This document shows, piece after piece, positions 1 through 64,000 of a DNA stretch of 64,000 nucleotides (position 1 is its first letter; the number at the start of each line of letters is the position of its first letter). Origin of the DNA: a virus; the IMG/VR virus record IMGVR_UViG_3300005265_000433, positions 3,790-67,789 of that record. The stretch is one strand, 5' to 3'. The notes beneath the pieces are model-generated. The model had not been told where the DNA came from. It worked only from the letters and a program-made list of their open reading frames with translations, and did no database searches. Made by a program: the position numbers and the translations under genes.

Positions 1-54
1 CCACCTTTCTATGAATGATATGGTTCTATTTCGTATTTCATTCCATGTAATCAT
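1..54 (-). CDS. 5' end (partial) of a probable MmeI/YeeA-family DNA methyltransferase or type IIL R-M protein
   Basis: Manual translation MITWNEIRNRTISFIERW with AAGGA SD. Resembles the 'SWNEI..RA..F...W' N-terminus of MmeI-like enzymes. Only 18 codons are visible. Confidence 0.45.
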   Translation of the reverse strand, partial: MITWNEIRNRTISFIERW

Positions 55-80
55 AATTAGAGTTCCTTTTATTTTAAAAT

Positions 81-704
81 TTAAATCCTAAATACCATCG
101 CTTCCCTATATGTTGAGTTATAAGATCCATCACAAATACTTACATTCATAAAAGTAATATTTCCTAATTTTACTTTACCATAAGATTCATGAATGTGACC
201 GAAAATATGATATTTTGGTTTAATTCTTTTAACAGCATCCAAAAGATGTGGGTCTCCTTTTGGCAAACCATTAACACTATCTAATATTCCAGACGGTGGG
301 CCATGAGTTATTAAAACATCAGTATCATCATCAATTTTATCCCAAACTTTCTTTATTTGATCTAAGTCCTTCATGTAGTTCCAATTATAAAAAGTGAGTG
401 TCCATGGAGAACCATAAAACTTTACACCATTAATAACAATAGAATTATCTTCTAGATATATAATGTTATTTTTGGTGTAAAATTCTTCAATCAAATCATT
501 AGTTAAAAGTACATCATGATTTCCACTTACAAATATTTTATACTCATGAGGAAATCTAGAAATAAATTCTGATACATATTTAATTTCCCAATCATATGTA
601 GCATTTCCAAGATCCCCAGCAAAGATAAGAACATCACCATCAGGTATTTTTTTAATTGAATTAAACTGATAATGAATATCAGACGCTGCTATAATCTTCA
701 TCAT
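81..704 (-). CDS. Calcineurin-like metallophosphoesterase
   Basis: Motifs SDIH, AGD, GNHD, THGPP, GHIHE. Confidence 0.9.
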   Translation of the reverse strand: MMKIIAASDIHYQFNSIKKIPDGDVLIFAGDLGNATYDWEIKYVSEFISRFPHEYKIFVSGNHDVLLTNDLIEEFYTKNNIIYLEDNSIVINGVKFYGSPWTLTFYNWNYMKDLDQIKKVWDKIDDDTDVLITHGPPSGILDSVNGLPKGDPHLLDAVKRIKPKYHIFGHIHESYGKVKLGNITFMNVSICDGSYNSTYREAMVFRI

Positions 705-1006
705 TTTTCCTTTTCTTCTGAATATTTTAAAGATTCTGATTCTGTCATAAATGTCGAAATACCAGACGTTAAAATACTATTAACATCCATTCCCCATGTA
801 AATTCAGAACCATATTTTCTAGATTCAGATATTTTTTCTTTCATAGCAGTTTTACCAACTTCTTTAACTACCAGTTCTCCCATCATGTCATATAAGTCAT
901 ACACATGCCCTGGTTTTATAATTTCATTTTTAGTTATCACCTTACCTATTATCAAGTTATCATCTGGCCTAGTCATGAATCGACCAATAAGTTGAAACAT
1001 TATCAA
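701..1006 (-). CDS. Hypothetical protein
   Basis: 101-aa ORF overlapping its neighbours in operon fashion. Confidence 0.6.
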   Translation of the reverse strand: MIMFQLIGRFMTRPDDNLIIGKVITKNEIIKPGHVYDLYDMMGELVVKEVGKTAMKEKISESRKYGSEFTWGMDVNSILTSGISTFMTESESLKYSEEKEK

Positions 1007-1191
1007 TCTCCTTTTTCAATGGCTTCTATTTTTTTGAATTCTAAAACATCAATATCGTAAAAATAATCTAATACACCCTTTCCACCATGCCATTGTTCCA
1101 TCAAATTTTTAAATTGTTTTCTATGTATTTGATCTACTTTAGTCATCATAAAAGTTAATACTCTCATTTGTTTTTCAGCCATTTTCCTCAT
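1003..1191 (-). CDS. Hypothetical protein
   Basis: Small ORF coupled to its neighbours; true start may be MAEKQ. Confidence 0.5.
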   Translation of the reverse strand: MRKMAEKQMRVLTFMMTKVDQIHRKQFKNLMEQWHGGKGVLDYFYDIDVLEFKKIEAIEKGD

Positions 1192-1519
1192 CCCCTTTAA
1201 TAATTTGTTGAAGCATTTCTAAATTATTTTCCTTACCTCTAGCCCCAACATTCCATTTTGTTATATCTTGTAGATCTTTGCCATGTTCTTTTAAATACAG
1301 CTTAGAAATCTTCCAATCATAAATTGATATAAGATTTCCATTTTCTAACTGAATTACCCATTGATTTGCACATTTATTGTCGGCTGATGGTCCTATACCT
1401 TCTCCAAACAAACTTTTTAATTTTTCATATGTACAGGTGATTGAACCTATCATGTGACTATTAACATATCTATCCAAATTCTTTTTCAAATCTTCTTTTT
1501 CTAATACGATAAAATCCAT
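1175..1519 (-). CDS. Conserved phage hypothetical protein
   Basis: 114-aa ORF with TY..L..LFG, W, IYDWK, WNVG pattern and AAGGA SD. Confidence 0.65.
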   Translation of the reverse strand: MDFIVLEKEDLKKNLDRYVNSHMIGSITCTYEKLKSLFGEGIGPSADNKCANQWVIQLENGNLISIYDWKISKLYLKEHGKDLQDITKWNVGARGKENNLEMLQQIIKGDEENG

Positions 1520-1561
1520 TTTTAAAATATCCTTTCATTGTTAAATTAAAAAAATAAATAG

Positions 1562-1647
1562 CTCCGGTAAATTATACCGAAGACTTTTCCTGCCACCACA
1601 GGCTAATGATTTGTTCACGATGTTGGCGGCATCGTGGTTTTGTCATT
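1562..1647 (-). ncRNA. Putative structured RNA, copy 1 (kissing-loop element plus 3' hairpin)
   Basis: Minus strand: AAUGA/UCAUU stem, A-rich internal loop, CACGAUG-[CCGCCAA]-CAUCGUG, then CCUG-[UGGUGG]-CAGG with complementary loops, then CUUCGGUA/UACCGGAG hairpin and a U-tract. Confidence 0.6.
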
Positions 1648-1683
1648 ATTTTTAATTTTATTTAAAAAATTTATTTAATAATT

Positions 1684-1791
1684 CTCCGATAGCAAGCCAC
1701 CGAAGCACCCCACACAATGGAGGTCTTTGTTTCCTGCTGTCACAGGAATGGGTTTTGTAGATAAAGTGACAGCTTTATCTTTTTGTCCCTT
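1684..1791 (-). ncRNA. Putative structured RNA, copy 2 (kissing-loop element plus 3' hairpin)
   Basis: Minus strand: GGG/CCC stem, ACAAAA/ACAAAA internal loop, AGAUAAAG-[CUGUCA]-CUUUAUCU, UUCCUG-[UGACAG]-CAGGAA with perfectly complementary loops, then CUUCGGUGG-CUUG-CUAUCGGAG. Confidence 0.6.
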
Positions 1792-1794
1792 ACA

Positions 1795-1828
1795 ATTGAT
1801 TAAACAAATAAGTAGTTGTTTAATCAAT
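1795..1828. repeat. Perfect 13-bp inverted repeat
   Basis: attgattaaacaa-N8-ttgtttaatcaat. Confidence 0.8.
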
Positions 1829-1844
1829 AATTAATATATATAGT
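1829..1844 (-). promoter_or_regulatory. Putative class-A (early/middle) promoter motif ACTATATATATTAATT
   Basis: Recurs at 9188, 55248 and 57572, always upstream of minus-strand non-structural units. Confidence 0.55.
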
Positions 1845-1879
1845 CTTTTTCAAAAACGTATATTTTATCTTGCAAAATT

Positions 1880-1890
1880 AGAACAAAATA
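1880..1890 (+). promoter_or_regulatory. Putative class-B (late) promoter motif AGAACAAAATA
   Basis: Exact 11-mer seen 7 times, each time just upstream of a gene start. Confidence 0.6.
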
Positions 1891-1931
1891 AAAAGGAATT
1901 AACAATTTTTAAAAAATGAAGGAGTGTTGAA

Positions 1932-2126
1932 GTGCCAATTTATATTTTTGAATGTAATAAATGTAAGAATAATTTTGAAGTTTATCAAAAAAATATAAAA
2001 GATTCTTTTAATTATACTTGCCCCAAATGTAAAAATTCAGATGTCAAAAAGGTTATGACGCCTACATCTTTTATTTTAAAAGGTAGTGGATGGGCACGTG
2101 ATAACTATACATCAAAAAAATCTTGA
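1932..2126 (+). CDS. FmdB-family zinc-ribbon protein
   Basis: MPIY.F.C..C...FE, CPKC, F.LKGSGW..D.Y signature. Confidence 0.85.
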   Translation: MPIYIFECNKCKNNFEVYQKNIKDSFNYTCPKCKNSDVKKVMTPTSFILKGSGWARDNYTSKKS

Positions 2127-2138
2127 AGGAGAAGAAAA

Positions 2139-2450
2139 ATGGCTAACAAAGTAAAATTAGGAAAATTTAAATTAGCGTCAATTGCTTGGTCAACATATAA
2201 AAAACTGACTGCGTGGTGGAAGATATCATCAGTTGATGGAGAAATAGACGTTACAGAGTTCAGTTCTTTATGGGAAGTATTTGCTGAAATTTATGAAGAA
2301 ATAACTGATAAAAAATTATCAGTTAAAATTCCAGAAGTTAAAGATTTAAAAACAGATGAAGGAAAAGTTAAGAGAAATATAAAAATCCGGGAGGAATCCG
2401 TTGAAGAAGAAAAAGAAGATAAACCCATGGAATCATCTGGCGATTTTTAA
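2139..2450 (+). CDS. Hypothetical protein
   Basis: 103-aa ORF with AAGGAG SD. Confidence 0.65.
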   Translation: MANKVKLGKFKLASIAWSTYKKLTAWWKISSVDGEIDVTEFSSLWEVFAEIYEEITDKKLSVKIPEVKDLKTDEGKVKRNIKIREESVEEEKEDKPMESSGDF

Positions 2451-3028
2451 TGGCTAAATCATCCATCAATATTTGGGATGAAATATCAAAAGAATTAAAG
2501 GAAACATATCCAACTCTATCGAAATATTTGAAAACTAATTATGCTCATCTCGTAAAAGATAGTTTTTATAAAGTTTTCAATAGTGACGATGTAAAACATA
2601 TGTTGTGGGTCATACATATGAATAATGATGTTACGAAAGAATCATTAGACATGGTCAATAGTTTATTCTTGGCTAAAGTAAAAACTTTAAAGCAAGAAAA
2701 GAAACAAGTAGAAAGAGTTGAAAAAATGCAAAAATCTAATTTAAATAAACAAAATATGCAAATTGATAAACCACAAAAGCCAAAAAATTTAATTGGTGTA
2801 AATAGGTATATACTAGCATGGGTTGTTGTTTTAGGTTTTTATATTTTAACTTATTTTTTAATGACTAAAGCAATACCAAAGGAATCAAATCAAGTTGTAT
2901 TTATGTTATTTGGTTCTATATCAACTGGTTTTGGAACCGTTCTTGCTTACTTCTTTGGTAGTTCACAAGGTAGTGAAGCAAAAACAGAAATGTTAAAGGA
3001 TGCGCCACCTCCAAATAAAACAAAATAA
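2450..3028 (+). CDS. Membrane protein with a holin-like C-terminal domain
   Basis: Two hydrophobic helices followed by YFFGSSQGS..K, a pattern typical of phage holin-like proteins. Confidence 0.55.
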   Translation: MAKSSINIWDEISKELKETYPTLSKYLKTNYAHLVKDSFYKVFNSDDVKHMLWVIHMNNDVTKESLDMVNSLFLAKVKTLKQEKKQVERVEKMQKSNLNKQNMQIDKPQKPKNLIGVNRYILAWVVVLGFYILTYFLMTKAIPKESNQVVFMLFGSISTGFGTVLAYFFGSSQGSEAKTEMLKDAPPPNKTK

Positions 3029-3042
3029 ACATAGGAAATTAT

Positions 3043-3504
3043 ATGAAATTTTTAAAAAAATTATTTAAAAGAAAATCAAACATATGTATAAAAAGTAATA
3101 ACAATTCCTTGACAATAGGTGGTCCAAAACAATCAATACGTTTATATTTAAATGACAACAATGATTTAAATATAAAAGTTTTTGGTAATATTGAACTGGA
3201 TGTTAATGGAGAAATGAGTATTTTATCAAGTGGTGATTTTTCGATTGATACAATAAATTCAAAATTATATTTTAATTCTAAAATGTCATCTCAAATTAGA
3301 AATAATAAATCTTCAATTGAGTATAGAAAAAGACAAGAAAATAATGTTAAACAGTTATTGAGCAAAGCTGAAGAAGCAACAAAAGTATTAGAAAGTATTG
3401 ATGCTGGTACTCCTATTACACAAGATCAAAAAGATATTATTGATATTGTAAGACAACAACAAACAGAGGTTTTACAAAATCTTAAAAAACAAATAAGGGA
3501 ATAA
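3043..3504 (+). CDS. Hypothetical virion protein with gp5-like beta-helix repeats
   Basis: 8-residue repeats DLNIKVFG/NIELDVNG/EMSILSSG, then a helical C-terminus. Confidence 0.45.
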   Translation: MKFLKKLFKRKSNICIKSNNNSLTIGGPKQSIRLYLNDNNDLNIKVFGNIELDVNGEMSILSSGDFSIDTINSKLYFNSKMSSQIRNNKSSIEYRKRQENNVKQLLSKAEEATKVLESIDAGTPITQDQKDIIDIVRQQQTEVLQNLKKQIRE

Positions 3505-3508
3505 TAAT

Positions 3509-4600
3509 ATGGGTTTACAGGAGATGCCAACTGGTTCTGGTGCAATTGCTTTTATATCTCTATTGCATTTAGCTGGATTAAAGAAAAAAAGAAAAGCTAT
3601 AATTGATAATGTATTTTCTAAATTTTTTAAAAATTCAGATAGAAAAAGTGAATGGGGTAAGATATCAAGCGTAATATCTTCACATAGTATACAAAAAGTA
3701 ATACCTACAGGTTCAACTCCTTCAAAAAGTTCTCGTTCTGGGGATACTCAAAATACTCCATTTAATATTGACCAATCTGTAAATAGCTTAATGGTGATGT
3801 GGGCAGATGCAAAAAATAATAATTTATTTTTAAATAGTATTGTTGAAGAAAATATGAAAATTGAAGCTGATAATACAGGTAGAGAGAAAGAAGTTATAGC
3901 TGCCACACGGATGTGGAATGCCGTTTGTTATGCATATGAATCAATTCATGAAATTGAAGAAACAGTAAAAACTTTAGCTTCAATAATATCAGCCCATAAA
4001 TATGGAAAAGAAAAAATTAAGAATACTACAAGTCCAGCACAATTACATTTTTTTGGTGAAGATTATATTCATGGAACTTTAATTGATGCACATAATCCAG
4101 TTATGGATTCTACACCCACATTCCCAGTAGAAGGTTCCTCTTATCAAATTATGGCAGTAAATGAAGATGATGAACATGAGCCTTTTGGTAATAGATTAAT
4201 GCCAAGTGGAACATATGATGCTGAAGATGAATATTATGGACCAGATTCTCTTAGAGTTGTTCCATGGGATTCATTAAAGTTTTTTGATCATGAATTTTCT
4301 ATTTTGGAAGGTAATCCTTTAGATTTTTTATATGACAACATAGATATAAATATTCAATTTTATCCCGGTGAATATTATGGACAAGGTAATGTAATAAGTA
4401 CATCAGGTGAATTTGAGACAATAGATATTCCCCAAGGTGGTTTTGGTGTTTTGGTATTATTATCAAATAATTCTATGCCTCTTATAACTGAATGGAAAAG
4501 ACCCACAGTTTCATCATTTTTCTATAATGGTTTTAATCCAGGTATTGGTTGGACGGGTAGCGATATAATATTTATGTATCGAAAGTTTACGAGGATTTAA
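3509..4600 (+). CDS. Hypothetical (probable virion) protein; N-terminus paralogous to the next gene
   Basis: 363-aa ORF; visible similarity to the N-terminus of 4603..7518. Confidence 0.65.
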   Translation: MGLQEMPTGSGAIAFISLLHLAGLKKKRKAIIDNVFSKFFKNSDRKSEWGKISSVISSHSIQKVIPTGSTPSKSSRSGDTQNTPFNIDQSVNSLMVMWADAKNNNLFLNSIVEENMKIEADNTGREKEVIAATRMWNAVCYAYESIHEIEETVKTLASIISAHKYGKEKIKNTTSPAQLHFFGEDYIHGTLIDAHNPVMDSTPTFPVEGSSYQIMAVNEDDEHEPFGNRLMPSGTYDAEDEYYGPDSLRVVPWDSLKFFDHEFSILEGNPLDFLYDNIDINIQFYPGEYYGQGNVISTSGEFETIDIPQGGFGVLVLLSNNSMPLITEWKRPTVSSFFYNGFNPGIGWTGSDIIFMYRKFTRI

Positions 4601-4602
4601 TA

Positions 4603-7518
4603 ATGGCAACACAAGAAATTAATTGTTCATCATCTGCTTTATATATCTTAGGTGTATATAAAATATATCAAAATAGTAAAGAAATTATAGATATGATTTC
4701 TAAAACTATTGCTCCTACAATAAAAGGTTTTGATGATAATAATCCAGAAAGTTGGAATTGGAATAACTGGGAAATTTTAAGACAATCTTTTGCAGCTTAT
4801 GATACACAAAAAAATTTAAGTCAAGGGGGTACATCAAAATCAAAGGATTCAAATGATAGCTCTAAGCTTATGATTCAAATTTCAAAACAACCAGGAGTAT
4901 TAGTACAAATATATAATATATTAAAAGATAATCAATTATTAAAAAATCCAGAAGAGTATAAAATTGTATTTGAATTTGATGAGGAATTAGAAAAAAATAT
5001 ACCTTTTTGGAAATCATTTGTTACTTATTATGAGAACATAATTCAAAAATATCATCAACACATAATGTTTTTGTATACTATTATACCTTTGTTAAATTCA
5101 CCCTTTCAAAGAAGTGTTTCAATGGGTCAGTTGAAGGTTTTTGATTCTATCACAATTAAAAATAATTTATCAATAACTGCTAAATATATTCCAGATATTG
5201 AAGTGCCAAAACCCAGAGTACATGGAAAACCTATAACTCTAGTTAATCATGGTGAATATTCCTGGAATAGTTCAATCGAATATGATAATTGGTTAACTGA
5301 ATTAAATGATCCAGAGTATAAACCACCTACCCAAGAAATGATTAAATTATCAGATTTGGCTAGATATCATAGAATTCCAATTGGAACATTGTATTATTTA
5401 TTTAATAGTGTTACTTCAAAAATAGTATTTAAAAATTGGAGAAATATCCTTTTATTTGGTGATCCACCTAATTATCAATTTTCTTCTCAAATAATATCAC
5501 ATACATTAACACAAGGTGATATTGATAATATGTATTTTATGTTTAGTGGTATTAATTCTGGTTATTATGTTTATTATTGTGAGTGTGCAACAAATGTACA
5601 AACTAATACAGGACTACCAAATTGTTTTGGAATGTACCTTTCAGATGTATGCACAAATTGTTCTCAAAGAAATGAGTGTCGATCATTTAATAATTATTTA
5701 TACCCATCAAATTTACATTCATATTATTCAACTATATTTAATATTTTACCTGAACAACAATCTAATTTAGTTGCTGGTGATACCATTAGATTACTTTTAA
5801 TTCTTGTTAAATTATGTACCTCATGTGGTTCAAATACTATGGTACTTGATAATTCTGAATGGAATTATAATTATAAGTCTGGTGGTTTTAGTGGGGCTAA
5901 TTCTACAGGTGGTTCAGGTTCTAGTGGTAGTGGTAGTGGTTCAAGTTCTAGTGGTTCAAGTTCTAGTGGTAGTTCATCTGGAGGGTTAAGTGGTGGAGAC
6001 GTGCCTGCCTATCCTGGTGGTTTTGAAGGGGGTTATACTGGAGGCACTAATGATGATGGTGGAACAGGTAGTGGTGGTTATGGAGGTGGAGGAAGTTCAA
6101 CAGGAAGTTCCTCTAGTGGTGGAAGCACAGGTGGAAGTTCAAGTAGACCAGGTGCTTTAATTTGGGATAATGTGGAAGGTGAAAGTTATACAGGTGGTGG
6201 TTATAGATATGATTTTGGTGCTTCATATACTGGTCCAGTACCACAAGGAAATGTTGATATAATTAATATAAGCACTGGTGCTAAAGAAAGTTATAGATAT
6301 ATGACCAGTGGAGATAATTCTGTTGTAATTCATAAAACTGGCGGAGATTTAACATTAACTTTATCTGGAACTAATAAATTAACTGGTGGTGGTTTAGTTT
6401 TAAATAGAACTACCTCTAGTTCTAGCACTGGCGGATCATATAGTGGGTCTAGTGGGGGAACATACAGTAGTGGTGGTGGAGCAGCAGTAACAAAATCACA
6501 TCAACCAATTTGGGATAATGTTGTTGGTAAAGTTTATGCTGGTACAACTGCTGATGGTATAAGATACCTTAATTTTGAATTTAGTAATACAACTGTTGGA
6601 CCTGTACCTAAAGGAACATTAACATTTCGTGATATTATACATAATGAAGTTCTTTCAACATATAATTATACATCCGGTGGTGATTATATTGTTTATATAT
6701 TTTATGAGGGTTGGGACGGATTGGGTCAAATTTGGTATTTATCAACAGATGGAAATACTTTAACATATTATCCACCTATAAATTCAGATAATTATTTAGG
6801 AATTACTAAAATAGTTATGACTAAAGGTGCAAATAGTACTGGAAGTTATACTGAAGTTTCAAATATATGTCAACCAATTTGGTATTATGTAGCAAATGAA
6901 TCATATATTTCTGAATCAAGTGTTGATCCACCACTACGTCTTGATTTTGTTGATACAGTACATAACCCTAATACTTACTGTCCAGAAGGAAAAGTAAAAA
7001 CATATAATGCTAGTACAAATGAATTAGTACTTACATCAACATATAGAAGTCTTGGTGAAACTAAAATTAGTATAAATGTTGATGGTACTGAATTACCATT
7101 TATATTAACTGGAAATAATACACTAACATGGACAGATGGAACTACCTCTATAAAGTTTATTAAAACAGGAGAAAGTAATAGTAGTTATGGTGGCCCAGGT
7201 TCTGGTAATGAACCAGAAAGAAAATGTCCCAATATTTGGGATTATGTGCAAGGTAAAACCTATATGACAGTAGGTATTGATCCACCATTGAAGCTTGTTT
7301 TTAGTGGAGCTTATTCTGGCCCATGCCCACAAGGTGCTGCTGTAGCTTATGATAATGCTGGAACCAAAATAGCTACATATTCATATATGAGTTATGCAAA
7401 TGATAATATTGAAATTACTGATAAAAATACTGGTGGGTCAATAATGTTTGTACTAACTGGAACTAATACATTAACGTGGACAGATGGTACTGATACATTA
7501 ACTTTGACAAGGATATAA
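4603..7518 (+). CDS. Putative tail fibre/adhesin-like protein with Cys-rich segment, Gly/Ser linker and four C-terminal repeats
   Basis: 971 aa; GSSSSG low-complexity tract; four IW..V.G..Y...P.G...N.LT repeats; lies just upstream of PAAR. Confidence 0.55.
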   Translation: MATQEINCSSSALYILGVYKIYQNSKEIIDMISKTIAPTIKGFDDNNPESWNWNNWEILRQSFAAYDTQKNLSQGGTSKSKDSNDSSKLMIQISKQPGVLVQIYNILKDNQLLKNPEEYKIVFEFDEELEKNIPFWKSFVTYYENIIQKYHQHIMFLYTIIPLLNSPFQRSVSMGQLKVFDSITIKNNLSITAKYIPDIEVPKPRVHGKPITLVNHGEYSWNSSIEYDNWLTELNDPEYKPPTQEMIKLSDLARYHRIPIGTLYYLFNSVTSKIVFKNWRNILLFGDPPNYQFSSQIISHTLTQGDIDNMYFMFSGINSGYYVYYCECATNVQTNTGLPNCFGMYLSDVCTNCSQRNECRSFNNYLYPSNLHSYYSTIFNILPEQQSNLVAGDTIRLLLILVKLCTSCGSNTMVLDNSEWNYNYKSGGFSGANSTGGSGSSGSGSGSSSSGSSSSGSSSGGLSGGDVPAYPGGFEGGYTGGTNDDGGTGSGGYGGGGSSTGSSSSGGSTGGSSSRPGALIWDNVEGESYTGGGYRYDFGASYTGPVPQGNVDIINISTGAKESYRYMTSGDNSVVIHKTGGDLTLTLSGTNKLTGGGLVLNRTTSSSSTGGSYSGSSGGTYSSGGGAAVTKSHQPIWDNVVGKVYAGTTADGIRYLNFEFSNTTVGPVPKGTLTFRDIIHNEVLSTYNYTSGGDYIVYIFYEGWDGLGQIWYLSTDGNTLTYYPPINSDNYLGITKIVMTKGANSTGSYTEVSNICQPIWYYVANESYISESSVDPPLRLDFVDTVHNPNTYCPEGKVKTYNASTNELVLTSTYRSLGETKISINVDGTELPFILTGNNTLTWTDGTTSIKFIKTGESNSSYGGPGSGNEPERKCPNIWDYVQGKTYMTVGIDPPLKLVFSGAYSGPCPQGAAVAYDNAGTKIATYSYMSYANDNIEITDKNTGGSIMFVLTGTNTLTWTDGTDTLTLTRI

Positions 7519-7519
7519 A

Positions 7520-7843
7520 ATGAGAGCATGTAGAATGACTGATATTCACGTGAATCCAGCAGATGTCTGTGGTTGTCCTCAATGTCCACATTATGTAACT
7601 GGGCCAATTGTAACAGGTAGTTATGATACTTATGATAATAGTTTACCAGTTGCTAGAGGGGATTTAGCAGAATTAGGCACCCATTGTTGTTGTTGTGGAA
7701 CCAATATATTTTTTACCTTATTACATTCACCAGATACATTTGTTAATAACATTGGTTGGGTTAGATTGGGGGACACTACGTTATGTTGTGGTGGGTTGGG
7801 ATTTATGGTAACAGCTAGTGCTGATACATATGTTAATGGATAA
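7520..7843 (+). CDS. PAAR-like spike-tip protein
   Basis: ACRMTD.H, GPIVTGS.DT..NSLPVAR.D, SPDTFVN...VRLGD, TAS.DTYVNG repeats. Confidence 0.85.
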   Translation: MRACRMTDIHVNPADVCGCPQCPHYVTGPIVTGSYDTYDNSLPVARGDLAELGTHCCCCGTNIFFTLLHSPDTFVNNIGWVRLGDTTLCCGGLGFMVTASADTYVNG

Positions 7844-7849
7844 ATTTGC

Positions 7850-7884
7850 AAAAAAAGATATCGAGTCTGAGGATATCTTTTTTT
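7850..7884. terminator. Bidirectional intrinsic terminator
   Basis: aaaaaaagatatc-N9-gatatcttttttt between convergent genes. Confidence 0.7.
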
Positions 7885-7890
7885 ACTTAA

Positions 7891-8106
7891 TTAATTTTTG
7901 TGAAAATTCTCATGTAAATCTTCCGCTTTCACCCAGAATGATTCACGTTTAGTTTTCCCTTCTGGATGAACACGAACTGAAAGATTATTGAAATCAACTT
8001 CACATATTATAAGATTATTTATAGGCCCATCTCTTGGACCTAATAATATTTTCCTTCCCTTTTTTATTTTAAATCTTTTTTCCAATTCAAATCTCATACA
8101 CATCAT
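7891..8106 (-). CDS. Hypothetical protein
   Basis: 71-aa ORF with SD. Confidence 0.55.
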   Translation of the reverse strand: MMCMRFELEKRFKIKKGRKILLGPRDGPINNLIICEVDFNNLSVRVHPEGKTKRESFWVKAEDLHENFHKN

Positions 8107-8118
8107 TACCTTTCACTG

Positions 8119-8760
8119 CTACCCTTTCTTCTGAATAACAAGATCCTTTATAATGTTTTTAACGCTATTTATATATTTTGTATGATTTCCACCCACATAA
8201 TATTTCAAAACTTTATCAATATCATTATTAAACTTTTTTAATAATTTATTAATGATATGATCCATACACATCACATTTAATCTCCAATTATATAGATCTT
8301 TTGCTTCAGTTAAACCTAAATACTCTAACTCATCTAACCACATTTCAGGTCTAATTTGACCAAGACCAAGTGCGCCAATTGATGAACGGGCGCATGGTCT
8401 AAAATTAGATTCCTTGGATATTATAGCAACTATTAAGTATGGATGTGCTGTTTTACGATATATAAAATCAGCATATATAATAGCAGATAAATTATCTACT
8501 CTTGTGTTATTATCATATATCCAAGAAGCAATAAGTATAATATCTTTTTTTTCTTGATTTAATTCAGTTTTAGAATTTTCTTCAGCTGTATTTGGTTCTT
8601 TAGTTTTTATTTTATTTTTTGGTTCTGTTTGATGGTGTTTAAACCATAATGGATTGGTTGATTTTATATATAACTCAGATATTCCACACATATTTAAGCC
8701 AAAAATAATAACTATAACAAACAAAATAATTATAGGTATCCACTTTTTTAAAAATTTCAT
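8119..8760 (-). CDS. Lytic transglycosylase (SLT domain) with N-terminal signal/anchor
   Basis: I..ESNF...A.S..GA.GL.QI motif; hydrophobic N-terminus. Confidence 0.85.
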   Translation of the reverse strand: MKFLKKWIPIIILFVIVIIFGLNMCGISELYIKSTNPLWFKHHQTEPKNKIKTKEPNTAEENSKTELNQEKKDIILIASWIYDNNTRVDNLSAIIYADFIYRKTAHPYLIVAIISKESNFRPCARSSIGALGLGQIRPEMWLDELEYLGLTEAKDLYNWRLNVMCMDHIINKLLKKFNNDIDKVLKYYVGGNHTKYINSVKNIIKDLVIQKKG

Positions 8761-8775
8761 AATATCTCCTTTTTA

Positions 8776-8786
8776 TATTTTGTTCT
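8776..8786 (-). promoter_or_regulatory. Class-B motif AGAACAAAATA
   Basis: Exact copy 15 nt upstream of the SLT start codon. Confidence 0.6.
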
Positions 8787-9009
8787 AATTATTATTTTTT
8801 CTAATTGTATAATGTTTAATTAAAGCAACAGTTGTTGCTACTTCAAATGCAATAGTATATTCTATAAAAATTGGAGCATACGCCCCATTTGGTATAAAGA
8901 AAAAGAAATTGTGAACTAATAACATTATCAATCCACCCACTATTCCTATCATTAAAATCATAAAAAATGCAAGTATATCGACGGGTTCTTTATCTATGGA
9001 TTTTTTCAT
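8785..9009 (-). CDS. Small two-TM membrane protein
   Basis: 74 aa with two hydrophobic segments and GGAG SD. Confidence 0.6.
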   Translation of the reverse strand: MKKSIDKEPVDILAFFMILMIGIVGGLIMLLVHNFFFFIPNGAYAPIFIEYTIAFEVATTVALIKHYTIRKNNN

Positions 9010-9070
9010 TATTCTCTCTCCATTTAAATTATTCTTATATATTTATATTAATATTTAATTATTTTAAAAA

Positions 9071-9109
9071 ATATAGCAGGCTAATATTAATTATAAAAGC
9101 CTGCTATAT
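9071..9109 (-). terminator. Hairpin, probable terminator
   Basis: atatagcaggct-N15-agcctgctatat, followed by a T-run on the minus strand. Confidence 0.65.
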
Positions 9110-9187
9110 AAGCAGATACCTTTCAGTATCCATATTTCATTGTTTCCTCCTTTGTTAAATTTTATAATTAAATAAATACTCATCAAC

Positions 9188-9203
9188 AATTAATATATAT
9201 AGT
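9188..9203 (-). promoter_or_regulatory. Class-A motif ACTATATATATTAATT
   Basis: Identical 16-mer to 1829-1844. Confidence 0.55.
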
Positions 9204-9219
9204 TTTTGTTAAAAAAAAC

Positions 9220-9230
9220 AGAACAAAATA
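9220..9230 (+). promoter_or_regulatory. Class-B motif AGAACAAAATA
   Basis: Exact copy upstream of the baseplate operon. Confidence 0.6.
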
Positions 9231-9279
9231 TAAATGATGAATTATCATCAGAATTTAACTTAAACAAAGGAGAATTAAA

Positions 9280-9507
9280 ATGGCTAGAGATGAAAAAGCA
9301 AAAATGAGTGTAGATGAAGCTAAAGATGCTGCTATTGATTTTTTCAAAAAAGCTACAGACTTTATTGAAGAAGAAGCAGAAAATGGTATGGTTTCAGTTT
9401 CTGGGTTTTTTAAGAAACTGAAAGAATCTTTTAAAAATATTGATTGGAAGAAAGTTCCTGATTGGGATGACGATGATGATATTGATATTGATTCTATAGG
9501 AACTTGA
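9280..9507 (+). CDS. Hypothetical protein with acidic tail
   Basis: 75 aa, strong AAGGAG SD. Confidence 0.7.
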   Translation: MARDEKAKMSVDEAKDAAIDFFKKATDFIEEEAENGMVSVSGFFKKLKESFKNIDWKKVPDWDDDDDIDIDSIGT

Positions 9508-9510
9508 TTT

Positions 9511-9873
9511 ATGTCAAAAAAACTTGGTTATTATCTAAAAGAGATTCAAGGGATCTCTGATATGCAAAAGTTCTTAGCTAAATATAAAAGACATATTGTT
9601 ATCAGAGATCCTATTCAACAACAATTAGGAATGACAATATTCAATAAGATGTCTAATATTGATGATTTTGCATTTATATTTGAATTTGATACGTGAGCAC
9701 CTGTTATTCTTCATACTGTAGGTATGAAATTTCCAATTGATATTTATTTTTTCAATACTCATGGCGGTTTAGTGTCTAAGAATTTAAATTGTCAACCTGG
9801 TCTTGATGAAATAGAATCTACGTCAACCGCTATGTTTGCAGTGGAGGTCAGAACTAAAAATGCCAATAAATAG
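9511..9873 (+). pseudogene. DUF192-like protein interrupted by an in-frame TGA at 9694-9696
   Basis: Frame continues ...FIFEFDT*APVILHTVGMKFPIDIYFFN...QPG...AMFAVEV to TAG at 9871-9873. Confidence 0.6.
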
Positions 9874-10507
9874 TGCCAATCTAATTCCAGAACTTCAAAA
9901 TTGGCCTAACTATTTTGTTGTTGACAGTATTGTTAATAGATATGAAGTGCCATTTCCAACACAATTAAAAACTTCATCACAAACTCATCATGATAATTCT
10001 TTTATAAGATTATTGTTTGATGATAATTGGGATAGAACCGAATATAAATATCACTATATTGAATTAACAGATTTTCGTGAATGGCCTGCAACTGCAAGAG
10101 ATAGATTAATGATATATCAAGGTTCAAAATATTATCGTCTTTCTGAGGATACTACTTCATCAATAAATATTTTCTTTTTAGATGAAGATTTAGATTTACC
10201 AATGTTGGATACTTTAATGGCATGGAGAAATGATTCAACATCTGTACAAATAATAGATTCAACATCAATTATTAATCCAGAATTAGTTTATGATGTATCT
10301 GGTCTTACATCAATAATAAATTATAATACATTAACATCATTAGGTAAGCTAATTTATTGTTTACTTGATTTGGAAATATATAATAATACTGAACATTTAG
10401 AAGAAAGAAATTTAATAGCAACAAATGTGTTAGAATACTTTTTTGAATTATACATTAATGATATATTATTTAAATTTCTAACTGCTGATGGGTGGGTCCA
10501 TGACTAA
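9860..10507 (+). CDS. Hypothetical (probable virion) protein
   Basis: Start moved to ATG 9860 (MPINS) after GGAGG SD. Confidence 0.65.
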   Translation: MPINSANLIPELQNWPNYFVVDSIVNRYEVPFPTQLKTSSQTHHDNSFIRLLFDDNWDRTEYKYHYIELTDFREWPATARDRLMIYQGSKYYRLSEDTTSSINIFFLDEDLDLPMLDTLMAWRNDSTSVQIIDSTSIINPELVYDVSGLTSIINYNTLTSLGKLIYCLLDLEIYNNTEHLEERNLIATNVLEYFFELYINDILFKFLTADGWVHD

Positions 10508-10727
10508 TAAAAAATTGTGGTTAGTTGGTAAATTTAAAGAAATTACAAAAAGTAAAAATACATGTTGGAGTTTTGAAGGTATCTATTCTAAAGAAAAAGA
10601 TGCTATAAAGAGAGCAATTACAGAAAAACATTTTGTTGCGCCGGTTTTCATCAACAAAGAAATACCAGACAAAGATGTTGATTGGCGTGGACTGTATTAT
10701 CCTTCTTATAATAAAGAAAAGGTTTAA
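10500..10727 (+). CDS. Hypothetical protein
   Basis: Small ORF (MTNKK start) overlapping the previous stop. Confidence 0.55.
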   Translation: MTNKKLWLVGKFKEITKSKNTCWSFEGIYSKEKDAIKRAITEKHFVAPVFINKEIPDKDVDWRGLYYPSYNKEKV

Positions 10728-10733
10728 TAAAAT

Positions 10734-12713
10734 ATGTGGGTTTTGGATTATTATTTTAGTCTTTGGAATCATTTAAAAGGTGAGAATGTTGCGGATTTAT
10801 ATGAGCCTTTAAAAGTATTATCTGAATCAGAAAAAACTAAAGTAGTTCAATTATTTGAAAATACTATAGATCAAGTTTCTTTTAATACAGCTGATTATCA
10901 AAGATTAAGAAATTTTTTAGTTGATTGGTATTCCTCTTTTCGTACAATAACTACAAATGAATCGAATGTTTCAGATCCATTTTCATTACCAAATGATGAT
11001 TTAGATGAACTATTTAAAAGTTTTGGCTATCCATATTCTAATCAATTATCCCTTTTAAATAATAAAATTAATGTCAATAAAGTTAATTTCTTTTTAGATC
11101 TGGTTAATTTATACAAAATAAAAGGTACTCCTGAATCTATATTAAAAGTATTTTCATATTATGGAATAGAAAGATCTCAGATACTTGAATATTTTCTTGA
11201 AAGAGATCCTGACAACCCACTTGATAATTTAATTTTTGCGGGAGATGTGGTTGCCTATTCTGGTCGAGAAATTATTTTACCTCAATCAATAAAACAATAT
11301 GACCCAGTTACTATTGGGGATCCACATTGGTTTTATAAAAAAGATAAAATTCTAGAAGCAATAGAAAATACTAGAATACAGTTACCCTCTAAATCCCCCT
11401 ATTTCTCTTTACGAATTTTTTATGATTTGAGTAAGACACAAGCAACAGCAGCTTTACTTTCAAGAAAAATAACAGATGATTATAATGATTGGCTAAGTAG
11501 TGGAATAAAACCACCCGAGACAGCATTTATAACATATTTTGGTATTAGCTGTTCATTTCTTGAATTATATTTAGTTAATATTTACATTTTTAATACACGA
11601 AATAGACCTAGACCAATAGTTCCAGAAAGATATAGTTATTATACACAAGATCCACCTGATGATTATGATAATATTATAAAAGATTATATGAAATTACATA
11701 ATGATGGAGTGTATACTTATCATAATCCAATAACAGGTGAGGATGAAGAAAAACCATTAACAAGAGAAAAAAGAGAAGAAGAAATACAAAAATGGTATAA
11801 TAATTTTAGTCGAGAATTTAATTTAAGTTTTTTAAAAGATCCAGTTGAAGTTGCGGATGTATTAAATGCTATTAATCCATCTTTAAAAGCTAAAATTGAT
11901 GAAATAATAGATGTTTATCCATTTGTTGATTTGTTTGGTCCTTTTATTGCAGATTTACAAAATTGGATTGATTCATATATAGGTGGTTCTCTTTCTAACT
12001 TATCATATTTAATTTTAGGTGAAGCAGAAATAAAAAGAGGGCTTGGACATATAATTAATTTCTTTAAACCATATCATGCTAGAATGATTTCTGTAGATAT
12101 GGTTATGATTTCAGAAGATAGATTAAACGATTCTTTATTACTAGGAGATCATTTAGCTGAAAAAATAGTTGAATATACTTGGGATTATGCAACTTGTGAT
12201 GGAGCACCATGTTGTCCAGAAAGCAATGAAGATAATGATTGTGAGAATATTGAAGGTTCTGGGGATTATAATGATAATGTTCTTGTTGATTCTGAACTAA
12301 GAGGTAAGAGACATTACGCTAGAGGTAGATATGACTGTGGTTCATTTTATGATGTGGGTGTTGCTTGTGATACAAAACCAGGTGCATACACATTAACCAT
12401 TAATGATACATATATTGATAGATTAACATGCAGAAATACACTTTTTACTGAAGAACCCTATGAAGAAATATCTTTTGTTGAAGATCCGGTTACACATGAA
12501 TGGGTTACTGTTAGAACAAGTATTCCAGCAATTCAAAACTATTTAACTACTGAGTTTGTTGAAACCTTACAGTATAATTTTGCTCCTCAAGAAAGACAAG
12601 ATGTAAGTTTTTATACAGTATCTTCAGGAGGGTTTGTTAATTTTGATGATGGTGGTTGTTTTGATTCTCATTATGGGAACGATGTATGTGAAATACTTAT
12701 TCTAGATCATTAA
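10734..12713 (+). CDS. Baseplate wedge protein (T4 gp7 / P2 gpI-like)
   Basis: LVNLYKIKGTPESI and FFKPYHAR motifs; structural-gene context. Confidence 0.65.
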   Translation: MWVLDYYFSLWNHLKGENVADLYEPLKVLSESEKTKVVQLFENTIDQVSFNTADYQRLRNFLVDWYSSFRTITTNESNVSDPFSLPNDDLDELFKSFGYPYSNQLSLLNNKINVNKVNFFLDLVNLYKIKGTPESILKVFSYYGIERSQILEYFLERDPDNPLDNLIFAGDVVAYSGREIILPQSIKQYDPVTIGDPHWFYKKDKILEAIENTRIQLPSKSPYFSLRIFYDLSKTQATAALLSRKITDDYNDWLSSGIKPPETAFITYFGISCSFLELYLVNIYIFNTRNRPRPIVPERYSYYTQDPPDDYDNIIKDYMKLHNDGVYTYHNPITGEDEEKPLTREKREEEIQKWYNNFSREFNLSFLKDPVEVADVLNAINPSLKAKIDEIIDVYPFVDLFGPFIADLQNWIDSYIGGSLSNLSYLILGEAEIKRGLGHIINFFKPYHARMISVDMVMISEDRLNDSLLLGDHLAEKIVEYTWDYATCDGAPCCPESNEDNDCENIEGSGDYNDNVLVDSELRGKRHYARGRYDCGSFYDVGVACDTKPGAYTLTINDTYIDRLTCRNTLFTEEPYEEISFVEDPVTHEWVTVRTSIPAIQNYLTTEFVETLQYNFAPQERQDVSFYTVSSGGFVNFDDGGCFDSHYGNDVCEILILDH

Positions 12714-12721
12714 AATTTTTA

Positions 12722-12732
12722 AGAACAAAATA
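12722..12732 (+). promoter_or_regulatory. Class-B motif AGAACAAAATA
   Basis: Exact intergenic copy. Confidence 0.6.
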
Positions 12733-12763
12733 TAAACGTTAATCAAGTTAGGAGCCAAAAACT

Positions 12764-13420
12764 ATGAGTGAACAAGTTATTATTAAAGCTCGTGATGAAT
12801 ATGGAGCAAAATGTTTAAGCGATTCTTTCGGTAAACGAAAAAATACTAACAATGGACCACGTGGATATGTTGAAATATATGAAAGAGATGAACATGGAAA
12901 TGAAAACTTTTTAGGAAAACAAAATTTAGTTGTCTATGGAGCTAGAGAATTAATAGCTCAAAAAATTGTTAAACTTGTTAACCCTCAAGTTATTCCTGAT
13001 ATTGATGAGTATATTTGTTGGTTTGGTGTTGGTTCTGGTGGTGCAAATCCAGGTGATCCATTTAACCCAAACCCACCTTTAAATACAGATACAGATTTAT
13101 ATAATTCTATTCCTATCAGCGCCACAGATTCAACATGTGCTGATTTTAATAGTGGTTTTTTTTATAAAGCTCCAATTGATTTAATTGAATTTGAACAAGA
13201 TCCTCTCAATGATAGTTCTTGGTTGATTATAAAAACAATCACTACTCTAGGCCTAGATAGAAGTGTTGGTGAAGAAGTTAATGAAGCTGGTCTTTTTACT
13301 GCTTTAGATAATTCAGCAGGATATGGTGGACCGTTTCACTTATTTGCTAGAATAACTTTTCCAACACTGATTAAAACAATAACTAGAGAATTAATCTTTG
13401 TTTGGTTTATTTATACTTAA
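12764..13420 (+). CDS. Baseplate/tail-fibre attachment protein (tail collar-like)
   Basis: NLVV.GAR, GVGSG, EAGLF, LFARITFP motifs. Confidence 0.6.
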   Translation: MSEQVIIKARDEYGAKCLSDSFGKRKNTNNGPRGYVEIYERDEHGNENFLGKQNLVVYGARELIAQKIVKLVNPQVIPDIDEYICWFGVGSGGANPGDPFNPNPPLNTDTDLYNSIPISATDSTCADFNSGFFYKAPIDLIEFEQDPLNDSSWLIIKTITTLGLDRSVGEEVNEAGLFTALDNSAGYGGPFHLFARITFPTLIKTITRELIFVWFIYT

Positions 13421-13506
13421 AATAAAATAGAAAAAGTAAGGTTATAAATAAAAATTTAAAATAAAATAATAAATTGTATAGAAAAATTTTCAGGAGGACT
13501 TAAATT

Positions 13507-15459
13507 ATGGCTAATATATCACCAGGTGTATACACTAAAATTATTGACCTTAGTACATATGTGCAGGCAGTTCCATCAACTGTTGCCTTTATTTGTGCAT
13601 TGACTGAGAAAGGTAGAGACAACAAAGTATATTTTGTTGGCTCTAGATCAGAATTAATCAATGAATGGGGAGAACCTAATATTGGTTCTTATGGTAAACA
13701 TTATAGTCAGGGTCTTTATGCTGCCTACAACTTTTTAGGTGAATCTGGCTCTTTATTTTTTATGAGATGTATGCCAGATGATGCATCTTATTCAAATATA
13801 AGATTAAATGCAAAGTTAACTCCATCTGATGCAACTTGTGCAATTAATGTTTCATATATTGCTGATGTTAATTCTGATGACGAAATTCATACTAATTTAG
13901 AACAGGATGGAGATTTATCTCCAATTGGTATACTTTATCCGATTGGGAGAGGAGAATATTATAATAATTTATCCGTTAGATTTATTGAGCAAGCAAATCC
14001 AATGCTACAAGATGTTTATATAATGGATATATATGAAAGACAAGCTGATGGTGATGATGTTATTATTGAATCATTTGAAGTATCTTTTAATAATAAAGCA
14101 AAAGATGGTTCTGGCGATTCTTTATTTATTACTGATGTTTTAAATACTTATTCATCAATGTTAAGATGTGAAACAACTTTAGCTAATGGTGATGAATCTC
14201 CAGGTTATGACCTAGTTGGTAAAGTTTATGATAATGAAGTTGGAGATACAACTGTTATTATTACACCAACCTTAGCATCTATTGGAGATATCAAACAGGA
14301 TTTCAGTGATTGGTCTAGTGCTGAAACTGGAATGGCTGAATTTTGTATAATTGCTGTTGATGCCAAAGGAAATAAATTAAAGGGCTGGTTAGGAGAATCT
14401 GGTGGAATTGATGATGAAATAGTTAATATCTTTGACGGTAGAGACCTTTCCATTGCTTCACAATCATGGATTGGCGATACCTCAATATTCAGTTGGGAAA
14501 ATCCAGTTTCCTATTATATTAAACGATCTTTAGCTTCTATTGCTGATGGTTTTGATAGTATACCAGTTATTCCATTAAGAAAAGGTTCAGATGGTTCATT
14601 AAAAACATCAACAGGTGCAGTTGACCAAAGTGTTGCTGAAGAAATGCTTGCTAATGGTTATGCTGGCACAATTGATGAAGATGTAACTGATCGTGAAAAA
14701 ATTTATTTTACAATGGTTTATGACTGTGGTTATCCAACAGCCGTCAAAGATCAGATTTCGACTCTAGTCCAAACTAGAAAAGATTGTGTTGCTATTATGG
14801 ATAATGGTGATAATAGCACATTTAATAATGCTATGAGTGTACGTGATAATTTACATGCATATAATAATTATTATTGTGCACTTTATGAATCTTATAATAA
14901 ACTATATGATGTATTTACAGGTAAAGATGTTTGGTTTTCACCAATATATCATATGAGTTATTTACTCCCAAGAAATGACAGTGTAGCCGAAGTTTGGTAT
15001 GCTGCTGCTGGTTTTAACCGTGGAGTTATTGATACAATTAAAGAACTTCGGTTTAATCCACGTCTTGGACAGAGGGATCAACTTTATTTAAAACAGTTAA
15101 ATCCAATTGTTAAATTTAACGTAGGTTATACAGTTTGGGGTCAATTAACTACACAGGCGAAACCAAGTGCTATGCAGGATTTAAATATTGTTAGACTTGT
15201 TCTTTATTGTAAGAAAGCATTGGAAGATTATGCAAGATTTTTCATATTCGAAATGAATGATGCTATTACATGGGATTCTGTTAAAAAAGATGTTGTGCAA
15301 TTTCTTGATGATATTCAATCTCGGCGCGGACTCTACGGATTTAATGTGGATGTGGGAGCAACTGAGTATGAGAAAAAAACAAAAACTTTTCATATAAATG
15401 TAACACTACAACCAACTAGGGTAGTAGAGAAGATAGAACTGAATTTCTTTATTAAATAA
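13507..15459 (+). CDS. Contractile tail sheath protein
   Basis: SPGVY N-terminus; WYAAAG.NRG, LNPI, VWGQ.T, LNIVRL, FEMND C-terminal sheath motifs. Confidence 0.95.
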   Translation: MANISPGVYTKIIDLSTYVQAVPSTVAFICALTEKGRDNKVYFVGSRSELINEWGEPNIGSYGKHYSQGLYAAYNFLGESGSLFFMRCMPDDASYSNIRLNAKLTPSDATCAINVSYIADVNSDDEIHTNLEQDGDLSPIGILYPIGRGEYYNNLSVRFIEQANPMLQDVYIMDIYERQADGDDVIIESFEVSFNNKAKDGSGDSLFITDVLNTYSSMLRCETTLANGDESPGYDLVGKVYDNEVGDTTVIITPTLASIGDIKQDFSDWSSAETGMAEFCIIAVDAKGNKLKGWLGESGGIDDEIVNIFDGRDLSIASQSWIGDTSIFSWENPVSYYIKRSLASIADGFDSIPVIPLRKGSDGSLKTSTGAVDQSVAEEMLANGYAGTIDEDVTDREKIYFTMVYDCGYPTAVKDQISTLVQTRKDCVAIMDNGDNSTFNNAMSVRDNLHAYNNYYCALYESYNKLYDVFTGKDVWFSPIYHMSYLLPRNDSVAEVWYAAAGFNRGVIDTIKELRFNPRLGQRDQLYLKQLNPIVKFNVGYTVWGQLTTQAKPSAMQDLNIVRLVLYCKKALEDYARFFIFEMNDAITWDSVKKDVVQFLDDIQSRRGLYGFNVDVGATEYEKKTKTFHINVTLQPTRVVEKIELNFFIK

Positions 15460-15464
15460 AATTA

Positions 15465-15511
15465 TTTACATAGGCCCTTTCTTATTTAATCTATGAAAGG
15501 GCCTATGTAAA
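15465..15511 (+). terminator. 17-bp perfect hairpin after the sheath gene
   Basis: tttacataggccctttc-N13-gaaagggcctatgtaaa. Confidence 0.75.
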
Positions 15512-15530
15512 ATAGTTAAGGAATTATTAA

Positions 15531-17276
15531 ATGCATGAGCAGTTAAAGTGTCAAATATGTGGTAAAGTTATAAACAGTATGGCTGGGTTAGGCAGACATA
15601 TTTTAGTTCATAAAAATGAAATCAACCACCAAGAATATTATAATAAATATTTAAAAACTGATCCACAAGAAGGTATATGCCCTATTACTAATAAACCAAC
15701 TAGATTTAAAAGTTTGAAGGATGGTTATTATAAATATTGTGGAAGGGGTTCAAATTCAGCATCAGATGAAGTTAAAATTAAAAAAAGAAAAACAATATTT
15801 AAAAATTATGGAGTTAAAAGTGCAATAGAAATAAATAAACAAGAGAAAATTGAAAAACATAAAAAAACAAGATTAAAAAAAAGACTTATTAAAAAATTAC
15901 ATGATGATTTAGAATTAATATTAAACATTAAAAATATAGATAAAAATAATAAAAAACAATGTCAAATTTGTGGTAGAATATTTCCAAATACACATAAACT
16001 TGGCTTGCATTTAAAAATTCATAAAGTAAAAACTAAAGACTATTATGATTATTTTTTTAAAACTCCAACTGAAGGGATATGCCCGTATTCAAAAAAAGAG
16101 ACATCTTTTATTAGTTTAGAAGATGGTTATAGAAAATTTAAAGAAAAATATCAAAAAGATAAGAATGTAGTGGCTAAATGTAAAAATACAAATGCACAAC
16201 ATAGTTTAGAAAAATTAAAAGAAAAGAGTGGTTTATATCAAGTAGAAATTATAAACAAAAACCAGTTTTTAAATATACATAGTTCACTAGATTTAAAATG
16301 TCTAAAATGTGGAAATATTTATAAAAATAGATTTTATAATTTACAACTAGGTTATGGTAAATGCCCAATTTGCTATCCAAGAAATACACATATATCAAAA
16401 TGGGAGGTTGAAGTATATGAAGAAATTGAAAAATATTTTGATGAAAAAATAATTGCAAGTTGTTGTGGCATAATAAATTCAGAAAAAACAAATCGTCCAT
16501 TAGAATTAGATATTTATATACCATCTAAAAAAATTGCTATAGAATGTAATGGTTTGTATTGGCATAGTGAATTAATATTGGATGATCCTATTAATTACCA
16601 TCTGAATAAATTAAATTTATGTAAAGAACAAAACATCCAATTAATTCATATATTTGAAGATGAATGGTTAAGTAAAAAAGAAATCTTAAAAAAAATGATT
16701 TTACATAAATTAGGTATCAATAATAATTATAAGATATATGCAAGAAAATGTAATATAAAAGAAATAGATCCTAAAACTAAAAATAAATTCTTGGATAATA
16801 ATCATATTCAAGGAAGAGATGCATCTAAAGTAAAATTGGGTTTATTTTTTGATGATAAATTAATTGCAGTTATGACTTTTTCTGGTAAGAATTTAGCAAA
16901 AGGTACTTATAATATAGATGATACTACATGGGAATTAAGCAGATTTGCTACAGATATTAATTATCAAGTTATTGGAGGTGCTGGAAAATTACTGAAATAT
17001 TTTCAGCGTAATTATGAATGGTCAAAAATATTTACATATGCAGATTTAAGATATTCAAATGGAAATATGTATAACCAATTGGGCTTTAAATTAATTTCAC
17101 AGAGTAGACCTAATTATTGGTATGTTGATGGTCTAAGGAGAATATATAGATTCAATTTAAGAAAAAAACCAGATGAACCAAAAGATATATCTGAACATAT
17201 TCTTAGAAAGAACGAAGGTTATTATAGGATATGGGATTGTGGAAATTTAAAATTTGAAATAAATAGAACAAAATAA
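15531..17276 (+). CDS. Zinc-finger / PD-(D/E)XK-type putative homing endonuclease with C-terminal GNAT-like domain
   Basis: Duplicated C2H2 + ICP modules, ELDIYIP.KKIAIE.NG.YWH, ELSRFA/GGAGKL/YAD.R.S.G. Confidence 0.7.
   Translation: MHEQLKCQICGKVINSMAGLGRHILVHKNEINHQEYYNKYLKTDPQEGICPITNKPTRFKSLKDGYYKYCGRGSNSASDEVKIKKRKTIFKNYGVKSAIEINKQEKIEKHKKTRLKKRLIKKLHDDLELILNIKNIDKNNKKQCQICGRIFPNTHKLGLHLKIHKVKTKDYYDYFFKTPTEGICPYSKKETSFISLEDGYRKFKEKYQKDKNVVAKCKNTNAQHSLEKLKEKSGLYQVEIINKNQFLNIHSSLDLKCLKCGNIYKNRFYNLQLGYGKCPICYPRNTHISKWEVEVYEEIEKYFDEKIIASCCGIINSEKTNRPLELDIYIPSKKIAIECNGLYWHSELILDDPINYHLNKLNLCKEQNIQLIHIFEDEWLSKKEILKKMILHKLGINNNYKIYARKCNIKEIDPKTKNKFLDNNHIQGRDASKVKLGLFFDDKLIAVMTFSGKNLAKGTYNIDDTTWELSRFATDINYQVIGGAGKLLKYFQRNYEWSKIFTYADLRYSNGNMYNQLGFKLISQSRPNYWYVDGLRRIYRFNLRKKPDEPKDISEHILRKNEGYYRIWDCGNLKFEINRTK
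17265..17275 (+). promoter_or_regulatory. Class-B motif AGAACAAAATA overlapping the endonuclease stop codon
   Basis: Exact copy. Confidence 0.55.
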
Positions 17277-17292
17277 AAAGCTTTAATTTACT

Positions 17293-17610
17293 ATGGAGCA
17301 AAAGATAATGAATTCATTTATTAAAGAATATATTAATAATTTATATAATGAAATTGAAAGAATATTAATATTACAACTTGAAAAATTAAATGTTCCAAAT
17401 GATGATGAAATCATAAAAAGGCATTGTTTTAAAATAGAAGGTAATCAAATATCAATACAAAATTCAGAAAATTATACTATAGCTAAATATTTTTTTGAAG
17501 ATATACTTTTGTTAACTTTTTCCAGGAATGATTCAAAACATATTTTCACGTTTCCAGAAATTTATTCTGATAATATAAAAAGTAAAGTTATAAAATACTT
17601 AAATAATTAA
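17293..17610 (+). CDS. Hypothetical protein
   Basis: 105-aa ORF; start uncertain. Confidence 0.55.
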   Translation: MEQKIMNSFIKEYINNLYNEIERILILQLEKLNVPNDDEIIKRHCFKIEGNQISIQNSENYTIAKYFFEDILLLTFSRNDSKHIFTFPEIYSDNIKSKVIKYLNN

Positions 17611-17618
17611 TTTTTTTT

Positions 17619-17629
17619 AGAACAAAATA
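17619..17629 (+). promoter_or_regulatory. Class-B motif AGAACAAAATA
   Basis: Exact intergenic copy. Confidence 0.6.
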
Positions 17630-17709
17630 AAAAGAAGGATAACCTATTAGTTCCTATTGTAAGATTGGAGATTTCATGATTGCTAAATTATTAAATTTAT
17701 TTAAAAAAG

Positions 17710-18237
17710 TTGGTAATTATGGAAAGTAAAAAAAGAAAATTAGAATCATTCTTTGCAATAGATTCTTATGAAACAAGTGAAGAAAACAAACCAATTGATA
17801 CAATAAATATAAAGGATAAAGAAACAGGTGAAGAAAAAAGTTTAATAAAAGATGATCCAATTTATGAAATAGATGATCCCTCTAAAAAAGATAAAAAATC
17901 AATATGTATAGATTTTGATGGAGTTATTCATCAATATGATACATGGAATAATGGAAATTTAAATCCAAATGCAATTCCTGGTTCAAAAAAAGCTATTGAT
18001 CTTTTAAAAAATAAATATAAAATAATAATTTTTACAACAAGAGCATCTAAAACTTATAATCAAGAACCATCTAGTGATGAATTGATTGAAAAAATGACAA
18101 AATGGCTTAAAGATCATGATATATATTTCGATGAAATAACATCTGATAAAAAGGGTGCTGTAGCATATATTGATGATCGAGCTATTAGATTTGAAAACAA
18201 TTGGAAACCAGTATTAGATATGGTTGACAAATTATAA
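17710..18237 (+). CDS. HAD-superfamily hydrolase
   Basis: DFDGV motif I, FTTR, K...YIDDRA motifs. Confidence 0.8.
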   Translation: MVIMESKKRKLESFFAIDSYETSEENKPIDTINIKDKETGEEKSLIKDDPIYEIDDPSKKDKKSICIDFDGVIHQYDTWNNGNLNPNAIPGSKKAIDLLKNKYKIIIFTTRASKTYNQEPSSDELIEKMTKWLKDHDIYFDEITSDKKGAVAYIDDRAIRFENNWKPVLDMVDKL

Positions 18238-18258
18238 TAAATTTCACGGAGGAGTGAT

Positions 18259-18972
18259 ATGAAAAATTCTTTTACAAAAGTTCAAAGTAATAAATTTAGT
18301 AGAAATTTTGGTGGTACTACTAAAGGTGTTGCAGATCCTTATGTTACTGGTTATCATCACATATTTTTTACAACTATTCCATCTGGTGTATCTAATTTTA
18401 TGACAGGGTCTGCAGATGCAATGGATATATCATCAATTAAAAATCTTTTAGCTGGTAGTTGTCTATCTGTAACACCCCCAGGTGGAACTCTAAATCGAGT
18501 TGAGTTTACTGGATTAGGTGGAACAAAATGGGCAGTACCAGGTAATATTGATTATGGTAATACGGTATCAGTTAAATTCTTAGAATTCAATGGTACACCT
18601 ATTGCAGATATTTTTCACGCTTGGATTAAATTAATCAGAGATTATAGAACTGGTGTAACAGATTTAGCGGAACAATCAAATTTATCAGGTTATAGTAAAA
18701 GTACTTATGCCGGGTTAATGTATTATTGGACAACAGCACCAGACGGTAAAACTGTTGAATATTATGCTGCATATGACGGTGTTTTTCCAACTAAAGATCC
18801 ACAGGATTTATTTTCAAGTGATGTTGAAACTGTTGGCCGAATGGATATTGAAATTGAATTTAGTTTAGATTATATTTGGCATGAACCTTGGGTTAGAAAT
18901 AAATGCCAAACATTATCTGATAGTTTAATGTCTCAAAAAACTGATATTCAAAATAGATCTGATATAACTTAA
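18259..18972 (+). CDS. Tail tube protein (T4 gp19-like)
   Basis: Size, position after sheath, W in central helix, Y.GVFP, IEFSLDY pattern. Confidence 0.7.
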   Translation: MKNSFTKVQSNKFSRNFGGTTKGVADPYVTGYHHIFFTTIPSGVSNFMTGSADAMDISSIKNLLAGSCLSVTPPGGTLNRVEFTGLGGTKWAVPGNIDYGNTVSVKFLEFNGTPIADIFHAWIKLIRDYRTGVTDLAEQSNLSGYSKSTYAGLMYYWTTAPDGKTVEYYAAYDGVFPTKDPQDLFSSDVETVGRMDIEIEFSLDYIWHEPWVRNKCQTLSDSLMSQKTDIQNRSDIT

Positions 18973-18985
18973 TAAAATATATAAA

Positions 18986-19960
18986 ATGGAACATACACTT
19001 AAAACAATCAAGTATTTACTATGTTTAAGAGAATCATTGGCAACAATTTTTCCAAAACAAAGTAATGAATTAATTAATGAATTTACTGATTATGAAATTT
19101 TATATTTAACTAAATATGGCAAACGCCCTAGATATAAGTTTAATTTCCTAGAGGAATCTTTATTAGTTGAAGATTTAAAAGTTTTTTTATTAAATAATAT
19201 TGACTTTTTAGAAGAAACTGTTGGGTTGCATGAATCACATATATTAATTGATTCTTTACAACCACTTGGAAAATCAGGTTTAACAAGTTCTAAAGTTTTA
19301 CTTGAAGGGATGATAAAATCTGGTACATTTAGTATTTTAACAGAACAGTCAAAACAACATCAATATACCTGGAAAGAAGATCCAGAAACAGGTGATAAAT
19401 TATTGGTTGATATGACTGAAAATAGAATTGTTAAACGTGTTCCAGCTAATACATCAACTAAAGAGCTTAAAAAAATAATGGATGGAGTTTCAAAAATTAG
19501 CTTAATTTCTAGCACTGCGGCTCAAGTTAGGGATCTTGGAAGGTCAGTTTCTTCGGGTGTAAAAGCAGCTGGTGAAATAGCAGGTAATGCAGGAAAAGCA
19601 ATTTTACAAGGTGCTAAAAAAGTTGGAACTTCAGCAGCAGCAGTTGGAAAATTTGCAGTTAGTAAAATAGGAACTGCAAATTTAGGATATGCTGCTTTAG
19701 CTGCGGCTTTAATGTATGGTGGATATAAGTTATATAAAAGCAAATTTTCTCAATCAGTTAGAGCATGTAGTAAATATACTGGTGAAGAAAAAATTAAATG
19801 TAAGAAAAAAATTCAAGCTGATGCTATTAGATCACAAATATATGATTTAAAAGTTTCGATGATAGCGTGTAATAAAACAGCTTCACCAAATAATTGTAAA
19901 TTAATTATTACAAATAAAATAACAAAATTACAAAAAAAACTTACAGATTTATCTGTTTAG
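18986..19960 (+). CDS. Paralog family member 1 (putative virion internal protein)
   Basis: CLRE...DYE N-domain; AALMYGGYK and 4-Cys C-domain. Confidence 0.7.
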   Translation: MEHTLKTIKYLLCLRESLATIFPKQSNELINEFTDYEILYLTKYGKRPRYKFNFLEESLLVEDLKVFLLNNIDFLEETVGLHESHILIDSLQPLGKSGLTSSKVLLEGMIKSGTFSILTEQSKQHQYTWKEDPETGDKLLVDMTENRIVKRVPANTSTKELKKIMDGVSKISLISSTAAQVRDLGRSVSSGVKAAGEIAGNAGKAILQGAKKVGTSAAAVGKFAVSKIGTANLGYAALAAALMYGGYKLYKSKFSQSVRACSKYTGEEKIKCKKKIQADAIRSQIYDLKVSMIACNKTASPNNCKLIITNKITKLQKKLTDLSV

Positions 19961-20024
19961 TTTGCATAGGGATAGATTAATATAAAATCAAAAAAAAATA
20001 AATTAAATAACAGGAGAAATTAAA

Positions 20025-20915
20025 ATGAGTAAACAAATAGAATCAATCACATTTTTTTCATGTTTAAGAGAGGCTTTAGCTCTTTCATTAGATAATATGG
20101 AAGGTTTACAAGAGTCTGAAAAAAGTTCTTTACAATCTTTTATTTTGAGTGAAAGTACAGACTATGAGGTAATGCATTTTTCAATAACTGGAAAATTTCC
20201 ATCAGAAAAATATAATTCTGTTAATGAAGCTATTTTAGTAGATACTATTAAAAATGAATTAACAGAAAACTATATAGAACTAATTGAAAGTGGAAATTAT
20301 ACAGAAGAAACTCTGGATAATCTTATAGAATCATTAATACCTTTAACTGAGAATGGTTTATCTTCTTCAACATTAATCCTCGAACATCTTTCATCTACAG
20401 GTATACTTCCATTAATTATATCTGAAAAATGGTATGATAAATTTTTACCAAAAAAAGATAAAACTACTGCTAAAAAAAGTGATATACCAAAAGGTATTTC
20501 TGACGCATCTGATGCAATGACGGGTCAGTTTAAACAAGCAGGTAAAATGAAGAACCCAATTATGGGTAAAAAGGGTTCACCAGCAGGTTCTGATACACCA
20601 GCAATAATAAAAGCTGCTGGAAATGCAACCATGGATGGTGATGGCACTGTTAAAAAACCTGAAAGCGCTGCCAAGGGCGCAATTTCATTGAAGAAACTTG
20701 GTGGTGCTGCTGGTGTTACTGTTGCAATTGCTGCTTTATTATATGGTGGCTATAAAACTTATAAACGTTTCTTATCTAAAGCAGCAAGAGCTTGTTCAAA
20801 TAAATCTGGAGCAGAAAAAACAGCTTGTATGGTTGCTTTTAAAAAGAATGCAGTTAAGGCACAGATTGCAGACTTACGTAGGGGTTTATCTGGTTGTTCA
20901 GGGGGAAGTAATTGA
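20025..20915 (+). CDS. Paralog family member 2 (C-terminus truncated)
   Basis: Same architecture but ends at SGCSGGSN, lacking the final Cys and helix. Confidence 0.65.
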   Translation: MSKQIESITFFSCLREALALSLDNMEGLQESEKSSLQSFILSESTDYEVMHFSITGKFPSEKYNSVNEAILVDTIKNELTENYIELIESGNYTEETLDNLIESLIPLTENGLSSSTLILEHLSSTGILPLIISEKWYDKFLPKKDKTTAKKSDIPKGISDASDAMTGQFKQAGKMKNPIMGKKGSPAGSDTPAIIKAAGNATMDGDGTVKKPESAAKGAISLKKLGGAAGVTVAIAALLYGGYKTYKRFLSKAARACSNKSGAEKTACMVAFKKNAVKAQIADLRRGLSGCSGGSN

Positions 20916-22179
20916 TCTTTCTTCTGCTGATGGACTAACTGAGGATGAAAAATCATCTTTATCTTCATTTATCATGAATGAAGCATCAGATTATGAAGTG
21001 ATGCATTTTGCAATGACTGGCCAATTTCCTGATGAAAAATATAATTCTGTTAGTGAAGCTATTTTAATTGAAGAAATTAAAAATGATTTAATTGGAAATT
21101 CATTTGAATTATGTGAATCATTAGGGGAGGATAAATTTGAAAACTTAGTTGAATCATTGGTTCCGTTGAGTGATTATGGTCTTTCTTCATCACAAAGTAT
21201 TTTAGAGTATTTAATTAATACCAATCTTATTACAGATTTAATTAGTGAAGGTGCAAAAGAAAAATTAGCAGCTATTCATGCGGAAAAAAAACGTAAACGT
21301 GATGCATCTAATGCTAATGCAAGAGTGAATAGAGATAGATTGCATACAGCGAAAGGTAATCCAGATGCAAACGAGTTTGTTTCAGCCAATGCTGATGTGG
21401 AAAAACGTGCTAAAAAGGATCAAGATGAATTAGCTGGATATAAAAAAGATCGTCAATTGAGGAGTGATACTAGTTCTTTGGAAGACAATAATATTAATGC
21501 TAAAACTTATGCTAAAACTCAAGCTGCTATGGGTGTACATAAAGCAAAAGAAGGTGCTAAAAATCTAGGTGCAAAACTCAAAAAAGCAGTAACTCCACTA
21601 AAACAGACAAAGTTGGGTGCTGGTGTAGAAGATGATAAAGTTGGTGTTGGAACTCAACTAAAAACTCAAGCTCAGTTAAAAGCAGCCAAAGCAAAAAAAG
21701 CAATTACAGATAAGATCAATAAGTATAGAAATCATAAAGAAAGTCCCATGGGTGCTGGTGTAGAAGATGATAAAGTTGGTGTTGGAACTCAAATTAAAAC
21801 CAAAGGACTAATGGCTGCCCACACAGCAAAACAACAAGCCATCAAAGCAGCTAATTCTGCATCTGAGGCTGCTGGTAAAGCTGCGCAATTTGTTAAATCT
21901 AATGCAAAACCTATTGGTGGTGCTGTATTAGCTGCTGCTTTATTATATGGTGGCTATAAAACTTTTAAAAGATTTTTTAGTAAAGCAGCAAAAGCTTGTT
22001 CAAATAAATCTGGAGCAGAAAAAACAGCTTGTATGGTTGCTTTTAAAAAGAATGCAGTTAAGGCACAGATTGCAGACTTACGTAGAAGTTTGTCTGGTTG
22101 CAAGAATACTTCAAATCCCCAGAAATGTCAATCAACTATTCAAGCTAAAATATCTAAACTGCAAGCAAAAGCTGCTTAG
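20902..22179 (+). pseudogene. Paralog family member 3 (native start apparently missing)
   Basis: Homology to member 2 begins at EVIDLS; upstream part of the called ORF is an off-frame shadow; internal GAGVEDDKVGVGTQ duplication. Confidence 0.55.
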
Positions 22180-22234
22180 ATTTAAGAACTATGAAATCAT
22201 ATTTATGATGGATAAATATTGAGGATATGATAAT

Positions 22235-23425
22235 ATGCAAAAATCAATTGTTAATAGTATAGCATTTTTTAGTTGTTTAAGAGAATTTGCTAGTTTATCA
22301 AATCCAAAACATAAAAAATATATAACAGAGAATGCAACAGATTATGAAGTTATATATTTTGCCGCAACTGGAAACTTTCCAAAAGAAAAATATAATAGAA
22401 TAAATGAAAATTTTTTAGTTGAAGTTGTAAGAAGGCAACTTAAAACTGAAGAGTTGAAAGAAATGGATGAATTGGTTAAAACTCTCCAGCCATTGAGTGA
22501 AAGTGGTATGTCATCTAATCCTACCATTTTATCATATTTAATGGAAACTTCATTAAATGATAAAATAAGTAAAATAAATAAACTATATTATAGTGGCGGA
22601 AAAGATGTAGATAACCGAGATTTAAAAAATTTAAAATATGATGCTAATGAGTATAAGAATAAAATGCTTGGTAATACAAGTGAAAAGTTAAGAAAACGAA
22701 AAATAAAATTACAAGCAATGAAAACTAAAATTGAACAAGATGCAATTGATGGCAACTTAAAAAATTATGATAAAGATAAGGCTGAATTTATTAAACTTGG
22801 AACACAATATAATAAAGATGCTAAAAAATATGATCGTAAAAAAGAAGATATAGTCGATCGAGTTGGAACCAGATTAAATATTAATAAAGATGATTATGGT
22901 TCATACGCTAAAGGTCAAGCAGACACTGAAGCAAAACCGAGTAAAAATTCATTATATAATAAAAAAGAATCTAAACACTCAAATATAATGAAGAGCACAG
23001 AGGGAACACCAAATGTAACACAGACTCAAAAAAAGACAATGCCAAAAGAAACACCAATTACAAAGAATAATAAACCAACTGTTCCACATGACGAGATAAC
23101 TAAACCTAAAAGTGTTAATAATTTATTACAAACAATTAAAAGTAATCCTGCTAAAACATTTTATGGTGCTATGATAGGTGCAGGTATTCTTTATGGTGGA
23201 TATAAAATATATCAGCGTTTTCTAAGCAAAGCAGCAAGAGCTTGTTCTAATAAATCTGGAGAAGAAAAAACTGCTTGTATTGCACAATATAGAAATAATG
23301 CAATTAAAGCTCAAATAATGGAACTTAAAAAAGGTTTGAGTGTATGTGCAAAGACTAACAATCCAGCTAAATGTAAAGCTACAATTGAAGATAAAATTAA
23401 AAAACTACAAAATAAGCTGGGATAA
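22235..23425 (+). CDS. Paralog family member 4
   Basis: CLRE/DYE N-domain; LYGGYK...ARACSNKSG...NPAKC C-domain. Confidence 0.7.
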   Translation: MQKSIVNSIAFFSCLREFASLSNPKHKKYITENATDYEVIYFAATGNFPKEKYNRINENFLVEVVRRQLKTEELKEMDELVKTLQPLSESGMSSNPTILSYLMETSLNDKISKINKLYYSGGKDVDNRDLKNLKYDANEYKNKMLGNTSEKLRKRKIKLQAMKTKIEQDAIDGNLKNYDKDKAEFIKLGTQYNKDAKKYDRKKEDIVDRVGTRLNINKDDYGSYAKGQADTEAKPSKNSLYNKKESKHSNIMKSTEGTPNVTQTQKKTMPKETPITKNNKPTVPHDEITKPKSVNNLLQTIKSNPAKTFYGAMIGAGILYGGYKIYQRFLSKAARACSNKSGEEKTACIAQYRNNAIKAQIMELKKGLSVCAKTNNPAKCKATIEDKIKKLQNKLG

Positions 23426-23503
23426 CTTTTCTATAGTAGAAAAGTGTTCAACGAAAGATATAACTACTGTTAAAGGATATCATTAATTTAAAATTGATTA
23501 TAA

Positions 23504-23526
23504 GAAATTCGGTTTTTCCGAATTTC
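23504..23526. terminator. Hairpin
   Basis: gaaattcgg-ttttt-ccgaatttc. Confidence 0.5.
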
Positions 23527-23577
23527 ATGGAAATAAAAACAAATATAGTTAACTGAAATCATTAAAGGAGATCAATC

Positions 23578-24366
23578 ATGTTTACAGGTTTTACGCAAAA
23601 ATTTCCAGAGTATGAGGTTATTACACCACAAACAAATCTATCTTTTACTTTAAGAACTTTAACTGTTCAGGAAGAAGAAAGAAGATTAAAAGGTAGTTTT
23701 GTCACACCCCAAAAAATAATTGATCATTTGAATAGAGGTATATTTGATGCACTTATTCAAAAACCAGAATCAATTACAGATTATAAATCATTTCTAAATT
23801 CAGTCACAACCAAAGATAGAGACGCTTTATTATATGGATTATTTCATATAACATATGAAGAAATTAGAAATTATGATGTTACGTGTTCTAAATGTGGGCA
23901 TGTACATGCAGTAACAGTTAAAGCAAGTGAAACATTCAGTATGAACCCATATCCAAAGGAAAATATTTTAAAACAAGAAAAACTTATAAAATTAAAACAA
24001 ATGAAAGATGTATCTGTTGTTTTAAAACAACCAACACTTGCTGATGAAAATGAAATATTATCTCAATTTGCAGGTAGTGCTGAATTTTCAACAGAATTGG
24101 TATCTGAAACATTATTTATAAAACGTTTTGAACAAAACGTTGAAGAAATAGTTGAACCTGTTATTATAGATAATAGACATGATATTATTGAAGGTTATCA
24201 ATCATTACCAGCAAGGGATAAACGTCTCATTATTAAAGAATATAAAAAATCATTTGGTAAATATTGTTCAACTTTAAAAATGAGGGCTCATTGCCCAGCA
24301 TGTGGTGCGCAGGAGGTGATCGACATTGACCTTGTCGATAATTTCTTTCGCTCACTATATGAGTGA
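23578..24366 (+). CDS. Baseplate hub assembly chaperone (T4 gp26-like)
   Basis: LT.QEE, DRDALL, two CxxC pairs, FF C-terminus. Confidence 0.65.
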   Translation: MFTGFTQKFPEYEVITPQTNLSFTLRTLTVQEEERRLKGSFVTPQKIIDHLNRGIFDALIQKPESITDYKSFLNSVTTKDRDALLYGLFHITYEEIRNYDVTCSKCGHVHAVTVKASETFSMNPYPKENILKQEKLIKLKQMKDVSVVLKQPTLADENEILSQFAGSAEFSTELVSETLFIKRFEQNVEEIVEPVIIDNRHDIIEGYQSLPARDKRLIIKEYKKSFGKYCSTLKMRAHCPACGAQEVIDIDLVDNFFRSLYE

Positions 24367-24547
24367 TAAAGGTGTCGAGTCATATAGAAAAATTTTAAAA
24401 GAAAATGTATATACATGTATGGAATGGAGTCACCAGTCATATGAAGAAGTAATGAATATGCCAGTTCAAAAACTAACAGATTATTTAACATGGAAAACAA
24501 ATTTAGAAGAAAGTAAACGTAAAATGTTAGAGGAGCAAAAGATATAA
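24359..24547 (+). CDS. Small baseplate assembly protein (T4 gp51-like)
   Basis: SYEEVMNMP motif; ATG overlaps the previous stop. Confidence 0.55.
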   Translation: MSDKGVESYRKILKENVYTCMEWSHQSYEEVMNMPVQKLTDYLTWKTNLEESKRKMLEEQKI

Positions 24548-24970
24548 ATGGCAAGTAATTTAAAAAAATTCAATAGAAATGTTTTAGGAGCATCAAATAA
24601 AATATTTGATTATATGCCCGATATATCTCCTTCTGGTGATGTTAAAAGATTAAGTGAAATAGATGTAATTATTAATTCTTGGAAAAATATTTTATTAACA
24701 CCAGTTGGTTCATATGATCACAACCCAGAATATGGAAGTATATTATATCAACTACTATTTGAACCAGCTGATAATATAACTATTGATAAAATAAAAACAG
24801 AGTTAGAAAGTAAATTGATGTTATATGATGATCGAGCTAAAATTATGTCAACTGATGTAAAATATATATCTTCAAATAAAAAAGGTTTTAATATTGACAT
24901 TGATGTTTTATATAAAGGCAATCAAAAAAATATGAGTGTTTCTATAACAGAAGAAGGTATGGTAAAATGA
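24548..24970 (+). CDS. Baseplate wedge protein gp25-like
   Basis: NILLTP.G....PEYGS.L..LLFEP, YD.R. Confidence 0.9.
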   Translation: MASNLKKFNRNVLGASNKIFDYMPDISPSGDVKRLSEIDVIINSWKNILLTPVGSYDHNPEYGSILYQLLFEPADNITIDKIKTELESKLMLYDDRAKIMSTDVKYISSNKKGFNIDIDVLYKGNQKNMSVSITEEGMVK

Positions 24971-25623
24971 TAAGATCTCAGTTATGGACACGATTATATG
25001 ATTATATTGAAGAATATCAATATTTAGTTTATGAATATTATAGTAAAGATGCAATTGCTTTTCTTGTTACATATTATCATTTAAATAAAGATGAAACAGT
25101 TTGGGATGATACTGATTTATTTGGAGGGTATTACGAAAAAATTGGTGATTTAACTGGAGTTAAATGGGATAAGATATTATTATTACCTATTTTCTTTATT
25201 GAAGATGTCATGACAAATTTTGATGCAACTGTTGAAAGTGGTCAAATAAAATTGAATGAAACTTCTATTGTAATACCATCAGAATATGGTTTTACTCCTT
25301 ATCCAAATGATATTATTAAGTTTGATCAACATTATCTTAGACCAGAATTAGATAATTATCCATTATTTTCTGTGACAGGTGTTGAAGTTGGGCCAAATAC
25401 AGATAGGAGATTTTGGAAATTAAAAATAGAAACTGAACAAAGCCGAACTACTGAAGAAGTAGATCAACAAGTGGTAGGTTTATATACATTTTTTGATTAT
25501 GACAAAAAAATACATACTGTTGATGATGCTCTAATTATGACAACAATTTTAGAAAAAAATCAATTAATTGGCACTAAGTTGACAGAAAAGTTTGATCAAC
25601 GTAGTGGTTTTTATTTTTTATAA
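24967..25623 (+). CDS. Hypothetical virion protein
   Basis: 218-aa ORF between gp25-like and gp6-like genes. Confidence 0.6.
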   Translation: MIRSQLWTRLYDYIEEYQYLVYEYYSKDAIAFLVTYYHLNKDETVWDDTDLFGGYYEKIGDLTGVKWDKILLLPIFFIEDVMTNFDATVESGQIKLNETSIVIPSEYGFTPYPNDIIKFDQHYLRPELDNYPLFSVTGVEVGPNTDRRFWKLKIETEQSRTTEEVDQQVVGLYTFFDYDKKIHTVDDALIMTTILEKNQLIGTKLTEKFDQRSGFYFL

Positions 25624-25632
25624 GGTATTAAT

Positions 25633-28122
25633 ATGGCTGATTTAGATTCCCAAATTTATCTATCGAGAGATGAAATAAGAAATCAAATAATCTCATATAT
25701 GCAAGAATACTTAGAGCTTGAAAATGTTGATTTAACTAATTCTTCATTTTTATCATTTATAGTTAATATTATTTCAACATTAACATCTAATTTAATGTTT
25801 TATCAATCATCTATCTATAAAGAATTTTTCCTAACTAGAGCACAATTACCAGAATCAATTTTAAATTTGGCTGCTTTTTTAGGTTATAATCCAGCATCTG
25901 CACAATATTCAGAAGTTGATGTTATGCTATCTATCCCTCTTACATTTGAAGATCCACTGGTTGAAATTATAATGCCAGAGCATTTTTCATTTCATACTAA
26001 AGATAATATTAATTTTTTAACTACATATATAACAAAACTAACAATCACTAATAATAACAGTGTTCGAATTCAAATTACTGAAAATGAAGGTACAATTGAT
26101 ATACCAGTTCATATAGATACTCCATCTAATACTTTTAATTTTTTATTACCTCTTAAACAATATGAATTAACAAAACAAGAATTCCAAATACCTGAAGATA
26201 CCCCACTTTATCAATTTATTTATATTGATGTTCCTTTTGAAAATCAAATTTCATCAATGATAGTAAAAGTTGTAGCACCAGGTAATGAAGATGATAATTT
26301 TGAAATATATACAAAATATGATTCCGTTTATTTGATGGGTTCTGATGATAAAGGTTACGTTGCTAGAAGATCTGAATATGGATATAGATTATATTTTGGT
26401 AATGGTATAATGGGTAAACAACCTGAGCCTGGTAGTAAAATATTAGTTGATGGTTTTATAACTAGGGGGAGTGAAGGTAATATTATAAGTGCTTCTATTA
26501 ATAGAGGGGAACAGATATATATTACTACCCAAAGTGGTCAAACTGAAATAGTTAATTATGATGTTACAAATCCATCTCCAGCTATAAATGGTCTTGATGA
26601 AGAAGAAATCGAAGATACTAGAGGGAATGCAATTGATAATTTAACAACTTTACATAGATTGGTTTCAGAAGAAGATTATAAAAAATTAAATATTGTTGCT
26701 ACTGGATCTCCTTTGGCTGAAAACTCAATGCCTGTTTTAAAACGTTCTGATGTAAAAACTAATGAAATTCAAGTATTTACAACATTCAATTATATAAATG
26801 AAATAGTACCCGCTAGAAATGCTGCAATTATAATACCTGGTACACAATTATATATACCACGTGGTTCAATTATTCCCATTGATGGTGTAAATTTTATAAC
26901 ATTATTTGATATGCATGTTGATAAATTAAATCAAGTAACCTATTATGAGTATATACTAAATAGTATCGAAATTTCACCTGTTTTTCAAGCTGGTTATAAT
27001 TCAGGTTTTAGTTTATTTTCAAATAAAGTTAATGTATATCGAAATGGAGAAGAAGCAATATTTGAAATAACATATTCTTCTTTTGAAAATACACTTGATA
27101 AATTATCATGTACTATGGAAATTAGTAATTTAGGTAGCCAAAGTTTAATGGTCCATGATGAAATTAATAAAACTTTCTCTTTAACTGTAGATGAATATAC
27201 ATCACTTCCAAACGGTATTAATAGATATTATTTTACATTTAGACATGATGATTTAGGTTTAATTTCTCAGTATACAGTTGATTTGGCTTTTAGAAAAAGT
27301 TTAAAAGATATGATGATGTCTAATACTTATACTGATTCAACAAGTACTATTATTTATGATATTCCAGTTATTGAAAAAGAATTTTATGATAATACAGATC
27401 AAAAAATATTTGAGTTGCAAATTTTACAAAAGATGTTAGATACTTTAGAATTTAAAACATATAAAATGTTAACAGATTTTGTTAATTTAAAATTTACCAA
27501 TTCAACGGGTATAATGAGAAATATGCTATTAAATAAGACCACTAGGCTATCCGTTATTGATTATGATATGTCAGCTATACCTATAGATATAACAGAGGGT
27601 GATAGGTATATTATTAGTGGGGATGAATTATATGAATGGACTGGACGAAAAAATCAAATAGCTACTTGTACAGACGCAACAAATGTAACTTGGGTTTATT
27701 CCATTCCTGTAATGGATGATATGGTATTTATAGAAAATGAAGGAAAAAATTTCATATTTACAGAAAGTGGATGGATTCCCGCTGAATTTACTATTCCTTT
27801 AGAAATAGAACTAGATGTTCTAAAAAATTTAAATTATAATGGTTCAATGACTCAATTAATGGACAAAATTAAAGAAGCATTATATGATAAATTTAAAGAT
27901 AGATTTGGAGCAAATATAGCAATTTATAGATCTGAAATAATAAGAGAAGTTCAAAATGTGGAAGGTGTGGACCATTGTAAATTAATAAAACCAGAAGCTA
28001 ATATCTTTTTTAATTTTAATATTGATGATTTTACAGAACAAGAATTATTAGTATATACCCCAGAATATGTATTTTTCACAAAGGATAATATAAAAGTTCG
28101 AATATTAACTAGTGGTGTATGA
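25633..28122 (+). CDS. Baseplate wedge protein (T4 gp6 / baseplate J-like) with a DUF2793-like insert
   Basis: E.FLTRAQ..SI..LA..LGY.P, FGNG..GK.P, T.G..GN, RLVS.EDY, V.GVD. Confidence 0.88.
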   Translation: MADLDSQIYLSRDEIRNQIISYMQEYLELENVDLTNSSFLSFIVNIISTLTSNLMFYQSSIYKEFFLTRAQLPESILNLAAFLGYNPASAQYSEVDVMLSIPLTFEDPLVEIIMPEHFSFHTKDNINFLTTYITKLTITNNNSVRIQITENEGTIDIPVHIDTPSNTFNFLLPLKQYELTKQEFQIPEDTPLYQFIYIDVPFENQISSMIVKVVAPGNEDDNFEIYTKYDSVYLMGSDDKGYVARRSEYGYRLYFGNGIMGKQPEPGSKILVDGFITRGSEGNIISASINRGEQIYITTQSGQTEIVNYDVTNPSPAINGLDEEEIEDTRGNAIDNLTTLHRLVSEEDYKKLNIVATGSPLAENSMPVLKRSDVKTNEIQVFTTFNYINEIVPARNAAIIIPGTQLYIPRGSIIPIDGVNFITLFDMHVDKLNQVTYYEYILNSIEISPVFQAGYNSGFSLFSNKVNVYRNGEEAIFEITYSSFENTLDKLSCTMEISNLGSQSLMVHDEINKTFSLTVDEYTSLPNGINRYYFTFRHDDLGLISQYTVDLAFRKSLKDMMMSNTYTDSTSTIIYDIPVIEKEFYDNTDQKIFELQILQKMLDTLEFKTYKMLTDFVNLKFTNSTGIMRNMLLNKTTRLSVIDYDMSAIPIDITEGDRYIISGDELYEWTGRKNQIATCTDATNVTWVYSIPVMDDMVFIENEGKNFIFTESGWIPAEFTIPLEIELDVLKNLNYNGSMTQLMDKIKEALYDKFKDRFGANIAIYRSEIIREVQNVEGVDHCKLIKPEANIFFNFNIDDFTEQELLVYTPEYVFFTKDNIKVRILTSGV

Positions 28123-29225
28123 TGAAAGAATTAATAAACAATAGAATGAGTTTAACAAGTATAAAACGAGTATTGACTATAACATCTATTAATGAAATAA
28201 ATAATATATCTCAGCCTTGTTACTCTCCACAATTAAAAAAACATTATTTTGAATTATTAAGATATGCAAATATAACGGATAAACAAGTAAGTATTGCTGT
28301 TAAAAATTATTGGAAAAATACTAAAGCTAAAACATGGAATTTAGAAAATGATAATTGCACCAATCTATTAATTTTATTCATGCATTTATTCCTTCAAAAG
28401 AGAGATATTCAAGCTTTCAAATCAGCTATGTTATATCATATGGTTAGACAATATTCTAATGTTTTTCATCATTATTTACCTCAATACTGTAATGAAAATG
28501 TATTTAGATATACATTAGATAATTTAACAAAAACTCACATATTTTATATTAAAGAAACTATTGGTTCCGCTGTGTTTTATTTATCTGAATCAGTTGTAAA
28601 AAGATATCAGAAAATATTAACAGAATATAAAGATCCTATGCAAGTATCACTATTTATAAGAGAAAGTAGGCATCGATTAGCTCAAAGTTTTAGAAGCTTT
28701 GCAAATTCATATTATAAAAATGACGAAGCTGGAAAAGGAATAAAACAAACTGATGAATATGAGGATGTTGAAGATAAACTTAGGTCATCAAAATTAATTG
28801 ATGATTTAGTAAATAAAATAACTGTTTATCGAATATTTGATAGAAAAGCTTTTGATGTGTCAAGAAAATTTAACAAAACTGATGTTACTATAAGTAAAAA
28901 ATTAATTAGTGCTTTGATGGATCCAAAATATAAAGATGACTTAAAACTTTGCTATGAATTATTCATAAAAAATTTACCAGATGAAGTTAGCGCAATATGT
29001 AGCACAAAATTTTTTAAGATATTGAAAAAACTTCTATCATTAAAAACGTCCAAGACAGATATTTATTTTAAAAAACAATGTCAAATTTTGTTAAATAAAT
29101 TATTTAATAAAATTAAAATGGAAAAAGATTATAGTAAATATTCGGAGCAAACAAAATTTAATTATTTAAATTTTTTAACAATGTATTTTATGTTAATATT
29201 AAGATTTAATATATGTCAAAATTAA
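28119..29225 (+). CDS. Hypothetical protein
   Basis: 368-aa ORF. Confidence 0.7.
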   Translation: MMKELINNRMSLTSIKRVLTITSINEINNISQPCYSPQLKKHYFELLRYANITDKQVSIAVKNYWKNTKAKTWNLENDNCTNLLILFMHLFLQKRDIQAFKSAMLYHMVRQYSNVFHHYLPQYCNENVFRYTLDNLTKTHIFYIKETIGSAVFYLSESVVKRYQKILTEYKDPMQVSLFIRESRHRLAQSFRSFANSYYKNDEAGKGIKQTDEYEDVEDKLRSSKLIDDLVNKITVYRIFDRKAFDVSRKFNKTDVTISKKLISALMDPKYKDDLKLCYELFIKNLPDEVSAICSTKFFKILKKLLSLKTSKTDIYFKKQCQILLNKLFNKIKMEKDYSKYSEQTKFNYLNFLTMYFMLILRFNICQN

Positions 29226-30730
29226 ATATTTAATATTTCAGGTTCAATATCTTGTGTAGCTTTCTTTAATTTTTCGCTCTCACCTAAAATAAATTTAGCT
29301 TTTTCAATTTGAGCAGGATAATCAACTTTTTGTTCAAATTGATAAATACTTTCCTCAACGTTATATATTGAAGATATAATATTTTCTTTATCAAATGATT
29401 TTACATTTCCCACAATTCTTGTTGCATCATCAAAGATAGCTACATATTCTTTTACTTTATTAACTGCACTACTAATTGTAGATGCGGGACTTCTAACAGC
29501 ATCTTTTGCAGCTTTAACAACACCGGATGCAAAACTTTTAAAAGAAGCCACTTGATTTACATTTTGATTCAACTGACCTGTTATTATATCACTATTCGGT
29601 GGTATTCTTGTTGATAAGGGTGGTTCTGTAGTAGTTGTGGTGGTAGATGTAGCTGATGGTGCTGTTTCTGTTTGTTGACTTGGCGGTATTACAGAATTAT
29701 CAACATCTTCAGATTCTCTAGGTATTTTTTTAAGTTGTTTTTCTCCACCTAGTGCATCTAAATAATTTTTTAATGTTGGTCTTGGTTCAGAACCTTGAAA
29801 AGCTTCACCATTTATCATTGTTCCAAATAAGCTAGAAAATTCCATTCTAACATCAACAATATTTAAACGTTGATTCCAAGAAATTGATTGTTGATCTCCG
29901 CCTTTAATAACTGTAATATTAGTTACACAACATGGATTTAAATAATAAATACCTGGGCATGAAATTTTAGCAAAAAATGGCCAATTATATAAAAAATCAT
30001 TAGTTGAGCCTTGTTCAAATACTCTAGGTATTCCTAATGTTAATAAAACTGCTAATGGCCCAATAATATATTTTTTAGTTGATTGATAACTAGCTGGATT
30101 TGGATTAAATAGTCTAACTGTCATTGTATAGGATGGAGTAAATGAACTACCTTTCCATACAGATGGGAAATCTAGTCTTCCACCAGCTAATGTTGCACTA
30201 GCACCTTTAGCAATGTTAGCTAAAAAACCTCCCTCTTGGGCCATATCATTTAAAGTATTATTAATATTTTTAGAGACATCTGCGCCCTGACCAAATACCC
30301 CTGACATAACATCATGACCCTTTTTACTGGCAAAATTACTAAAATTAGAGAAAACTTTTTCTGCCATCTTAATTGAATTACCAGCTCCTGACATTTGAGC
30401 TAACTGACCTAATCCTCCACTCCCAACCATATTTATATTTTCTAAAAATGAATCACCATACTCATTTGAAAAAGAATCACTTGGAAAATTATCAGCAAGA
30501 AATGCAACTTCAACACCATGTGGATTATTATAATTAAATCCAAGGGCATTAACTAATTTTTTAAATTTAGTTGTTGCATCGTTAACTGTAAAAACAGCTG
30601 ATGATAAATTTAAGTGGGGTTCACAAGGTAAAATTACAGCTTGAGGTAAGCTATTATACATTGGATTATCTCTGGATGTATTACTACCTGGTGGCATCCC
30701 TATTATTCTTGGTACGTCAATTAAACCCAT
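29222..30730 (-). CDS. Probable baseplate tail-tube initiator (gp48/gp54-like)
   Basis: FP..WK.S.F...Y...VRL, WPFF, ITV.KGG; follows the tape-measure-like gene. Confidence 0.5.
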   Translation of the reverse strand: MGLIDVPRIIGMPPGSNTSRDNPMYNSLPQAVILPCEPHLNLSSAVFTVNDATTKFKKLVNALGFNYNNPHGVEVAFLADNFPSDSFSNEYGDSFLENINMVGSGGLGQLAQMSGAGNSIKMAEKVFSNFSNFASKKGHDVMSGVFGQGADVSKNINNTLNDMAQEGGFLANIAKGASATLAGGRLDFPSVWKGSSFTPSYTMTVRLFNPNPASYQSTKKYIIGPLAVLLTLGIPRVFEQGSTNDFLYNWPFFAKISCPGIYYLNPCCVTNITVIKGGDQQSISWNQRLNIVDVRMEFSSLFGTMINGEAFQGSEPRPTLKNYLDALGGEKQLKKIPRESEDVDNSVIPPSQQTETAPSATSTTTTTTEPPLSTRIPPNSDIITGQLNQNVNQVASFKSFASGVVKAAKDAVRSPASTISSAVNKVKEYVAIFDDATRIVGNVKSFDKENIISSIYNVEESIYQFEQKVDYPAQIEKAKFILGESEKLKKATQDIEPEILNI

Positions 30731-33700
30731 TTAGGTTACATCTCCTTGTATTAAGAGTTGGATTGATGAATCAATCGGTGTAACATTTGGAACTTGTTGA
30801 TTACTATTAACAACACTAGTGTTGTTTGTTATAACATTAGAAATATTAGTTGATATTATTTTTCCAACTTTATCCAAATTCTTTTTTGAGTCTTCAGCTA
30901 AATTGGTTATTGCTTTACCTGTTGAAGCTGAAAATTCCTTAGCTGTTAATTTTGTAGCTAAAATAATTTTATTAGCCTCAATTTTAACTATCTTTTCACT
31001 ACCCGAACTTTCTTCAGTTTTTGGTGTAGCTTTAGCTTGAAATTTAATTAATTTTTCTTTAGCTGATTTTTGAATTGCAGTTATGTTTTTTCTAACATAA
31101 TGTTCAGCTTTTATACTATAAATATCAGACTGGAGGTCGAGAAAATCAATCATATCTTGAAGTTCAGTAACTCGACTATCATACATAGCTTTAGCTTTTA
31201 CAGTATACTCATCTTTCTTTTGTTTAACTATTTTAACAATATTTTTATAATATGATTTTGCTTCTGCTGTCCATACTGATGTATTTATTTTAAATAATTC
31301 AAGTTGAATAGTCATATCATCTTTTAAATTTTCAGCTTTTGATTTCAAGTTATCATAATAGCTTTTTGCTAGTTTTTTATATTCTGGCATTTTAGCTTTT
31401 ATATCTTCATAATAATTTTTAGCTACCTTTTTAACATTCTCTTTAGCCATCCAAACATCTGTCTTAAAAAACTCATATCGAAGAGCTAAATCTTCTTGCA
31501 TCATTGTTGCATTGTTTTTAAAATTATCATAATAACTTTTTGCAACTTTTTTATAATCTACTAATTTTGCCTGAAATGCTTTTCTTGCATTTTCTTTAGC
31601 CATCCAGACATCTGTCTTAAAAAATTCATAACGTTCTTTTAAATAATCTCCTGTTAACTCTAATTCTATTTTTTGATTATTCCACCATGAAACAGCTAAA
31701 TCTCTATATTTTGTGGCTTTTTCTTTTAAATCTGTTTGTATTTTTACTAGAGCTTCTTTATGTTGACTCCACCAATATTCAACTTTTATTTGTAAAACTT
31801 CTATTTGGTTAGCATAATAATCTTTTTGAGCAATTAATGCAGCTTTAGCATCTTTACCTTTTTCTTTGGCTACATCAAAACCTTTTTTAGCTAAGTCTAC
31901 ACCTTGTTTAATTCCTTTTGTAGTTAATTCTTTGCCTTTTGTGTAACTTTTTTTAGCTAAATCTATAGCTTTTTGTTTTAAGGTTTTATGCCCATGTTTT
32001 TCTAAATATTTAATAAAAGCTTTTTCATAACGTTCTCCATATTTATGTGGTTCTTCATTAACTCCTATTTCTGGATGCTTTCCTTTATTAAATCCAATAT
32101 ATGCATTTTGCACCTCTTCTTGATTATATCTTTCATAGAAACCTGTATTTGAAAAGTAAACTTTTTGTCTACCATCTTTTATTTTTTCAGCGATCATAGG
32201 ATCACGAAAAGTAGATCTAAAGTTACTAATACCAGCAATTTTTTTCATTTTCTCAAAACCAGTTTTTCCGATTAGACTATATTTTGCATGTTCTGATTTA
32301 TTTAATTCTACTGCTTGTTTTGCTCTAGATGCTTTTTCTGCATAATCAGCTTTACTTTCTTTTTTAAATTTCTTATCAATAAAATAAGTTATAGCTTTTT
32401 TTGCCATATATGCTAAGACTGCTGTGACAATTAAAGGAATAATAATAGGCAATGCGGCAGTAAGCCCTGTACCTAAAGTTGCCATAATTCCACCACCTGC
32501 TGCCATACCACCTGCTATACCACCTATAGCACCAACGGCAGCACCCCCAAGAGCTTTTAAAATGCCACCCAAAAAGCTAGTTACTTTTTTAAAACCATTC
32601 CAAAGAAATAAACCTATTGATTTAATTAATGACCATAATTTATTTTTACCTTTTGCCTCTTTTTTAGCTAAAATCCAGTGTTTTTGTAATGTATTTCTTA
32701 TATTTTTAAATATTGTAATTGGGTCATTTCGTTTTGCTAATTTTCCTATCGTTGTGCCAAACATTCCAATTTTCTGACCAGATTTTGATTTGGCAAATTT
32801 ACTATTTTTAATTTTATCAGAAATATCTATTCCCATTTCAGCAAGTTTGCCTTTTTTAGCTTCATTTAATGAATGTTTATATTTTTCAGTTTGAATTTTG
32901 TACCATTTTCTATTCTGGACTAATTGATCTATTGATATCCTACTTTTAACAAATTCTCTACTTTTCTTATGTTTATCAAATTCTTTTTGGTATTTCAATC
33001 TATCTTCTTTTTCTTTTAAATCTTTATTTCTTTCATCTATTTTTCTTTTATCTTTTTCTTTTTGAACCATAAGCATTCTCATTCTTACGGATGCTGGAAG
33101 CTTACTTATAGCATCAAATTTTCCTTCTTGACCTTCTATTTTTGTTTTAAAACTTCCCTTCATCCTAGAAGGTAAACCTGCAACAATCGCATCACGAATT
33201 TTTCGTAAAACCATCAATTGTTCAGTTGCAACACCTAATAAATCTAATTTACTAGATTTAGGGCCGTGTGTAACATAGTCAATCTCACCTTTTAGGGTTT
33301 TAGTTTTAGTTTTTCGATGGCTTAAATAACCCTTCAATAATCCTTTATCTAATACATCCCCAAGCAATCCTTCTTTTCCAGCACCAAATAAACCTAATAA
33401 TTTTTGAATATATGACTTTGCAATTTTTCTTTTTGGTAGTTCGCCAGCTTCATTGCCGCCACTTAATATTTTAATCATTGTTGACTGATTAGCAATCATT
33501 GAATCATATTTTACCATTGAATCGACATATAAACTACCAAGTATTGAAGCTGTCATTTCTTGAGCAGGTAAATTCTTAGGAATTACACTAGCATATCCAC
33601 CTTTTTTCTTAAAAAATCTACCTATAACCTTAAAGGGTGTTGAAGCAATTTTATAAGTAAGTTTAGATAATATAAAAACTTGTCTGTATAATTTATTTTG

Positions 33701-34804
33701 AGCCATCATTGATTCGTGAATTAAAGCTCGCTGTTTTGTTCCATTTGTTAAAGCATTTCTAATTTCAAGTGTTGCTCTTAGCATTCTTTCTTGAGCAGGT
33801 GCATCAACATCATTCCAAGCTTGTCTGTAAGCTGTCATGAAAGCTTTTGCCATCCCTTTTTCTTCTTTTTCTCTATCAGATTTTACATAAGCTCTTGTTT
33901 TAGTTGTAAGTTTAAAAGTAATTGCTTCAACAAAATTATGAAATGTATCAACGCTACTTTTAAATATTTTAGATCTAGTTAGTTTAGATTTACCCATACC
34001 AGGTACTAAGGAACCTATATCTTCAGGATTAGCTGAGAAAGTTCCACTTGATGATTGCACAAGATATTTTCTAAAGTCTGTAATTAATTTTTCTATATTA
34101 TCAGCTATTTTTTGTAGAGGATCTAATAATTTATCAATAGGCGCAACTATTTCACCTTTATGAGCTTTAATTACTGAATCTCTTTTTAAATAACCACCCA
34201 CTGCTAATTTTGGAACTATACCTTCAACTTTTTTAACTAATTCTTTTTCTCTATGCCTATTTTGAGCCTTTTCTTTCATATTTGATAATTTTTCTTTTGC
34301 TTTTTCTTTTGCCATTCCAAGTTTTTCTTTAATAAATTCTCCAGAAGAAGAAGCAACATTTTTAACACCACTAGCACCTGCTTCCGCAAATCTTTTTATA
34401 GTATCATTATTTAATGCTCTTGTTAAAGCATAACCAAATATAGGCATTGACCTGGACATAGCCATTGCCAATACATTTTTTGTTTCAACACCAAAATCTT
34501 TGCTTAATTCTCTTGTCATTTCTTTTAAACCATCTTTTGTCATTGTCATGGCTTTTTGAGATGTTGTTGTTGAAATTTGTAAAGTTTTCTTTGCAGTTAT
34601 TGCAGCTAATCTCATTGATTGATGAGCCATTTTATCTATATTTAAAGTAGCTCTCTTGTAAAATTTCGTAGCTTGTTCACTAACTATTGAGGAAGTATTT
34701 CCACTAGTTGAATTTTTAATTCCAGCATTATATTTTTTGGAATATTTTTCCGCAGCGGATGAGACTCTGGTAACATCCTTTAATAACTTGTTTATATCTT
34801 CCAT
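30731..34804 (-). CDS. Tape-measure-like protein
   Basis: 1357 aa, helical and Lys/Ala-rich, PKLA.GG...H.GE.V.P motif, Gly/Ala hydrophobic stretch, internal repeats. Confidence 0.65.
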   Translation of the reverse strand: MEDINKLLKDVTRVSSAAEKYSKKYNAGIKNSTSGNTSSIVSEQATKFYKRATLNIDKMAHQSMRLAAITAKKTLQISTTTSQKAMTMTKDGLKEMTRELSKDFGVETKNVLAMAMSRSMPIFGYALTRALNNDTIKRFAEAGASGVKNVASSSGEFIKEKLGMAKEKAKEKLSNMKEKAQNRHREKELVKKVEGIVPKLAVGGYLKRDSVIKAHKGEIVAPIDKLLDPLQKIADNIEKLITDFRKYLVQSSSGTFSANPEDIGSLVPGMGKSKLTRSKIFKSSVDTFHNFVEAITFKLTTKTRAYVKSDREKEEKGMAKAFMTAYRQAWNDVDAPAQERMLRATLEIRNALTNGTKQRALIHESMMAQNKLYRQVFILSKLTYKIASTPFKVIGRFFKKKGGYASVIPKNLPAQEMTASILGSLYVDSMVKYDSMIANQSTMIKILSGGNEAGELPKRKIAKSYIQKLLGLFGAGKEGLLGDVLDKGLLKGYLSHRKTKTKTLKGEIDYVTHGPKSSKLDLLGVATEQLMVLRKIRDAIVAGLPSRMKGSFKTKIEGQEGKFDAISKLPASVRMRMLMVQKEKDKRKIDERNKDLKEKEDRLKYQKEFDKHKKSREFVKSRISIDQLVQNRKWYKIQTEKYKHSLNEAKKGKLAEMGIDISDKIKNSKFAKSKSGQKIGMFGTTIGKLAKRNDPITIFKNIRNTLQKHWILAKKEAKGKNKLWSLIKSIGLFLWNGFKKVTSFLGGILKALGGAAVGAIGGIAGGMAAGGGIMATLGTGLTAALPIIIPLIVTAVLAYMAKKAITYFIDKKFKKESKADYAEKASRAKQAVELNKSEHAKYSLIGKTGFEKMKKIAGISNFRSTFRDPMIAEKIKDGRQKVYFSNTGFYERYNQEEVQNAYIGFNKGKHPEIGVNEEPHKYGERYEKAFIKYLEKHGHKTLKQKAIDLAKKSYTKGKELTTKGIKQGVDLAKKGFDVAKEKGKDAKAALIAQKDYYANQIEVLQIKVEYWWSQHKEALVKIQTDLKEKATKYRDLAVSWWNNQKIELELTGDYLKERYEFFKTDVWMAKENARKAFQAKLVDYKKVAKSYYDNFKNNATMMQEDLALRYEFFKTDVWMAKENVKKVAKNYYEDIKAKMPEYKKLAKSYYDNLKSKAENLKDDMTIQLELFKINTSVWTAEAKSYYKNIVKIVKQKKDEYTVKAKAMYDSRVTELQDMIDFLDLQSDIYSIKAEHYVRKNITAIQKSAKEKLIKFQAKATPKTEESSGSEKIVKIEANKIILATKLTAKEFSASTGKAITNLAEDSKKNLDKVGKIISTNISNVITNNTSVVNSNQQVPNVTPIDSSIQLLIQGDVT

Positions 34805-34809
34805 TTAAT

Positions 34810-35703
34810 TTAACCTTTTATTTTCTCAAAAGTTTTTGAATATTTTGGAGATTTGCTTAATTCGGACCCAATCGCAATAACCTCTGAACAAAAAAATAAT
34901 TCTTGAATTGGTAGAGTATTTGTATCAGTTGATTTAAATGTTTTCTTATAAGCCTTATAGAAAGCTCTAAAAAAATACAAAAATTTATTCAAATTATTAA
35001 AAAATCTATCTGAGTTTGTAAAATATAAAAGCATCATTAATTTATGTTTATCTATTATTTCCTGAACTTCTTCAGATTTATCACTAACTTTAAATATCAT
35101 ATCTCTAATTTCATTCACATATTTTAAAAACATTTTTTGATCAATAGTTTTTGCTGTTTCAAATTTATATGTCATATCAGATATTTTTTTACCAAGTATT
35201 TGTATATTCTTTTTATTTGGAATAAATTCCCCTACTATTCCATCAATATAATTTATATAAAAATCTTCTAATTCACTTTTAAATAATGAATGACATTCTG
35301 AAGGGTTTTGGTCAAAATATTTATGCATACCTTCATGTAAAAGCAATTTTGCTAATTTTTTATTATTACTATATATTGCAACAATTGTATTGTTTGAAAT
35401 GAGTATATATATTCTTTTTGTATCTGGTGAAAAAAAACCACATATAGATTGTTTACCCTTAGACGCAAAAATTTTATAAAATGTAAAACCAACCACACCT
35501 TTAGTTAAGTAACATGGGAGTATTAAATTATTATCAATTAAACTTTCAATTTTACTAGAACCCTTAAATCTTTTTGTTGCAAGCATTGCTTTTTTAAATT
35601 TAGCTTTTAGTTTTCCAGAAGAAAAAAGTTTTAATCCGCCAATTTTAGCAACAAGTTTTAATCCAATTGGCAGACTAAACATTTCATTTAAGTTATTAGG
35701 CAT
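34810..35703 (-). CDS. Hypothetical protein with HExxH (possible zincin)
   Basis: GFF.P....IYI...LLHEGMH, later E...SE. Confidence 0.5.
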   Translation of the reverse strand: MPNNLNEMFSLPIGLKLVAKIGGLKLFSSGKLKAKFKKAMLATKRFKGSSKIESLIDNNLILPCYLTKGVVGFTFYKIFASKGKQSICGFFSPDTKRIYILISNNTIVAIYSNNKKLAKLLLHEGMHKYFDQNPSECHSLFKSELEDFYINYIDGIVGEFIPNKKNIQILGKKISDMTYKFETAKTIDQKMFLKYVNEIRDMIFKVSDKSEEVQEIIDKHKLMMLLYFTNSDRFFNNLNKFLYFFRAFYKAYKKTFKSTDTNTLPIQELFFCSEVIAIGSELSKSPKYSKTFEKIKG

Positions 35704-35706
35704 TTA

Positions 35707-37362
35707 TTACTCCTTAGTATACATATTTAAAATATTAAAATAAGACTCTTGATTTATATTTTTATCCATAGTTTCTTTTACTATATCTATAATTGTATCA
35801 TTATTTACTTCATTAACATTTATATCATTCATAGCCATAATAGTTTTAAATGATGATTTATTTAATGAACTAGTATTTAACATTAATGGCATATCATATT
35901 TTCTAACATAAAAAGCCATTGCGGCGGACATTGCCAAATCATCATAACACCCAGAGTCAGCTTCAACTCTACCTGATGTTTTTGTAGTTAAACCAACTAG
36001 TTCCATGGCGAGTCTTCTAGATTTAACTATCTCAGGAAATTCATTTACATAACTATATAAAGCATCAATCATTAATGGCCTAGTTTTTGCAGTTGTTGTT
36101 AATCCAGGTATATTTTTATTTGCTTCTTTATATAAATAGGTTTCCATTGAATCATTTTTAACAGCTTCAACAACTTGATTACCGTAAGAATTTAACTCGA
36201 TAATTAAAGCACCTATATAAATTGACGCTGCAAGACGAACTACTTTTATATAATCTTGAACTTCACATTTACCTTGATATTCCCACACTTCTTCTAATGT
36301 TTCAATATCCCACACTGTTAATGCTGATTTATCATCACCATGTGAAGGTGCAGTATCAACACCAATCAAATAAGATTTTCCCTCTTCTGGATTTGCAAAT
36401 TTCCACACTTCACCATTATATAATTTAATTTTATCAATTGGTTCAAGATCTTTTGTTTGATCTTGTAATTTTTCAATAATGTTTTCATCAAAAAATGATC
36501 CTTTTGATGATACAAATTTAAGCTCTAATTCTTGTTGAATTTTCTTTTTATCATTATCAAATAATGCACATTGAGTTGCATACCAGTCAGGATCTTCGGC
36601 AAGTTCTTTAATATCTTTCCAATGAATTATAAAAGATTTAAATATATCATCACCAGCAAGTGCGTTTGTATACCTTTTATAAAACCATGCACCAACACCT
36701 TGTGTTTTATTAGGGGTAGATAAAACAACAGTTCCATATGGTACACCAGCTTCTCTTGCATGTTTTTGATTTGTTGATAATGCTGGAACCATACCTGTCC
36801 ACGCATCTTCGATTTTTTCAACGAAAGCTGCTTCATCAATTACTAAGAACGTCACAGCGCGACCACGTAATGTTTTAGATGGTGCTTTGGGGTTGACGGT
36901 TGCGGCATAGCATTTAGAGCCATTAGTAAGAATAAATGACTGTTCTGATCTCTTTGCAAAACCTTGACCGCTTTGTCCGCCTTTCGGTCTCATCCAAGCT
37001 GGTAATTTCTCAATCATACCAGCTATTGTTCTAGCAAATGTGGTCGCTTCAGCACCATCTTTTGAAACAATACCAATAACTGTATTATCATAAAAAACTG
37101 CTAACCAAGCACAATAAGCCTGTGTAACGGTTGAAATACCAACTTGTCTAGATTTTAATACTAAAACAAAATGTTCTGAATGAATTAAATCAATTAATTC
37201 AGCTTGTTTATCATATGGTATTAATTCTCTATCACCACCGGGTAATTCTAATAAAATATAGTTTGAACAGAAATAATAAAAATCATTTTTACACTTTAAA
37301 AATTCCTCAACATTTTTTTCTATTGCTAACTGTTTTTTGGATTTTCTTTTTTCTTGTGCCAT
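35707..37362 (-). CDS. Terminase large subunit (T4 gp17-like)
   Basis: KSRQVGIST Walker A, LVIDEAAF Walker B, STPN, GVD.A, IE.N, DDL.M nuclease motifs. Confidence 0.95.
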   Translation of the reverse strand: MAQEKRKSKKQLAIEKNVEEFLKCKNDFYYFCSNYILLELPGGDRELIPYDKQAELIDLIHSEHFVLVLKSRQVGISTVTQAYCAWLAVFYDNTVIGIVSKDGAEATTFARTIAGMIEKLPAWMRPKGGQSGQGFAKRSEQSFILTNGSKCYAATVNPKAPSKTLRGRAVTFLVIDEAAFVEKIEDAWTGMVPALSTNQKHAREAGVPYGTVVLSTPNKTQGVGAWFYKRYTNALAGDDIFKSFIIHWKDIKELAEDPDWYATQCALFDNDKKKIQQELELKFVSSKGSFFDENIIEKLQDQTKDLEPIDKIKLYNGEVWKFANPEEGKSYLIGVDTAPSHGDDKSALTVWDIETLEEVWEYQGKCEVQDYIKVVRLAASIYIGALIIELNSYGNQVVEAVKNDSMETYLYKEANKNIPGLTTTAKTRPLMIDALYSYVNEFPEIVKSRRLAMELVGLTTKTSGRVEADSGCYDDLAMSAAMAFYVRKYDMPLMLNTSSLNKSSFKTIMAMNDINVNEVNNDTIIDIVKETMDKNINQESYFNILNMYTKE

Positions 37363-37367
37363 AATAT

Positions 37368-38633
37368 TTAATTCAATATACTTTTATTTGTTCTAGCTAG
37401 TGTTACAAAACATCCAGCAGACCAATCATAATTTTCTTTTGTAAATGTTAATACACTAGAAGTTAAAATATATTTTCCAGTAAATCTTCTATAATCAACT
37501 ATTTCAGTATCAAATTTCACTGGTTCTCCTATCCTTAATAAATTAGTTAAAAACATAGATCTGGCTAATCCTATTTTTAAAGTAAATAGATTTGATAATG
37601 GTTTAGAATGATTTGCATTAATAAAAACAGGAGAATAATCATTTCCTGTTTGGTCTGTATAGTAATGCATTCTTTTATCTGTTATTATTTCATCAAGAAA
37701 AAACTCAGGATCAGATGTAGGATGTGTAAAATCAATTAATCCATAATCTTTTGCTATTCCCTTTAGATCATTTACAATAGTATATGATAAAGTATCTTTT
37801 GGTTTTACAACATATTTTAAAGTTCTTGCATATACAGAAAATTTAGAATTGGCTTTATAATCTGTCTTAACTTCAGCCATTGTATAAAAAACTTTAGGGT
37901 TTAAACCCTTTGAAGTTAATTTTTCATTGTCTCCATCTGAAGCCAATTGATGAATTGTAAATACTACATCTTTTTTCATTCTGTTTGTTAAATTAAAAAC
38001 TTGTAATGTATTAGTATGATTACAAAAAATAGAGGATACACCATTATAAATACCAAATGTTGAATCTAAATATTTGAACATATTACCAACAGTTGATGGA
38101 GGTATACATACTTGATCCAATGGAAATGCATTTATACCTTCTTCATCCATTTCTAATATTGCTGTTGTATTTTCGCTAATTATTCCTTTTATTAAAACAT
38201 CTATTGGAATATTTGTTTGAACATCATTAACTAATGTCGAAATAGTTTTAAACGGTTTTCGGCAAATAGTTGTTATTTCTACAGTTCTTGGTGTTGGAAC
38301 TCTTTCATTATCATTATCTTTCATTATCATTGTTTTAATTGGAAGATCTAAATTATCATTTAAGTGCATCAATTCAAACATTAGTGTTTGATATTCTGGT
38401 ATTAAACCTTCACCATCCCAACCTTGCAAAACAATAATTAAGGTTATATATTCTTGCCCATATAATTTGTTGTTTAAAATTACATTATCAGGATCAGTAT
38501 TAAATTTTAATGTAATAACAGGATAATAACTAGCTAAGGATGAAATAATAGTCACATCTACAAGGTCAGCAGAATAATCTTGTTCTCCAATAATTAATCC
38601 AACTAGATATGATTGACCAGAAGTTATAGACAT
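37368..38633 (-). CDS. Hypothetical virion protein (possible baseplate hub)
   Basis: 421 aa; C-terminal G..V.......FTGKYIL pattern; class-B motif upstream. Confidence 0.5.
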   Translation of the reverse strand: MSITSGQSYLVGLIIGEQDYSADLVDVTIISSLASYYPVITLKFNTDPDNVILNNKLYGQEYITLIIVLQGWDGEGLIPEYQTLMFELMHLNDNLDLPIKTMIMKDNDNERVPTPRTVEITTICRKPFKTISTLVNDVQTNIPIDVLIKGIISENTTAILEMDEEGINAFPLDQVCIPPSTVGNMFKYLDSTFGIYNGVSSIFCNHTNTLQVFNLTNRMKKDVVFTIHQLASDGDNEKLTSKGLNPKVFYTMAEVKTDYKANSKFSVYARTLKYVVKPKDTLSYTIVNDLKGIAKDYGLIDFTHPTSDPEFFLDEIITDKRMHYYTDQTGNDYSPVFINANHSKPLSNLFTLKIGLARSMFLTNLLRIGEPVKFDTEIVDYRRFTGKYILTSSVLTFTKENYDWSAGCFVTLARTNKSILN

Positions 38634-38656
38634 ATGATTATAATCCTCACCTTTTC

Positions 38657-38667
38657 TATTTTGTTCT
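38657..38667 (-). promoter_or_regulatory. Class-B motif AGAACAAAATA
   Basis: Exact copy at the head of the minus-strand structural block. Confidence 0.6.
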
Positions 38668-38689
38668 GCTTTTAAAACAAAAACCCAAA

Positions 38690-38721
38690 AAAAAAAGAAA
38701 CTAAGAGATAGTTTCTTTTTT
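38690..38721 (-). terminator. Probable terminator
   Basis: aaaaagaaacta-agaga-tagtttcttttt. Confidence 0.55.
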
Positions 38722-39337
38722 AAAAGAAATGAAATACAATGGAGCGAAGGAATGGCACTAGGTAGGATTCAAAATATTTATCAATATCAATCATAATATT
38801 AGAGGAATAAAATTCCTCTTTTATTTTCTTTAATAATGTAGCAATTGAATTTACATTTAAAAAATTAATATGTAATATTTTATTTAAGTATTTTTCCATT
38901 TTTGGATATAAATGGGGTATACCTTTAATAACTACATCACCTCCAGACATAGCAATATACATATCCCTATCAAATGAAATTATAAATTTAGTGTAATAAT
39001 GTTTTAATTTCAAACTTAATTGCATTTCATCCGTTAAAGCAAACCTTTTTCGTACTAATATACCATCATATTGTCTCAAAAGAATATCAGATTCCTTTAG
39101 TTCATTTACTTTTATATACCCATCAATAATTGAGGTTGTGGTTTCCCTTAAAAACTTTGTAAGCCTTGGATTGGATCTCATCATCAACCCAATTTTTTTA
39201 TTTCTCTCAAATTTATCTTCAAATGGTATATCAGAAATATCATAGCCATTTATTTTTAAAATATTATAATGACATTGGGGTATATCATATTCATATACTT
39301 CATCTAAAAATAATGGACTGTTTAAAGGAAATTTCAT
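38720..39337 (-). CDS. Small family-B DNA polymerase-like palm protein
   Basis: EYDI..CHY.IL (motif A-like), RQYDGIL (motif C-like), VVIKG. Confidence 0.45.
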   Translation of the reverse strand: MKFPLNSPLFLDEVYEYDIPQCHYNILKINGYDISDIPFEDKFERNKKIGLMMRSNPRLTKFLRETTTSIIDGYIKVNELKESDILLRQYDGILVRKRFALTDEMQLSLKLKHYYTKFIISFDRDMYIAMSGGDVVIKGIPHLYPKMEKYLNKILHINFLNVNSIATLLKKIKEEFYSSNIMIDIDKYFESYLVPFLRSIVFHFF

Positions 39338-39342
39338 CGAAA

Positions 39343-40215
39343 TTACTCATAACAATTTAAGGACAAAAAAGATTTAATATTCAAAATATCAATTATCAAT
39401 TCATCAATAGATATCCAATGATTTAAATCTACCATTTGAAGTTTTTTACTGTCAAACCATTTAATTACATCTAATTTTGTTGATAATGGTTCTTCAATAT
39501 CTGATAATTTTTTATAACGATAATAAAAAGATTCAATATTTGGGTTTTCTTTTAATATATCATCTGTTAAAATTTTATCAGAAAATCTATATACTACATA
39601 ATCTTGAGCTTTTCTTTTCATTTTAGGCATTTTAAATAAAGGAACATATATACCTTCAACTTTTCTAGCATAGTAATTTATCAAACCAGATTTACTTCCA
39701 TAAGAAATAATATATTCATTATCACCTAGTAAATACACAATTTGAAATAATCCATTTGTGAAAAACAAAAATCTCTTTGGTGTTAAATTGAATATATTAT
39801 AACCATCCACATTTTTAATAAACTCAATACGTCGTTCAGGATGACCATCAACTAAAGTACCACTATTAGTTAAAATAGCAACACATAGAATTTCAGATGA
39901 TTTAATACCATCAACTTTCAATTCAAGTTCTGTAATATCATCAAAACTAGATACATAAGTCTGAAACCAATCATATAAATTGATAGATGAAAGTCTTGAT
40001 GTTGAATCAGGTGCAATTATTTCATGAGTTTGTTTCATATTCTCTTCTGTTTGATCTTCAACAAATACGTGTGCAAAATCTGATATAATATTAGTGCAAC
40101 CTTTGTTTGATTTTATAAACTCGTCTACATCCTTTATGATTTCTTGATCACTGACATCTGGTTTTACATCACTAACTAGCTTATCATCTATTAAACTAGC
40201 CAAGTTATCTGTCAT
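39343..40215 (-). CDS. Hypothetical protein
   Basis: Start moved to MTDNL after AAGGAG SD. Confidence 0.65.
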   Translation of the reverse strand: MTDNLASLIDDKLVSDVKPDVSDQEIIKDVDEFIKSNKGCTNIISDFAHVFVEDQTEENMKQTHEIIAPDSTSRLSSINLYDWFQTYVSSFDDITELELKVDGIKSSEILCVAILTNSGTLVDGHPERRIEFIKNVDGYNIFNLTPKRFLFFTNGLFQIVYLLGDNEYIISYGSKSGLINYYARKVEGIYVPLFKMPKMKRKAQDYVVYRFSDKILTDDILKENPNIESFYYRYKKLSDIEEPLSTKLDVIKWFDSKKLQMVDLNHWISIDELIIDILNIKSFLSLNCYE

Positions 40216-40234
40216 TGTATCATTCTCCTTTTTA

Positions 40235-40504
40235 TTATCCATTTTGATCACCGTAAACATATTTATCAACAAGTTGAATAAAGTCTTTTATGGTTATAGC
40301 TTTTTCAGTTTCAGAATCCATTATACATATATTATATTTTTCTTCAATAAGAATTATTAAATCTAATATATCTAATGAATCAATATTTAATTCTGTTCTA
40401 AAATTAAGATCATCTTTAAGATCTTCTTTTTTAAATTCAGGATTTAAATTATCTATAATATAATCATAAAGTATTGTAAAAATTTCTTTCTCTGTACTTT
40501 TCAT
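40235..40504 (-). CDS. acpP: Acyl carrier protein
   Basis: EL.IDSLD..DL...IEEKY.I.I.D...EK..T..D; acidic, 89 aa. Confidence 0.88.
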   Translation of the reverse strand: MKSTEKEIFTILYDYIIDNLNPEFKKEDLKDDLNFRTELNIDSLDILDLIILIEEKYNICIMDSETEKAITIKDFIQLVDKYVYGDQNG

Positions 40505-40559
40505 AGTATTCCTCCATGATTTAAATTACATACCATTTCAAAATACCAGGTATATAATA

Positions 40560-40904
40560 TTACTTCCACTTGTCTTTTATTCCTTCACTTCTCCAAAGAA
40601 TAGGTTCAATTTCAGTATACGCTTCTAAAGCAGCCCCAGCTAATGTCATTATTTTTATTAAATGTTCATACATTTCAACAGGCGCTGAATTTTGATGATC
40701 AAATTCTTTACATGAAATCATCCAATTTGGTTTTTCGTCTACCCAGCCTTCGCTATATTTATTTTTAGCTTTTTTTAAATACACATCTAAAAAATTTAAA
40801 AATGAGCTAACATTTAAAACTTCAGAATCTTTAACATTACCAAAAATTTGTTTTTGATAATTTCTCTCTTTCAAATAAACTTCCATTAAAGTATTAGAAT
40901 CCAT
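40560..40904 (-). CDS. Hypothetical protein (possible MazG-like all-alpha fold)
   Basis: ER.YQ...FG and LIKI..LA.AALE. Confidence 0.45.
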   Translation of the reverse strand: MDSNTLMEVYLKERNYQKQIFGNVKDSEVLNVSSFLNFLDVYLKKAKNKYSEGWVDEKPNWMISCKEFDHQNSAPVEMYEHLIKIMTLAGAALEAYTEIEPILWRSEGIKDKWK

Positions 40905-40922
40905 ATAAATTCTCCAATTAAA

Positions 40923-40961
40923 AGATGCCGAATAACTAAATTATATAGTTATTCGGCATCT
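40923..40961 (-). terminator. Hairpin terminator
   Basis: agatgccgaataacta-N7-tagttattcggcatct. Confidence 0.75.
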
Positions 40962-40980
40962 AATTATAAATTAATAATTT

Positions 40981-41325
40981 TTATACAGTTTTCAAATCAG
41001 GTGGCCCACTTGGATTTGTTGGCATTGTTTTAGCAATTTTAATTCCTGAACCAAAAGTCTCATTATAAAAAGACATAATATTCTCAGAAGGTGTTGATTC
41101 AGCCATAACCTGATTATAATTAATAAATATTTTGTTTTGATCAGCAGTTGGCATCCAGGGAACTGGCACTAATCCTCCCTGTTGAGATGCATCTGCTTGT
41201 GGGCTAGGAATAAAAGTAATTGGATTTTTAACAGCTAAACTATTTATACCATTAACTGTTTCCCTTTTTAATAACTCACATACAATTTCATGCCCTGTTG
41301 CCATTTTTAAACATAATGCTTCCAT
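40981..41325 (-). CDS. Sm-like fold protein
   Basis: LKM.TG.EIV...V.NP...L.PW.P; start moved to MEALC after AGGAG. Confidence 0.55.
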   Translation of the reverse strand: MEALCLKMATGHEIVCELLKRETVNGINSLAVKNPITFIPSPQADASQQGGLVPVPWMPTADQNKIFINYNQVMAESTPSENIMSFYNETFGSGIKIAKTMPTNPSGPPDLKTV

Positions 41326-41353
41326 AAATAAACTCCTTTGTAAAATTATTAGA

Positions 41354-41578
41354 TTAATTAAAACCTTCAATGAATTTTCTCATTGATTGAGGTGTGTTGA
41401 GTTCTCCAATCATCATCAATTGCATTCCAGTTAATATTGCTGGATGATCTTTAGTTTCTTCATTTTTTTTAAGATCAGATGCTATTGATGTATAAGCTTC
41501 ACTAAAATTTCCATTATCTATATATTCTAAAGCTCTTTTTTTACACCATTCAATATGATCATTTCTATCTTTAGTCAT
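41354..41578 (-). CDS. Hypothetical protein
   Basis: 74-aa ORF with SD. Confidence 0.65.
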   Translation of the reverse strand: MTKDRNDHIEWCKKRALEYIDNGNFSEAYTSIASDLKKNEETKDHPAILTGMQLMMIGELNTPQSMRKFIEGFN

Positions 41579-41599
41579 GGTATTAATCCTTTATTATAA

Positions 41600-41746
41600 T
41601 TAATAATTAATATATGAAAAACCACAATTTGTACATTTAAATAAAGAATCTTTTTTAACTAAAGTTTTCTTATTACATTTCCAACAAATTCCTTGCGAAG
41701 AAAGTTTAATTTTTTCAGCCCTTGTTATTTTCTTCTTTTTTTTCAT
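41600..41746 (-). CDS. Small zinc-ribbon protein (not in the ORF track)
   Basis: Manual translation MKKKKKITRAEKIKLSSQGICWKCNKKTLVKKDSLFKCTNCGFSYINY*; GAGGAG SD. Confidence 0.65.
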   Translation of the reverse strand: MKKKKKITRAEKIKLSSQGICWKCNKKTLVKKDSLFKCTNCGFSYINY

Positions 41747-41762
41747 AGATGTTCTATTCTCC

Positions 41763-41966
41763 TCACCAAAAGATTAAATAAATAGTAACAAGTATAACAG
41801 CACTTGCTACTGATGCGCCCTCAACTAAAATTTGGTTATCATAATATTTTTCTAACCATTGAGCTTTTATAATAATACTTCCTTTTCTCATTAGTTTTGA
41901 TGTAACATAAATAAAAATCATACTACATATTAAAAATTTAACTAAAATTGCCATTATTTCCTCCAT
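41763..41966 (-). CDS. Small membrane protein
   Basis: Two hydrophobic segments. Confidence 0.55.
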   Translation of the reverse strand: MEEIMAILVKFLICSMIFIYVTSKLMRKGSIIIKAQWLEKYYDNQILVEGASVASAVILVTIYLIFW

Positions 41967-41975
41967 ACTAATATT

Positions 41976-42833
41976 TTATAATTTATAATCACCTGTAAAA
42001 CCACCTTCTATACCCTTCCAGCTAATTGCAATGGCTTCATGTGTATGTATTGATTCCTCATGTGAACATTTTACCAACCAATCAATTATATTTACTTGAT
42101 TATTTAATTTATTTGATATTTCCCTAATTGCATCTTCAACAAATAATGGATTTTGGGATGCGATCCTGGCAATCTCTTGTTCATCAATTCTTTTAATAAT
42201 TGGGTATGGTTGAGTCTTAATTACATCATATACCAAATCAATTATATCTTCTAACCACGGTGAATTTTGGGGTGACAAATCACCACGAATTAAAATATCA
42301 GCATATGATCTTTGAGCATGAGGAAATCCGGGATAATCACATTTCCCACTTTCAACAAGGTTTCTAGATAACTCAGCTGAACATGGGCAATATGAAGCAT
42401 ATTGTAATCTTATTCCTTGAAAAAACTTCAACTCATCACCACTTTGAGCTTCAAAAAAGCATTTATGATATAGTGGAAATGAATTATCTGATAGAATTGA
42501 TTTCTTCATAATTGGCAACTCAAAATCAAATTTTAAATATGATTTTGTCGAACCAACATTTTCGTTTATCTTAGCTAAAATTAAAAACATTAATTCATGG
42601 TTTAATTGTTGGCCAAGAAAAGGTTCTAATGTCAATAATAATCTTGACATAGAAATACCTTTTTTTTCTGATGAAAGATTTGTACGTATTGATGCATTAG
42701 CTGGTAATTGCACTATACCCTCATCTCTCAAAGCCAACGTAAAATTTAATTTAATATTTTCAACACCTACTTGTTGAATAGGTATTCTAATATTTGGTTC
42801 CATCAATTCTTGTACATCTGGTAAATTATTCAT
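41976..42833 (-). CDS. folE2: GTP cyclohydrolase IB (FolE2)
   Basis: LPDVQ, I.QVG, KGI.MSR, CPCS, HAQRS, KR.DE, NP.FVED.IR, ESIH.H.A. Confidence 0.92.
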   Translation of the reverse strand: MNNLPDVQELMEPNIRIPIQQVGVENIKLNFTLALRDEGIVQLPANASIRTNLSSEKKGISMSRLLLTLEPFLGQQLNHELMFLILAKINENVGSTKSYLKFDFELPIMKKSILSDNSFPLYHKCFFEAQSGDELKFFQGIRLQYASYCPCSAELSRNLVESGKCDYPGFPHAQRSYADILIRGDLSPQNSPWLEDIIDLVYDVIKTQPYPIIKRIDEQEIARIASQNPLFVEDAIREISNKLNNQVNIIDWLVKCSHEESIHTHEAIAISWKGIEGGFTGDYKL

Positions 42834-42847
42834 AGATTAAACACTCC

Positions 42848-45800
42848 TCAATTATCCATATCAACACCAATAACTTTACAATATTTATGTAATAATTTAA
42901 CTGATTCAGGTGCACCAATATCTAAATTATCTTGTGAGATGTCATTAGATTTTAACACTTGCTGAATGTATTTATTTTTTGAGTCAATACTATCAGATTT
43001 AACAGTTAAACTTTCATATAAAATATTTGGTGCATCGTGGGCTATAAGTGCAGCTTGTTCCATTTCTCCAAGTTTCTGACCACCTTTATTTTTCTTTCCT
43101 GATAAGGGTTGAAGTAATTTTCTGGAATATGGTCCAATTGATCTTGCTGTTAATTTATCTTCTGATATATGAGCCATCTTAAACATGTACATATAACCTA
43201 CAGCTATTTCTTTATTAATATATATTTTAGAATAGGGCTCAAATATTCGACTAACATCAGAAACTCCTGTATATCTTTTTATCTCAAAAGCATCATCAAT
43301 TGAAATTGATTCAAACGGAGGTTGAATTAATGTGAGATTGTTAATAAATTCTTTTGTAATAATATCTGGCATTTGTTCTTCAAATTTAGTGAAATACCAA
43401 TTATTTTTAGTTTTATCCACCAATCTAATAAAATGAAGAATATTATTTTTTATTATTTTATTATCAACACCTGAATCAAAATCTTCTATTAATTTCTCTT
43501 TAAACTGATGTAGAGCCTTTGTTAAATAAATTTCATACAGCTGACCAATATTCATTCTTGAAGGAACACCAAGTGGACCTAAACATACATCCATATGACG
43601 TCCATCTTCCAATTGAGGCATTTCTTTTTCTGGTAATATAGCAGTAATTACACCTTTATTACCATGTCTATTCCCAATCTTATCTCCAACTTTTATTGTC
43701 TTTTCAAAAGTACCTTCCATTTTAACTATTATTCCATCAAATAAATCAGTTTTCATTTTAAAGCTGCCATGATTAGCATCAAATACATCAAGATTATTAT
43801 TTTTAATATATTCTTTTGCTTCTCTGATTCCAAAAATATTTTCTAATGTAGATTTTAAAATATTTGCTTTTCTTTTCTGTTTTATTTCTTTTCTAGTTAT
43901 CCAATCTACAAACTCTGGAATAGATTCATTAATATCATTGACATAGATATTAATTTTAGTAATAGTTAAATCTTTTGGGTATGTTAAAACTTTAGTATCC
44001 TCGAAAATCGAATATTTATCAGTTTGAGATATTGATAATTCCTTCAATTTTGCATATGGTGTACCAGCTGGAACTACGTCACCTATATTAGGAAGGGGTT
44101 TATATTTTCCCTGCTCTAATGTAAGTAAAATTTTATCAATTGGTATAGTAAAAGTCAAATCAGCAATATGTTTAGATGTAAATATTTCATCTTTAACAAG
44201 TCTATCAGATATAACAATACCATCCTCATAATTTAATCCATAATAACTCATAAAGCCAACTAATAAATTATTACCAATTTGGATACTGCCATCTTCCATA
44301 AACTTACTTTCAAATAAAATATCATCTTTCTTAAATTTGTCATTTTGTTTAAAATAAACTTTATATTCATCCAAATTATCAACATATATATGCCTTATTC
44401 CAATTTCAAATATATCACCTTTATCATTTTCATCATCATATTCAACTATCATATAATTATCATTTAATAATAATACAGTACCATCATGTTTTGCCACTTG
44501 ACAAAATTGAGTATATTTACTATACAAATACTCACAACCAGATTGAATCATAGGTTTTTGAAAGTTTTTTAGCATGATAGCTTGTCTCATTTGAGATGAT
44601 GCCATTTGTAATCTAGTTTGATCATCATGTTCTAAAAATGGAACCATAGAAACAGGAATTGAATTAATATATTTATCTTCATAATCTTTATTAAATTTAA
44701 ATCTAGAATCTAATCTTGATTTGGGTAATAAATTTTGAAGAACTCCACAATTTTCTCTATCTGGAGTATCAACCGGGCATAATCGTCCAAACATACTATC
44801 CCTAATATCTCTCAAATGTTTAGGCACTTCTTTCTTTTTAAAACCATCAGGGCCAATCAAACTTGTTCTAGAAATTTTAGTTAATTCTTCAATTGGATTA
44901 ATAGAAAAATCAAATTGAACAATATCAGATTCATTTACTTCAGACATTATGGCACTAGAATTAGTACTATATTTTTTCTTTTTGTAATATTTACTTAAAA
45001 CACATAGAGAATATATATCTTTTATGATTTTACCAAATAGAATATATTCCCAACACCTTATCCTTTTATTCTCAAAATTTTCATCATCATAACCAGGACT
45101 TCTTAGTGCTTTTACTATTTCTAATATCATACAATTAGTTTCAAAAAATTGTGCGCTTAGAACATCAACTTTTAACATAATATCTAAAGCATATAAAACT
45201 TCTTTTACTCTCTTAGTTGGATCATATTTTGAATATGAATCACCTAAAATAGCTAATATATCTTCACGGGTTGCTTCTTTATCTTCTAAAATTATATTTA
45301 TATCATCCACTAAAGGTTCAAACCAATCTTTTGAAAATGGTGTTTCTTCATATTCCTCATTAATTATTTTTTTTGTTTCTTCAAAACCAAAATAACCTAA
45401 AACTACGTAAGAAAACGGAACGCTTCTAGCTTGAAAATTCATTATAATGCTTGGCGTACTTTGTGGTTTTCTTATGATAGATAATGATGAAGTATTGGTA
45501 AAAAACTTTATTAAATTCTTCCTATTAACAATTGGAATATCAAATAATTGATATAAGGGTATTTTTTGTTTTCCATTGATCATTAAATACTGATTTTTAA
45601 TAAGTTTTGGAATCTTATAAATCAAATCAATATTATAACCATCTTTTTCAAATTTAATGGCCAATCTTTCATAGATACTTCTATCAATATTTCCCTTATT
45701 TGACATTGATGGTTTTTTCTCAAAACATGTTAGAACAAATCCATCATCCAATGCAGGTTGGATGATTTCAGAGATTATTTCCATCATATTATCATATTCA

Positions 45801-45865
45801 TATTGTCTAATAGAAAAAAGATTTATGGGTTCAAGTTTAGCTAATTCTGGATTAATTATTTTCAT
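42848..45865 (-). CDS. rpoB: DNA-directed RNA polymerase beta-like subunit
   Basis: GRLCPVDTP..ENCG, PFLEHDD..R..M...MRQA, NYEDG, GDK..RHGNKG, PSRMN.GQ, GGQK.GEME. Confidence 0.95.
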   Translation of the reverse strand: MKIINPELAKLEPINLFSIRQYEYDNMMEIISEIIQPALDDGFVLTCFEKKPSMSNKGNIDRSIYERLAIKFEKDGYNIDLIYKIPKLIKNQYLMINGKQKIPLYQLFDIPIVNRKNLIKFFTNTSSLSIIRKPQSTPSIIMNFQARSVPFSYVVLGYFGFEETKKIINEEYEETPFSKDWFEPLVDDINIILEDKEATREDILAILGDSYSKYDPTKRVKEVLYALDIMLKVDVLSAQFFETNCMILEIVKALRSPGYDDENFENKRIRCWEYILFGKIIKDIYSLCVLSKYYKKKKYSTNSSAIMSEVNESDIVQFDFSINPIEELTKISRTSLIGPDGFKKKEVPKHLRDIRDSMFGRLCPVDTPDRENCGVLQNLLPKSRLDSRFKFNKDYEDKYINSIPVSMVPFLEHDDQTRLQMASSQMRQAIMLKNFQKPMIQSGCEYLYSKYTQFCQVAKHDGTVLLLNDNYMIVEYDDENDKGDIFEIGIRHIYVDNLDEYKVYFKQNDKFKKDDILFESKFMEDGSIQIGNNLLVGFMSYYGLNYEDGIVISDRLVKDEIFTSKHIADLTFTIPIDKILLTLEQGKYKPLPNIGDVVPAGTPYAKLKELSISQTDKYSIFEDTKVLTYPKDLTITKINIYVNDINESIPEFVDWITRKEIKQKRKANILKSTLENIFGIREAKEYIKNNNLDVFDANHGSFKMKTDLFDGIIVKMEGTFEKTIKVGDKIGNRHGNKGVITAILPEKEMPQLEDGRHMDVCLGPLGVPSRMNIGQLYEIYLTKALHQFKEKLIEDFDSGVDNKIIKNNILHFIRLVDKTKNNWYFTKFEEQMPDIITKEFINNLTLIQPPFESISIDDAFEIKRYTGVSDVSRIFEPYSKIYINKEIAVGYMYMFKMAHISEDKLTARSIGPYSRKLLQPLSGKKNKGGQKLGEMEQAALIAHDAPNILYESLTVKSDSIDSKNKYIQQVLKSNDISQDNLDIGAPESVKLLHKYCKVIGVDMDN

Positions 45866-48633
45866 TATTCCCCCTGTTTTAAATTAATATTGAACTTTTC
45901 ACCCATCATAACCCTATTCATAATTCCACTATATGAACTATTAGTATTAATAATTCCATCTAGTAAATGTTTTTTTGGATTACTAAAAGCAAATCCTAAA
46001 AGCCAACTTTCTAATGACGGAACTTTCTGTACTGAATAAAATTCTGGGGTTACCATTTCCCTATCTTTTATTAATCTCCATTTATTATTTTTATACCACA
46101 TTAATTGGGAAACAACACACTCGAAATGAACATGATTTATTTTTTTACTCGAATTATAAATTTCAAATAAATCATCAACTAAAACTTCAGCTGTTGTATT
46201 TCTTGGAAATTTATGTAACTTATTTGAAGCGGATGTTAAATCTGCAACAATATCTTGCTGAATAAAATCATTATTTTCAGTTTCATTATCTTCAGATTTT
46301 TTAATTTGGGCTACCCCTGATGTATGAAAAGTTCTTAAAACCAATTGAGTGTTTGCTTCCCCCAAACTTTGTGCGGCAATTACACCTATATACTCAGAAT
46401 TTAAATTTTTGTAAAAATCTCCATAACATTTTTTACAAATTGTTGGATTTTTACAATATATTGGGCTTCTAACATATATGGTTTTATCTAAGTATTTTTC
46501 GATACTTTTATGTGAAAACTTTTTTAATCTTTTATCTTCCAGGTTTTCTTTAAAGTATTTTCCAATTAACATTTCAGCTTTTTTAATACTTGTTACTTCA
46601 ACTCTTAATAAATCTGTTGTACCACAATCATCTTGAGTTCCCAACGTTAAATTAACACAACAATAAATAAGTTTTCGTGATAAATATCCAGATACACCAG
46701 CATGGAGTGCAATATCTAATAAACCTTTTCGGCATCCATATGTCGAATTAAAAAATTCTTTAGGTGTCAAACCATGAATTAAACTATTTTTTATTGGGTT
46801 TGATAAAATTTGGCCATCAAAATTTGAAATGAAACCCCTTGAGAAAACCATTTGTCTAACTTGGTCCCAACTTCCACGGGCACCGGAATCAATAATACCA
46901 GCATATTTAAAATTTTCTCTTAAATATTCTTTTATTTCATCACTATTAATTTTAACTAGTTGATTATGAATATTTTCATCTTTATAGATTTCATCTTTTA
47001 TTTTTTCAACATTTGGAATAGCACAATTAAATAAAGACATTGTTACACCATATAATGTTGAATATTTAAAACCAACAAATTTAACTTTATTAAAAACTTC
47101 AGCCACAATTTCTTCTGGATATTTTTTTCTAATATCAGTTAAAATATCAACTAATACTTTTTTTGTGATAACCTTATTAATAAAAGGATAATCATCAGGA
47201 AAACAATAATTAACAACTATTCTTCCTTTAATTATTTCTTTTCCTTCCCATTCCATAGTATTATTTAAATCATCAGCTTCAACCAATCCCTTTGATAAAA
47301 GATAAATTCCATAAACAATATCCTGAGAAGGTATTGTTGATAGAGAACCATTACTTGGATTTACTAAATTTTTAGTTGATAACAACTTATCTTTTATTTC
47401 TTGTTTTGCTTCTTTAGAAATTGGTATGTAAATTGCCATTGCATCACCATCAAAATCAGCATTAAAACCTTCACATACTAAAGGATGAATTTGAATTACA
47501 TCTTCCATTGAAACTAAAATTTGAAATCCAATCATTCCTAATCTATGTAGTGTTGGTTGTCTGTTTAGGATACAATATTCATCTTTGGTTAATTTACAAC
47601 ATAATTTAAATAAGGCGGGATCTCTTGTTTCTATACAATATTCAACTTGCTTGATAGCTTTAGGAAAAAGTTTAAACGTTCCCAATTCAATTAGTCTTTT
47701 AGCTATTTGAATTTTAAACAATTCTAAAACCATCTTATAAGGTAATACACACTGATGAAGTTTAATTCTAATATTTGGTGTGATCACACATCTTCCAGAG
47801 AAATCAATTCTTTTTGCTAAAATATGACCTCTTATCAAACCCTCTTTTTTCTTTAATTTCTTTAAAATGTAATCATAAAGTTCATTTACATCTTTCTGAG
47901 TTTGAGAAAAATAATCATAAAAAATTACTTTATTTTGGATTAATTCAAATTTTGTTCCAGATAAACTGAGATTTCTATTTATCAAAGTAAGATAATATTT
48001 ATTTATTTCATCTGCTACTCTATTATCTTTATTTATTCCTCTCGATGCTGGTCTCAATTCTGGTGGCAAAACAATTATATTTTGAATAAAAATTTTATCC
48101 AAATTATCATAAACAATTTTCCATGATTCGGGGTCGTCTTCCATTGATTGTTTTGTATATGTCTCAAATAAAAACTGCATTGCATTTAATGCTTCATAAT
48201 ATTCCACATCTGGAGGCATATCGCATTTATTAACAACAACAAATTCATCAGTATTAGAATCAACATATAATACTGATTGGTTATTCGTTGTTAATTCATC
48301 AATCATATTTTTAATTTTAGTTTTATTTTTACTTATTCTAATAAATAAATCATAAAATATTGGATTTATTACAGGAACAGGTAAAACTATTTTAGCAAAT
48401 CTTTTTCTTCTTTCATCACTATTAGTAATCTTCATTCCGCATTTATCACATTCTCCACCATCTCGTGAAACACCGTGATAAATTCCGCAATCACATGTAT
48501 AATTTTTTATAGGTCCAAAAATAAATTCAGAAAATAAACCATTTTCTCTGAATTTTCTTTTTCTCATTAGTTTTTGGGTTGTTATTTCTGGTAGGTCTTT
48601 ACAAAATTCATCAATATCAATCAGTTTTGGCAT
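45865..48633 (-). CDS. rpoC: DNA-directed RNA polymerase beta'-like subunit
   Basis: Zn-finger CDCG...CDKC, KRIDFSGR, NRQPTLH, NADFDGD catalytic motif, SGYL.RKL, AAQS.GE..TQL.LRTFH. Confidence 0.95.
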   Translation of the reverse strand: MPKLIDIDEFCKDLPEITTQKLMRKRKFRENGLFSEFIFGPIKNYTCDCGIYHGVSRDGGECDKCGMKITNSDERRKRFAKIVLPVPVINPIFYDLFIRISKNKTKIKNMIDELTTNNQSVLYVDSNTDEFVVVNKCDMPPDVEYYEALNAMQFLFETYTKQSMEDDPESWKIVYDNLDKIFIQNIIVLPPELRPASRGINKDNRVADEINKYYLTLINRNLSLSGTKFELIQNKVIFYDYFSQTQKDVNELYDYILKKLKKKEGLIRGHILAKRIDFSGRCVITPNIRIKLHQCVLPYKMVLELFKIQIAKRLIELGTFKLFPKAIKQVEYCIETRDPALFKLCCKLTKDEYCILNRQPTLHRLGMIGFQILVSMEDVIQIHPLVCEGFNADFDGDAMAIYIPISKEAKQEIKDKLLSTKNLVNPSNGSLSTIPSQDIVYGIYLLSKGLVEADDLNNTMEWEGKEIIKGRIVVNYCFPDDYPFINKVITKKVLVDILTDIRKKYPEEIVAEVFNKVKFVGFKYSTLYGVTMSLFNCAIPNVEKIKDEIYKDENIHNQLVKINSDEIKEYLRENFKYAGIIDSGARGSWDQVRQMVFSRGFISNFDGQILSNPIKNSLIHGLTPKEFFNSTYGCRKGLLDIALHAGVSGYLSRKLIYCCVNLTLGTQDDCGTTDLLRVEVTSIKKAEMLIGKYFKENLEDKRLKKFSHKSIEKYLDKTIYVRSPIYCKNPTICKKCYGDFYKNLNSEYIGVIAAQSLGEANTQLVLRTFHTSGVAQIKKSEDNETENNDFIQQDIVADLTSASNKLHKFPRNTTAEVLVDDLFEIYNSSKKINHVHFECVVSQLMWYKNNKWRLIKDREMVTPEFYSVQKVPSLESWLLGFAFSNPKKHLLDGIINTNSSYSGIMNRVMMGEKFNINLKQGE

Positions 48634-48880
48634 TCTTGTCATTCTCCTCATTTTCTTCCAGGTAAGCAGAAATTGAATTTAAATGCTGTTGTATTACATA
48701 AGCTATTTTTTTTTCTATAATTTCATCATATACCTCCATAATTTTTTTAATTTGATTTCTAGATAACTCTTCAAATTTTTCCTCAAATATTTTTTCTATT
48801 GATATACTAATTCTTTTATCAATAAAATCAAATATATTTGTTTTAAACTTTTCTATTTCAGACATATGTATGCACTCCAT
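48617..48880 (-). CDS. Small helical hypothetical protein coupled to rpoC
   Basis: 87-aa ORF overlapping the rpoC start. Confidence 0.6.
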   Translation of the reverse strand: MECIHMSEIEKFKTNIFDFIDKRISISIEKIFEEKFEELSRNQIKKIMEVYDEIIEKKIAYVIQQHLNSISAYLEENEENDKNAKTD

Positions 48881-48914
48881 TATTATGTTCTAATTAAATA
48901 AAATCAGATCTTGA

Positions 48915-49559
48915 TTAATAGTGTAATACTTCATTAAATGATTGATTGCGTGATTCTAATACATTTTTAATCCATGCCAATCTTTGATCCCTATATAATT
49001 TTCCATTTAAATATTTTGATGTTCTTATTTTTTTGATGTTTCCTTTTTCTAAATCATATTGTCTATCAATATGGTTCCATGATTTCAATCTATAAAACAA
49101 ACCTATGAATATATCCATATAATATTTTTCTATAAAGGGTTGATTTACAAAATCACCTATACATAATTCATGTGGATTATTCATGTGTCCTAATTGTAAT
49201 ATAGATAATGGAGCACCTTTGATTGATTTAGAATTTAAGTGGATACAATCAACATAAAAACCTAAAATTTTATTGGTTTCACTATCAATAAGAATATCAC
49301 ATTCGGATGGGATTAGATTCGGCGTGGCTAATAAAATTGTATACATATCATCATGTTTATGAACACTATGATAGATATAAGGAAAAACCGATGTCTTTAT
49401 TCTTACAATTATTTTTCCTGATAATATATTCAGTTTTGATTGATAAGGAATATTAAAATTATCCAGAAAATCAATTTTTATGTCTTTCCTATATGGATCT
49501 ATCACTGCTTTAACATAGTTAAACGTATAAATCAAGTTTTTTTTCATACATTTTATCAT
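48915..49559 (-). CDS. Hypothetical protein, possibly a divergent E2/UBC-like fold
   Basis: IH.N...LCIG pattern reminiscent of E2 HPN...C; last gene of the Ubl cluster. Confidence 0.35.
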   Translation of the reverse strand: MIKCMKKNLIYTFNYVKAVIDPYRKDIKIDFLDNFNIPYQSKLNILSGKIIVRIKTSVFPYIYHSVHKHDDMYTILLATPNLIPSECDILIDSETNKILGFYVDCIHLNSKSIKGAPLSILQLGHMNNPHELCIGDFVNQPFIEKYYMDIFIGLFYRLKSWNHIDRQYDLEKGNIKKIRTSKYLNGKLYRDQRLAWIKNVLESRNQSFNEVLHY

Positions 49560-49567
49560 AACATTAC

Positions 49568-50431
49568 TTACGCCCCTCCTATAGCTGGAATTAAAATATA
49601 AACACCATCTATTTTATTTGAAATTATGAATGTATCCCCGCACATTTTTAAATATTTTTTAAAATAAACATCTAACTTACCAGCTACTTGACTGAACTGA
49701 CGTTGATCTCTTTCTGAAATTATAACTGATTGGCTTTTAAAACCATTTTCAAAAATAAATTTTTGAGGTAATTTTCTTTTAGAATTTACCATATCTAAAA
49801 TTACATCTGATAAACCATCAACATAATCAAATATTTCATAATAATTATGTATATAATTTTTGGTTATAACTCCAGAAGTAGCTAAATCATATATATCCTC
49901 ATATTTTACATTATCTAAATCATCTAAGCATATTGTTATATAACAATTTTCTGTTATAAATTTATAAATATATTCAGACAATATAAAACCAGATATATAT
50001 TTACTATATTTAACAATATCTTCCATTTTAATATTAGATGAATAATATCCAAATTTAAAATTGTTTTTATTTGTTTTCTTTCTTGCATCTAAAATTAAAA
50101 ATTCTTGTGAAATACAACATTTTAAATTAACTAATTCATCATCTACTAATGTTCTATCTGTACAATTTAAAATTAATTTATCTTTTGGTAATAAATTCCT
50201 ACAACCTTCAAATGACGAATCATAACATTCGATATTTGAGTTTTTAAATTTATTTTTGAAGGCTATAATCTTTTTTTGGCCGATATCTTCATAATTAAAT
50301 AAACTTAATGAAATATTTTTATCTTCAACTATATCATAATCAACTAATTTTAAACTAATATTTTTTTCACATAGTTCTTTTGCTATAAATCCTCCTAAGC
50401 TTCCACAACCTAATATTGTAACATCATTCAT
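49568..50431 (-). CDS. ThiF/E1-like protein, divergent
   Basis: Own GGAG SD and ATG (MNDVTILGCGSLG), VDYD.VE.KN, CTD; lacks the RQ motif. Confidence 0.7.
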   Translation of the reverse strand: MNDVTILGCGSLGGFIAKELCEKNISLKLVDYDIVEDKNISLSLFNYEDIGQKKIIAFKNKFKNSNIECYDSSFEGCRNLLPKDKLILNCTDRTLVDDELVNLKCCISQEFLILDARKKTNKNNFKFGYYSSNIKMEDIVKYSKYISGFILSEYIYKFITENCYITICLDDLDNVKYEDIYDLATSGVITKNYIHNYYEIFDYVDGLSDVILDMVNSKRKLPQKFIFENGFKSQSVIISERDQRQFSQVAGKLDVYFKKYLKMCGDTFIISNKIDGVYILIPAIGGA

Positions 50432-50462
50432 ATTATATACTCCAATATAAAAAAATAAAAAT

Positions 50463-50494
50463 GGGGGATGTGAAAAATTAATTTCACACCCCCC
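50463..50494 (-). terminator. Intrinsic terminator lying inside the called 409-aa ORF
   Basis: GGGGGGUGUGAAA-UUAAUU-UUUCACAUCCCCC followed by AUUUUUAUUUUUUU. Confidence 0.75.
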
Positions 50495-50797
50495 AGCAGT
50501 AACATTGGCAGGCATATTAAAAATATCAGGGCCATAAGTTGCAACTACTTCAGCAATTGTCATACCACCAACAGGAAGGGATACCTGTGTGCAACCATAC
50601 TTAACTAATGCAAACTGAGCATCAGAAACCTGGTCATTACTGGACTGCTGGTTAACTTGAGTGTCAAGAATAAGTTGAACTAACTGGTCTTTAACAGTTT
50701 TAGAAACACCAGTGATTCCTTTTTCAGCACAAATATCTCTCAGTTCTCGGTTAGTCTTAGCATACAACATTTCACTACTGTACATACTTTCCTCCAT
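50489..50797 (-). CDS. HeH/Rho-N-like domain fused to a partial ubiquitin-like (beta-grasp) domain; no stop codon before the terminator
   Basis: KT..ELR.IC...GITG.SK..K.QLV..IL, then VKYG....LPV.GMTIAEV......FN. Confidence 0.55.
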
Positions 50798-50836
50798 TTA
50801 ATAATTAGAATTATTTAAGGTTAAAACTAATCTTAC

Positions 50837-51523
50837 TTATGATGTTGAAACCTTTCTAACAGATGGTGTAACCATCAATTGACTCATATCGAAGTAGATT
50901 TCATTTCTATCTTCTAATTTACCTTCCAGGTAAGCTTCAAAGATCCAACACATAAGTAAAGCAGCTGCCGCATTGACAAAATAAAGTTGAGGTTCTACAG
51001 AATGTAGTTCTTCACAACTCATTTCATCAGGGCTTTTGTCATCTGGGGTCTGAATCTCAGGATGAAAATCTGTTAAACTTGGACTTAATTTTTTTCCTCC
51101 TTTCTTAATAAAAATTTGAGCGTTTCCATCCACATGATCATTACCACCAGAAATCAAAACACAATCATCAACATGTTTTTCAATATAACTAGACACACAT
51201 TTTCTTGTTTTATGATTATCAACCGATAGAAAAACAACTGTATCTTCACCAATTATTTCATGAATATTATTATCAGTTACATAATCAACCACAGACCTAT
51301 AAAAAATATTTTGAAATTTGTTCTGTAATTCCTTAGCCTTAACTTCAGCTTTATCTCCTAGATTTTCGAACTCTTGTCTTTCAAAATTCTTTGGCTCATA
51401 ATGATCTCCATCAACCAAAAGAATTTGATAACTTTCTTCATCAGTTTTAAAATTCAAATATCTGGAAATTTTTTCAACCAATATAGTACCAATCCCACCA
51501 AGACCAATAAAAATTAATCTCAT
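50837..51523 (-). CDS. ThiF/E1-like adenylating enzyme
   Basis: GLGGIG, VDGD.YE.KN.ERQ, KA, VDN...R, SGGN, SC (candidate catalytic Cys), Q...N. Confidence 0.9.
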   Translation of the reverse strand: MRLIFIGLGGIGTILVEKISRYLNFKTDEESYQILLVDGDHYEPKNFERQEFENLGDKAEVKAKELQNKFQNIFYRSVVDYVTDNNIHEIIGEDTVVFLSVDNHKTRKCVSSYIEKHVDDCVLISGGNDHVDGNAQIFIKKGGKKLSPSLTDFHPEIQTPDDKSPDEMSCEELHSVEPQLYFVNAAAALLMCWIFEAYLEGKLEDRNEIYFDMSQLMVTPSVRKVSTS

Positions 51524-52818
51524 GCACGCCTCCCTTTTTTAGTTTTACTTGCTGCTTTTAATATTTCAGGATTATTACCTAATGGATTTTCCTCCCAATC
51601 TATATCAGCAGTAGTTGCATCAAATTCTTTGTCATCACTTTCATAATCAATGTATTCTGTATTTATTTCGTCAACAATACTACGTAGATTTGGATTAGTA
51701 TTAATATCAAGATTTAACAATTCAGAAACAAAATATTCTAATTCATATGCATAAACACAATTTGCACATGGCATAGTTGGATTACCCAATTCACAGATAA
51801 GTAATTCCAACCAATCTGTGTCATCTTCATGAATTGTTGGATCAGGAAAATAATGATTCTGAAGTTTATTTTCTTTCTTGGATGTTTTATCCTTTTGATC
51901 TAATTTAATATTATCTTTATTTTTTGTATCAGCTGATCCATACCCAGCATACCAATTATAATAATCATCATTGTAAAAATTGTGGTGTGGAGTATATTTT
52001 CTGGCAACCATTGCATAAGTTTTCTTAGTTACATTTGAAAGCCATTCTTCGTTTGTCCAACCTTCTTCTAATAGAGGTTTTTCAAATTTCATAAATTTTT
52101 CATTTCTAATAGTTGCATGAAAATTTTGATTTAACTTTTGAAAATGAGATGACCCAAATATTTGGTAGTTATTTAAAGTACAATTATAAGTATTATTAGA
52201 TTTAATTTTATTAACTGGGATATTGATTGGTATTTTTTCAGTTATAGAAATTAAACCTTCAACATAATCTTCAGCAACACTCCTTACACCACCAACAGAA
52301 TATTCAGCTGATAATGAAAAACTATCTGGTCTTGTTACATTACCAACTGTAATATGAAGACCATCAAAGTCATTTTCATCATTAACATCTACTCCAGAAT
52401 GAAAAGCACTCATACTACCATGTGAATGAATTGAACCAACAAGCATAAAATTATCATCAACCACAATTGATTTATAATCAATTGAAGCTCCTGTAACTTC
52501 TTGTTTTGGGGCTTTAAAAGAAATACTATTTGTATCAGTATTCAAATATATTAATACCATTGCTTCTGAAGAATGTTTATTATATGCCTGTCTAAAAAAT
52601 TCAACAACTTCTTCAAAATCCCGTTGTTTAATTTTAGGCAAATTCATATCTACATATGGTGTAACATCTTCAAGTACTGAAATTTGAGACACTGGTGTTA
52701 AACTATCAACAACACCAATTTTCTTTTTGATGAACATTCCATTTTTACCAATAACATATGAAATACCTGGATTATCAGGTATTTCATTTTTTCCATCATT
52801 AATCAAAACTTCAAACAT
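51520..52818 (-). CDS. JAB/MPN+ metallo-isopeptidase (Prok-JAB) with acidic C-terminal extension
   Basis: SEA, P.Q.V, GSIHSH..MSAFHS..D..DE...GLHIT.G. Confidence 0.9.
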   Translation of the reverse strand: MFEVLINDGKNEIPDNPGISYVIGKNGMFIKKKIGVVDSLTPVSQISVLEDVTPYVDMNLPKIKQRDFEEVVEFFRQAYNKHSSEAMVLIYLNTDTNSISFKAPKQEVTGASIDYKSIVVDDNFMLVGSIHSHGSMSAFHSGVDVNDENDFDGLHITVGNVTRPDSFSLSAEYSVGGVRSVAEDYVEGLISITEKIPINIPVNKIKSNNTYNCTLNNYQIFGSSHFQKLNQNFHATIRNEKFMKFEKPLLEEGWTNEEWLSNVTKKTYAMVARKYTPHHNFYNDDYYNWYAGYGSADTKNKDNIKLDQKDKTSKKENKLQNHYFPDPTIHEDDTDWLELLICELGNPTMPCANCVYAYELEYFVSELLNLDINTNPNLRSIVDEINTEYIDYESDDKEFDATTADIDWEENPLGNNPEILKAASKTKKGRRA

Positions 52819-52828
52819 ATTGTCTCCT

Positions 52829-55216
52829 TTAATTATAAAATTTTATAAAATTTTCTTCTACTGTCTGATTATTAAATATTCTTGGTGATGGTATTCCATA
52901 TTCATTATTTTGGAACTTTTTTATTGTTTTAAAAGTTTGGGGACGTCCATCATTAAATGCATCATCTAAACTAGTTTTAATATTACATTCACTTTTAGAT
53001 GGTTCACTTCCAACATTTTTAAAATGTTCTTTAACAGTTTTTAACCATAAAGTTTGATTATTTGAGAGAACTATTAATTTATCATCTCTATAACAATCAG
53101 TTATTATTCCTTCTATTTTATAAGATTTACTCATGGTTAAACCAATAAATCTAGTTGATGAGGTCTTTTCTATATAATCCCCAACATTAAAACCGTCACA
53201 TTCTAAAGTGGCTGTTCTAATTAAACAACCATTAAATAATTTTTTGGATAAACCTACATCATCTGTAATCGGCAAACTAAATTTAGTTTTATCTTTACAT
53301 GTTGTAAGAATTATTGAAATTTCATTTTCAGATATTTCAAATCCATCAATAACACAGTATAATAAAGATAAGTTATAAAATGATGTCCATTTTGGTACTA
53401 CAATTAATTCTCCTTTATTTAATGATCTAAGTTTTGTTTCTCTTGACATATAATAAACTAAATTATCAAGTTTATTAGATACCTCATTAAAATTATCATA
53501 TGTAATTTGGTTGTTATCTAAATTGATTATTATAGTTTTTCTTCCAGCTGGAGCTAAAGTAGTAAATTCACCAGCGATAAGAAATGAATCTTGCACTATG
53601 AAATTAATATTAATTTTATGTGACAATGAGACATAATCAACTAGTGCAAAACTATTATCTAAAGATAAAAACATATAATTATTTTCTATCTTATCGAAAT
53701 TACATATTACTGAATTATTAATTTGTATACGTCCACGTTCAAAAATTATAGTAGAATCATCCACAACAAATGAATTTCTTTCTTCAAAACACAAATTATT
53801 TCTTTTTTCATATATTGTTAATTTTTTATTTTTTCTAAGTGTTATTCCATCAACAACATATCCTTTAATATCTTTTTCAAGATAAAAATCATACATTGAA
53901 TTAGAATATCTTTTATCCAACGAAGATTTTAATACATAATTACCAGCTATATTATTGACTTTTTCTTTAAAAGTAAAAAATATAGCATTGTGGTTAAATT
54001 TATTTATACCAATGAGTTTATCACCTTCAGATATAATTTTATTATTATACTTAAACTTAGTAACTATTAAATTTTTCTCCTTTAATTTATTTGTAATAAT
54101 ATCATCAACCATATCCTTATTTATTTTATTTAATTCTATCCTGTAAATAATGCTATGGTTTCCTTTAGGAACTAATTCTAGAATTGATTTTTTATAATTA
54201 TCACTACCTCCTCCTATACTTATAATATTTACTAAAATATACCTAATTTTATTCATAACAAATTCATCTTGCAAATTGATGGTAATGTGATCATCATCAT
54301 TAGAAAATGTTATACATTTTTCAATTCCATTATAGGTAACATCATGTTTCCTATTTATTTCTCTGAGTCTATCAATAGAACCAACTGTAGTTTCACCAGT
54401 AAAACTATTAAAAATATTATCTGATAATTTATTTGCGGTAAGATCTATTGATGAGTCTGCATAAAGAAAAGATTTAGTATATTTAAGAAGACTAAACTTT
54501 GGAGAAAATTCATGGCCTAATACTTTAGCTGGATTATTAATACTTTCATATTCCCAAATATAATAATTTGTATGAATTGAATTAGCTCTTCTTGATCGGT
54601 TACTAGTATTTTCAAGATTATATGTTAAATCATTATTATATACTGATACCCAAAAATTATTAACTAACTTATTACATGCCTCCACTTGATTTTCACAATA
54701 ATACAGTGAATGGTCTTCAGGCATACACACACTTTGATTATTATATATATTTGGAAAAGGCATCAGTTGTATAGGTGATTCAAAAGAACTGATTGGACTA
54801 TTACTCAAAAAAACATGTACCAGATTTCTAGAATGAGAAGGCCCAAAAACAATTTGAAAAATCACATATGGGAATAATAACTTAAAACTGTTTTTCCGTT
54901 TAGTTTTAACTTGCGGATAATTGTCTCTAAATTTTTCTAACATTTGATCCCTTATATATGATAATGTAGAATCAAGTGTTATTTTGTGAAATTCTGGTGG
55001 GAATTCCATAATGTAAATTGTTCGTTCTCTTCCCATAAGAATTCCCTTGCAGTTATTTGGAAGAAAACAACTCATGGTTGGTCTACCGAGCTGATTCATT
55101 CCGGCCTGTATTATATTAGAAAGAAACAGTTGGGTAGGTATCACTGTTTTTTCATTATAATTATTTCCCTCCATTATAGAGGTAAAATTTTTTTCAACCA
55201 ATAATTTTGCTGGCAT
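52829..55216 (-). CDS. Prokaryotic E2 (family D-like) domain fused to a long unknown C-terminal region
   Basis: FPYVIF, PFPNIY...VC, FW.S.YNNDL, WE..S..NP. Confidence 0.65.
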   Translation of the reverse strand: MPAKLLVEKNFTSIMEGNNYNEKTVIPTQLFLSNIIQAGMNQLGRPTMSCFLPNNCKGILMGRERTIYIMEFPPEFHKITLDSTLSYIRDQMLEKFRDNYPQVKTKRKNSFKLLFPYVIFQIVFGPSHSRNLVHVFLSNSPISSFESPIQLMPFPNIYNNQSVCMPEDHSLYYCENQVEACNKLVNNFWVSVYNNDLTYNLENTSNRSRRANSIHTNYYIWEYESINNPAKVLGHEFSPKFSLLKYTKSFLYADSSIDLTANKLSDNIFNSFTGETTVGSIDRLREINRKHDVTYNGIEKCITFSNDDDHITINLQDEFVMNKIRYILVNIISIGGGSDNYKKSILELVPKGNHSIIYRIELNKINKDMVDDIITNKLKEKNLIVTKFKYNNKIISEGDKLIGINKFNHNAIFFTFKEKVNNIAGNYVLKSSLDKRYSNSMYDFYLEKDIKGYVVDGITLRKNKKLTIYEKRNNLCFEERNSFVVDDSTIIFERGRIQINNSVICNFDKIENNYMFLSLDNSFALVDYVSLSHKININFIVQDSFLIAGEFTTLAPAGRKTIIINLDNNQITYDNFNEVSNKLDNLVYYMSRETKLRSLNKGELIVVPKWTSFYNLSLLYCVIDGFEISENEISIILTTCKDKTKFSLPITDDVGLSKKLFNGCLIRTATLECDGFNVGDYIEKTSSTRFIGLTMSKSYKIEGIITDCYRDDKLIVLSNNQTLWLKTVKEHFKNVGSEPSKSECNIKTSLDDAFNDGRPQTFKTIKKFQNNEYGIPSPRIFNNQTVEENFIKFYN

Positions 55217-55247
55217 TAAAACCTCCTTATTTAAATATTTAACTATT

Positions 55248-55267
55248 CAATTATTTATATATATAGT
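55248..55267 (-). promoter_or_regulatory. Class-A motif variant ACTATATATATAAATAATTG
   Basis: Upstream of the 795-aa E2-like gene. Confidence 0.5.
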
Positions 55268-55281
55268 TATTATTAAAAATA

Positions 55282-55323
55282 ATGGTTTCCCACATTAAGA
55301 TAAATCAAAATGTGGGAAACCAT
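55282..55323 (-). terminator. 15-bp perfect hairpin
   Basis: atggtttcccacatt-N12-aatgtgggaaaccat. Confidence 0.75.
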
Positions 55324-55334
55324 AAAACACAATA

Positions 55335-57512
55335 CTACAATGAAAAATGTTCTCTAACAAAATCTTCATGCATTCTACATACAACTCCAGTTGGTTTTCT
55401 TAAATGAATAAAAGAACTAATACTGGCATTTCCTTCAAATATCTTTACATTACACGTAGTTGACCTAGCAACAACATCATATTTATCAGTTTTTCTAAAT
55501 CCATCAATTCTAGTTGATGTTATTTTTTTGATAGTTGTCCCAAATTTAAATTTTGGATCAGATATAGAAAAATCATCTGATACCCCATATCTTGAACATA
55601 ATGTTATTGATTCTATTTGATTAGACACGCCTCCTAAAAATTTAACACTAGCTCTAATCTCATTTAAATCTTCATCAAAATAAATAGAAGTTATTCTTAA
55701 ACGGTTAAAACAACTATACATACAAATTATATCACCAACTTTATATTTGACTATTCGATTTTTACAAGATATACTTAATACTTTAGTCTTTTTATCATAC
55801 CAATCATCAAAAGCATCATTCAATACATCTCGTCTGCTATATGGAGTAATTGTTGTGGATTCTGAAACCCACTTATAACCATTTTCAGTTTGTGATAATA
55901 AAAAACTTCCTATGAGTATACTTGATAAACCTTGAATAAAATTAGTTTTGATACCTTTAATGAATTTTGGTTTAGTTGTCAATTGATTAAACTGATTTAA
56001 TGAAATACTTTTATCTGAATTAACAATTAGATTTATTTTTAATCCATTACTAAATAAAAGACAAAACGACCCATTTGAAATAATAACTTTTTCATAAGAT
56101 CCAGTTGATTTTAACAAAATATCATCCTTATCAATATAAAATATAATTTCCTTTCCTTTCTCAAAACCAAAGATATCTTCAATTGATAGTTTTTCAATAT
56201 TGTTAATATCAAATGCTAGTTTAAATACACCATTATTTGTAATTAACGTAATATCTCCATTAATATTTTTTAACACCCTTTCTAAAACATAAGTATTATA
56301 AAGATTATTATTCCAGGTATATATAAAAATATCTCCTTTTTTAAGTTTTGAGCCATCTAAAAGTTCAATCTCAGATAAAATCTCATTTTCTTGTTCAAAT
56401 TTCTTTTGACATATATCTTCATACATACAATATAAATTATTAAAAGAAAAAGAACATTCAGCATCAGTTTTAATATTCCTACATAGTAAAAACTTATCAT
56501 TTTTATGTCTATCAAATATTATATCATCAATAATATAATCAACATCATGAATGGTTATTCTCTCACCACATTCCCAAATATACGTTGTACCATCTTTATC
56601 TTGTAGATTAAAAAATAATTCATTATTCGTTATAAATGTATTATTTAAAATGTTACCATTTTTAGGTAATTCAGAAATGCTACCACTTAACCAATCAATA
56701 ATATCATAAAATACCTCTTTTTTAGATTTGTTAAAATATACTTCATTCGACCGAGTTTTTAATATTATAGCATTAGGTAAATCTATTTTTTTAAACTCTT
56801 TTAATATTTTAGATGGATCTTCTGTGGAAACTTTTTCCCACTCATAATAATTACCAAATAATGAATTACCATAACTGCTAACACATTCAACATAATCATC
56901 GTTAAATGCTGTATTCCATAAGTTATTATTTACAATATTTACAATATTTTTAATATTTTCTTCTCTCTTAATATACTCATAATCATCGCCTGTCAATCCC
57001 TGACATAGATAATTAGTCATATCATCGTGGATTCTTACGTTAAATAGAGGTGCATGATAAACTCTATCATACACACTTCTAATTGGTTTTGGGTTTATAT
57101 ACAACGATACAAATATATTTTTATTAAATAAATTTACGTTTGTTTTAATATACATATAAGGCATATATAAATAAAATGAAATATTTCCATTTAAATCAAC
57201 TTTCTTACATACCTCTTTATTTTTAACTTCAAAAACATTTTTCATATTTAATACTGATTCATTAAATGTTACATAAATTTTTCTATATTGTGGTTGAAAT
57301 TCTTGAATTATATCAACTAAACCGCGTTCAATCGACATATGAATCGAGTTGGACGGTAAATCCATATTTAAATTTAATGAATCAATTGAACATTTTTGTA
57401 AAAAATCTATCAGATGATTTGGATTTTTTTCTATTCCAATCGCGTTTATACCAATATCCGAATCGTAATTTAATGCTTTTATTGTATTACTTTCAATAAA
57501 AAAACCATTCAT
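55335..57512 (-). CDS. Second prokaryotic E2 (family D-like) fusion protein, paralog of 52829..55216
   Basis: MPYMYI, YHAPLFNV...LCQG, LW.T.FNDD, WE..S..DP; start moved to MNGFF after AGGAG. Confidence 0.65.
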   Translation of the reverse strand: MNGFFIESNTIKALNYDSDIGINAIGIEKNPNHLIDFLQKCSIDSLNLNMDLPSNSIHMSIERGLVDIIQEFQPQYRKIYVTFNESVLNMKNVFEVKNKEVCKKVDLNGNISFYLYMPYMYIKTNVNLFNKNIFVSLYINPKPIRSVYDRVYHAPLFNVRIHDDMTNYLCQGLTGDDYEYIKREENIKNIVNIVNNNLWNTAFNDDYVECVSSYGNSLFGNYYEWEKVSTEDPSKILKEFKKIDLPNAIILKTRSNEVYFNKSKKEVFYDIIDWLSGSISELPKNGNILNNTFITNNELFFNLQDKDGTTYIWECGERITIHDVDYIIDDIIFDRHKNDKFLLCRNIKTDAECSFSFNNLYCMYEDICQKKFEQENEILSEIELLDGSKLKKGDIFIYTWNNNLYNTYVLERVLKNINGDITLITNNGVFKLAFDINNIEKLSIEDIFGFEKGKEIIFYIDKDDILLKSTGSYEKVIISNGSFCLLFSNGLKINLIVNSDKSISLNQFNQLTTKPKFIKGIKTNFIQGLSSILIGSFLLSQTENGYKWVSESTTITPYSRRDVLNDAFDDWYDKKTKVLSISCKNRIVKYKVGDIICMYSCFNRLRITSIYFDEDLNEIRASVKFLGGVSNQIESITLCSRYGVSDDFSISDPKFKFGTTIKKITSTRIDGFRKTDKYDVVARSTTCNVKIFEGNASISSFIHLRKPTGVVCRMHEDFVREHFSL

Positions 57513-57571
57513 ACTATTCTCCTTTTTTATGATTAAAAATTTAAAACGTAAAACATATAACATATTATTTT

Positions 57572-57591
57572 CAATTATTAATATATATAGC
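57572..57591 (-). promoter_or_regulatory. Class-A motif variant GCTATATATATTAATAATTG
   Basis: Upstream of the second E2-like gene. Confidence 0.5.
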
Positions 57592-57614
57592 TTTTTTATT
57601 TTTTGAATAAATTA

Positions 57615-57645
57615 AGCCCCCTCTATATTAAAATATAAAGGGGCT
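57615..57645 (-). terminator. Probable terminator hairpin
   Basis: agcccc...tata-loop-tata...ggggct. Confidence 0.55.
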
Positions 57646-57672
57646 CCAATGGAAGGAAATAAGGAAGGTATG

Positions 57673-57978
57673 CTACTTTTTAATACTAAATTTTATATCC
57701 TCTTCATCTTTAAGCCATTCAACTTTATCAAACTTGACTGCTCTCCAACCCTTTTTTTCTAAATCATACACATGTACTAAATTATTTTTATTAATTTGAT
57801 TTAAAATTTTAGGGAGGTTTACTTCTTTTGGCCTATCTGATTTTGGTATTTTATCAAAATTTAAAGTACATAACATAATTCTTTCAGTGCCATCAGCTTT
57901 TTTAAATTTAATTGTAACTGACTCTTCAGCTTTTATCTTTTCTAAAAATTCAATTGCTGAATCAATTGTGTTTGCCAT
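57673..57978 (-). CDS. WYL-like SH3-fold protein (DUF2693-like)
   Basis: FKK.DGT.R.M.CTL and VYDLEK.GWR. Confidence 0.75.
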   Translation of the reverse strand: MANTIDSAIEFLEKIKAEESVTIKFKKADGTERIMLCTLNFDKIPKSDRPKEVNLPKILNQINKNNLVHVYDLEKKGWRAVKFDKVEWLKDEEDIKFSIKK

Positions 57979-57981
57979 GTT

Positions 57982-59010
57982 TTAACTCCTTTTATTTAAA
58001 TGTAATAATGTATCCTTGCTATCAGAATCTAGAATCATTTTTGACATTATTTGACATGTCCAATTGCAACCTTTACACGCAAATATTTTATCAATTCTTA
58101 ACATATTCTTTAATTCTTCCCAATTCACTTCACCATTCTTATCAATAAAATTAATGACTTTAGCATTTGGATATATTGATGAATAACCTTTTACTCTTAA
58201 ACATAATCTAATTTTTCCATCAGCATCAATTGTTAGATTATGAAATGAATCCAATAACTTACAATCTAAATTAGAAGGTAAAATATCATAAATATTTTTT
58301 AAAAGTTCCTGTGACATATGAACATCATAATTTTTATCAATTAATGATTTTAAAATATTCCATACTTTATCACTAGGATATACCATCATTTTTTCATTCG
58401 TCACATTTGAAAAATCATAATGATCATTTTTAGAAATATCTACAAACGTAATACTGCTAGTAATACCATTTTCATCCAAAACTTTAACTAACGGTTCAAT
58501 AGATTCAATATTTTTATTATCAATAGTTATTTCAGCAACTAAATCCTTAACTTTATCTTTCAAAGCTATTAATCTATTTAACCCATTTAAACTTTTTTTA
58601 TACCTATCAGTTTCCTTTTCACCAGAAAAAATAACTGGATCAACCGATGATGTTAATCCATCAACATATTCAGTTTTTTCAAATAATCTTTCCAAAGCTG
58701 GCTGAACTTCATCTGAATTATTAGTAATAATTGTATAATATATTTTTTTATCATTACAAAAATTTATAATCTCTGGTAAGTCTTCTCTTAAAAGGGGCTC
58801 CCCACCATAAAAAATATGAAAACAGAATGGATTATGTTTATGAATTCTTTCTAAAATTTCTAAAACATATTTTGTTGACATTTCATTTATTGTATAATAA
58901 TCCATTGATGGGTAATTTTTATTATGAGGTTCCCTCACAATTCCACAATAAGAACAAGACAAATTACAACGCCTTGTTAATAACCAGTTTACAATAATTA
59001 ATTTATCCAT
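57982..59010 (-). CDS. Radical SAM protein
   Basis: CNLSCSYC, GGEPLLR.D, TN, SVD, plus C-terminal Cys cluster (C...DG.I.LC...CKGC..TC). Confidence 0.9.
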   Translation of the reverse strand: MDKLIIVNWLLTRRCNLSCSYCGIVREPHNKNYPSMDYYTINEMSTKYVLEILERIHKHNPFCFHIFYGGEPLLREDLPEIINFCNDKKIYYTIITNNSDEVQPALERLFEKTEYVDGLTSSVDPVIFSGEKETDRYKKSLNGLNRLIALKDKVKDLVAEITIDNKNIESIEPLVKVLDENGITSSITFVDISKNDHYDFSNVTNEKMMVYPSDKVWNILKSLIDKNYDVHMSQELLKNIYDILPSNLDCKLLDSFHNLTIDADGKIRLCLRVKGYSSIYPNAKVINFIDKNGEVNWEELKNMLRIDKIFACKGCNWTCQIMSKMILDSDSKDTLLHLNKRS

Positions 59011-59013
59011 AAA

Positions 59014-59361
59014 TTATTCTCCAAATTCCCAATTAATTCTATCTTCAGTTATTATTAATATACCTTTAATTGTAGGTGGAAATCCATCATTTTCAAGCTT
59101 ACTCTTAAATGCATTTACAAAATTCTCATAATTTAATATATCTTGAAGTTGGTTATATTGTTCCCTACTTAATACACTATTAGTCGAAAACAACTCTGGT
59201 TGAATTTGTTCACCATTTGCAGTAGCAAAAAATTCCTGATCTTTTTTGCGGGAAGCAAACATTAAAATTATGCGTCCCTTATAAGTAATTTTAATTCGCG
59301 TAACTTCTTTAATTTCATATGATAGATTAAACATAAAGGATACTTGTTTTAATAATTTCAT
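59014..59361 (-). CDS. Hypothetical protein
   Basis: ORF with GAGGA SD before MKLLK. Confidence 0.6.
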   Translation of the reverse strand: MKLLKQVSFMFNLSYEIKEVTRIKITYKGRIILMFASRKKDQEFFATANGEQIQPELFSTNSVLSREQYNQLQDILNYENFVNAFKSKLENDGFPPTIKGILIITEDRINWEFGE

Positions 59362-59379
59362 GACATTCCTCTTTTCCAA

Positions 59380-61572
59380 CTACAATTTTAAAATCTCATC
59401 CGCCTCAATTTGATCAATATGTCGATGACTAATAATATTTAAACACTTATTTCTAACAATTTTTCGTAAGACATTAGAAATATTTTGAATATTGTCATCA
59501 TCTAATGCATCAAAAATTTCATCAAATAACATAATATTAATTGAAACACCTTGTATGTGTTCTTGTAAATCAGATAATGTTAAAATTGTGGCAATATCAA
59601 CAATTTTTGTTTGACCTCCAGATAATAACTGCCTACCATCTGCATGTGTTACATTATCATAAAACCTAATATTAAATTTATCTTTATAATCTCCAGCCTT
59701 TGTTTGTTGTAAAGTATCAAAAGCAACAATATAACGCCCACCTGAAATCATATCTAAATACTCATTAACTCTCTTATTCATAAAAGGTATTGCTTCATCA
59801 ATTAACATACTAGGTATTCCAGCGGATGAAAAACCAACTTTCCAAAATTCATAAATATGTTTAACTTTTTCAACTTTTTCAATTGTTTCTTTTAACTTAT
59901 TAGTTTTATCCTCAATTTCCAAAATTTGTTCGTTATTCTTTTCAATAACACTTAAATCATATTCTGAATCTTGTATTTGTTGAATTAAAGCTTTTTGAGA
60001 TTCAATCTTACCAATAACTTCAACTTTCTGAATTTTTAATGATTCTAATTGAACCAAACTATCACTAAATTTATCTCTATCTTTTTCAGCTCTTTCGATT
60101 TTATCTATTAAAGCATCAGATTGTTCTCTATGTTTATTTTCAGCTTCCTCCATTTTTACTTTAACTAATTCATTAATTTCATTAATTTTTTCTTCTTTTT
60201 CATCTTTTAATTGTTCTTCAATATCTTTTATTTGAATTGAGATATTATCAATTTCATTTCTTGATTCATCATAACATTTTTTCTTTTCATCCTCCAATAT
60301 CTCAATTTCTTTTAGATATACTTCAATATTTTTTTCTATTTTATTTTTCTTTTTATTTGCTTCTTCTACTTTTACATTTTCAATTTCCCATTGTTTTTGT
60401 AATTGTGGGGTGTGTTCTTCACCTAATGGACGGAAGCATAACGGGCATGGGGCATTTTTTGTATTTAATAATTTTTCATATTTTTCAATCAATTCACTTA
60501 CTTGTTTTATAAAATAATCAACCTCAAATAAATTATTTTTTAACTCACCTACTTTATCCTTTACTTTATTTATATCTTTGTCAATTTCTTGAATTTCTTT
60601 TGTTAAATTATCTGTTATTTCCATTTTAGTTTTATTTAAAGTAGATGTTTGATTTTGAATTTTAGTTGCGTATTGACTAGATATTTGGGTAATTTTTCCT
60701 TTCTGTTTTTCTTTTAATAAACTATAATATCCATTAGCTTTTTCATCCAATAAAGTTTTTTGCTCAGTCACACTGTTTAAAAATTTGTTTGAAATCTCAA
60801 GTTTTTCTTTTATTTCTTCTTCGTTAAATTTAACAATATTTTCTTCCAATCCAGTTACAAAAGAAATTAGTTGAGTATTTTTAGTATTAAGCTCATTAAT
60901 CTTTTCTATTTTCCTTTCTTCAAATTTAATTTTAGCATCTTCAATTTCTTTATTTTGTTGATGTAATTGTAATATTAATTGGTCATTTGTGTCAACAGTA
61001 TGTAATATATTATCTTTTTCTAAATCACAATCTTTGATTTTTTCAGCTGCAATTTTCTGATAATCTTTATATATTTCAAGATTTAAAATCTTCCTAAAAA
61101 TATCTTTTTGTTGAGAATCAGTTAAATCAGTAAAAAATGTTGATACCTTTTGACCAAACAAAACAGTATTAAAAAATAACTGCCTTGGCATAATTAATCT
61201 TTCAACCTCAGCAGTTACTTCAGTGTGACCTGTTTTAAATACTTCACCATTTTTTGATAAGATTACTTTGCTACTACCCATCTTTCGATATTTTAAATAT
61301 CTATCACAAGAATAAACATCATCATCAATTTTAAATTCAACATGGGCATGACAATTTTTCTTAGTTTTTTTATTAATTACATCCTCAGCACGTAAACCAG
61401 TTTGAGTCATACCATATAATGCATAAGGAATAATAGAAAATAAAGTAGATTTACCAACGCCATTTTTTCCAACTATCATTATGATTTTATTTGATTTAAA
61501 TTCTAAATCAATTGGTTCAATATAACCACAATAGTTTTCACATGAAACTTTTAAAAATTCTATTTTTCTCAT
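59380..61572 (-). CDS. sbcC: SbcC/Rad50/gp46-like SMC ATPase
   Basis: GKNGVGKST, FGQ, coiled coil with CPLC zinc hook, LSGGQ, FDEIFDALD, ISH. Confidence 0.93.
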   Translation of the reverse strand: MRKIEFLKVSCENYCGYIEPIDLEFKSNKIIMIVGKNGVGKSTLFSIIPYALYGMTQTGLRAEDVINKKTKKNCHAHVEFKIDDDVYSCDRYLKYRKMGSSKVILSKNGEVFKTGHTEVTAEVERLIMPRQLFFNTVLFGQKVSTFFTDLTDSQQKDIFRKILNLEIYKDYQKIAAEKIKDCDLEKDNILHTVDTNDQLILQLHQQNKEIEDAKIKFEERKIEKINELNTKNTQLISFVTGLEENIVKFNEEEIKEKLEISNKFLNSVTEQKTLLDEKANGYYSLLKEKQKGKITQISSQYATKIQNQTSTLNKTKMEITDNLTKEIQEIDKDINKVKDKVGELKNNLFEVDYFIKQVSELIEKYEKLLNTKNAPCPLCFRPLGEEHTPQLQKQWEIENVKVEEANKKKNKIEKNIEVYLKEIEILEDEKKKCYDESRNEIDNISIQIKDIEEQLKDEKEEKINEINELVKVKMEEAENKHREQSDALIDKIERAEKDRDKFSDSLVQLESLKIQKVEVIGKIESQKALIQQIQDSEYDLSVIEKNNEQILEIEDKTNKLKETIEKVEKVKHIYEFWKVGFSSAGIPSMLIDEAIPFMNKRVNEYLDMISGGRYIVAFDTLQQTKAGDYKDKFNIRFYDNVTHADGRQLLSGGQTKIVDIATILTLSDLQEHIQGVSINIMLFDEIFDALDDDNIQNISNVLRKIVRNKCLNIISHRHIDQIEADEILKL

Positions 61573-61597
61573 AAACACTCCACATTTTACTTTTTAA

Positions 61598-62608
61598 TTA
61601 ACATGAAATCTCATTAACTATTTCCAAAGCACACTTCAAATAAAATTCTTTTTCATTATCAGGAATTTCTTTGATTGATAAATATTCATTAAATTTATCA
61701 GTATCAGACATACTCATATTGACTCCACGATTTGTAATATCTATTTCGCTTTTATCAACAACATCAAATTTATCACCAATATCTTTGTCCTGTAATGATG
61801 AATCTGTTTTTCTTAATTGAATAATATGTCCAGCATTTTGTAGTTTTTTAGCTTCTTTTAAAACTTCAGTTTTATTTTTTGATGTTATTTCAAATACATA
61901 ATATTTCTGATATCCCTCAGTTGGTATTGAAGTGATTTCATCCTTTTCGGTGTCAACTACTAAAAATCTTTTTTCTTCATTTCTTTCACCACGATCTAAT
62001 TGAATTGGTGACCCAACATATATTACCTCTGTTGTACTATTTTCTATATGTTGTGGTAAATGATAGTGACCTAAAATTACATGCTTATAATTTTTTAAGT
62101 CTTTTAAACCAATATCAGAAACAATAGAAATACCAGAACTTAATTTACCTTCATTCAATCCAAGATGTGCAATTAAATAATCAGCTTTATTATTTCTAAT
62201 AGTTTCCATCATATTCACATTCCAAGGAACAAACATTATATTTTCAACATTTTCACCAACATGATATGTCTTAACATTTTTTTCATTATCAACACATTTT
62301 AAAGCTGATACACCAACCCCGGACTTAGATGATAAATCATGATTTCCATCAATAATATGAAACTGAATATCACTATTTTTTCTAACATAATCTAAAAATA
62401 AGGATTGAGCAATTGAATGAATGATACTTTTATTATGAAAAACATCTCCTGCAAAAATAATATTACAATCATTTTTTCTAGCATAATCAGCCATTTGTTC
62501 AAGAACATTCATAATTGAATTAAGTCTTATTGGTAATCCAGTTTCTGAAACAATATCATCAGAACCATATGCTGATAAATGAAGATCTGCACTTATAACT
62601 GCTTTCAT
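61598..62608 (-). CDS. sbcD: SbcD/Mre11/gp47-like nuclease
   Basis: ADLH, AGD.F, GNHD, GHYH.PQ, Y.GSP. Confidence 0.92.
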   Translation of the reverse strand: MKAVISADLHLSAYGSDDIVSETGLPIRLNSIMNVLEQMADYARKNDCNIIFAGDVFHNKSIIHSIAQSLFLDYVRKNSDIQFHIIDGNHDLSSKSGVGVSALKCVDNEKNVKTYHVGENVENIMFVPWNVNMMETIRNNKADYLIAHLGLNEGKLSSGISIVSDIGLKDLKNYKHVILGHYHLPQHIENSTTEVIYVGSPIQLDRGERNEEKRFLVVDTEKDEITSIPTEGYQKYYVFEITSKNKTEVLKEAKKLQNAGHIIQLRKTDSSLQDKDIGDKFDVVDKSEIDITNRGVNMSMSDTDKFNEYLSIKEIPDNEKEFYLKCALEIVNEISC

Positions 62609-62617
62609 ATTCTCTCC

Positions 62618-63811
62618 TTATCCCTTTAGAACAGCAATTGGTGTCAGTTTTGTAGTAATTTCAACCAAATCTTTTTGATTTTCCATTACTATATCAATAT
62701 CTTTATATGCACCACTTGCTTCATCCAAATCTTTTTTATTTCTAATTGAATGAATAATATTTTGATCTTCCAATTTTTTAATTTCATTTTCATAATTCAA
62801 GATTTTTTGTGCTTGACGTCTTCCCATTAAACGACCAGCTCCGTGGGAACAAGAATTAAAACTTTCCCTATTACCTAAACCTCGACCAATGTAACTACAT
62901 GTGCCTTGAGAACCCGGAATGATAACAGTTTCATCTACACCAGCATATACAGCGCCTTTGCGATGAACATTAACTAATTTGCCATAATGTTTTTCTTTTT
63001 TTGCGTAATTATGGGCAACATCTAAATATGTAATAATATCATCAGAATTATTAAGTTCTAAATCAAAAGCACTAACAACCCAATTCATCATCAATTCACG
63101 ATTAAGTGCAGCATAATAAACGCAGAAATTCATATCATCGAAATAATCATGATAATTTTCATCATCAATAATTAAAAATGCTAGTTGATCTTCTTTTGGT
63201 ATTGAAGAATAATATTTTTCATTCATTTCTATTGCTTTTTTATTATAATAATCAGCAACTTGTTTCCCTATATTTCTACTACCTGAATGAATCATAAACC
63301 ATAAAAAATTATCTTCATCTTTTTGAAATTCAATAAAATGATTTCCTCCACCTAATGTTCCTAAAGATTTAACTGCTGTTTTAAATAATTTTTCAGTATT
63401 GATTAAACGTGAATCATCATTACCAAATAATGAATATATTTCTCTTGTTTCATCAAGATATAGGTCATCATTTCTTTTCTCAAAACCTATTGGAACATTG
63501 TCTCTAATAAATTGCATTTTCTTTTTATATTCATCAATGGAAAAATCAGTTACTTTAAATTTTGTTTTTGCGGCCATCATTCCGCAACCAATATCTACGC
63601 CAACTGCGTTGGGAATAATAACATTTTTATCTGTAGCTAAAACACCACCAATAGGCATACCATAACCCATATGTGCATCTGGCATTAAAGCAATATGTTT
63701 AAAAGCGAAAGGTAAGTTAGCTAAATTAATAGCCTGCTGTAATGCTTTACCTTCAATATCATCTAACCACATTTTAATTGGAATTCTTTCTGTTGTGAGA
63801 ACAGTTTTCAT
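62618..63811 (-). CDS. rtcB: RtcB RNA ligase
   Basis: MPDAH.G...PIG, VGVDIGCG, LGTLGGGNHF.E, HSGSR, HN, HRKGA, SHGAGR, DE...AYKDI, KG end. Confidence 0.96.
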   Translation of the reverse strand: MKTVLTTERIPIKMWLDDIEGKALQQAINLANLPFAFKHIALMPDAHMGYGMPIGGVLATDKNVIIPNAVGVDIGCGMMAAKTKFKVTDFSIDEYKKKMQFIRDNVPIGFEKRNDDLYLDETREIYSLFGNDDSRLINTEKLFKTAVKSLGTLGGGNHFIEFQKDEDNFLWFMIHSGSRNIGKQVADYYNKKAIEMNEKYYSSIPKEDQLAFLIIDDENYHDYFDDMNFCVYYAALNRELMMNWVVSAFDLELNNSDDIITYLDVAHNYAKKEKHYGKLVNVHRKGAVYAGVDETVIIPGSQGTCSYIGRGLGNRESFNSCSHGAGRLMGRRQAQKILNYENEIKKLEDQNIIHSIRNKKDLDEASGAYKDIDIVMENQKDLVEITTKLTPIAVLKG

Positions 63812-63835
63812 ATATTCTCCTTATTTTTATTATTT

Positions 63836-64000
63836 TTAGAATTTTAATATTTCTGTCGGTACTCTTATTTCTTTACCCCTTTCAAGTAAATCTTCAAATG
63901 TAACAATTTGCAAAACAGGTACTCCAAAAAGTTTACCGAAAGATGCTGCTTCTTTTTTCATTGATGGTGTTACGTTTTCATCAAAAGTAATATAAACACC
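63836..64000 (-). CDS. 3' end (partial) of a protein resembling the Mrr-like endonuclease tail of methyltransferase fusions
   Basis: Manual translation GVYITFDENVTPSMKKEAASFG...PVLQIVTFEDLLERGK...*. Confidence 0.45.
   Translation of the reverse strand, partial: GVYITFDENVTPSMKKEAASFGKLFGVPVLQIVTFEDLLERGKEIRVPTEILKF

What the first reader, a model, noticed from the sequence alone, without database searches (positions are those of the whole stretch)
48915..57512. Phage-encoded ubiquitin-like conjugation cluster (E2, E2, JAB, E1, Ubl, E1-like) directly upstream of the phage RNA polymerase
Seen: seven co-directional genes encoding two E2-D-like proteins that each retain a Cys after the P..N motif, a JAB protease with intact HSH...S..D, a ThiF/E1 with nucleotide-binding motifs and an SC motif, an HeH-Ubl protein, a second degenerate ThiF and a possible third E2-like ORF. 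Established: E1-E2-JAB-Ubl operons exist in bacteria, and E1/E2/JAB enzymes act in anti-phage systems such as type II CBASS and Bil. Here the set sits in a phage genome between sbcCD and rpoC/rpoB. Inference: the phage runs its own protein-conjugation pathway, to modify host targets, remove host defence Ubl tags, or regulate its RNAP.
Basis: partly seen in the sequence, partly recalled or inferred. Interest (0 to 1): 0.9.

Follow-up and report, generated by a model that had tools for sequence, protein, structure and literature searches.

The report
Ubiquitin-like conjugation genes in huge phage
A clade of very large marine-sediment phages carries its own set of ubiquitin-like tagging genes (activating enzyme, giant conjugating enzymes, a tag protein and a de-tagging protease), a kind of machinery so far studied in bacteria as anti-phage defence, although in this particular assembly the tag gene is cut short.

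Summary
The domain calls hold. Window 48915-57563 (minus strand) lies in a fragment of a huge myovirus. It encodes two paralogous giant proteins with an N-terminal Prok-E2_D-like UBC fold and an invariant P..N-x(n)-C. It also encodes a JAB/JAMM peptidase with an intact E..HxH..S..D motif, and a minimal ThiF E1 with intact ATP motifs and an invariant Cys. An HeH-plus-ThiS-like Ubl follows. Next comes a divergent second E1-like protein whose C-terminal unit looks beta-grasp-like and ends G-[GSA]-A. Last is a 214-aa protein that is probably a third E2-like protein.

Ten viral loci, this window included, show the whole set in the same order beside rpoC/rpoB.

Two corrections apply. The window has six ORFs, not seven. 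A 185-bp deletion, absent from a near-identical metagenome contig and from contigs of four public runs, removes the Ubl's last 31 codons, including its terminal Gly, and fuses it to the second E1-like gene. Second, the cluster is two units split by a terminator-like hairpin: an accessory E2-JAB-E1-Ubl cassette, absent at this position in one relative, and a backbone pair of E1-like and small E2-like genes.

The closest known kind is Iyer 2006 operon type 6d; the best NCBIfam matches are PRTRC models. It is not a member of PRTRC, Bil or CBASS. Targets and role are unknown.

The parts
55335..57563 (-). E2L-A: a 742-aa protein. Its N-terminal Prok-E2_D-like UBC domain carries N175 and Cys187 (codon 57003-57005). 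A long C-terminal region of unknown fold follows.
   Evidence: It is paralogous to E2L-B (E 3e-7). It is a row of alignment A2, which has an invariant P, N, C and W. No Pfam, PADLOC or PHROG family hits the whole protein.
52829..55216 (-). E2L-B: a 795-aa protein. Its UBC-like domain spans about residues 40-250 and carries P153-x-x-N156-x7-Cys164 (codon 54725-54727). The C-terminal region has conserved patches at about residues 600-780.
   Evidence: - AF2 model of residues 1-267: pLDDT 84, pTM 0.77.
- VIA-align: the best rows are E2/UEV chains, top Z 5.3.
- Prok-E2_D scores 16.7 bits, E 0.006, on residues 127-206.
- P116, N156, C164 and P229 are each kept in 77 of 77 large homologues.
51520..52818 (-). 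JAB/JAMM metallopeptidase, 432 aa. The domain spans about residues 15-162, followed by a variable C-terminal extension.
   Evidence: - NCBIfam PRTRC_A E 5.3e-13, 49 bits, below its cut-off of 101.8.
- Pfam Prok-JAB 20.3 bits, below its cut-off of 25.
- The JAMM motif is invariant in 8 of 8.
50837..51523 (-). Minimal ThiF-type E1, 228 aa, with a candidate catalytic Cys170 (codon 51014-51016).
   Evidence: - Pfam ThiF E 9.9e-13.
- PRTRC_ThiF is the best NCBIfam hit, 38.8 bits, below its cut-off.
- The adenylation motifs and the Cys are invariant in 8 of 8.
50496..50797 (-). The part of the HeH-Ubl gene that is kept: the HeH/Rho_N module (about 50645-50761), a linker and the first part of the ThiS-like domain. 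The deletion junction lies at 50495|50494.
   Evidence: - Rho_N E 6.3e-5.
- Alignment to L023 shows 185 bp missing.
- The intact gene is 131 aa and ends with Gly then Cys in L023:521-916.
50462..50495 (-). Terminator-like hairpin (14 pairs, 7 G-C, T-rich tail). In the intact form it follows the Ubl stop. Here it is read as part of the fused frame.
   Evidence: 6 such sites found in the region against 1.1 expected.
49568..50431 (-). ThiF2: a 287-aa divergent E1-like protein, counted from its own Met123/RBS. It has an N-terminal adenylation-type Rossmann domain. A C-terminal strand-strand-helix-strand-strand unit ends in the conserved tail P-A-I-G-G-A.
   Evidence: - PDB profile search: MoeB 7.1e-12, MccB 3.7e-10, Cap2 4.8e-7, on residues 1-103 only.
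- VIA-align: the top 20 rows are all E1-type chains, Cap2 Z 11.6.
- AF2: pLDDT about 80 for residues 200-283, 61.6 overall.
- The last residue is Ala in 11 of 11 and the tail Gly is kept in 10 of 11.
- Separate 284-287-aa genes are called in relatives.
48915..49559 (-). p214: probably a third E2-like protein, with H107-x-N109 and Cys133 (codon 49161-49163).
   Evidence: - It is positionally equivalent to the 115-148-aa ORFs that carry an invariant HPN-x8-C.
- Atlas feature search: 27 of 30 hits are clusters carrying Prok-E2_D, score 0.94.
- Profile tests against the E2L family are not significant.
48617..48880 (-). p87: a small acidic protein. An ORF of similar size sits just upstream of rpoC in the relatives, but only L002's is a shown homologue.
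   Evidence: L002 homologue E 3e-11. ORFs of 71-85 aa sit in the same place in other loci. No family was found.
42848..48651 (-). Phage rpoC (45865-48651) and rpoB (42848-45865), immediately downstream. This is context, not shown to be part of the system.
   Evidence: Pfam RNA_pol_Rpb1/Rpb2 domains. They are syntenic in every locus that reaches that far.

Best explanation
The region holds the parts of a ubiquitin-like protein-conjugation pathway carried by a clade of huge (about 300-350 kb) tailed phages.

**Unit 1, an accessory cassette.** It encodes a ThiS-like tag protein with an N-terminal HeH nucleic-acid-binding module, ending in ...A-G-x-K-G with zero or one extra residue.
- The 228-aa ThiF enzyme would adenylate that terminal glycine.
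- The tag would then pass, possibly via the enzyme's Cys170, to the invariant cysteine of the giant E2-like proteins (Cys164 and Cys187).
- The 500-600-residue C-terminal regions of those proteins would choose the targets.
- The JAB peptidase would trim the extra residue (Cys in this lineage) and reverse conjugation.

**Unit 2, part of the phage backbone just upstream of rpoC/rpoB.** It pairs a divergent E1-like protein, carrying a beta-grasp-like C-terminal domain with a conserved G-[GSA]-A end, with a small HPN..C protein. This looks like a second, minimal E1/E2 pair.

**What is shown:** the folds and families of E1, E2 and JAB, the motif conservation, the synteny, and the truncation of the tag gene in this assembly.

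**What is inferred:** the order of transfer, trimming by JAB, target choice by the E2 C-termini, a nucleic-acid-linked site of action from the HeH module, and any role in infection.
For: **E2**
- A profile of the two N-termini finds 229 cluster representatives at E <= 1e-3.
- 22 of the 46 that I scanned hit Prok-E2_D and no other Pfam family. 11 of these reach the 25-bit cut-off.
- The P, N, C and W positions are invariant in 32 of 32. P116, N156, C164 and P229 are kept in 77 of 77 large homologues.
- The AF2 model has pLDDT 84. The best VIA-align rows are E2/UEV chains, including bacterial Cap2, CdnG-E2 and BubCD.

**E1**
- Pfam ThiF scores above its cut-off.
- All adenylation motifs and a Cys are invariant in 8 of 8.

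**JAB**
- PRTRC_A E 5.3e-13.
- The JAMM motif is invariant in 8 of 8.

**Ubl**
- Rho_N hits 8 of 8 members. ThiS hits 4 of 8 (best E 0.017) and TGS hits 2 of 8.
- The Atlas nearest clusters are ThiS-bearing, score 0.88-0.90.
- The C-terminal E-F...A-G-x-K-G is invariant in 8 of 8. Two further loci end the same way.

**Synteny**
- The same order occurs in the window, L002, L003, L005, L006, L008, L009, L010, L026 and L027.

**Two units**
- A terminator-like hairpin follows the Ubl gene.
- L013 keeps ThiF2 and the small HPN..C gene but lacks E2L, JAB, ThiF and Ubl at this site. No E2L was found in the 92 kb held for its record.
Against: - No biochemical activity is shown for any member of this family. 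Its nearest bacterial relatives (type 6d/PRTRC) are also uncharacterised.
- The window proteins themselves score below the curated cut-offs for Prok-E2_D, Prok-JAB, PRTRC_A and PRTRC_ThiF.
- Foldseek found no PDB match at E <= 0.001 for the E2 model. VIA-align Z values of about 5 are modest by that tool's own notes.
- The Ubl fold was not modelled. ThiS hits are sub-threshold: 13.9 bits in a record-wide scan. PDB sequence searches found only the HeH part.
- The tag ends K-G, not G-G.
- In this window the tag gene lacks its C-terminus, so the cassette as assembled could not conjugate.
- The E2 assignment of p214 rests on a motif and on language-model features. Profile comparisons were not significant.
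- No E3, no target and no expression data are available.
Confidence: 0.65

Rival explanations
1. Sulfur-carrier chemistry rather than protein tagging. The ThiS-like protein would be adenylated by the ThiF enzyme and converted to a thiocarboxylate that donates sulfur to a nucleoside, DNA base or cofactor. JAB would only expose the terminal Gly, as in known JAB-ThiS/MoaD-E1 sulfur pathways.
For: - The tag's only family-level signals are ThiS and TGS.
- The E1 is of the minimal ThiF/MoeB size and scores almost as well on thiF models as on PRTRC_ThiF.
- Iyer 2006 (PMC1779556, passages read) describes JAB + ThiS/MoaD + E1 sulfur clusters.
- Nucleotide-modification-type genes lie nearby: a radical SAM gene and GTP cyclohydrolase FolE2.
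Against: - The cassette always includes a giant protein with a UBC fold and an invariant Cys, which sulfur pathways do not need.
- No rhodanese, cysteine desulfurase or PP-loop sulfurtransferase was seen among the Pfam or NCBIfam results for the neighbours.
- The radical SAM and FolE2 genes persist in L013, which lacks the cassette.
- The HeH module on the tag has no role in sulfur transfer.
Confidence: 0.1
2. The same enzymes, but serving conflict between the phage and host immunity or rival phages. In one version the JAB and E1/E2 proteins undo or hijack host Ubl-based immunity of the Bil or type II CBASS kind. In the other the cassette is a phage-borne exclusion system that tags competitors, as Bil tags tail fibres.
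For: - The cassette is present or absent on an otherwise conserved backbone: absent at this site in L013 and duplicated E2 in the window and L002 only. That pattern is typical of conflict genes.
- All characterised bacterial E1/E2/JAB systems named in the papers I saw act in phage defence. This rests on search listings and abstracts and passages of the Hör et al. preprint.
Against: - PADLOC models of Bil and CBASS give nothing for the E2L, JAB or p214 proteins. The E1 gets only 13-15 bits, and the 409-aa frame (HeH-Ubl plus ThiF2) matches E1-E2 models only on its ThiF2 Rossmann part, not its Ubl part.
- The cassette brings its own tag, which a pure antagonist would not need.
- No host is known.
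- One absence in a 29%-complete record is weak evidence.
Confidence: 0.15
3. One pathway, not two. The second E1-like protein would pair with the 228-aa ThiF as the catalytically weakened half of a heteromeric E1, as in eukaryotic E1s. Its C-terminal beta-grasp-like domain would then be a ubiquitin-fold domain that recruits the E2s.
For: - ThiF2 keeps GxGxxG and several acidic residues but lacks the R-Q of the ThiF/MoeB motif.
- Its structural neighbours include SAE1 and the NAE1 regulatory subunit.
- It has a C-terminal strand-strand-helix-strand-strand unit at pLDDT about 80.
Against: - ThiF2 and the small HPN..C gene persist where ThiF, Ubl, JAB and E2L are absent (L013).
- ThiF2 sits after a terminator-like hairpin.
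- It has its own invariant D-x-R-K and a conserved terminal G-[GSA]-A. These suggest an activity and a tail of its own.
- The beta-grasp call was not confirmed by any fold search, because the Rossmann domain fills the hit list.
Confidence: 0.15
4. In this genome the cassette is dead. The 185-bp deletion would be real in the sampled phage population, leaving a tag without its glycine, fused to ThiF2.
For: The window sequence itself. The frame stays open across the junction.
Against: - A near-identical contig carries the intact gene.
- Contigs of X1 and X2 span the site without the gap. One X3 contig bridges it, and X4 contigs cover most of the segment. No joint matching the deletion appears in 4 of 4 runs from three studies.
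- Contigs drop rare variants, so a minority deletion or an assembly artefact cannot be told apart.
Confidence: 0.15

Closest known systems
Bacterial operon type 6d of Iyer, Burroughs & Aravind 2006 (PMC1779556; passages and the Table 1 row were read). [quoted passage not shown] That this operon type equals the TIGRFAM 'PRTRC' cassette is my recollection, not a call result.
   Same: - It has the same four parts as separate genes.
- The E2 lacks the His of HPN but keeps N and C.
- The tag ends in a conserved Gly.
- The best NCBIfam hits for the JAB and E1 proteins are PRTRC_A and PRTRC_ThiF.
- It is carried on a mobile genome.
   Different: - All scores are far below the PRTRC cut-offs.
- NCBIfam gave no PRTRC_B to F or ParB hit for any of the ten proteins scanned.
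- The E2 domain heads a protein of about 750-890 aa.
- The tag carries an HeH module.
- No invariant His follows the Cys, and no invariant Arg/Trp occurs in the JAB N-terminus.
- The host genome is a lytic-type huge myovirus.
- A second pair of E1-like and E2-like genes lies alongside.
Bil (BilABCD) anti-phage ubiquitin-like conjugation system
   Same: It has separate Ubl, E2, JAB-type peptidase and E1 genes, with conjugation through cysteines expected.
   Different: - PADLOC BilD gives only 14.1 bits on the E1 (E 0.0035). No Bil model matches the E2L, JAB or p214 proteins, nor the frame that holds the Ubl.
- This set is encoded by the phage, not the host.
Type II CBASS Cap2 (E1-E2 fusion) and Cap3 (JAB)
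   Same: Cap2 is the top structural neighbour of ThiF2's adenylation domain (Z 11.6) and appears among the E2 fold hits. CBASS also activates the C-terminus of a large protein, not a small tag. This is a possible parallel for ThiF2's conserved tail.
   Different: No CD-NTase or effector gene appears in the neighbourhood. E1 and E2 are separate proteins here. The sequence similarity is confined to the Rossmann core.
E1-like genes of Asgard-archaeal 'Nidhogg' viruses (bioRxiv 10.1101/2021.07.29.454249; passages read)
   Same: These are viruses of prokaryotes from deep-sea hydrothermal sediments that carry ThiF/E1-like genes.
   Different: That paper reports three E1-like homologues thought to exploit host E2 and Ubl proteins. 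It does not report a virus-encoded E2, JAB and tag. I did not compare the sequences.

Membership tests
E2/UBC superfamily (E2L-A, E2L-B) | UBC fold | tested here: met
   The AF2 model has pLDDT 84 and pTM 0.77. In VIA-align against 48,161 chains, rows 1-13 and 15-33 are E2, UEV or bacterial E2-like chains by their titles. The best is Z 5.3, rmsd 5.0, 130 aligned. Foldseek alone gave no E <= 0.001, although E2s head its list.
E2/UBC superfamily (E2L-A, E2L-B) | Catalytic Cys a few residues after the (H)PN motif | tested here: met
   The N and C positions are invariant in 32 of 32 and 77 of 77. The spacing is 8 in E2L-B and 12 in E2L-A. The His is absent.
E2/UBC superfamily (E2L-A, E2L-B) | Forms a Ubl~Cys thioester | not testable with these tools
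   This needs biochemistry.
Pfam Prok-E2_D (PF14460) | Score at or above the 25-bit gathering cut-off | tested here: not met
   The E2L-B N-terminus scores 16.7 bits and E2L-A scores nothing. Homologues found with their profile do reach the cut-off: 11 of 46 scanned, and 22 of 46 at E <= 1e-3. The relation is therefore transitive.
JAB/JAMM metallopeptidase | E ... HxH-x7-S-xx-D zinc site | tested here: met
   E85, H131, H133, S141 and D144 are invariant in 8 of 8. Pfam Prok-JAB scores 20.3 bits, below its cut-off of 25.
ThiF/E1 adenylating enzymes (228-aa protein) | Pfam ThiF above cut-off, plus GxGxxG, DxD..N..RQ and DN..R | tested here: met
   48.2 bits against a cut-off of 28.1. The motifs are invariant in 8 of 8.
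ThiF/E1 adenylating enzymes (ThiF2) | Full adenylation motif set | tested here: inconclusive
   Pfam ThiF scores 33.9 bits, above its cut-off, but only on the first roughly 100 residues. The fold's top 20 neighbours are all E1-type. The R-Q of the motif is replaced, and a different invariant D-x-R-K is present.
Ubiquitin-like beta-grasp tag (HeH-Ubl) | Beta-grasp fold | tested here: inconclusive
   ThiS hits 4 of 8 members (best E 0.017), TGS hits 2 of 8 and ThiS-like hits 1 of 8. ThiS scores 13.9 bits in one of three records. The Atlas feature neighbours are ThiS-bearing clusters, 0.88-0.90.
Ubiquitin-like beta-grasp tag (HeH-Ubl) | Conserved C-terminal Gly available for activation | tested here: met
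   This holds for the family...A-G-x-K-G, then a stop or one extra residue, in 8 of 8 and in L026 and L027. It is not met by the window's own truncated copy.
PRTRC cassette (NCBIfam TIGR03734-03742) | PRTRC_A and PRTRC_ThiF above cut-off, with ParB and proteins B-F alongside | tested here: not met
   PRTRC_A scores 49 bits against 101.8 and PRTRC_ThiF scores 38.8 against 144.75. No other PRTRC model hit any of the ten proteins.
Bil system | BilA, B, C and D models | tested here: not met
   Only BilD matched, at 14.1 bits on the E1.
Type II CBASS | CD-NTase with a Cap2 E1-E2 fusion and Cap3 | tested here: not met
   The E1-E2 models match only the Rossmann core of ThiF2 (residues 124-186 of the fused frame). 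No CD-NTase family appears among the neighbours.
E2-like (p214 and the small HPN..C proteins) | Homology to, or fold of, the UBC domain | tested here: inconclusive
   HPN-x8-C is invariant in 7 of 7 small proteins, and P, H, N and C are invariant in 9 of 9 once p214 and its L002 homologue are included. Atlas: 27 of 30 hits are Prok-E2_D clusters. hhalign E values were 0.019 and 0.078, and hmmsearch gave 0.03-0.6. None is significant, although the PN..C regions were the parts aligned.

The most novel reading that the evidence does not exclude
Huge phages run their own two-tier ubiquitin-like system. In the first tier, giant E2 enzymes attach a nucleic-acid-binding (HeH) tag to proteins on DNA or on the transcription machinery, remodelling the infected cell. 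In the second tier, a backbone E1-like protein activates its own beta-grasp tail and, with a mini-E2, attaches itself to a partner, perhaps the phage RNA polymerase encoded next door. This would be protein conjugation as a viral takeover tool in prokaryotes. It would also be a self-conjugating E1-Ubl fusion, a form I did not meet in the papers I saw.
Probability: 0.15. Interest if true: 0.9.

Novelty: new variant of a known kind. Interest (0 to 1): 0.75.

Why it matters
E1/E2/JAB/Ubl operons in bacteria have recently been shown to be anti-phage immunity, in the Bil and type II CBASS systems and suggested for Bub. A complete and conserved set on the phage side would show that viruses of prokaryotes also use ubiquitin-like tagging, as many eukaryotic viruses do. 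It would open the question of what they tag.

The family is not rare. The E2 domain profile finds 229 cluster representatives at 50% identity, and 67 of the 149 retrieved best hits are of the giant 740-950-aa form.

The parts are small, separable and have clear catalytic residues, so the claim can be tested directly in vitro.

I found no description of such a phage module. Searches for 'PRTRC', 'Prok-E2', jumbo or huge phages with ubiquitin or JAB, and E1-like/E2-like with bacteriophage gave none. The 2021 survey of 224 jumbo phages (PMC7824862) contains none of the words JAB, ThiF, E1-like, E2-like or Ubl. Subscription-only papers and supplements were not searched.

Tried and rejected
- **No close relatives of the 795-aa protein.** tblastn against 50,697 phage records found no match. 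A pattern scan of viral contigs found none. The word-indexed protein search found only the protein itself. The exhaustive profile search was needed.
- **Complex prediction** of ThiF2 with p214 gave no answer (score 0.00, controls not run). This says nothing either way.
- **Profile comparisons.** Those between the small HPN..C proteins or p214 and the E2L family were not significant. The ThiF2 C-terminal unit against the Ubl domain gave nothing.
- **PDB sequence searches.** The Ubl profile returned only Rho N-terminal domains. The Ubl domain alone returned nothing meaningful. The 228-aa E1 as a single sequence had no PDB hit at E <= 0.01.
- **Atlas structure search for p214.** It used a poor stored model (pLDDT 0.39) and gave only TM below 0.3, so I ignored it.
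- **The search for related loci.** The single protein P0009 found none. A narrower alignment found four loci. Two carry the full module. Two have stand-alone 260-288-aa E2_D-like genes with no JAB, ThiF or Ubl in the 7 kb held downstream.
- **Small flanking ORFs.** No Pfam family at E <= 0.01 was found for the ORFs flanking the cassette in relatives, apart from one that turned out to be a WYL_2 gene.
- **Rejected readings.** I considered that the radical SAM gene (a weak MoaA-like hit) with ThiF and the ThiS-like protein might form a molybdopterin set. I rejected this because no MoaC, MoaE or MoaB is present and the radical SAM gene persists without the cassette. I also considered an archaeal virus. 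A transglycosylase/endolysin-type gene points to a bacterial host, but the host was not determined.

Full report
**Where the window lies.** The window is 64 kb of a 67.8-kb IMG/VR virus record that CheckV rates 19% complete. That implies a genome of roughly 350 kb. GC content is about 27%. PHROG hits to tail sheath (E 1.6e-72), baseplate wedge proteins and large terminase (E 4.9e-44) show a contractile-tailed phage. Near-identical DNA occurs in contigs of public runs labelled marine sediment and hydrothermal vent metagenomes.

**Gene order.** Everything from 63811 down to 42848 is on the minus strand. In transcription order the genes are:
- RtcB, SbcD, SbcC, a 121-aa ORF, a radical SAM protein and a WYL_2 protein;
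- the region in question;
- an 87-aa ORF, rpoC, rpoB and a FolE2-type GTP cyclohydrolase.

**The two giant proteins.** The 742-aa and 795-aa proteins hit no Pfam, PADLOC, PHROG or NCBIfam family as whole proteins. They also had no relatives in the phage GenBank set, in a pattern scan of viral contigs or in the word-indexed protein search.

Their N-terminal 200 residues are paralogous (E 3e-7). A profile of the two N-termini, run against 1.84 billion cluster representatives, found 229 proteins at E <= 1e-3. I scanned 46 of the 150 listed, mostly the shorter ones. Of these, 22 hit Pfam Prok-E2_D and nothing else, and 11 reached the gathering score. The 795-aa N-terminus itself gives Prok-E2_D 16.7 bits, E 0.006.

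In a 32-row alignment four columns are invariant: P116, N156, C164 and W221. In 77 giant homologues P116, N156, C164 and P229 are each kept in 77 of 77. The motif P-x-x-N, about eight residues, then C is the E2 active-site pattern without the His. This is the form Iyer et al. 2006 describe for their operon type 6d (PMC1779556, passages read).

An AlphaFold2 model of residues 1-267 reached pLDDT 84 and pTM 0.77. Foldseek gave no PDB hit at E <= 0.001, though Cdc34, Ubc7 and Rad6 head the list. The exhaustive VIA-align search put E2, UEV and bacterial E2-like chains (Cap2, CdnG-E2, BubCD) in rows 1-13 and 15-33. The top row has Z 5.3, rmsd 5.0 and 130 aligned residues. By the tool's own caution Z near 5 is modest. 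The case rests on fold, transitive family membership and the invariant motif taken together.

The C-terminal 500-600 residues have conserved positions, especially around 600-780, but no recognised family.

**JAB and E1.**
- The 432-aa protein matches NCBIfam PRTRC_A (E 5.3e-13, residues 15-162) and Prok-JAB. Both scores are below their curated cut-offs.
- The JAMM site (E85, H131, H133, S141, D144) is invariant in 8 of 8 aligned relatives.
- The 228-aa protein passes Pfam ThiF (48.2 bits). Its best NCBIfam model is PRTRC_ThiF, below cut-off.
- GLGGxG, VDGDxYExKNxxRQ, VDNH and a Cys in EMSCEEL are invariant in 8 of 8.

**The tag, and what is wrong with it here.** The 409-aa frame begins with an HeH/Rho_N module. 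It runs on without a stop into a second ThiF-like domain that has its own ribosome-binding site and Met.

In relatives these are two genes. One is a 124-176-aa HeH protein ending ...E-F-x-x-x-A-G-x-K-G, followed by a stop or one extra residue. The other is a protein of about 290 aa.

A metagenome contig identical over the rest of the aligned stretch (L023) carries 185 bp that the window lacks. These encode the last 31 residues of the tag, its stop and part of the spacer. The intact gene is 131 aa and ends Gly-Cys.

Contigs of runs X1 and X2, from two studies, span the whole 2.3-kb stretch with the 185 bp present. One X3 contig bridges the segment and X4 contigs cover most of it. No joint matching the deletion appeared in any of the four runs. 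Contigs hide rare variants, so the window's form is either a minority variant or an assembly artefact. Either way the normal state of this phage is seven genes with an intact tag.

The fold evidence for the tag is indirect:
- ThiS hits 4 of 8 members (best E 0.017), TGS hits 2 of 8 and ThiS-like hits 1 of 8.
- The ThiS model scores 13.9 bits at the tag gene in one of three records searched.
- ThiS-bearing clusters are the nearest Atlas neighbours, at 0.88-0.90.

PDB sequence searches saw only the HeH part.

**The second E1-like protein and the 214-aa protein.**
- ThiF2's first roughly 100 residues match MoeB (7.1e-12), MccB, PaaA, Cap2 and UBA5.
- The 20 best structural neighbours of its model are all E1-type, led by Cap2 at Z 11.6.
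- It lacks the R-Q of the ThiF motif. It does keep invariant GxGxxG, DxDxVE..N, K54 and D92, and has a family-specific D-x-R-K.
- Its last 65 residues are predicted as strand-strand-helix-strand-strand at pLDDT about 80, against 61.6 for the whole model.
- Every member ends in Ala (11 of 11). A Gly two residues earlier is kept in 10 of 11, giving tails of the P-A-I-G-G-A or P-E-T-G-S-A type.

Downstream of ThiF2 each relative has a 115-148-aa ORF with an invariant H-P-N, eight residues, then C (7 of 7). The window's p214 and L002's 203-aa protein align to these with the same P, H, N and C, with an insertion before the Cys (9 of 9).

The Atlas feature search placed p214 next to viral clusters carrying Prok-E2_D: 27 of 30 hits, score 0.94, 210 of 256 features. 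Direct profile tests against the E2L family were not significant. I rate 'third E2-like' as probable, not shown.

**Synteny and modularity.**
- Ten loci show E2L, JAB, ThiF, HeH-Ubl, ThiF2 and the small E2-like gene in this order: the window, L002, L003, L005, L006, L008, L009, L010, L026 and L027. L010 is cut off within ThiF2. One of the parent contigs is 268.8 kb.
- In eight of them rpoC and rpoB follow and the radical SAM and WYL_2 genes lie upstream. L010 ends before rpoC. For L026 and L027 only the cassette profiles were run, apart from one WYL_2 hit in L026.
- L004 and L007 are partial copies of the L005 and L008 types. L011 and L012 start at ThiF2.
- Only the window and L002 have two E2L genes. 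The others have one, of 830-886 aa.
- L013 has WYL_2, two small ORFs, ThiF2, the small E2-like gene and rpoC, but no E2L, JAB, ThiF or tag. No E2L was found in the 92 kb held for that 29%-complete record.
- The strongest terminator-like hairpin of the region sits just after the tag gene (50495-50462).

I therefore read two units: an accessory cassette (E2L, JAB, E1, tag) and a backbone pair (ThiF2 and the small E2-like protein) tied to the RNAP genes.

**Mechanism.** The most likely mechanism is a conjugation cascade, with four steps:
1. JAB exposes the terminal Gly.
2. The ThiF enzyme adenylates it.
3. The tag moves to the E2L cysteine.
4. The E2L C-terminal region selects the substrates.

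The HeH module suggests action on or near nucleic acid. These steps are inferred from family knowledge and none is shown here.

The main rivals are:
- sulfur-carrier chemistry, argued against by the constant presence of a Cys-bearing UBC domain and the lack of sulfurtransferases nearby;
- a role in conflict with host Ubl-based immunity or with rival phages;
- a heteromeric E1 in which ThiF2 is the weakened half.

**Comparison with known systems.** The nearest described kind is the bacterial Ubl-JAB-E1-E2 operon type 6d of Iyer et al. 2006; I recall this as the TIGRFAM PRTRC cassette. The cut-offs are not met and ParB and the other PRTRC proteins are absent, so it is not a member of PRTRC. Bil and CBASS models do not match beyond the Rossmann core.

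I found no paper describing such a phage module. An Asgard-virus preprint reports viral E1-like genes only. My verdict is a new variant of a known kind. It is conserved, widespread in metagenomes and directly testable.

Noticed in passing
window 50494-50495; L023:824-1008: The window lacks 185 bp relative to an otherwise identical metagenome contig. The loss is not a multiple of three, yet it leaves the truncated tag in frame with the next gene. The G-run at the junction also varies: 6 against 7 G between contigs.
   Followed up: yes
window 41976-42833 (-): The 285-aa gene just downstream of rpoB is a FolE2-type GTP cyclohydrolase I (Pfam GCHY-1, E 1.6e-59). It is conserved in that position in every relative that reaches that far. 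Together with the nearby radical SAM gene, which gives a weak QueE-like PHROG hit, it hints at a 7-deazaguanine-type nucleotide pathway.
   Followed up: partly
window 57982-59010 (-) and 57673-57978 (-): A radical SAM protein lies just upstream of the cassette. Its best PADLOC hits are prokaryotic viperins (E 7.7e-15), and it also gives NirJ, MoaA and SPASM-type hits. A WYL_2 small protein follows it. Both are conserved in relatives, including the one without the cassette.
   Followed up: partly
window 15531-17276 (+): A 581-aa HNH/homing-endonuclease-like gene (PHROG E 4.7e-94) sits directly after the tail sheath gene.
   Followed up: no
L007:7709-10708: In one relative rpoB is in two ORFs (523 and 463 aa). 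The near-identical L008 has one 999-aa gene. This is a split, an insertion or an assembly difference.
   Followed up: no
L024:1-783, L025:217-1083: Stand-alone 260-288-aa Prok-E2_D-like genes occur in other viral contigs, with no JAB, ThiF or tag in the 7 kb held downstream. Many such proteins of about 275 aa are among the profile hits. Their partners are unknown.
   Followed up: partly
L003:9102-9936, L009:9102-9941, L026:12246-12854: Most relatives have one or two extra ORFs (about 170-200 aa and about 80 aa) between the tag gene and ThiF2. The window and L002 lack them. No family was found.
   Followed up: partly
window 62618-63811 (-), 59380-62608 (-): RtcB RNA ligase (E 5.3e-109) and SbcCD lie upstream in the same orientation. 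No tRNA genes were found in the window.
   Followed up: no
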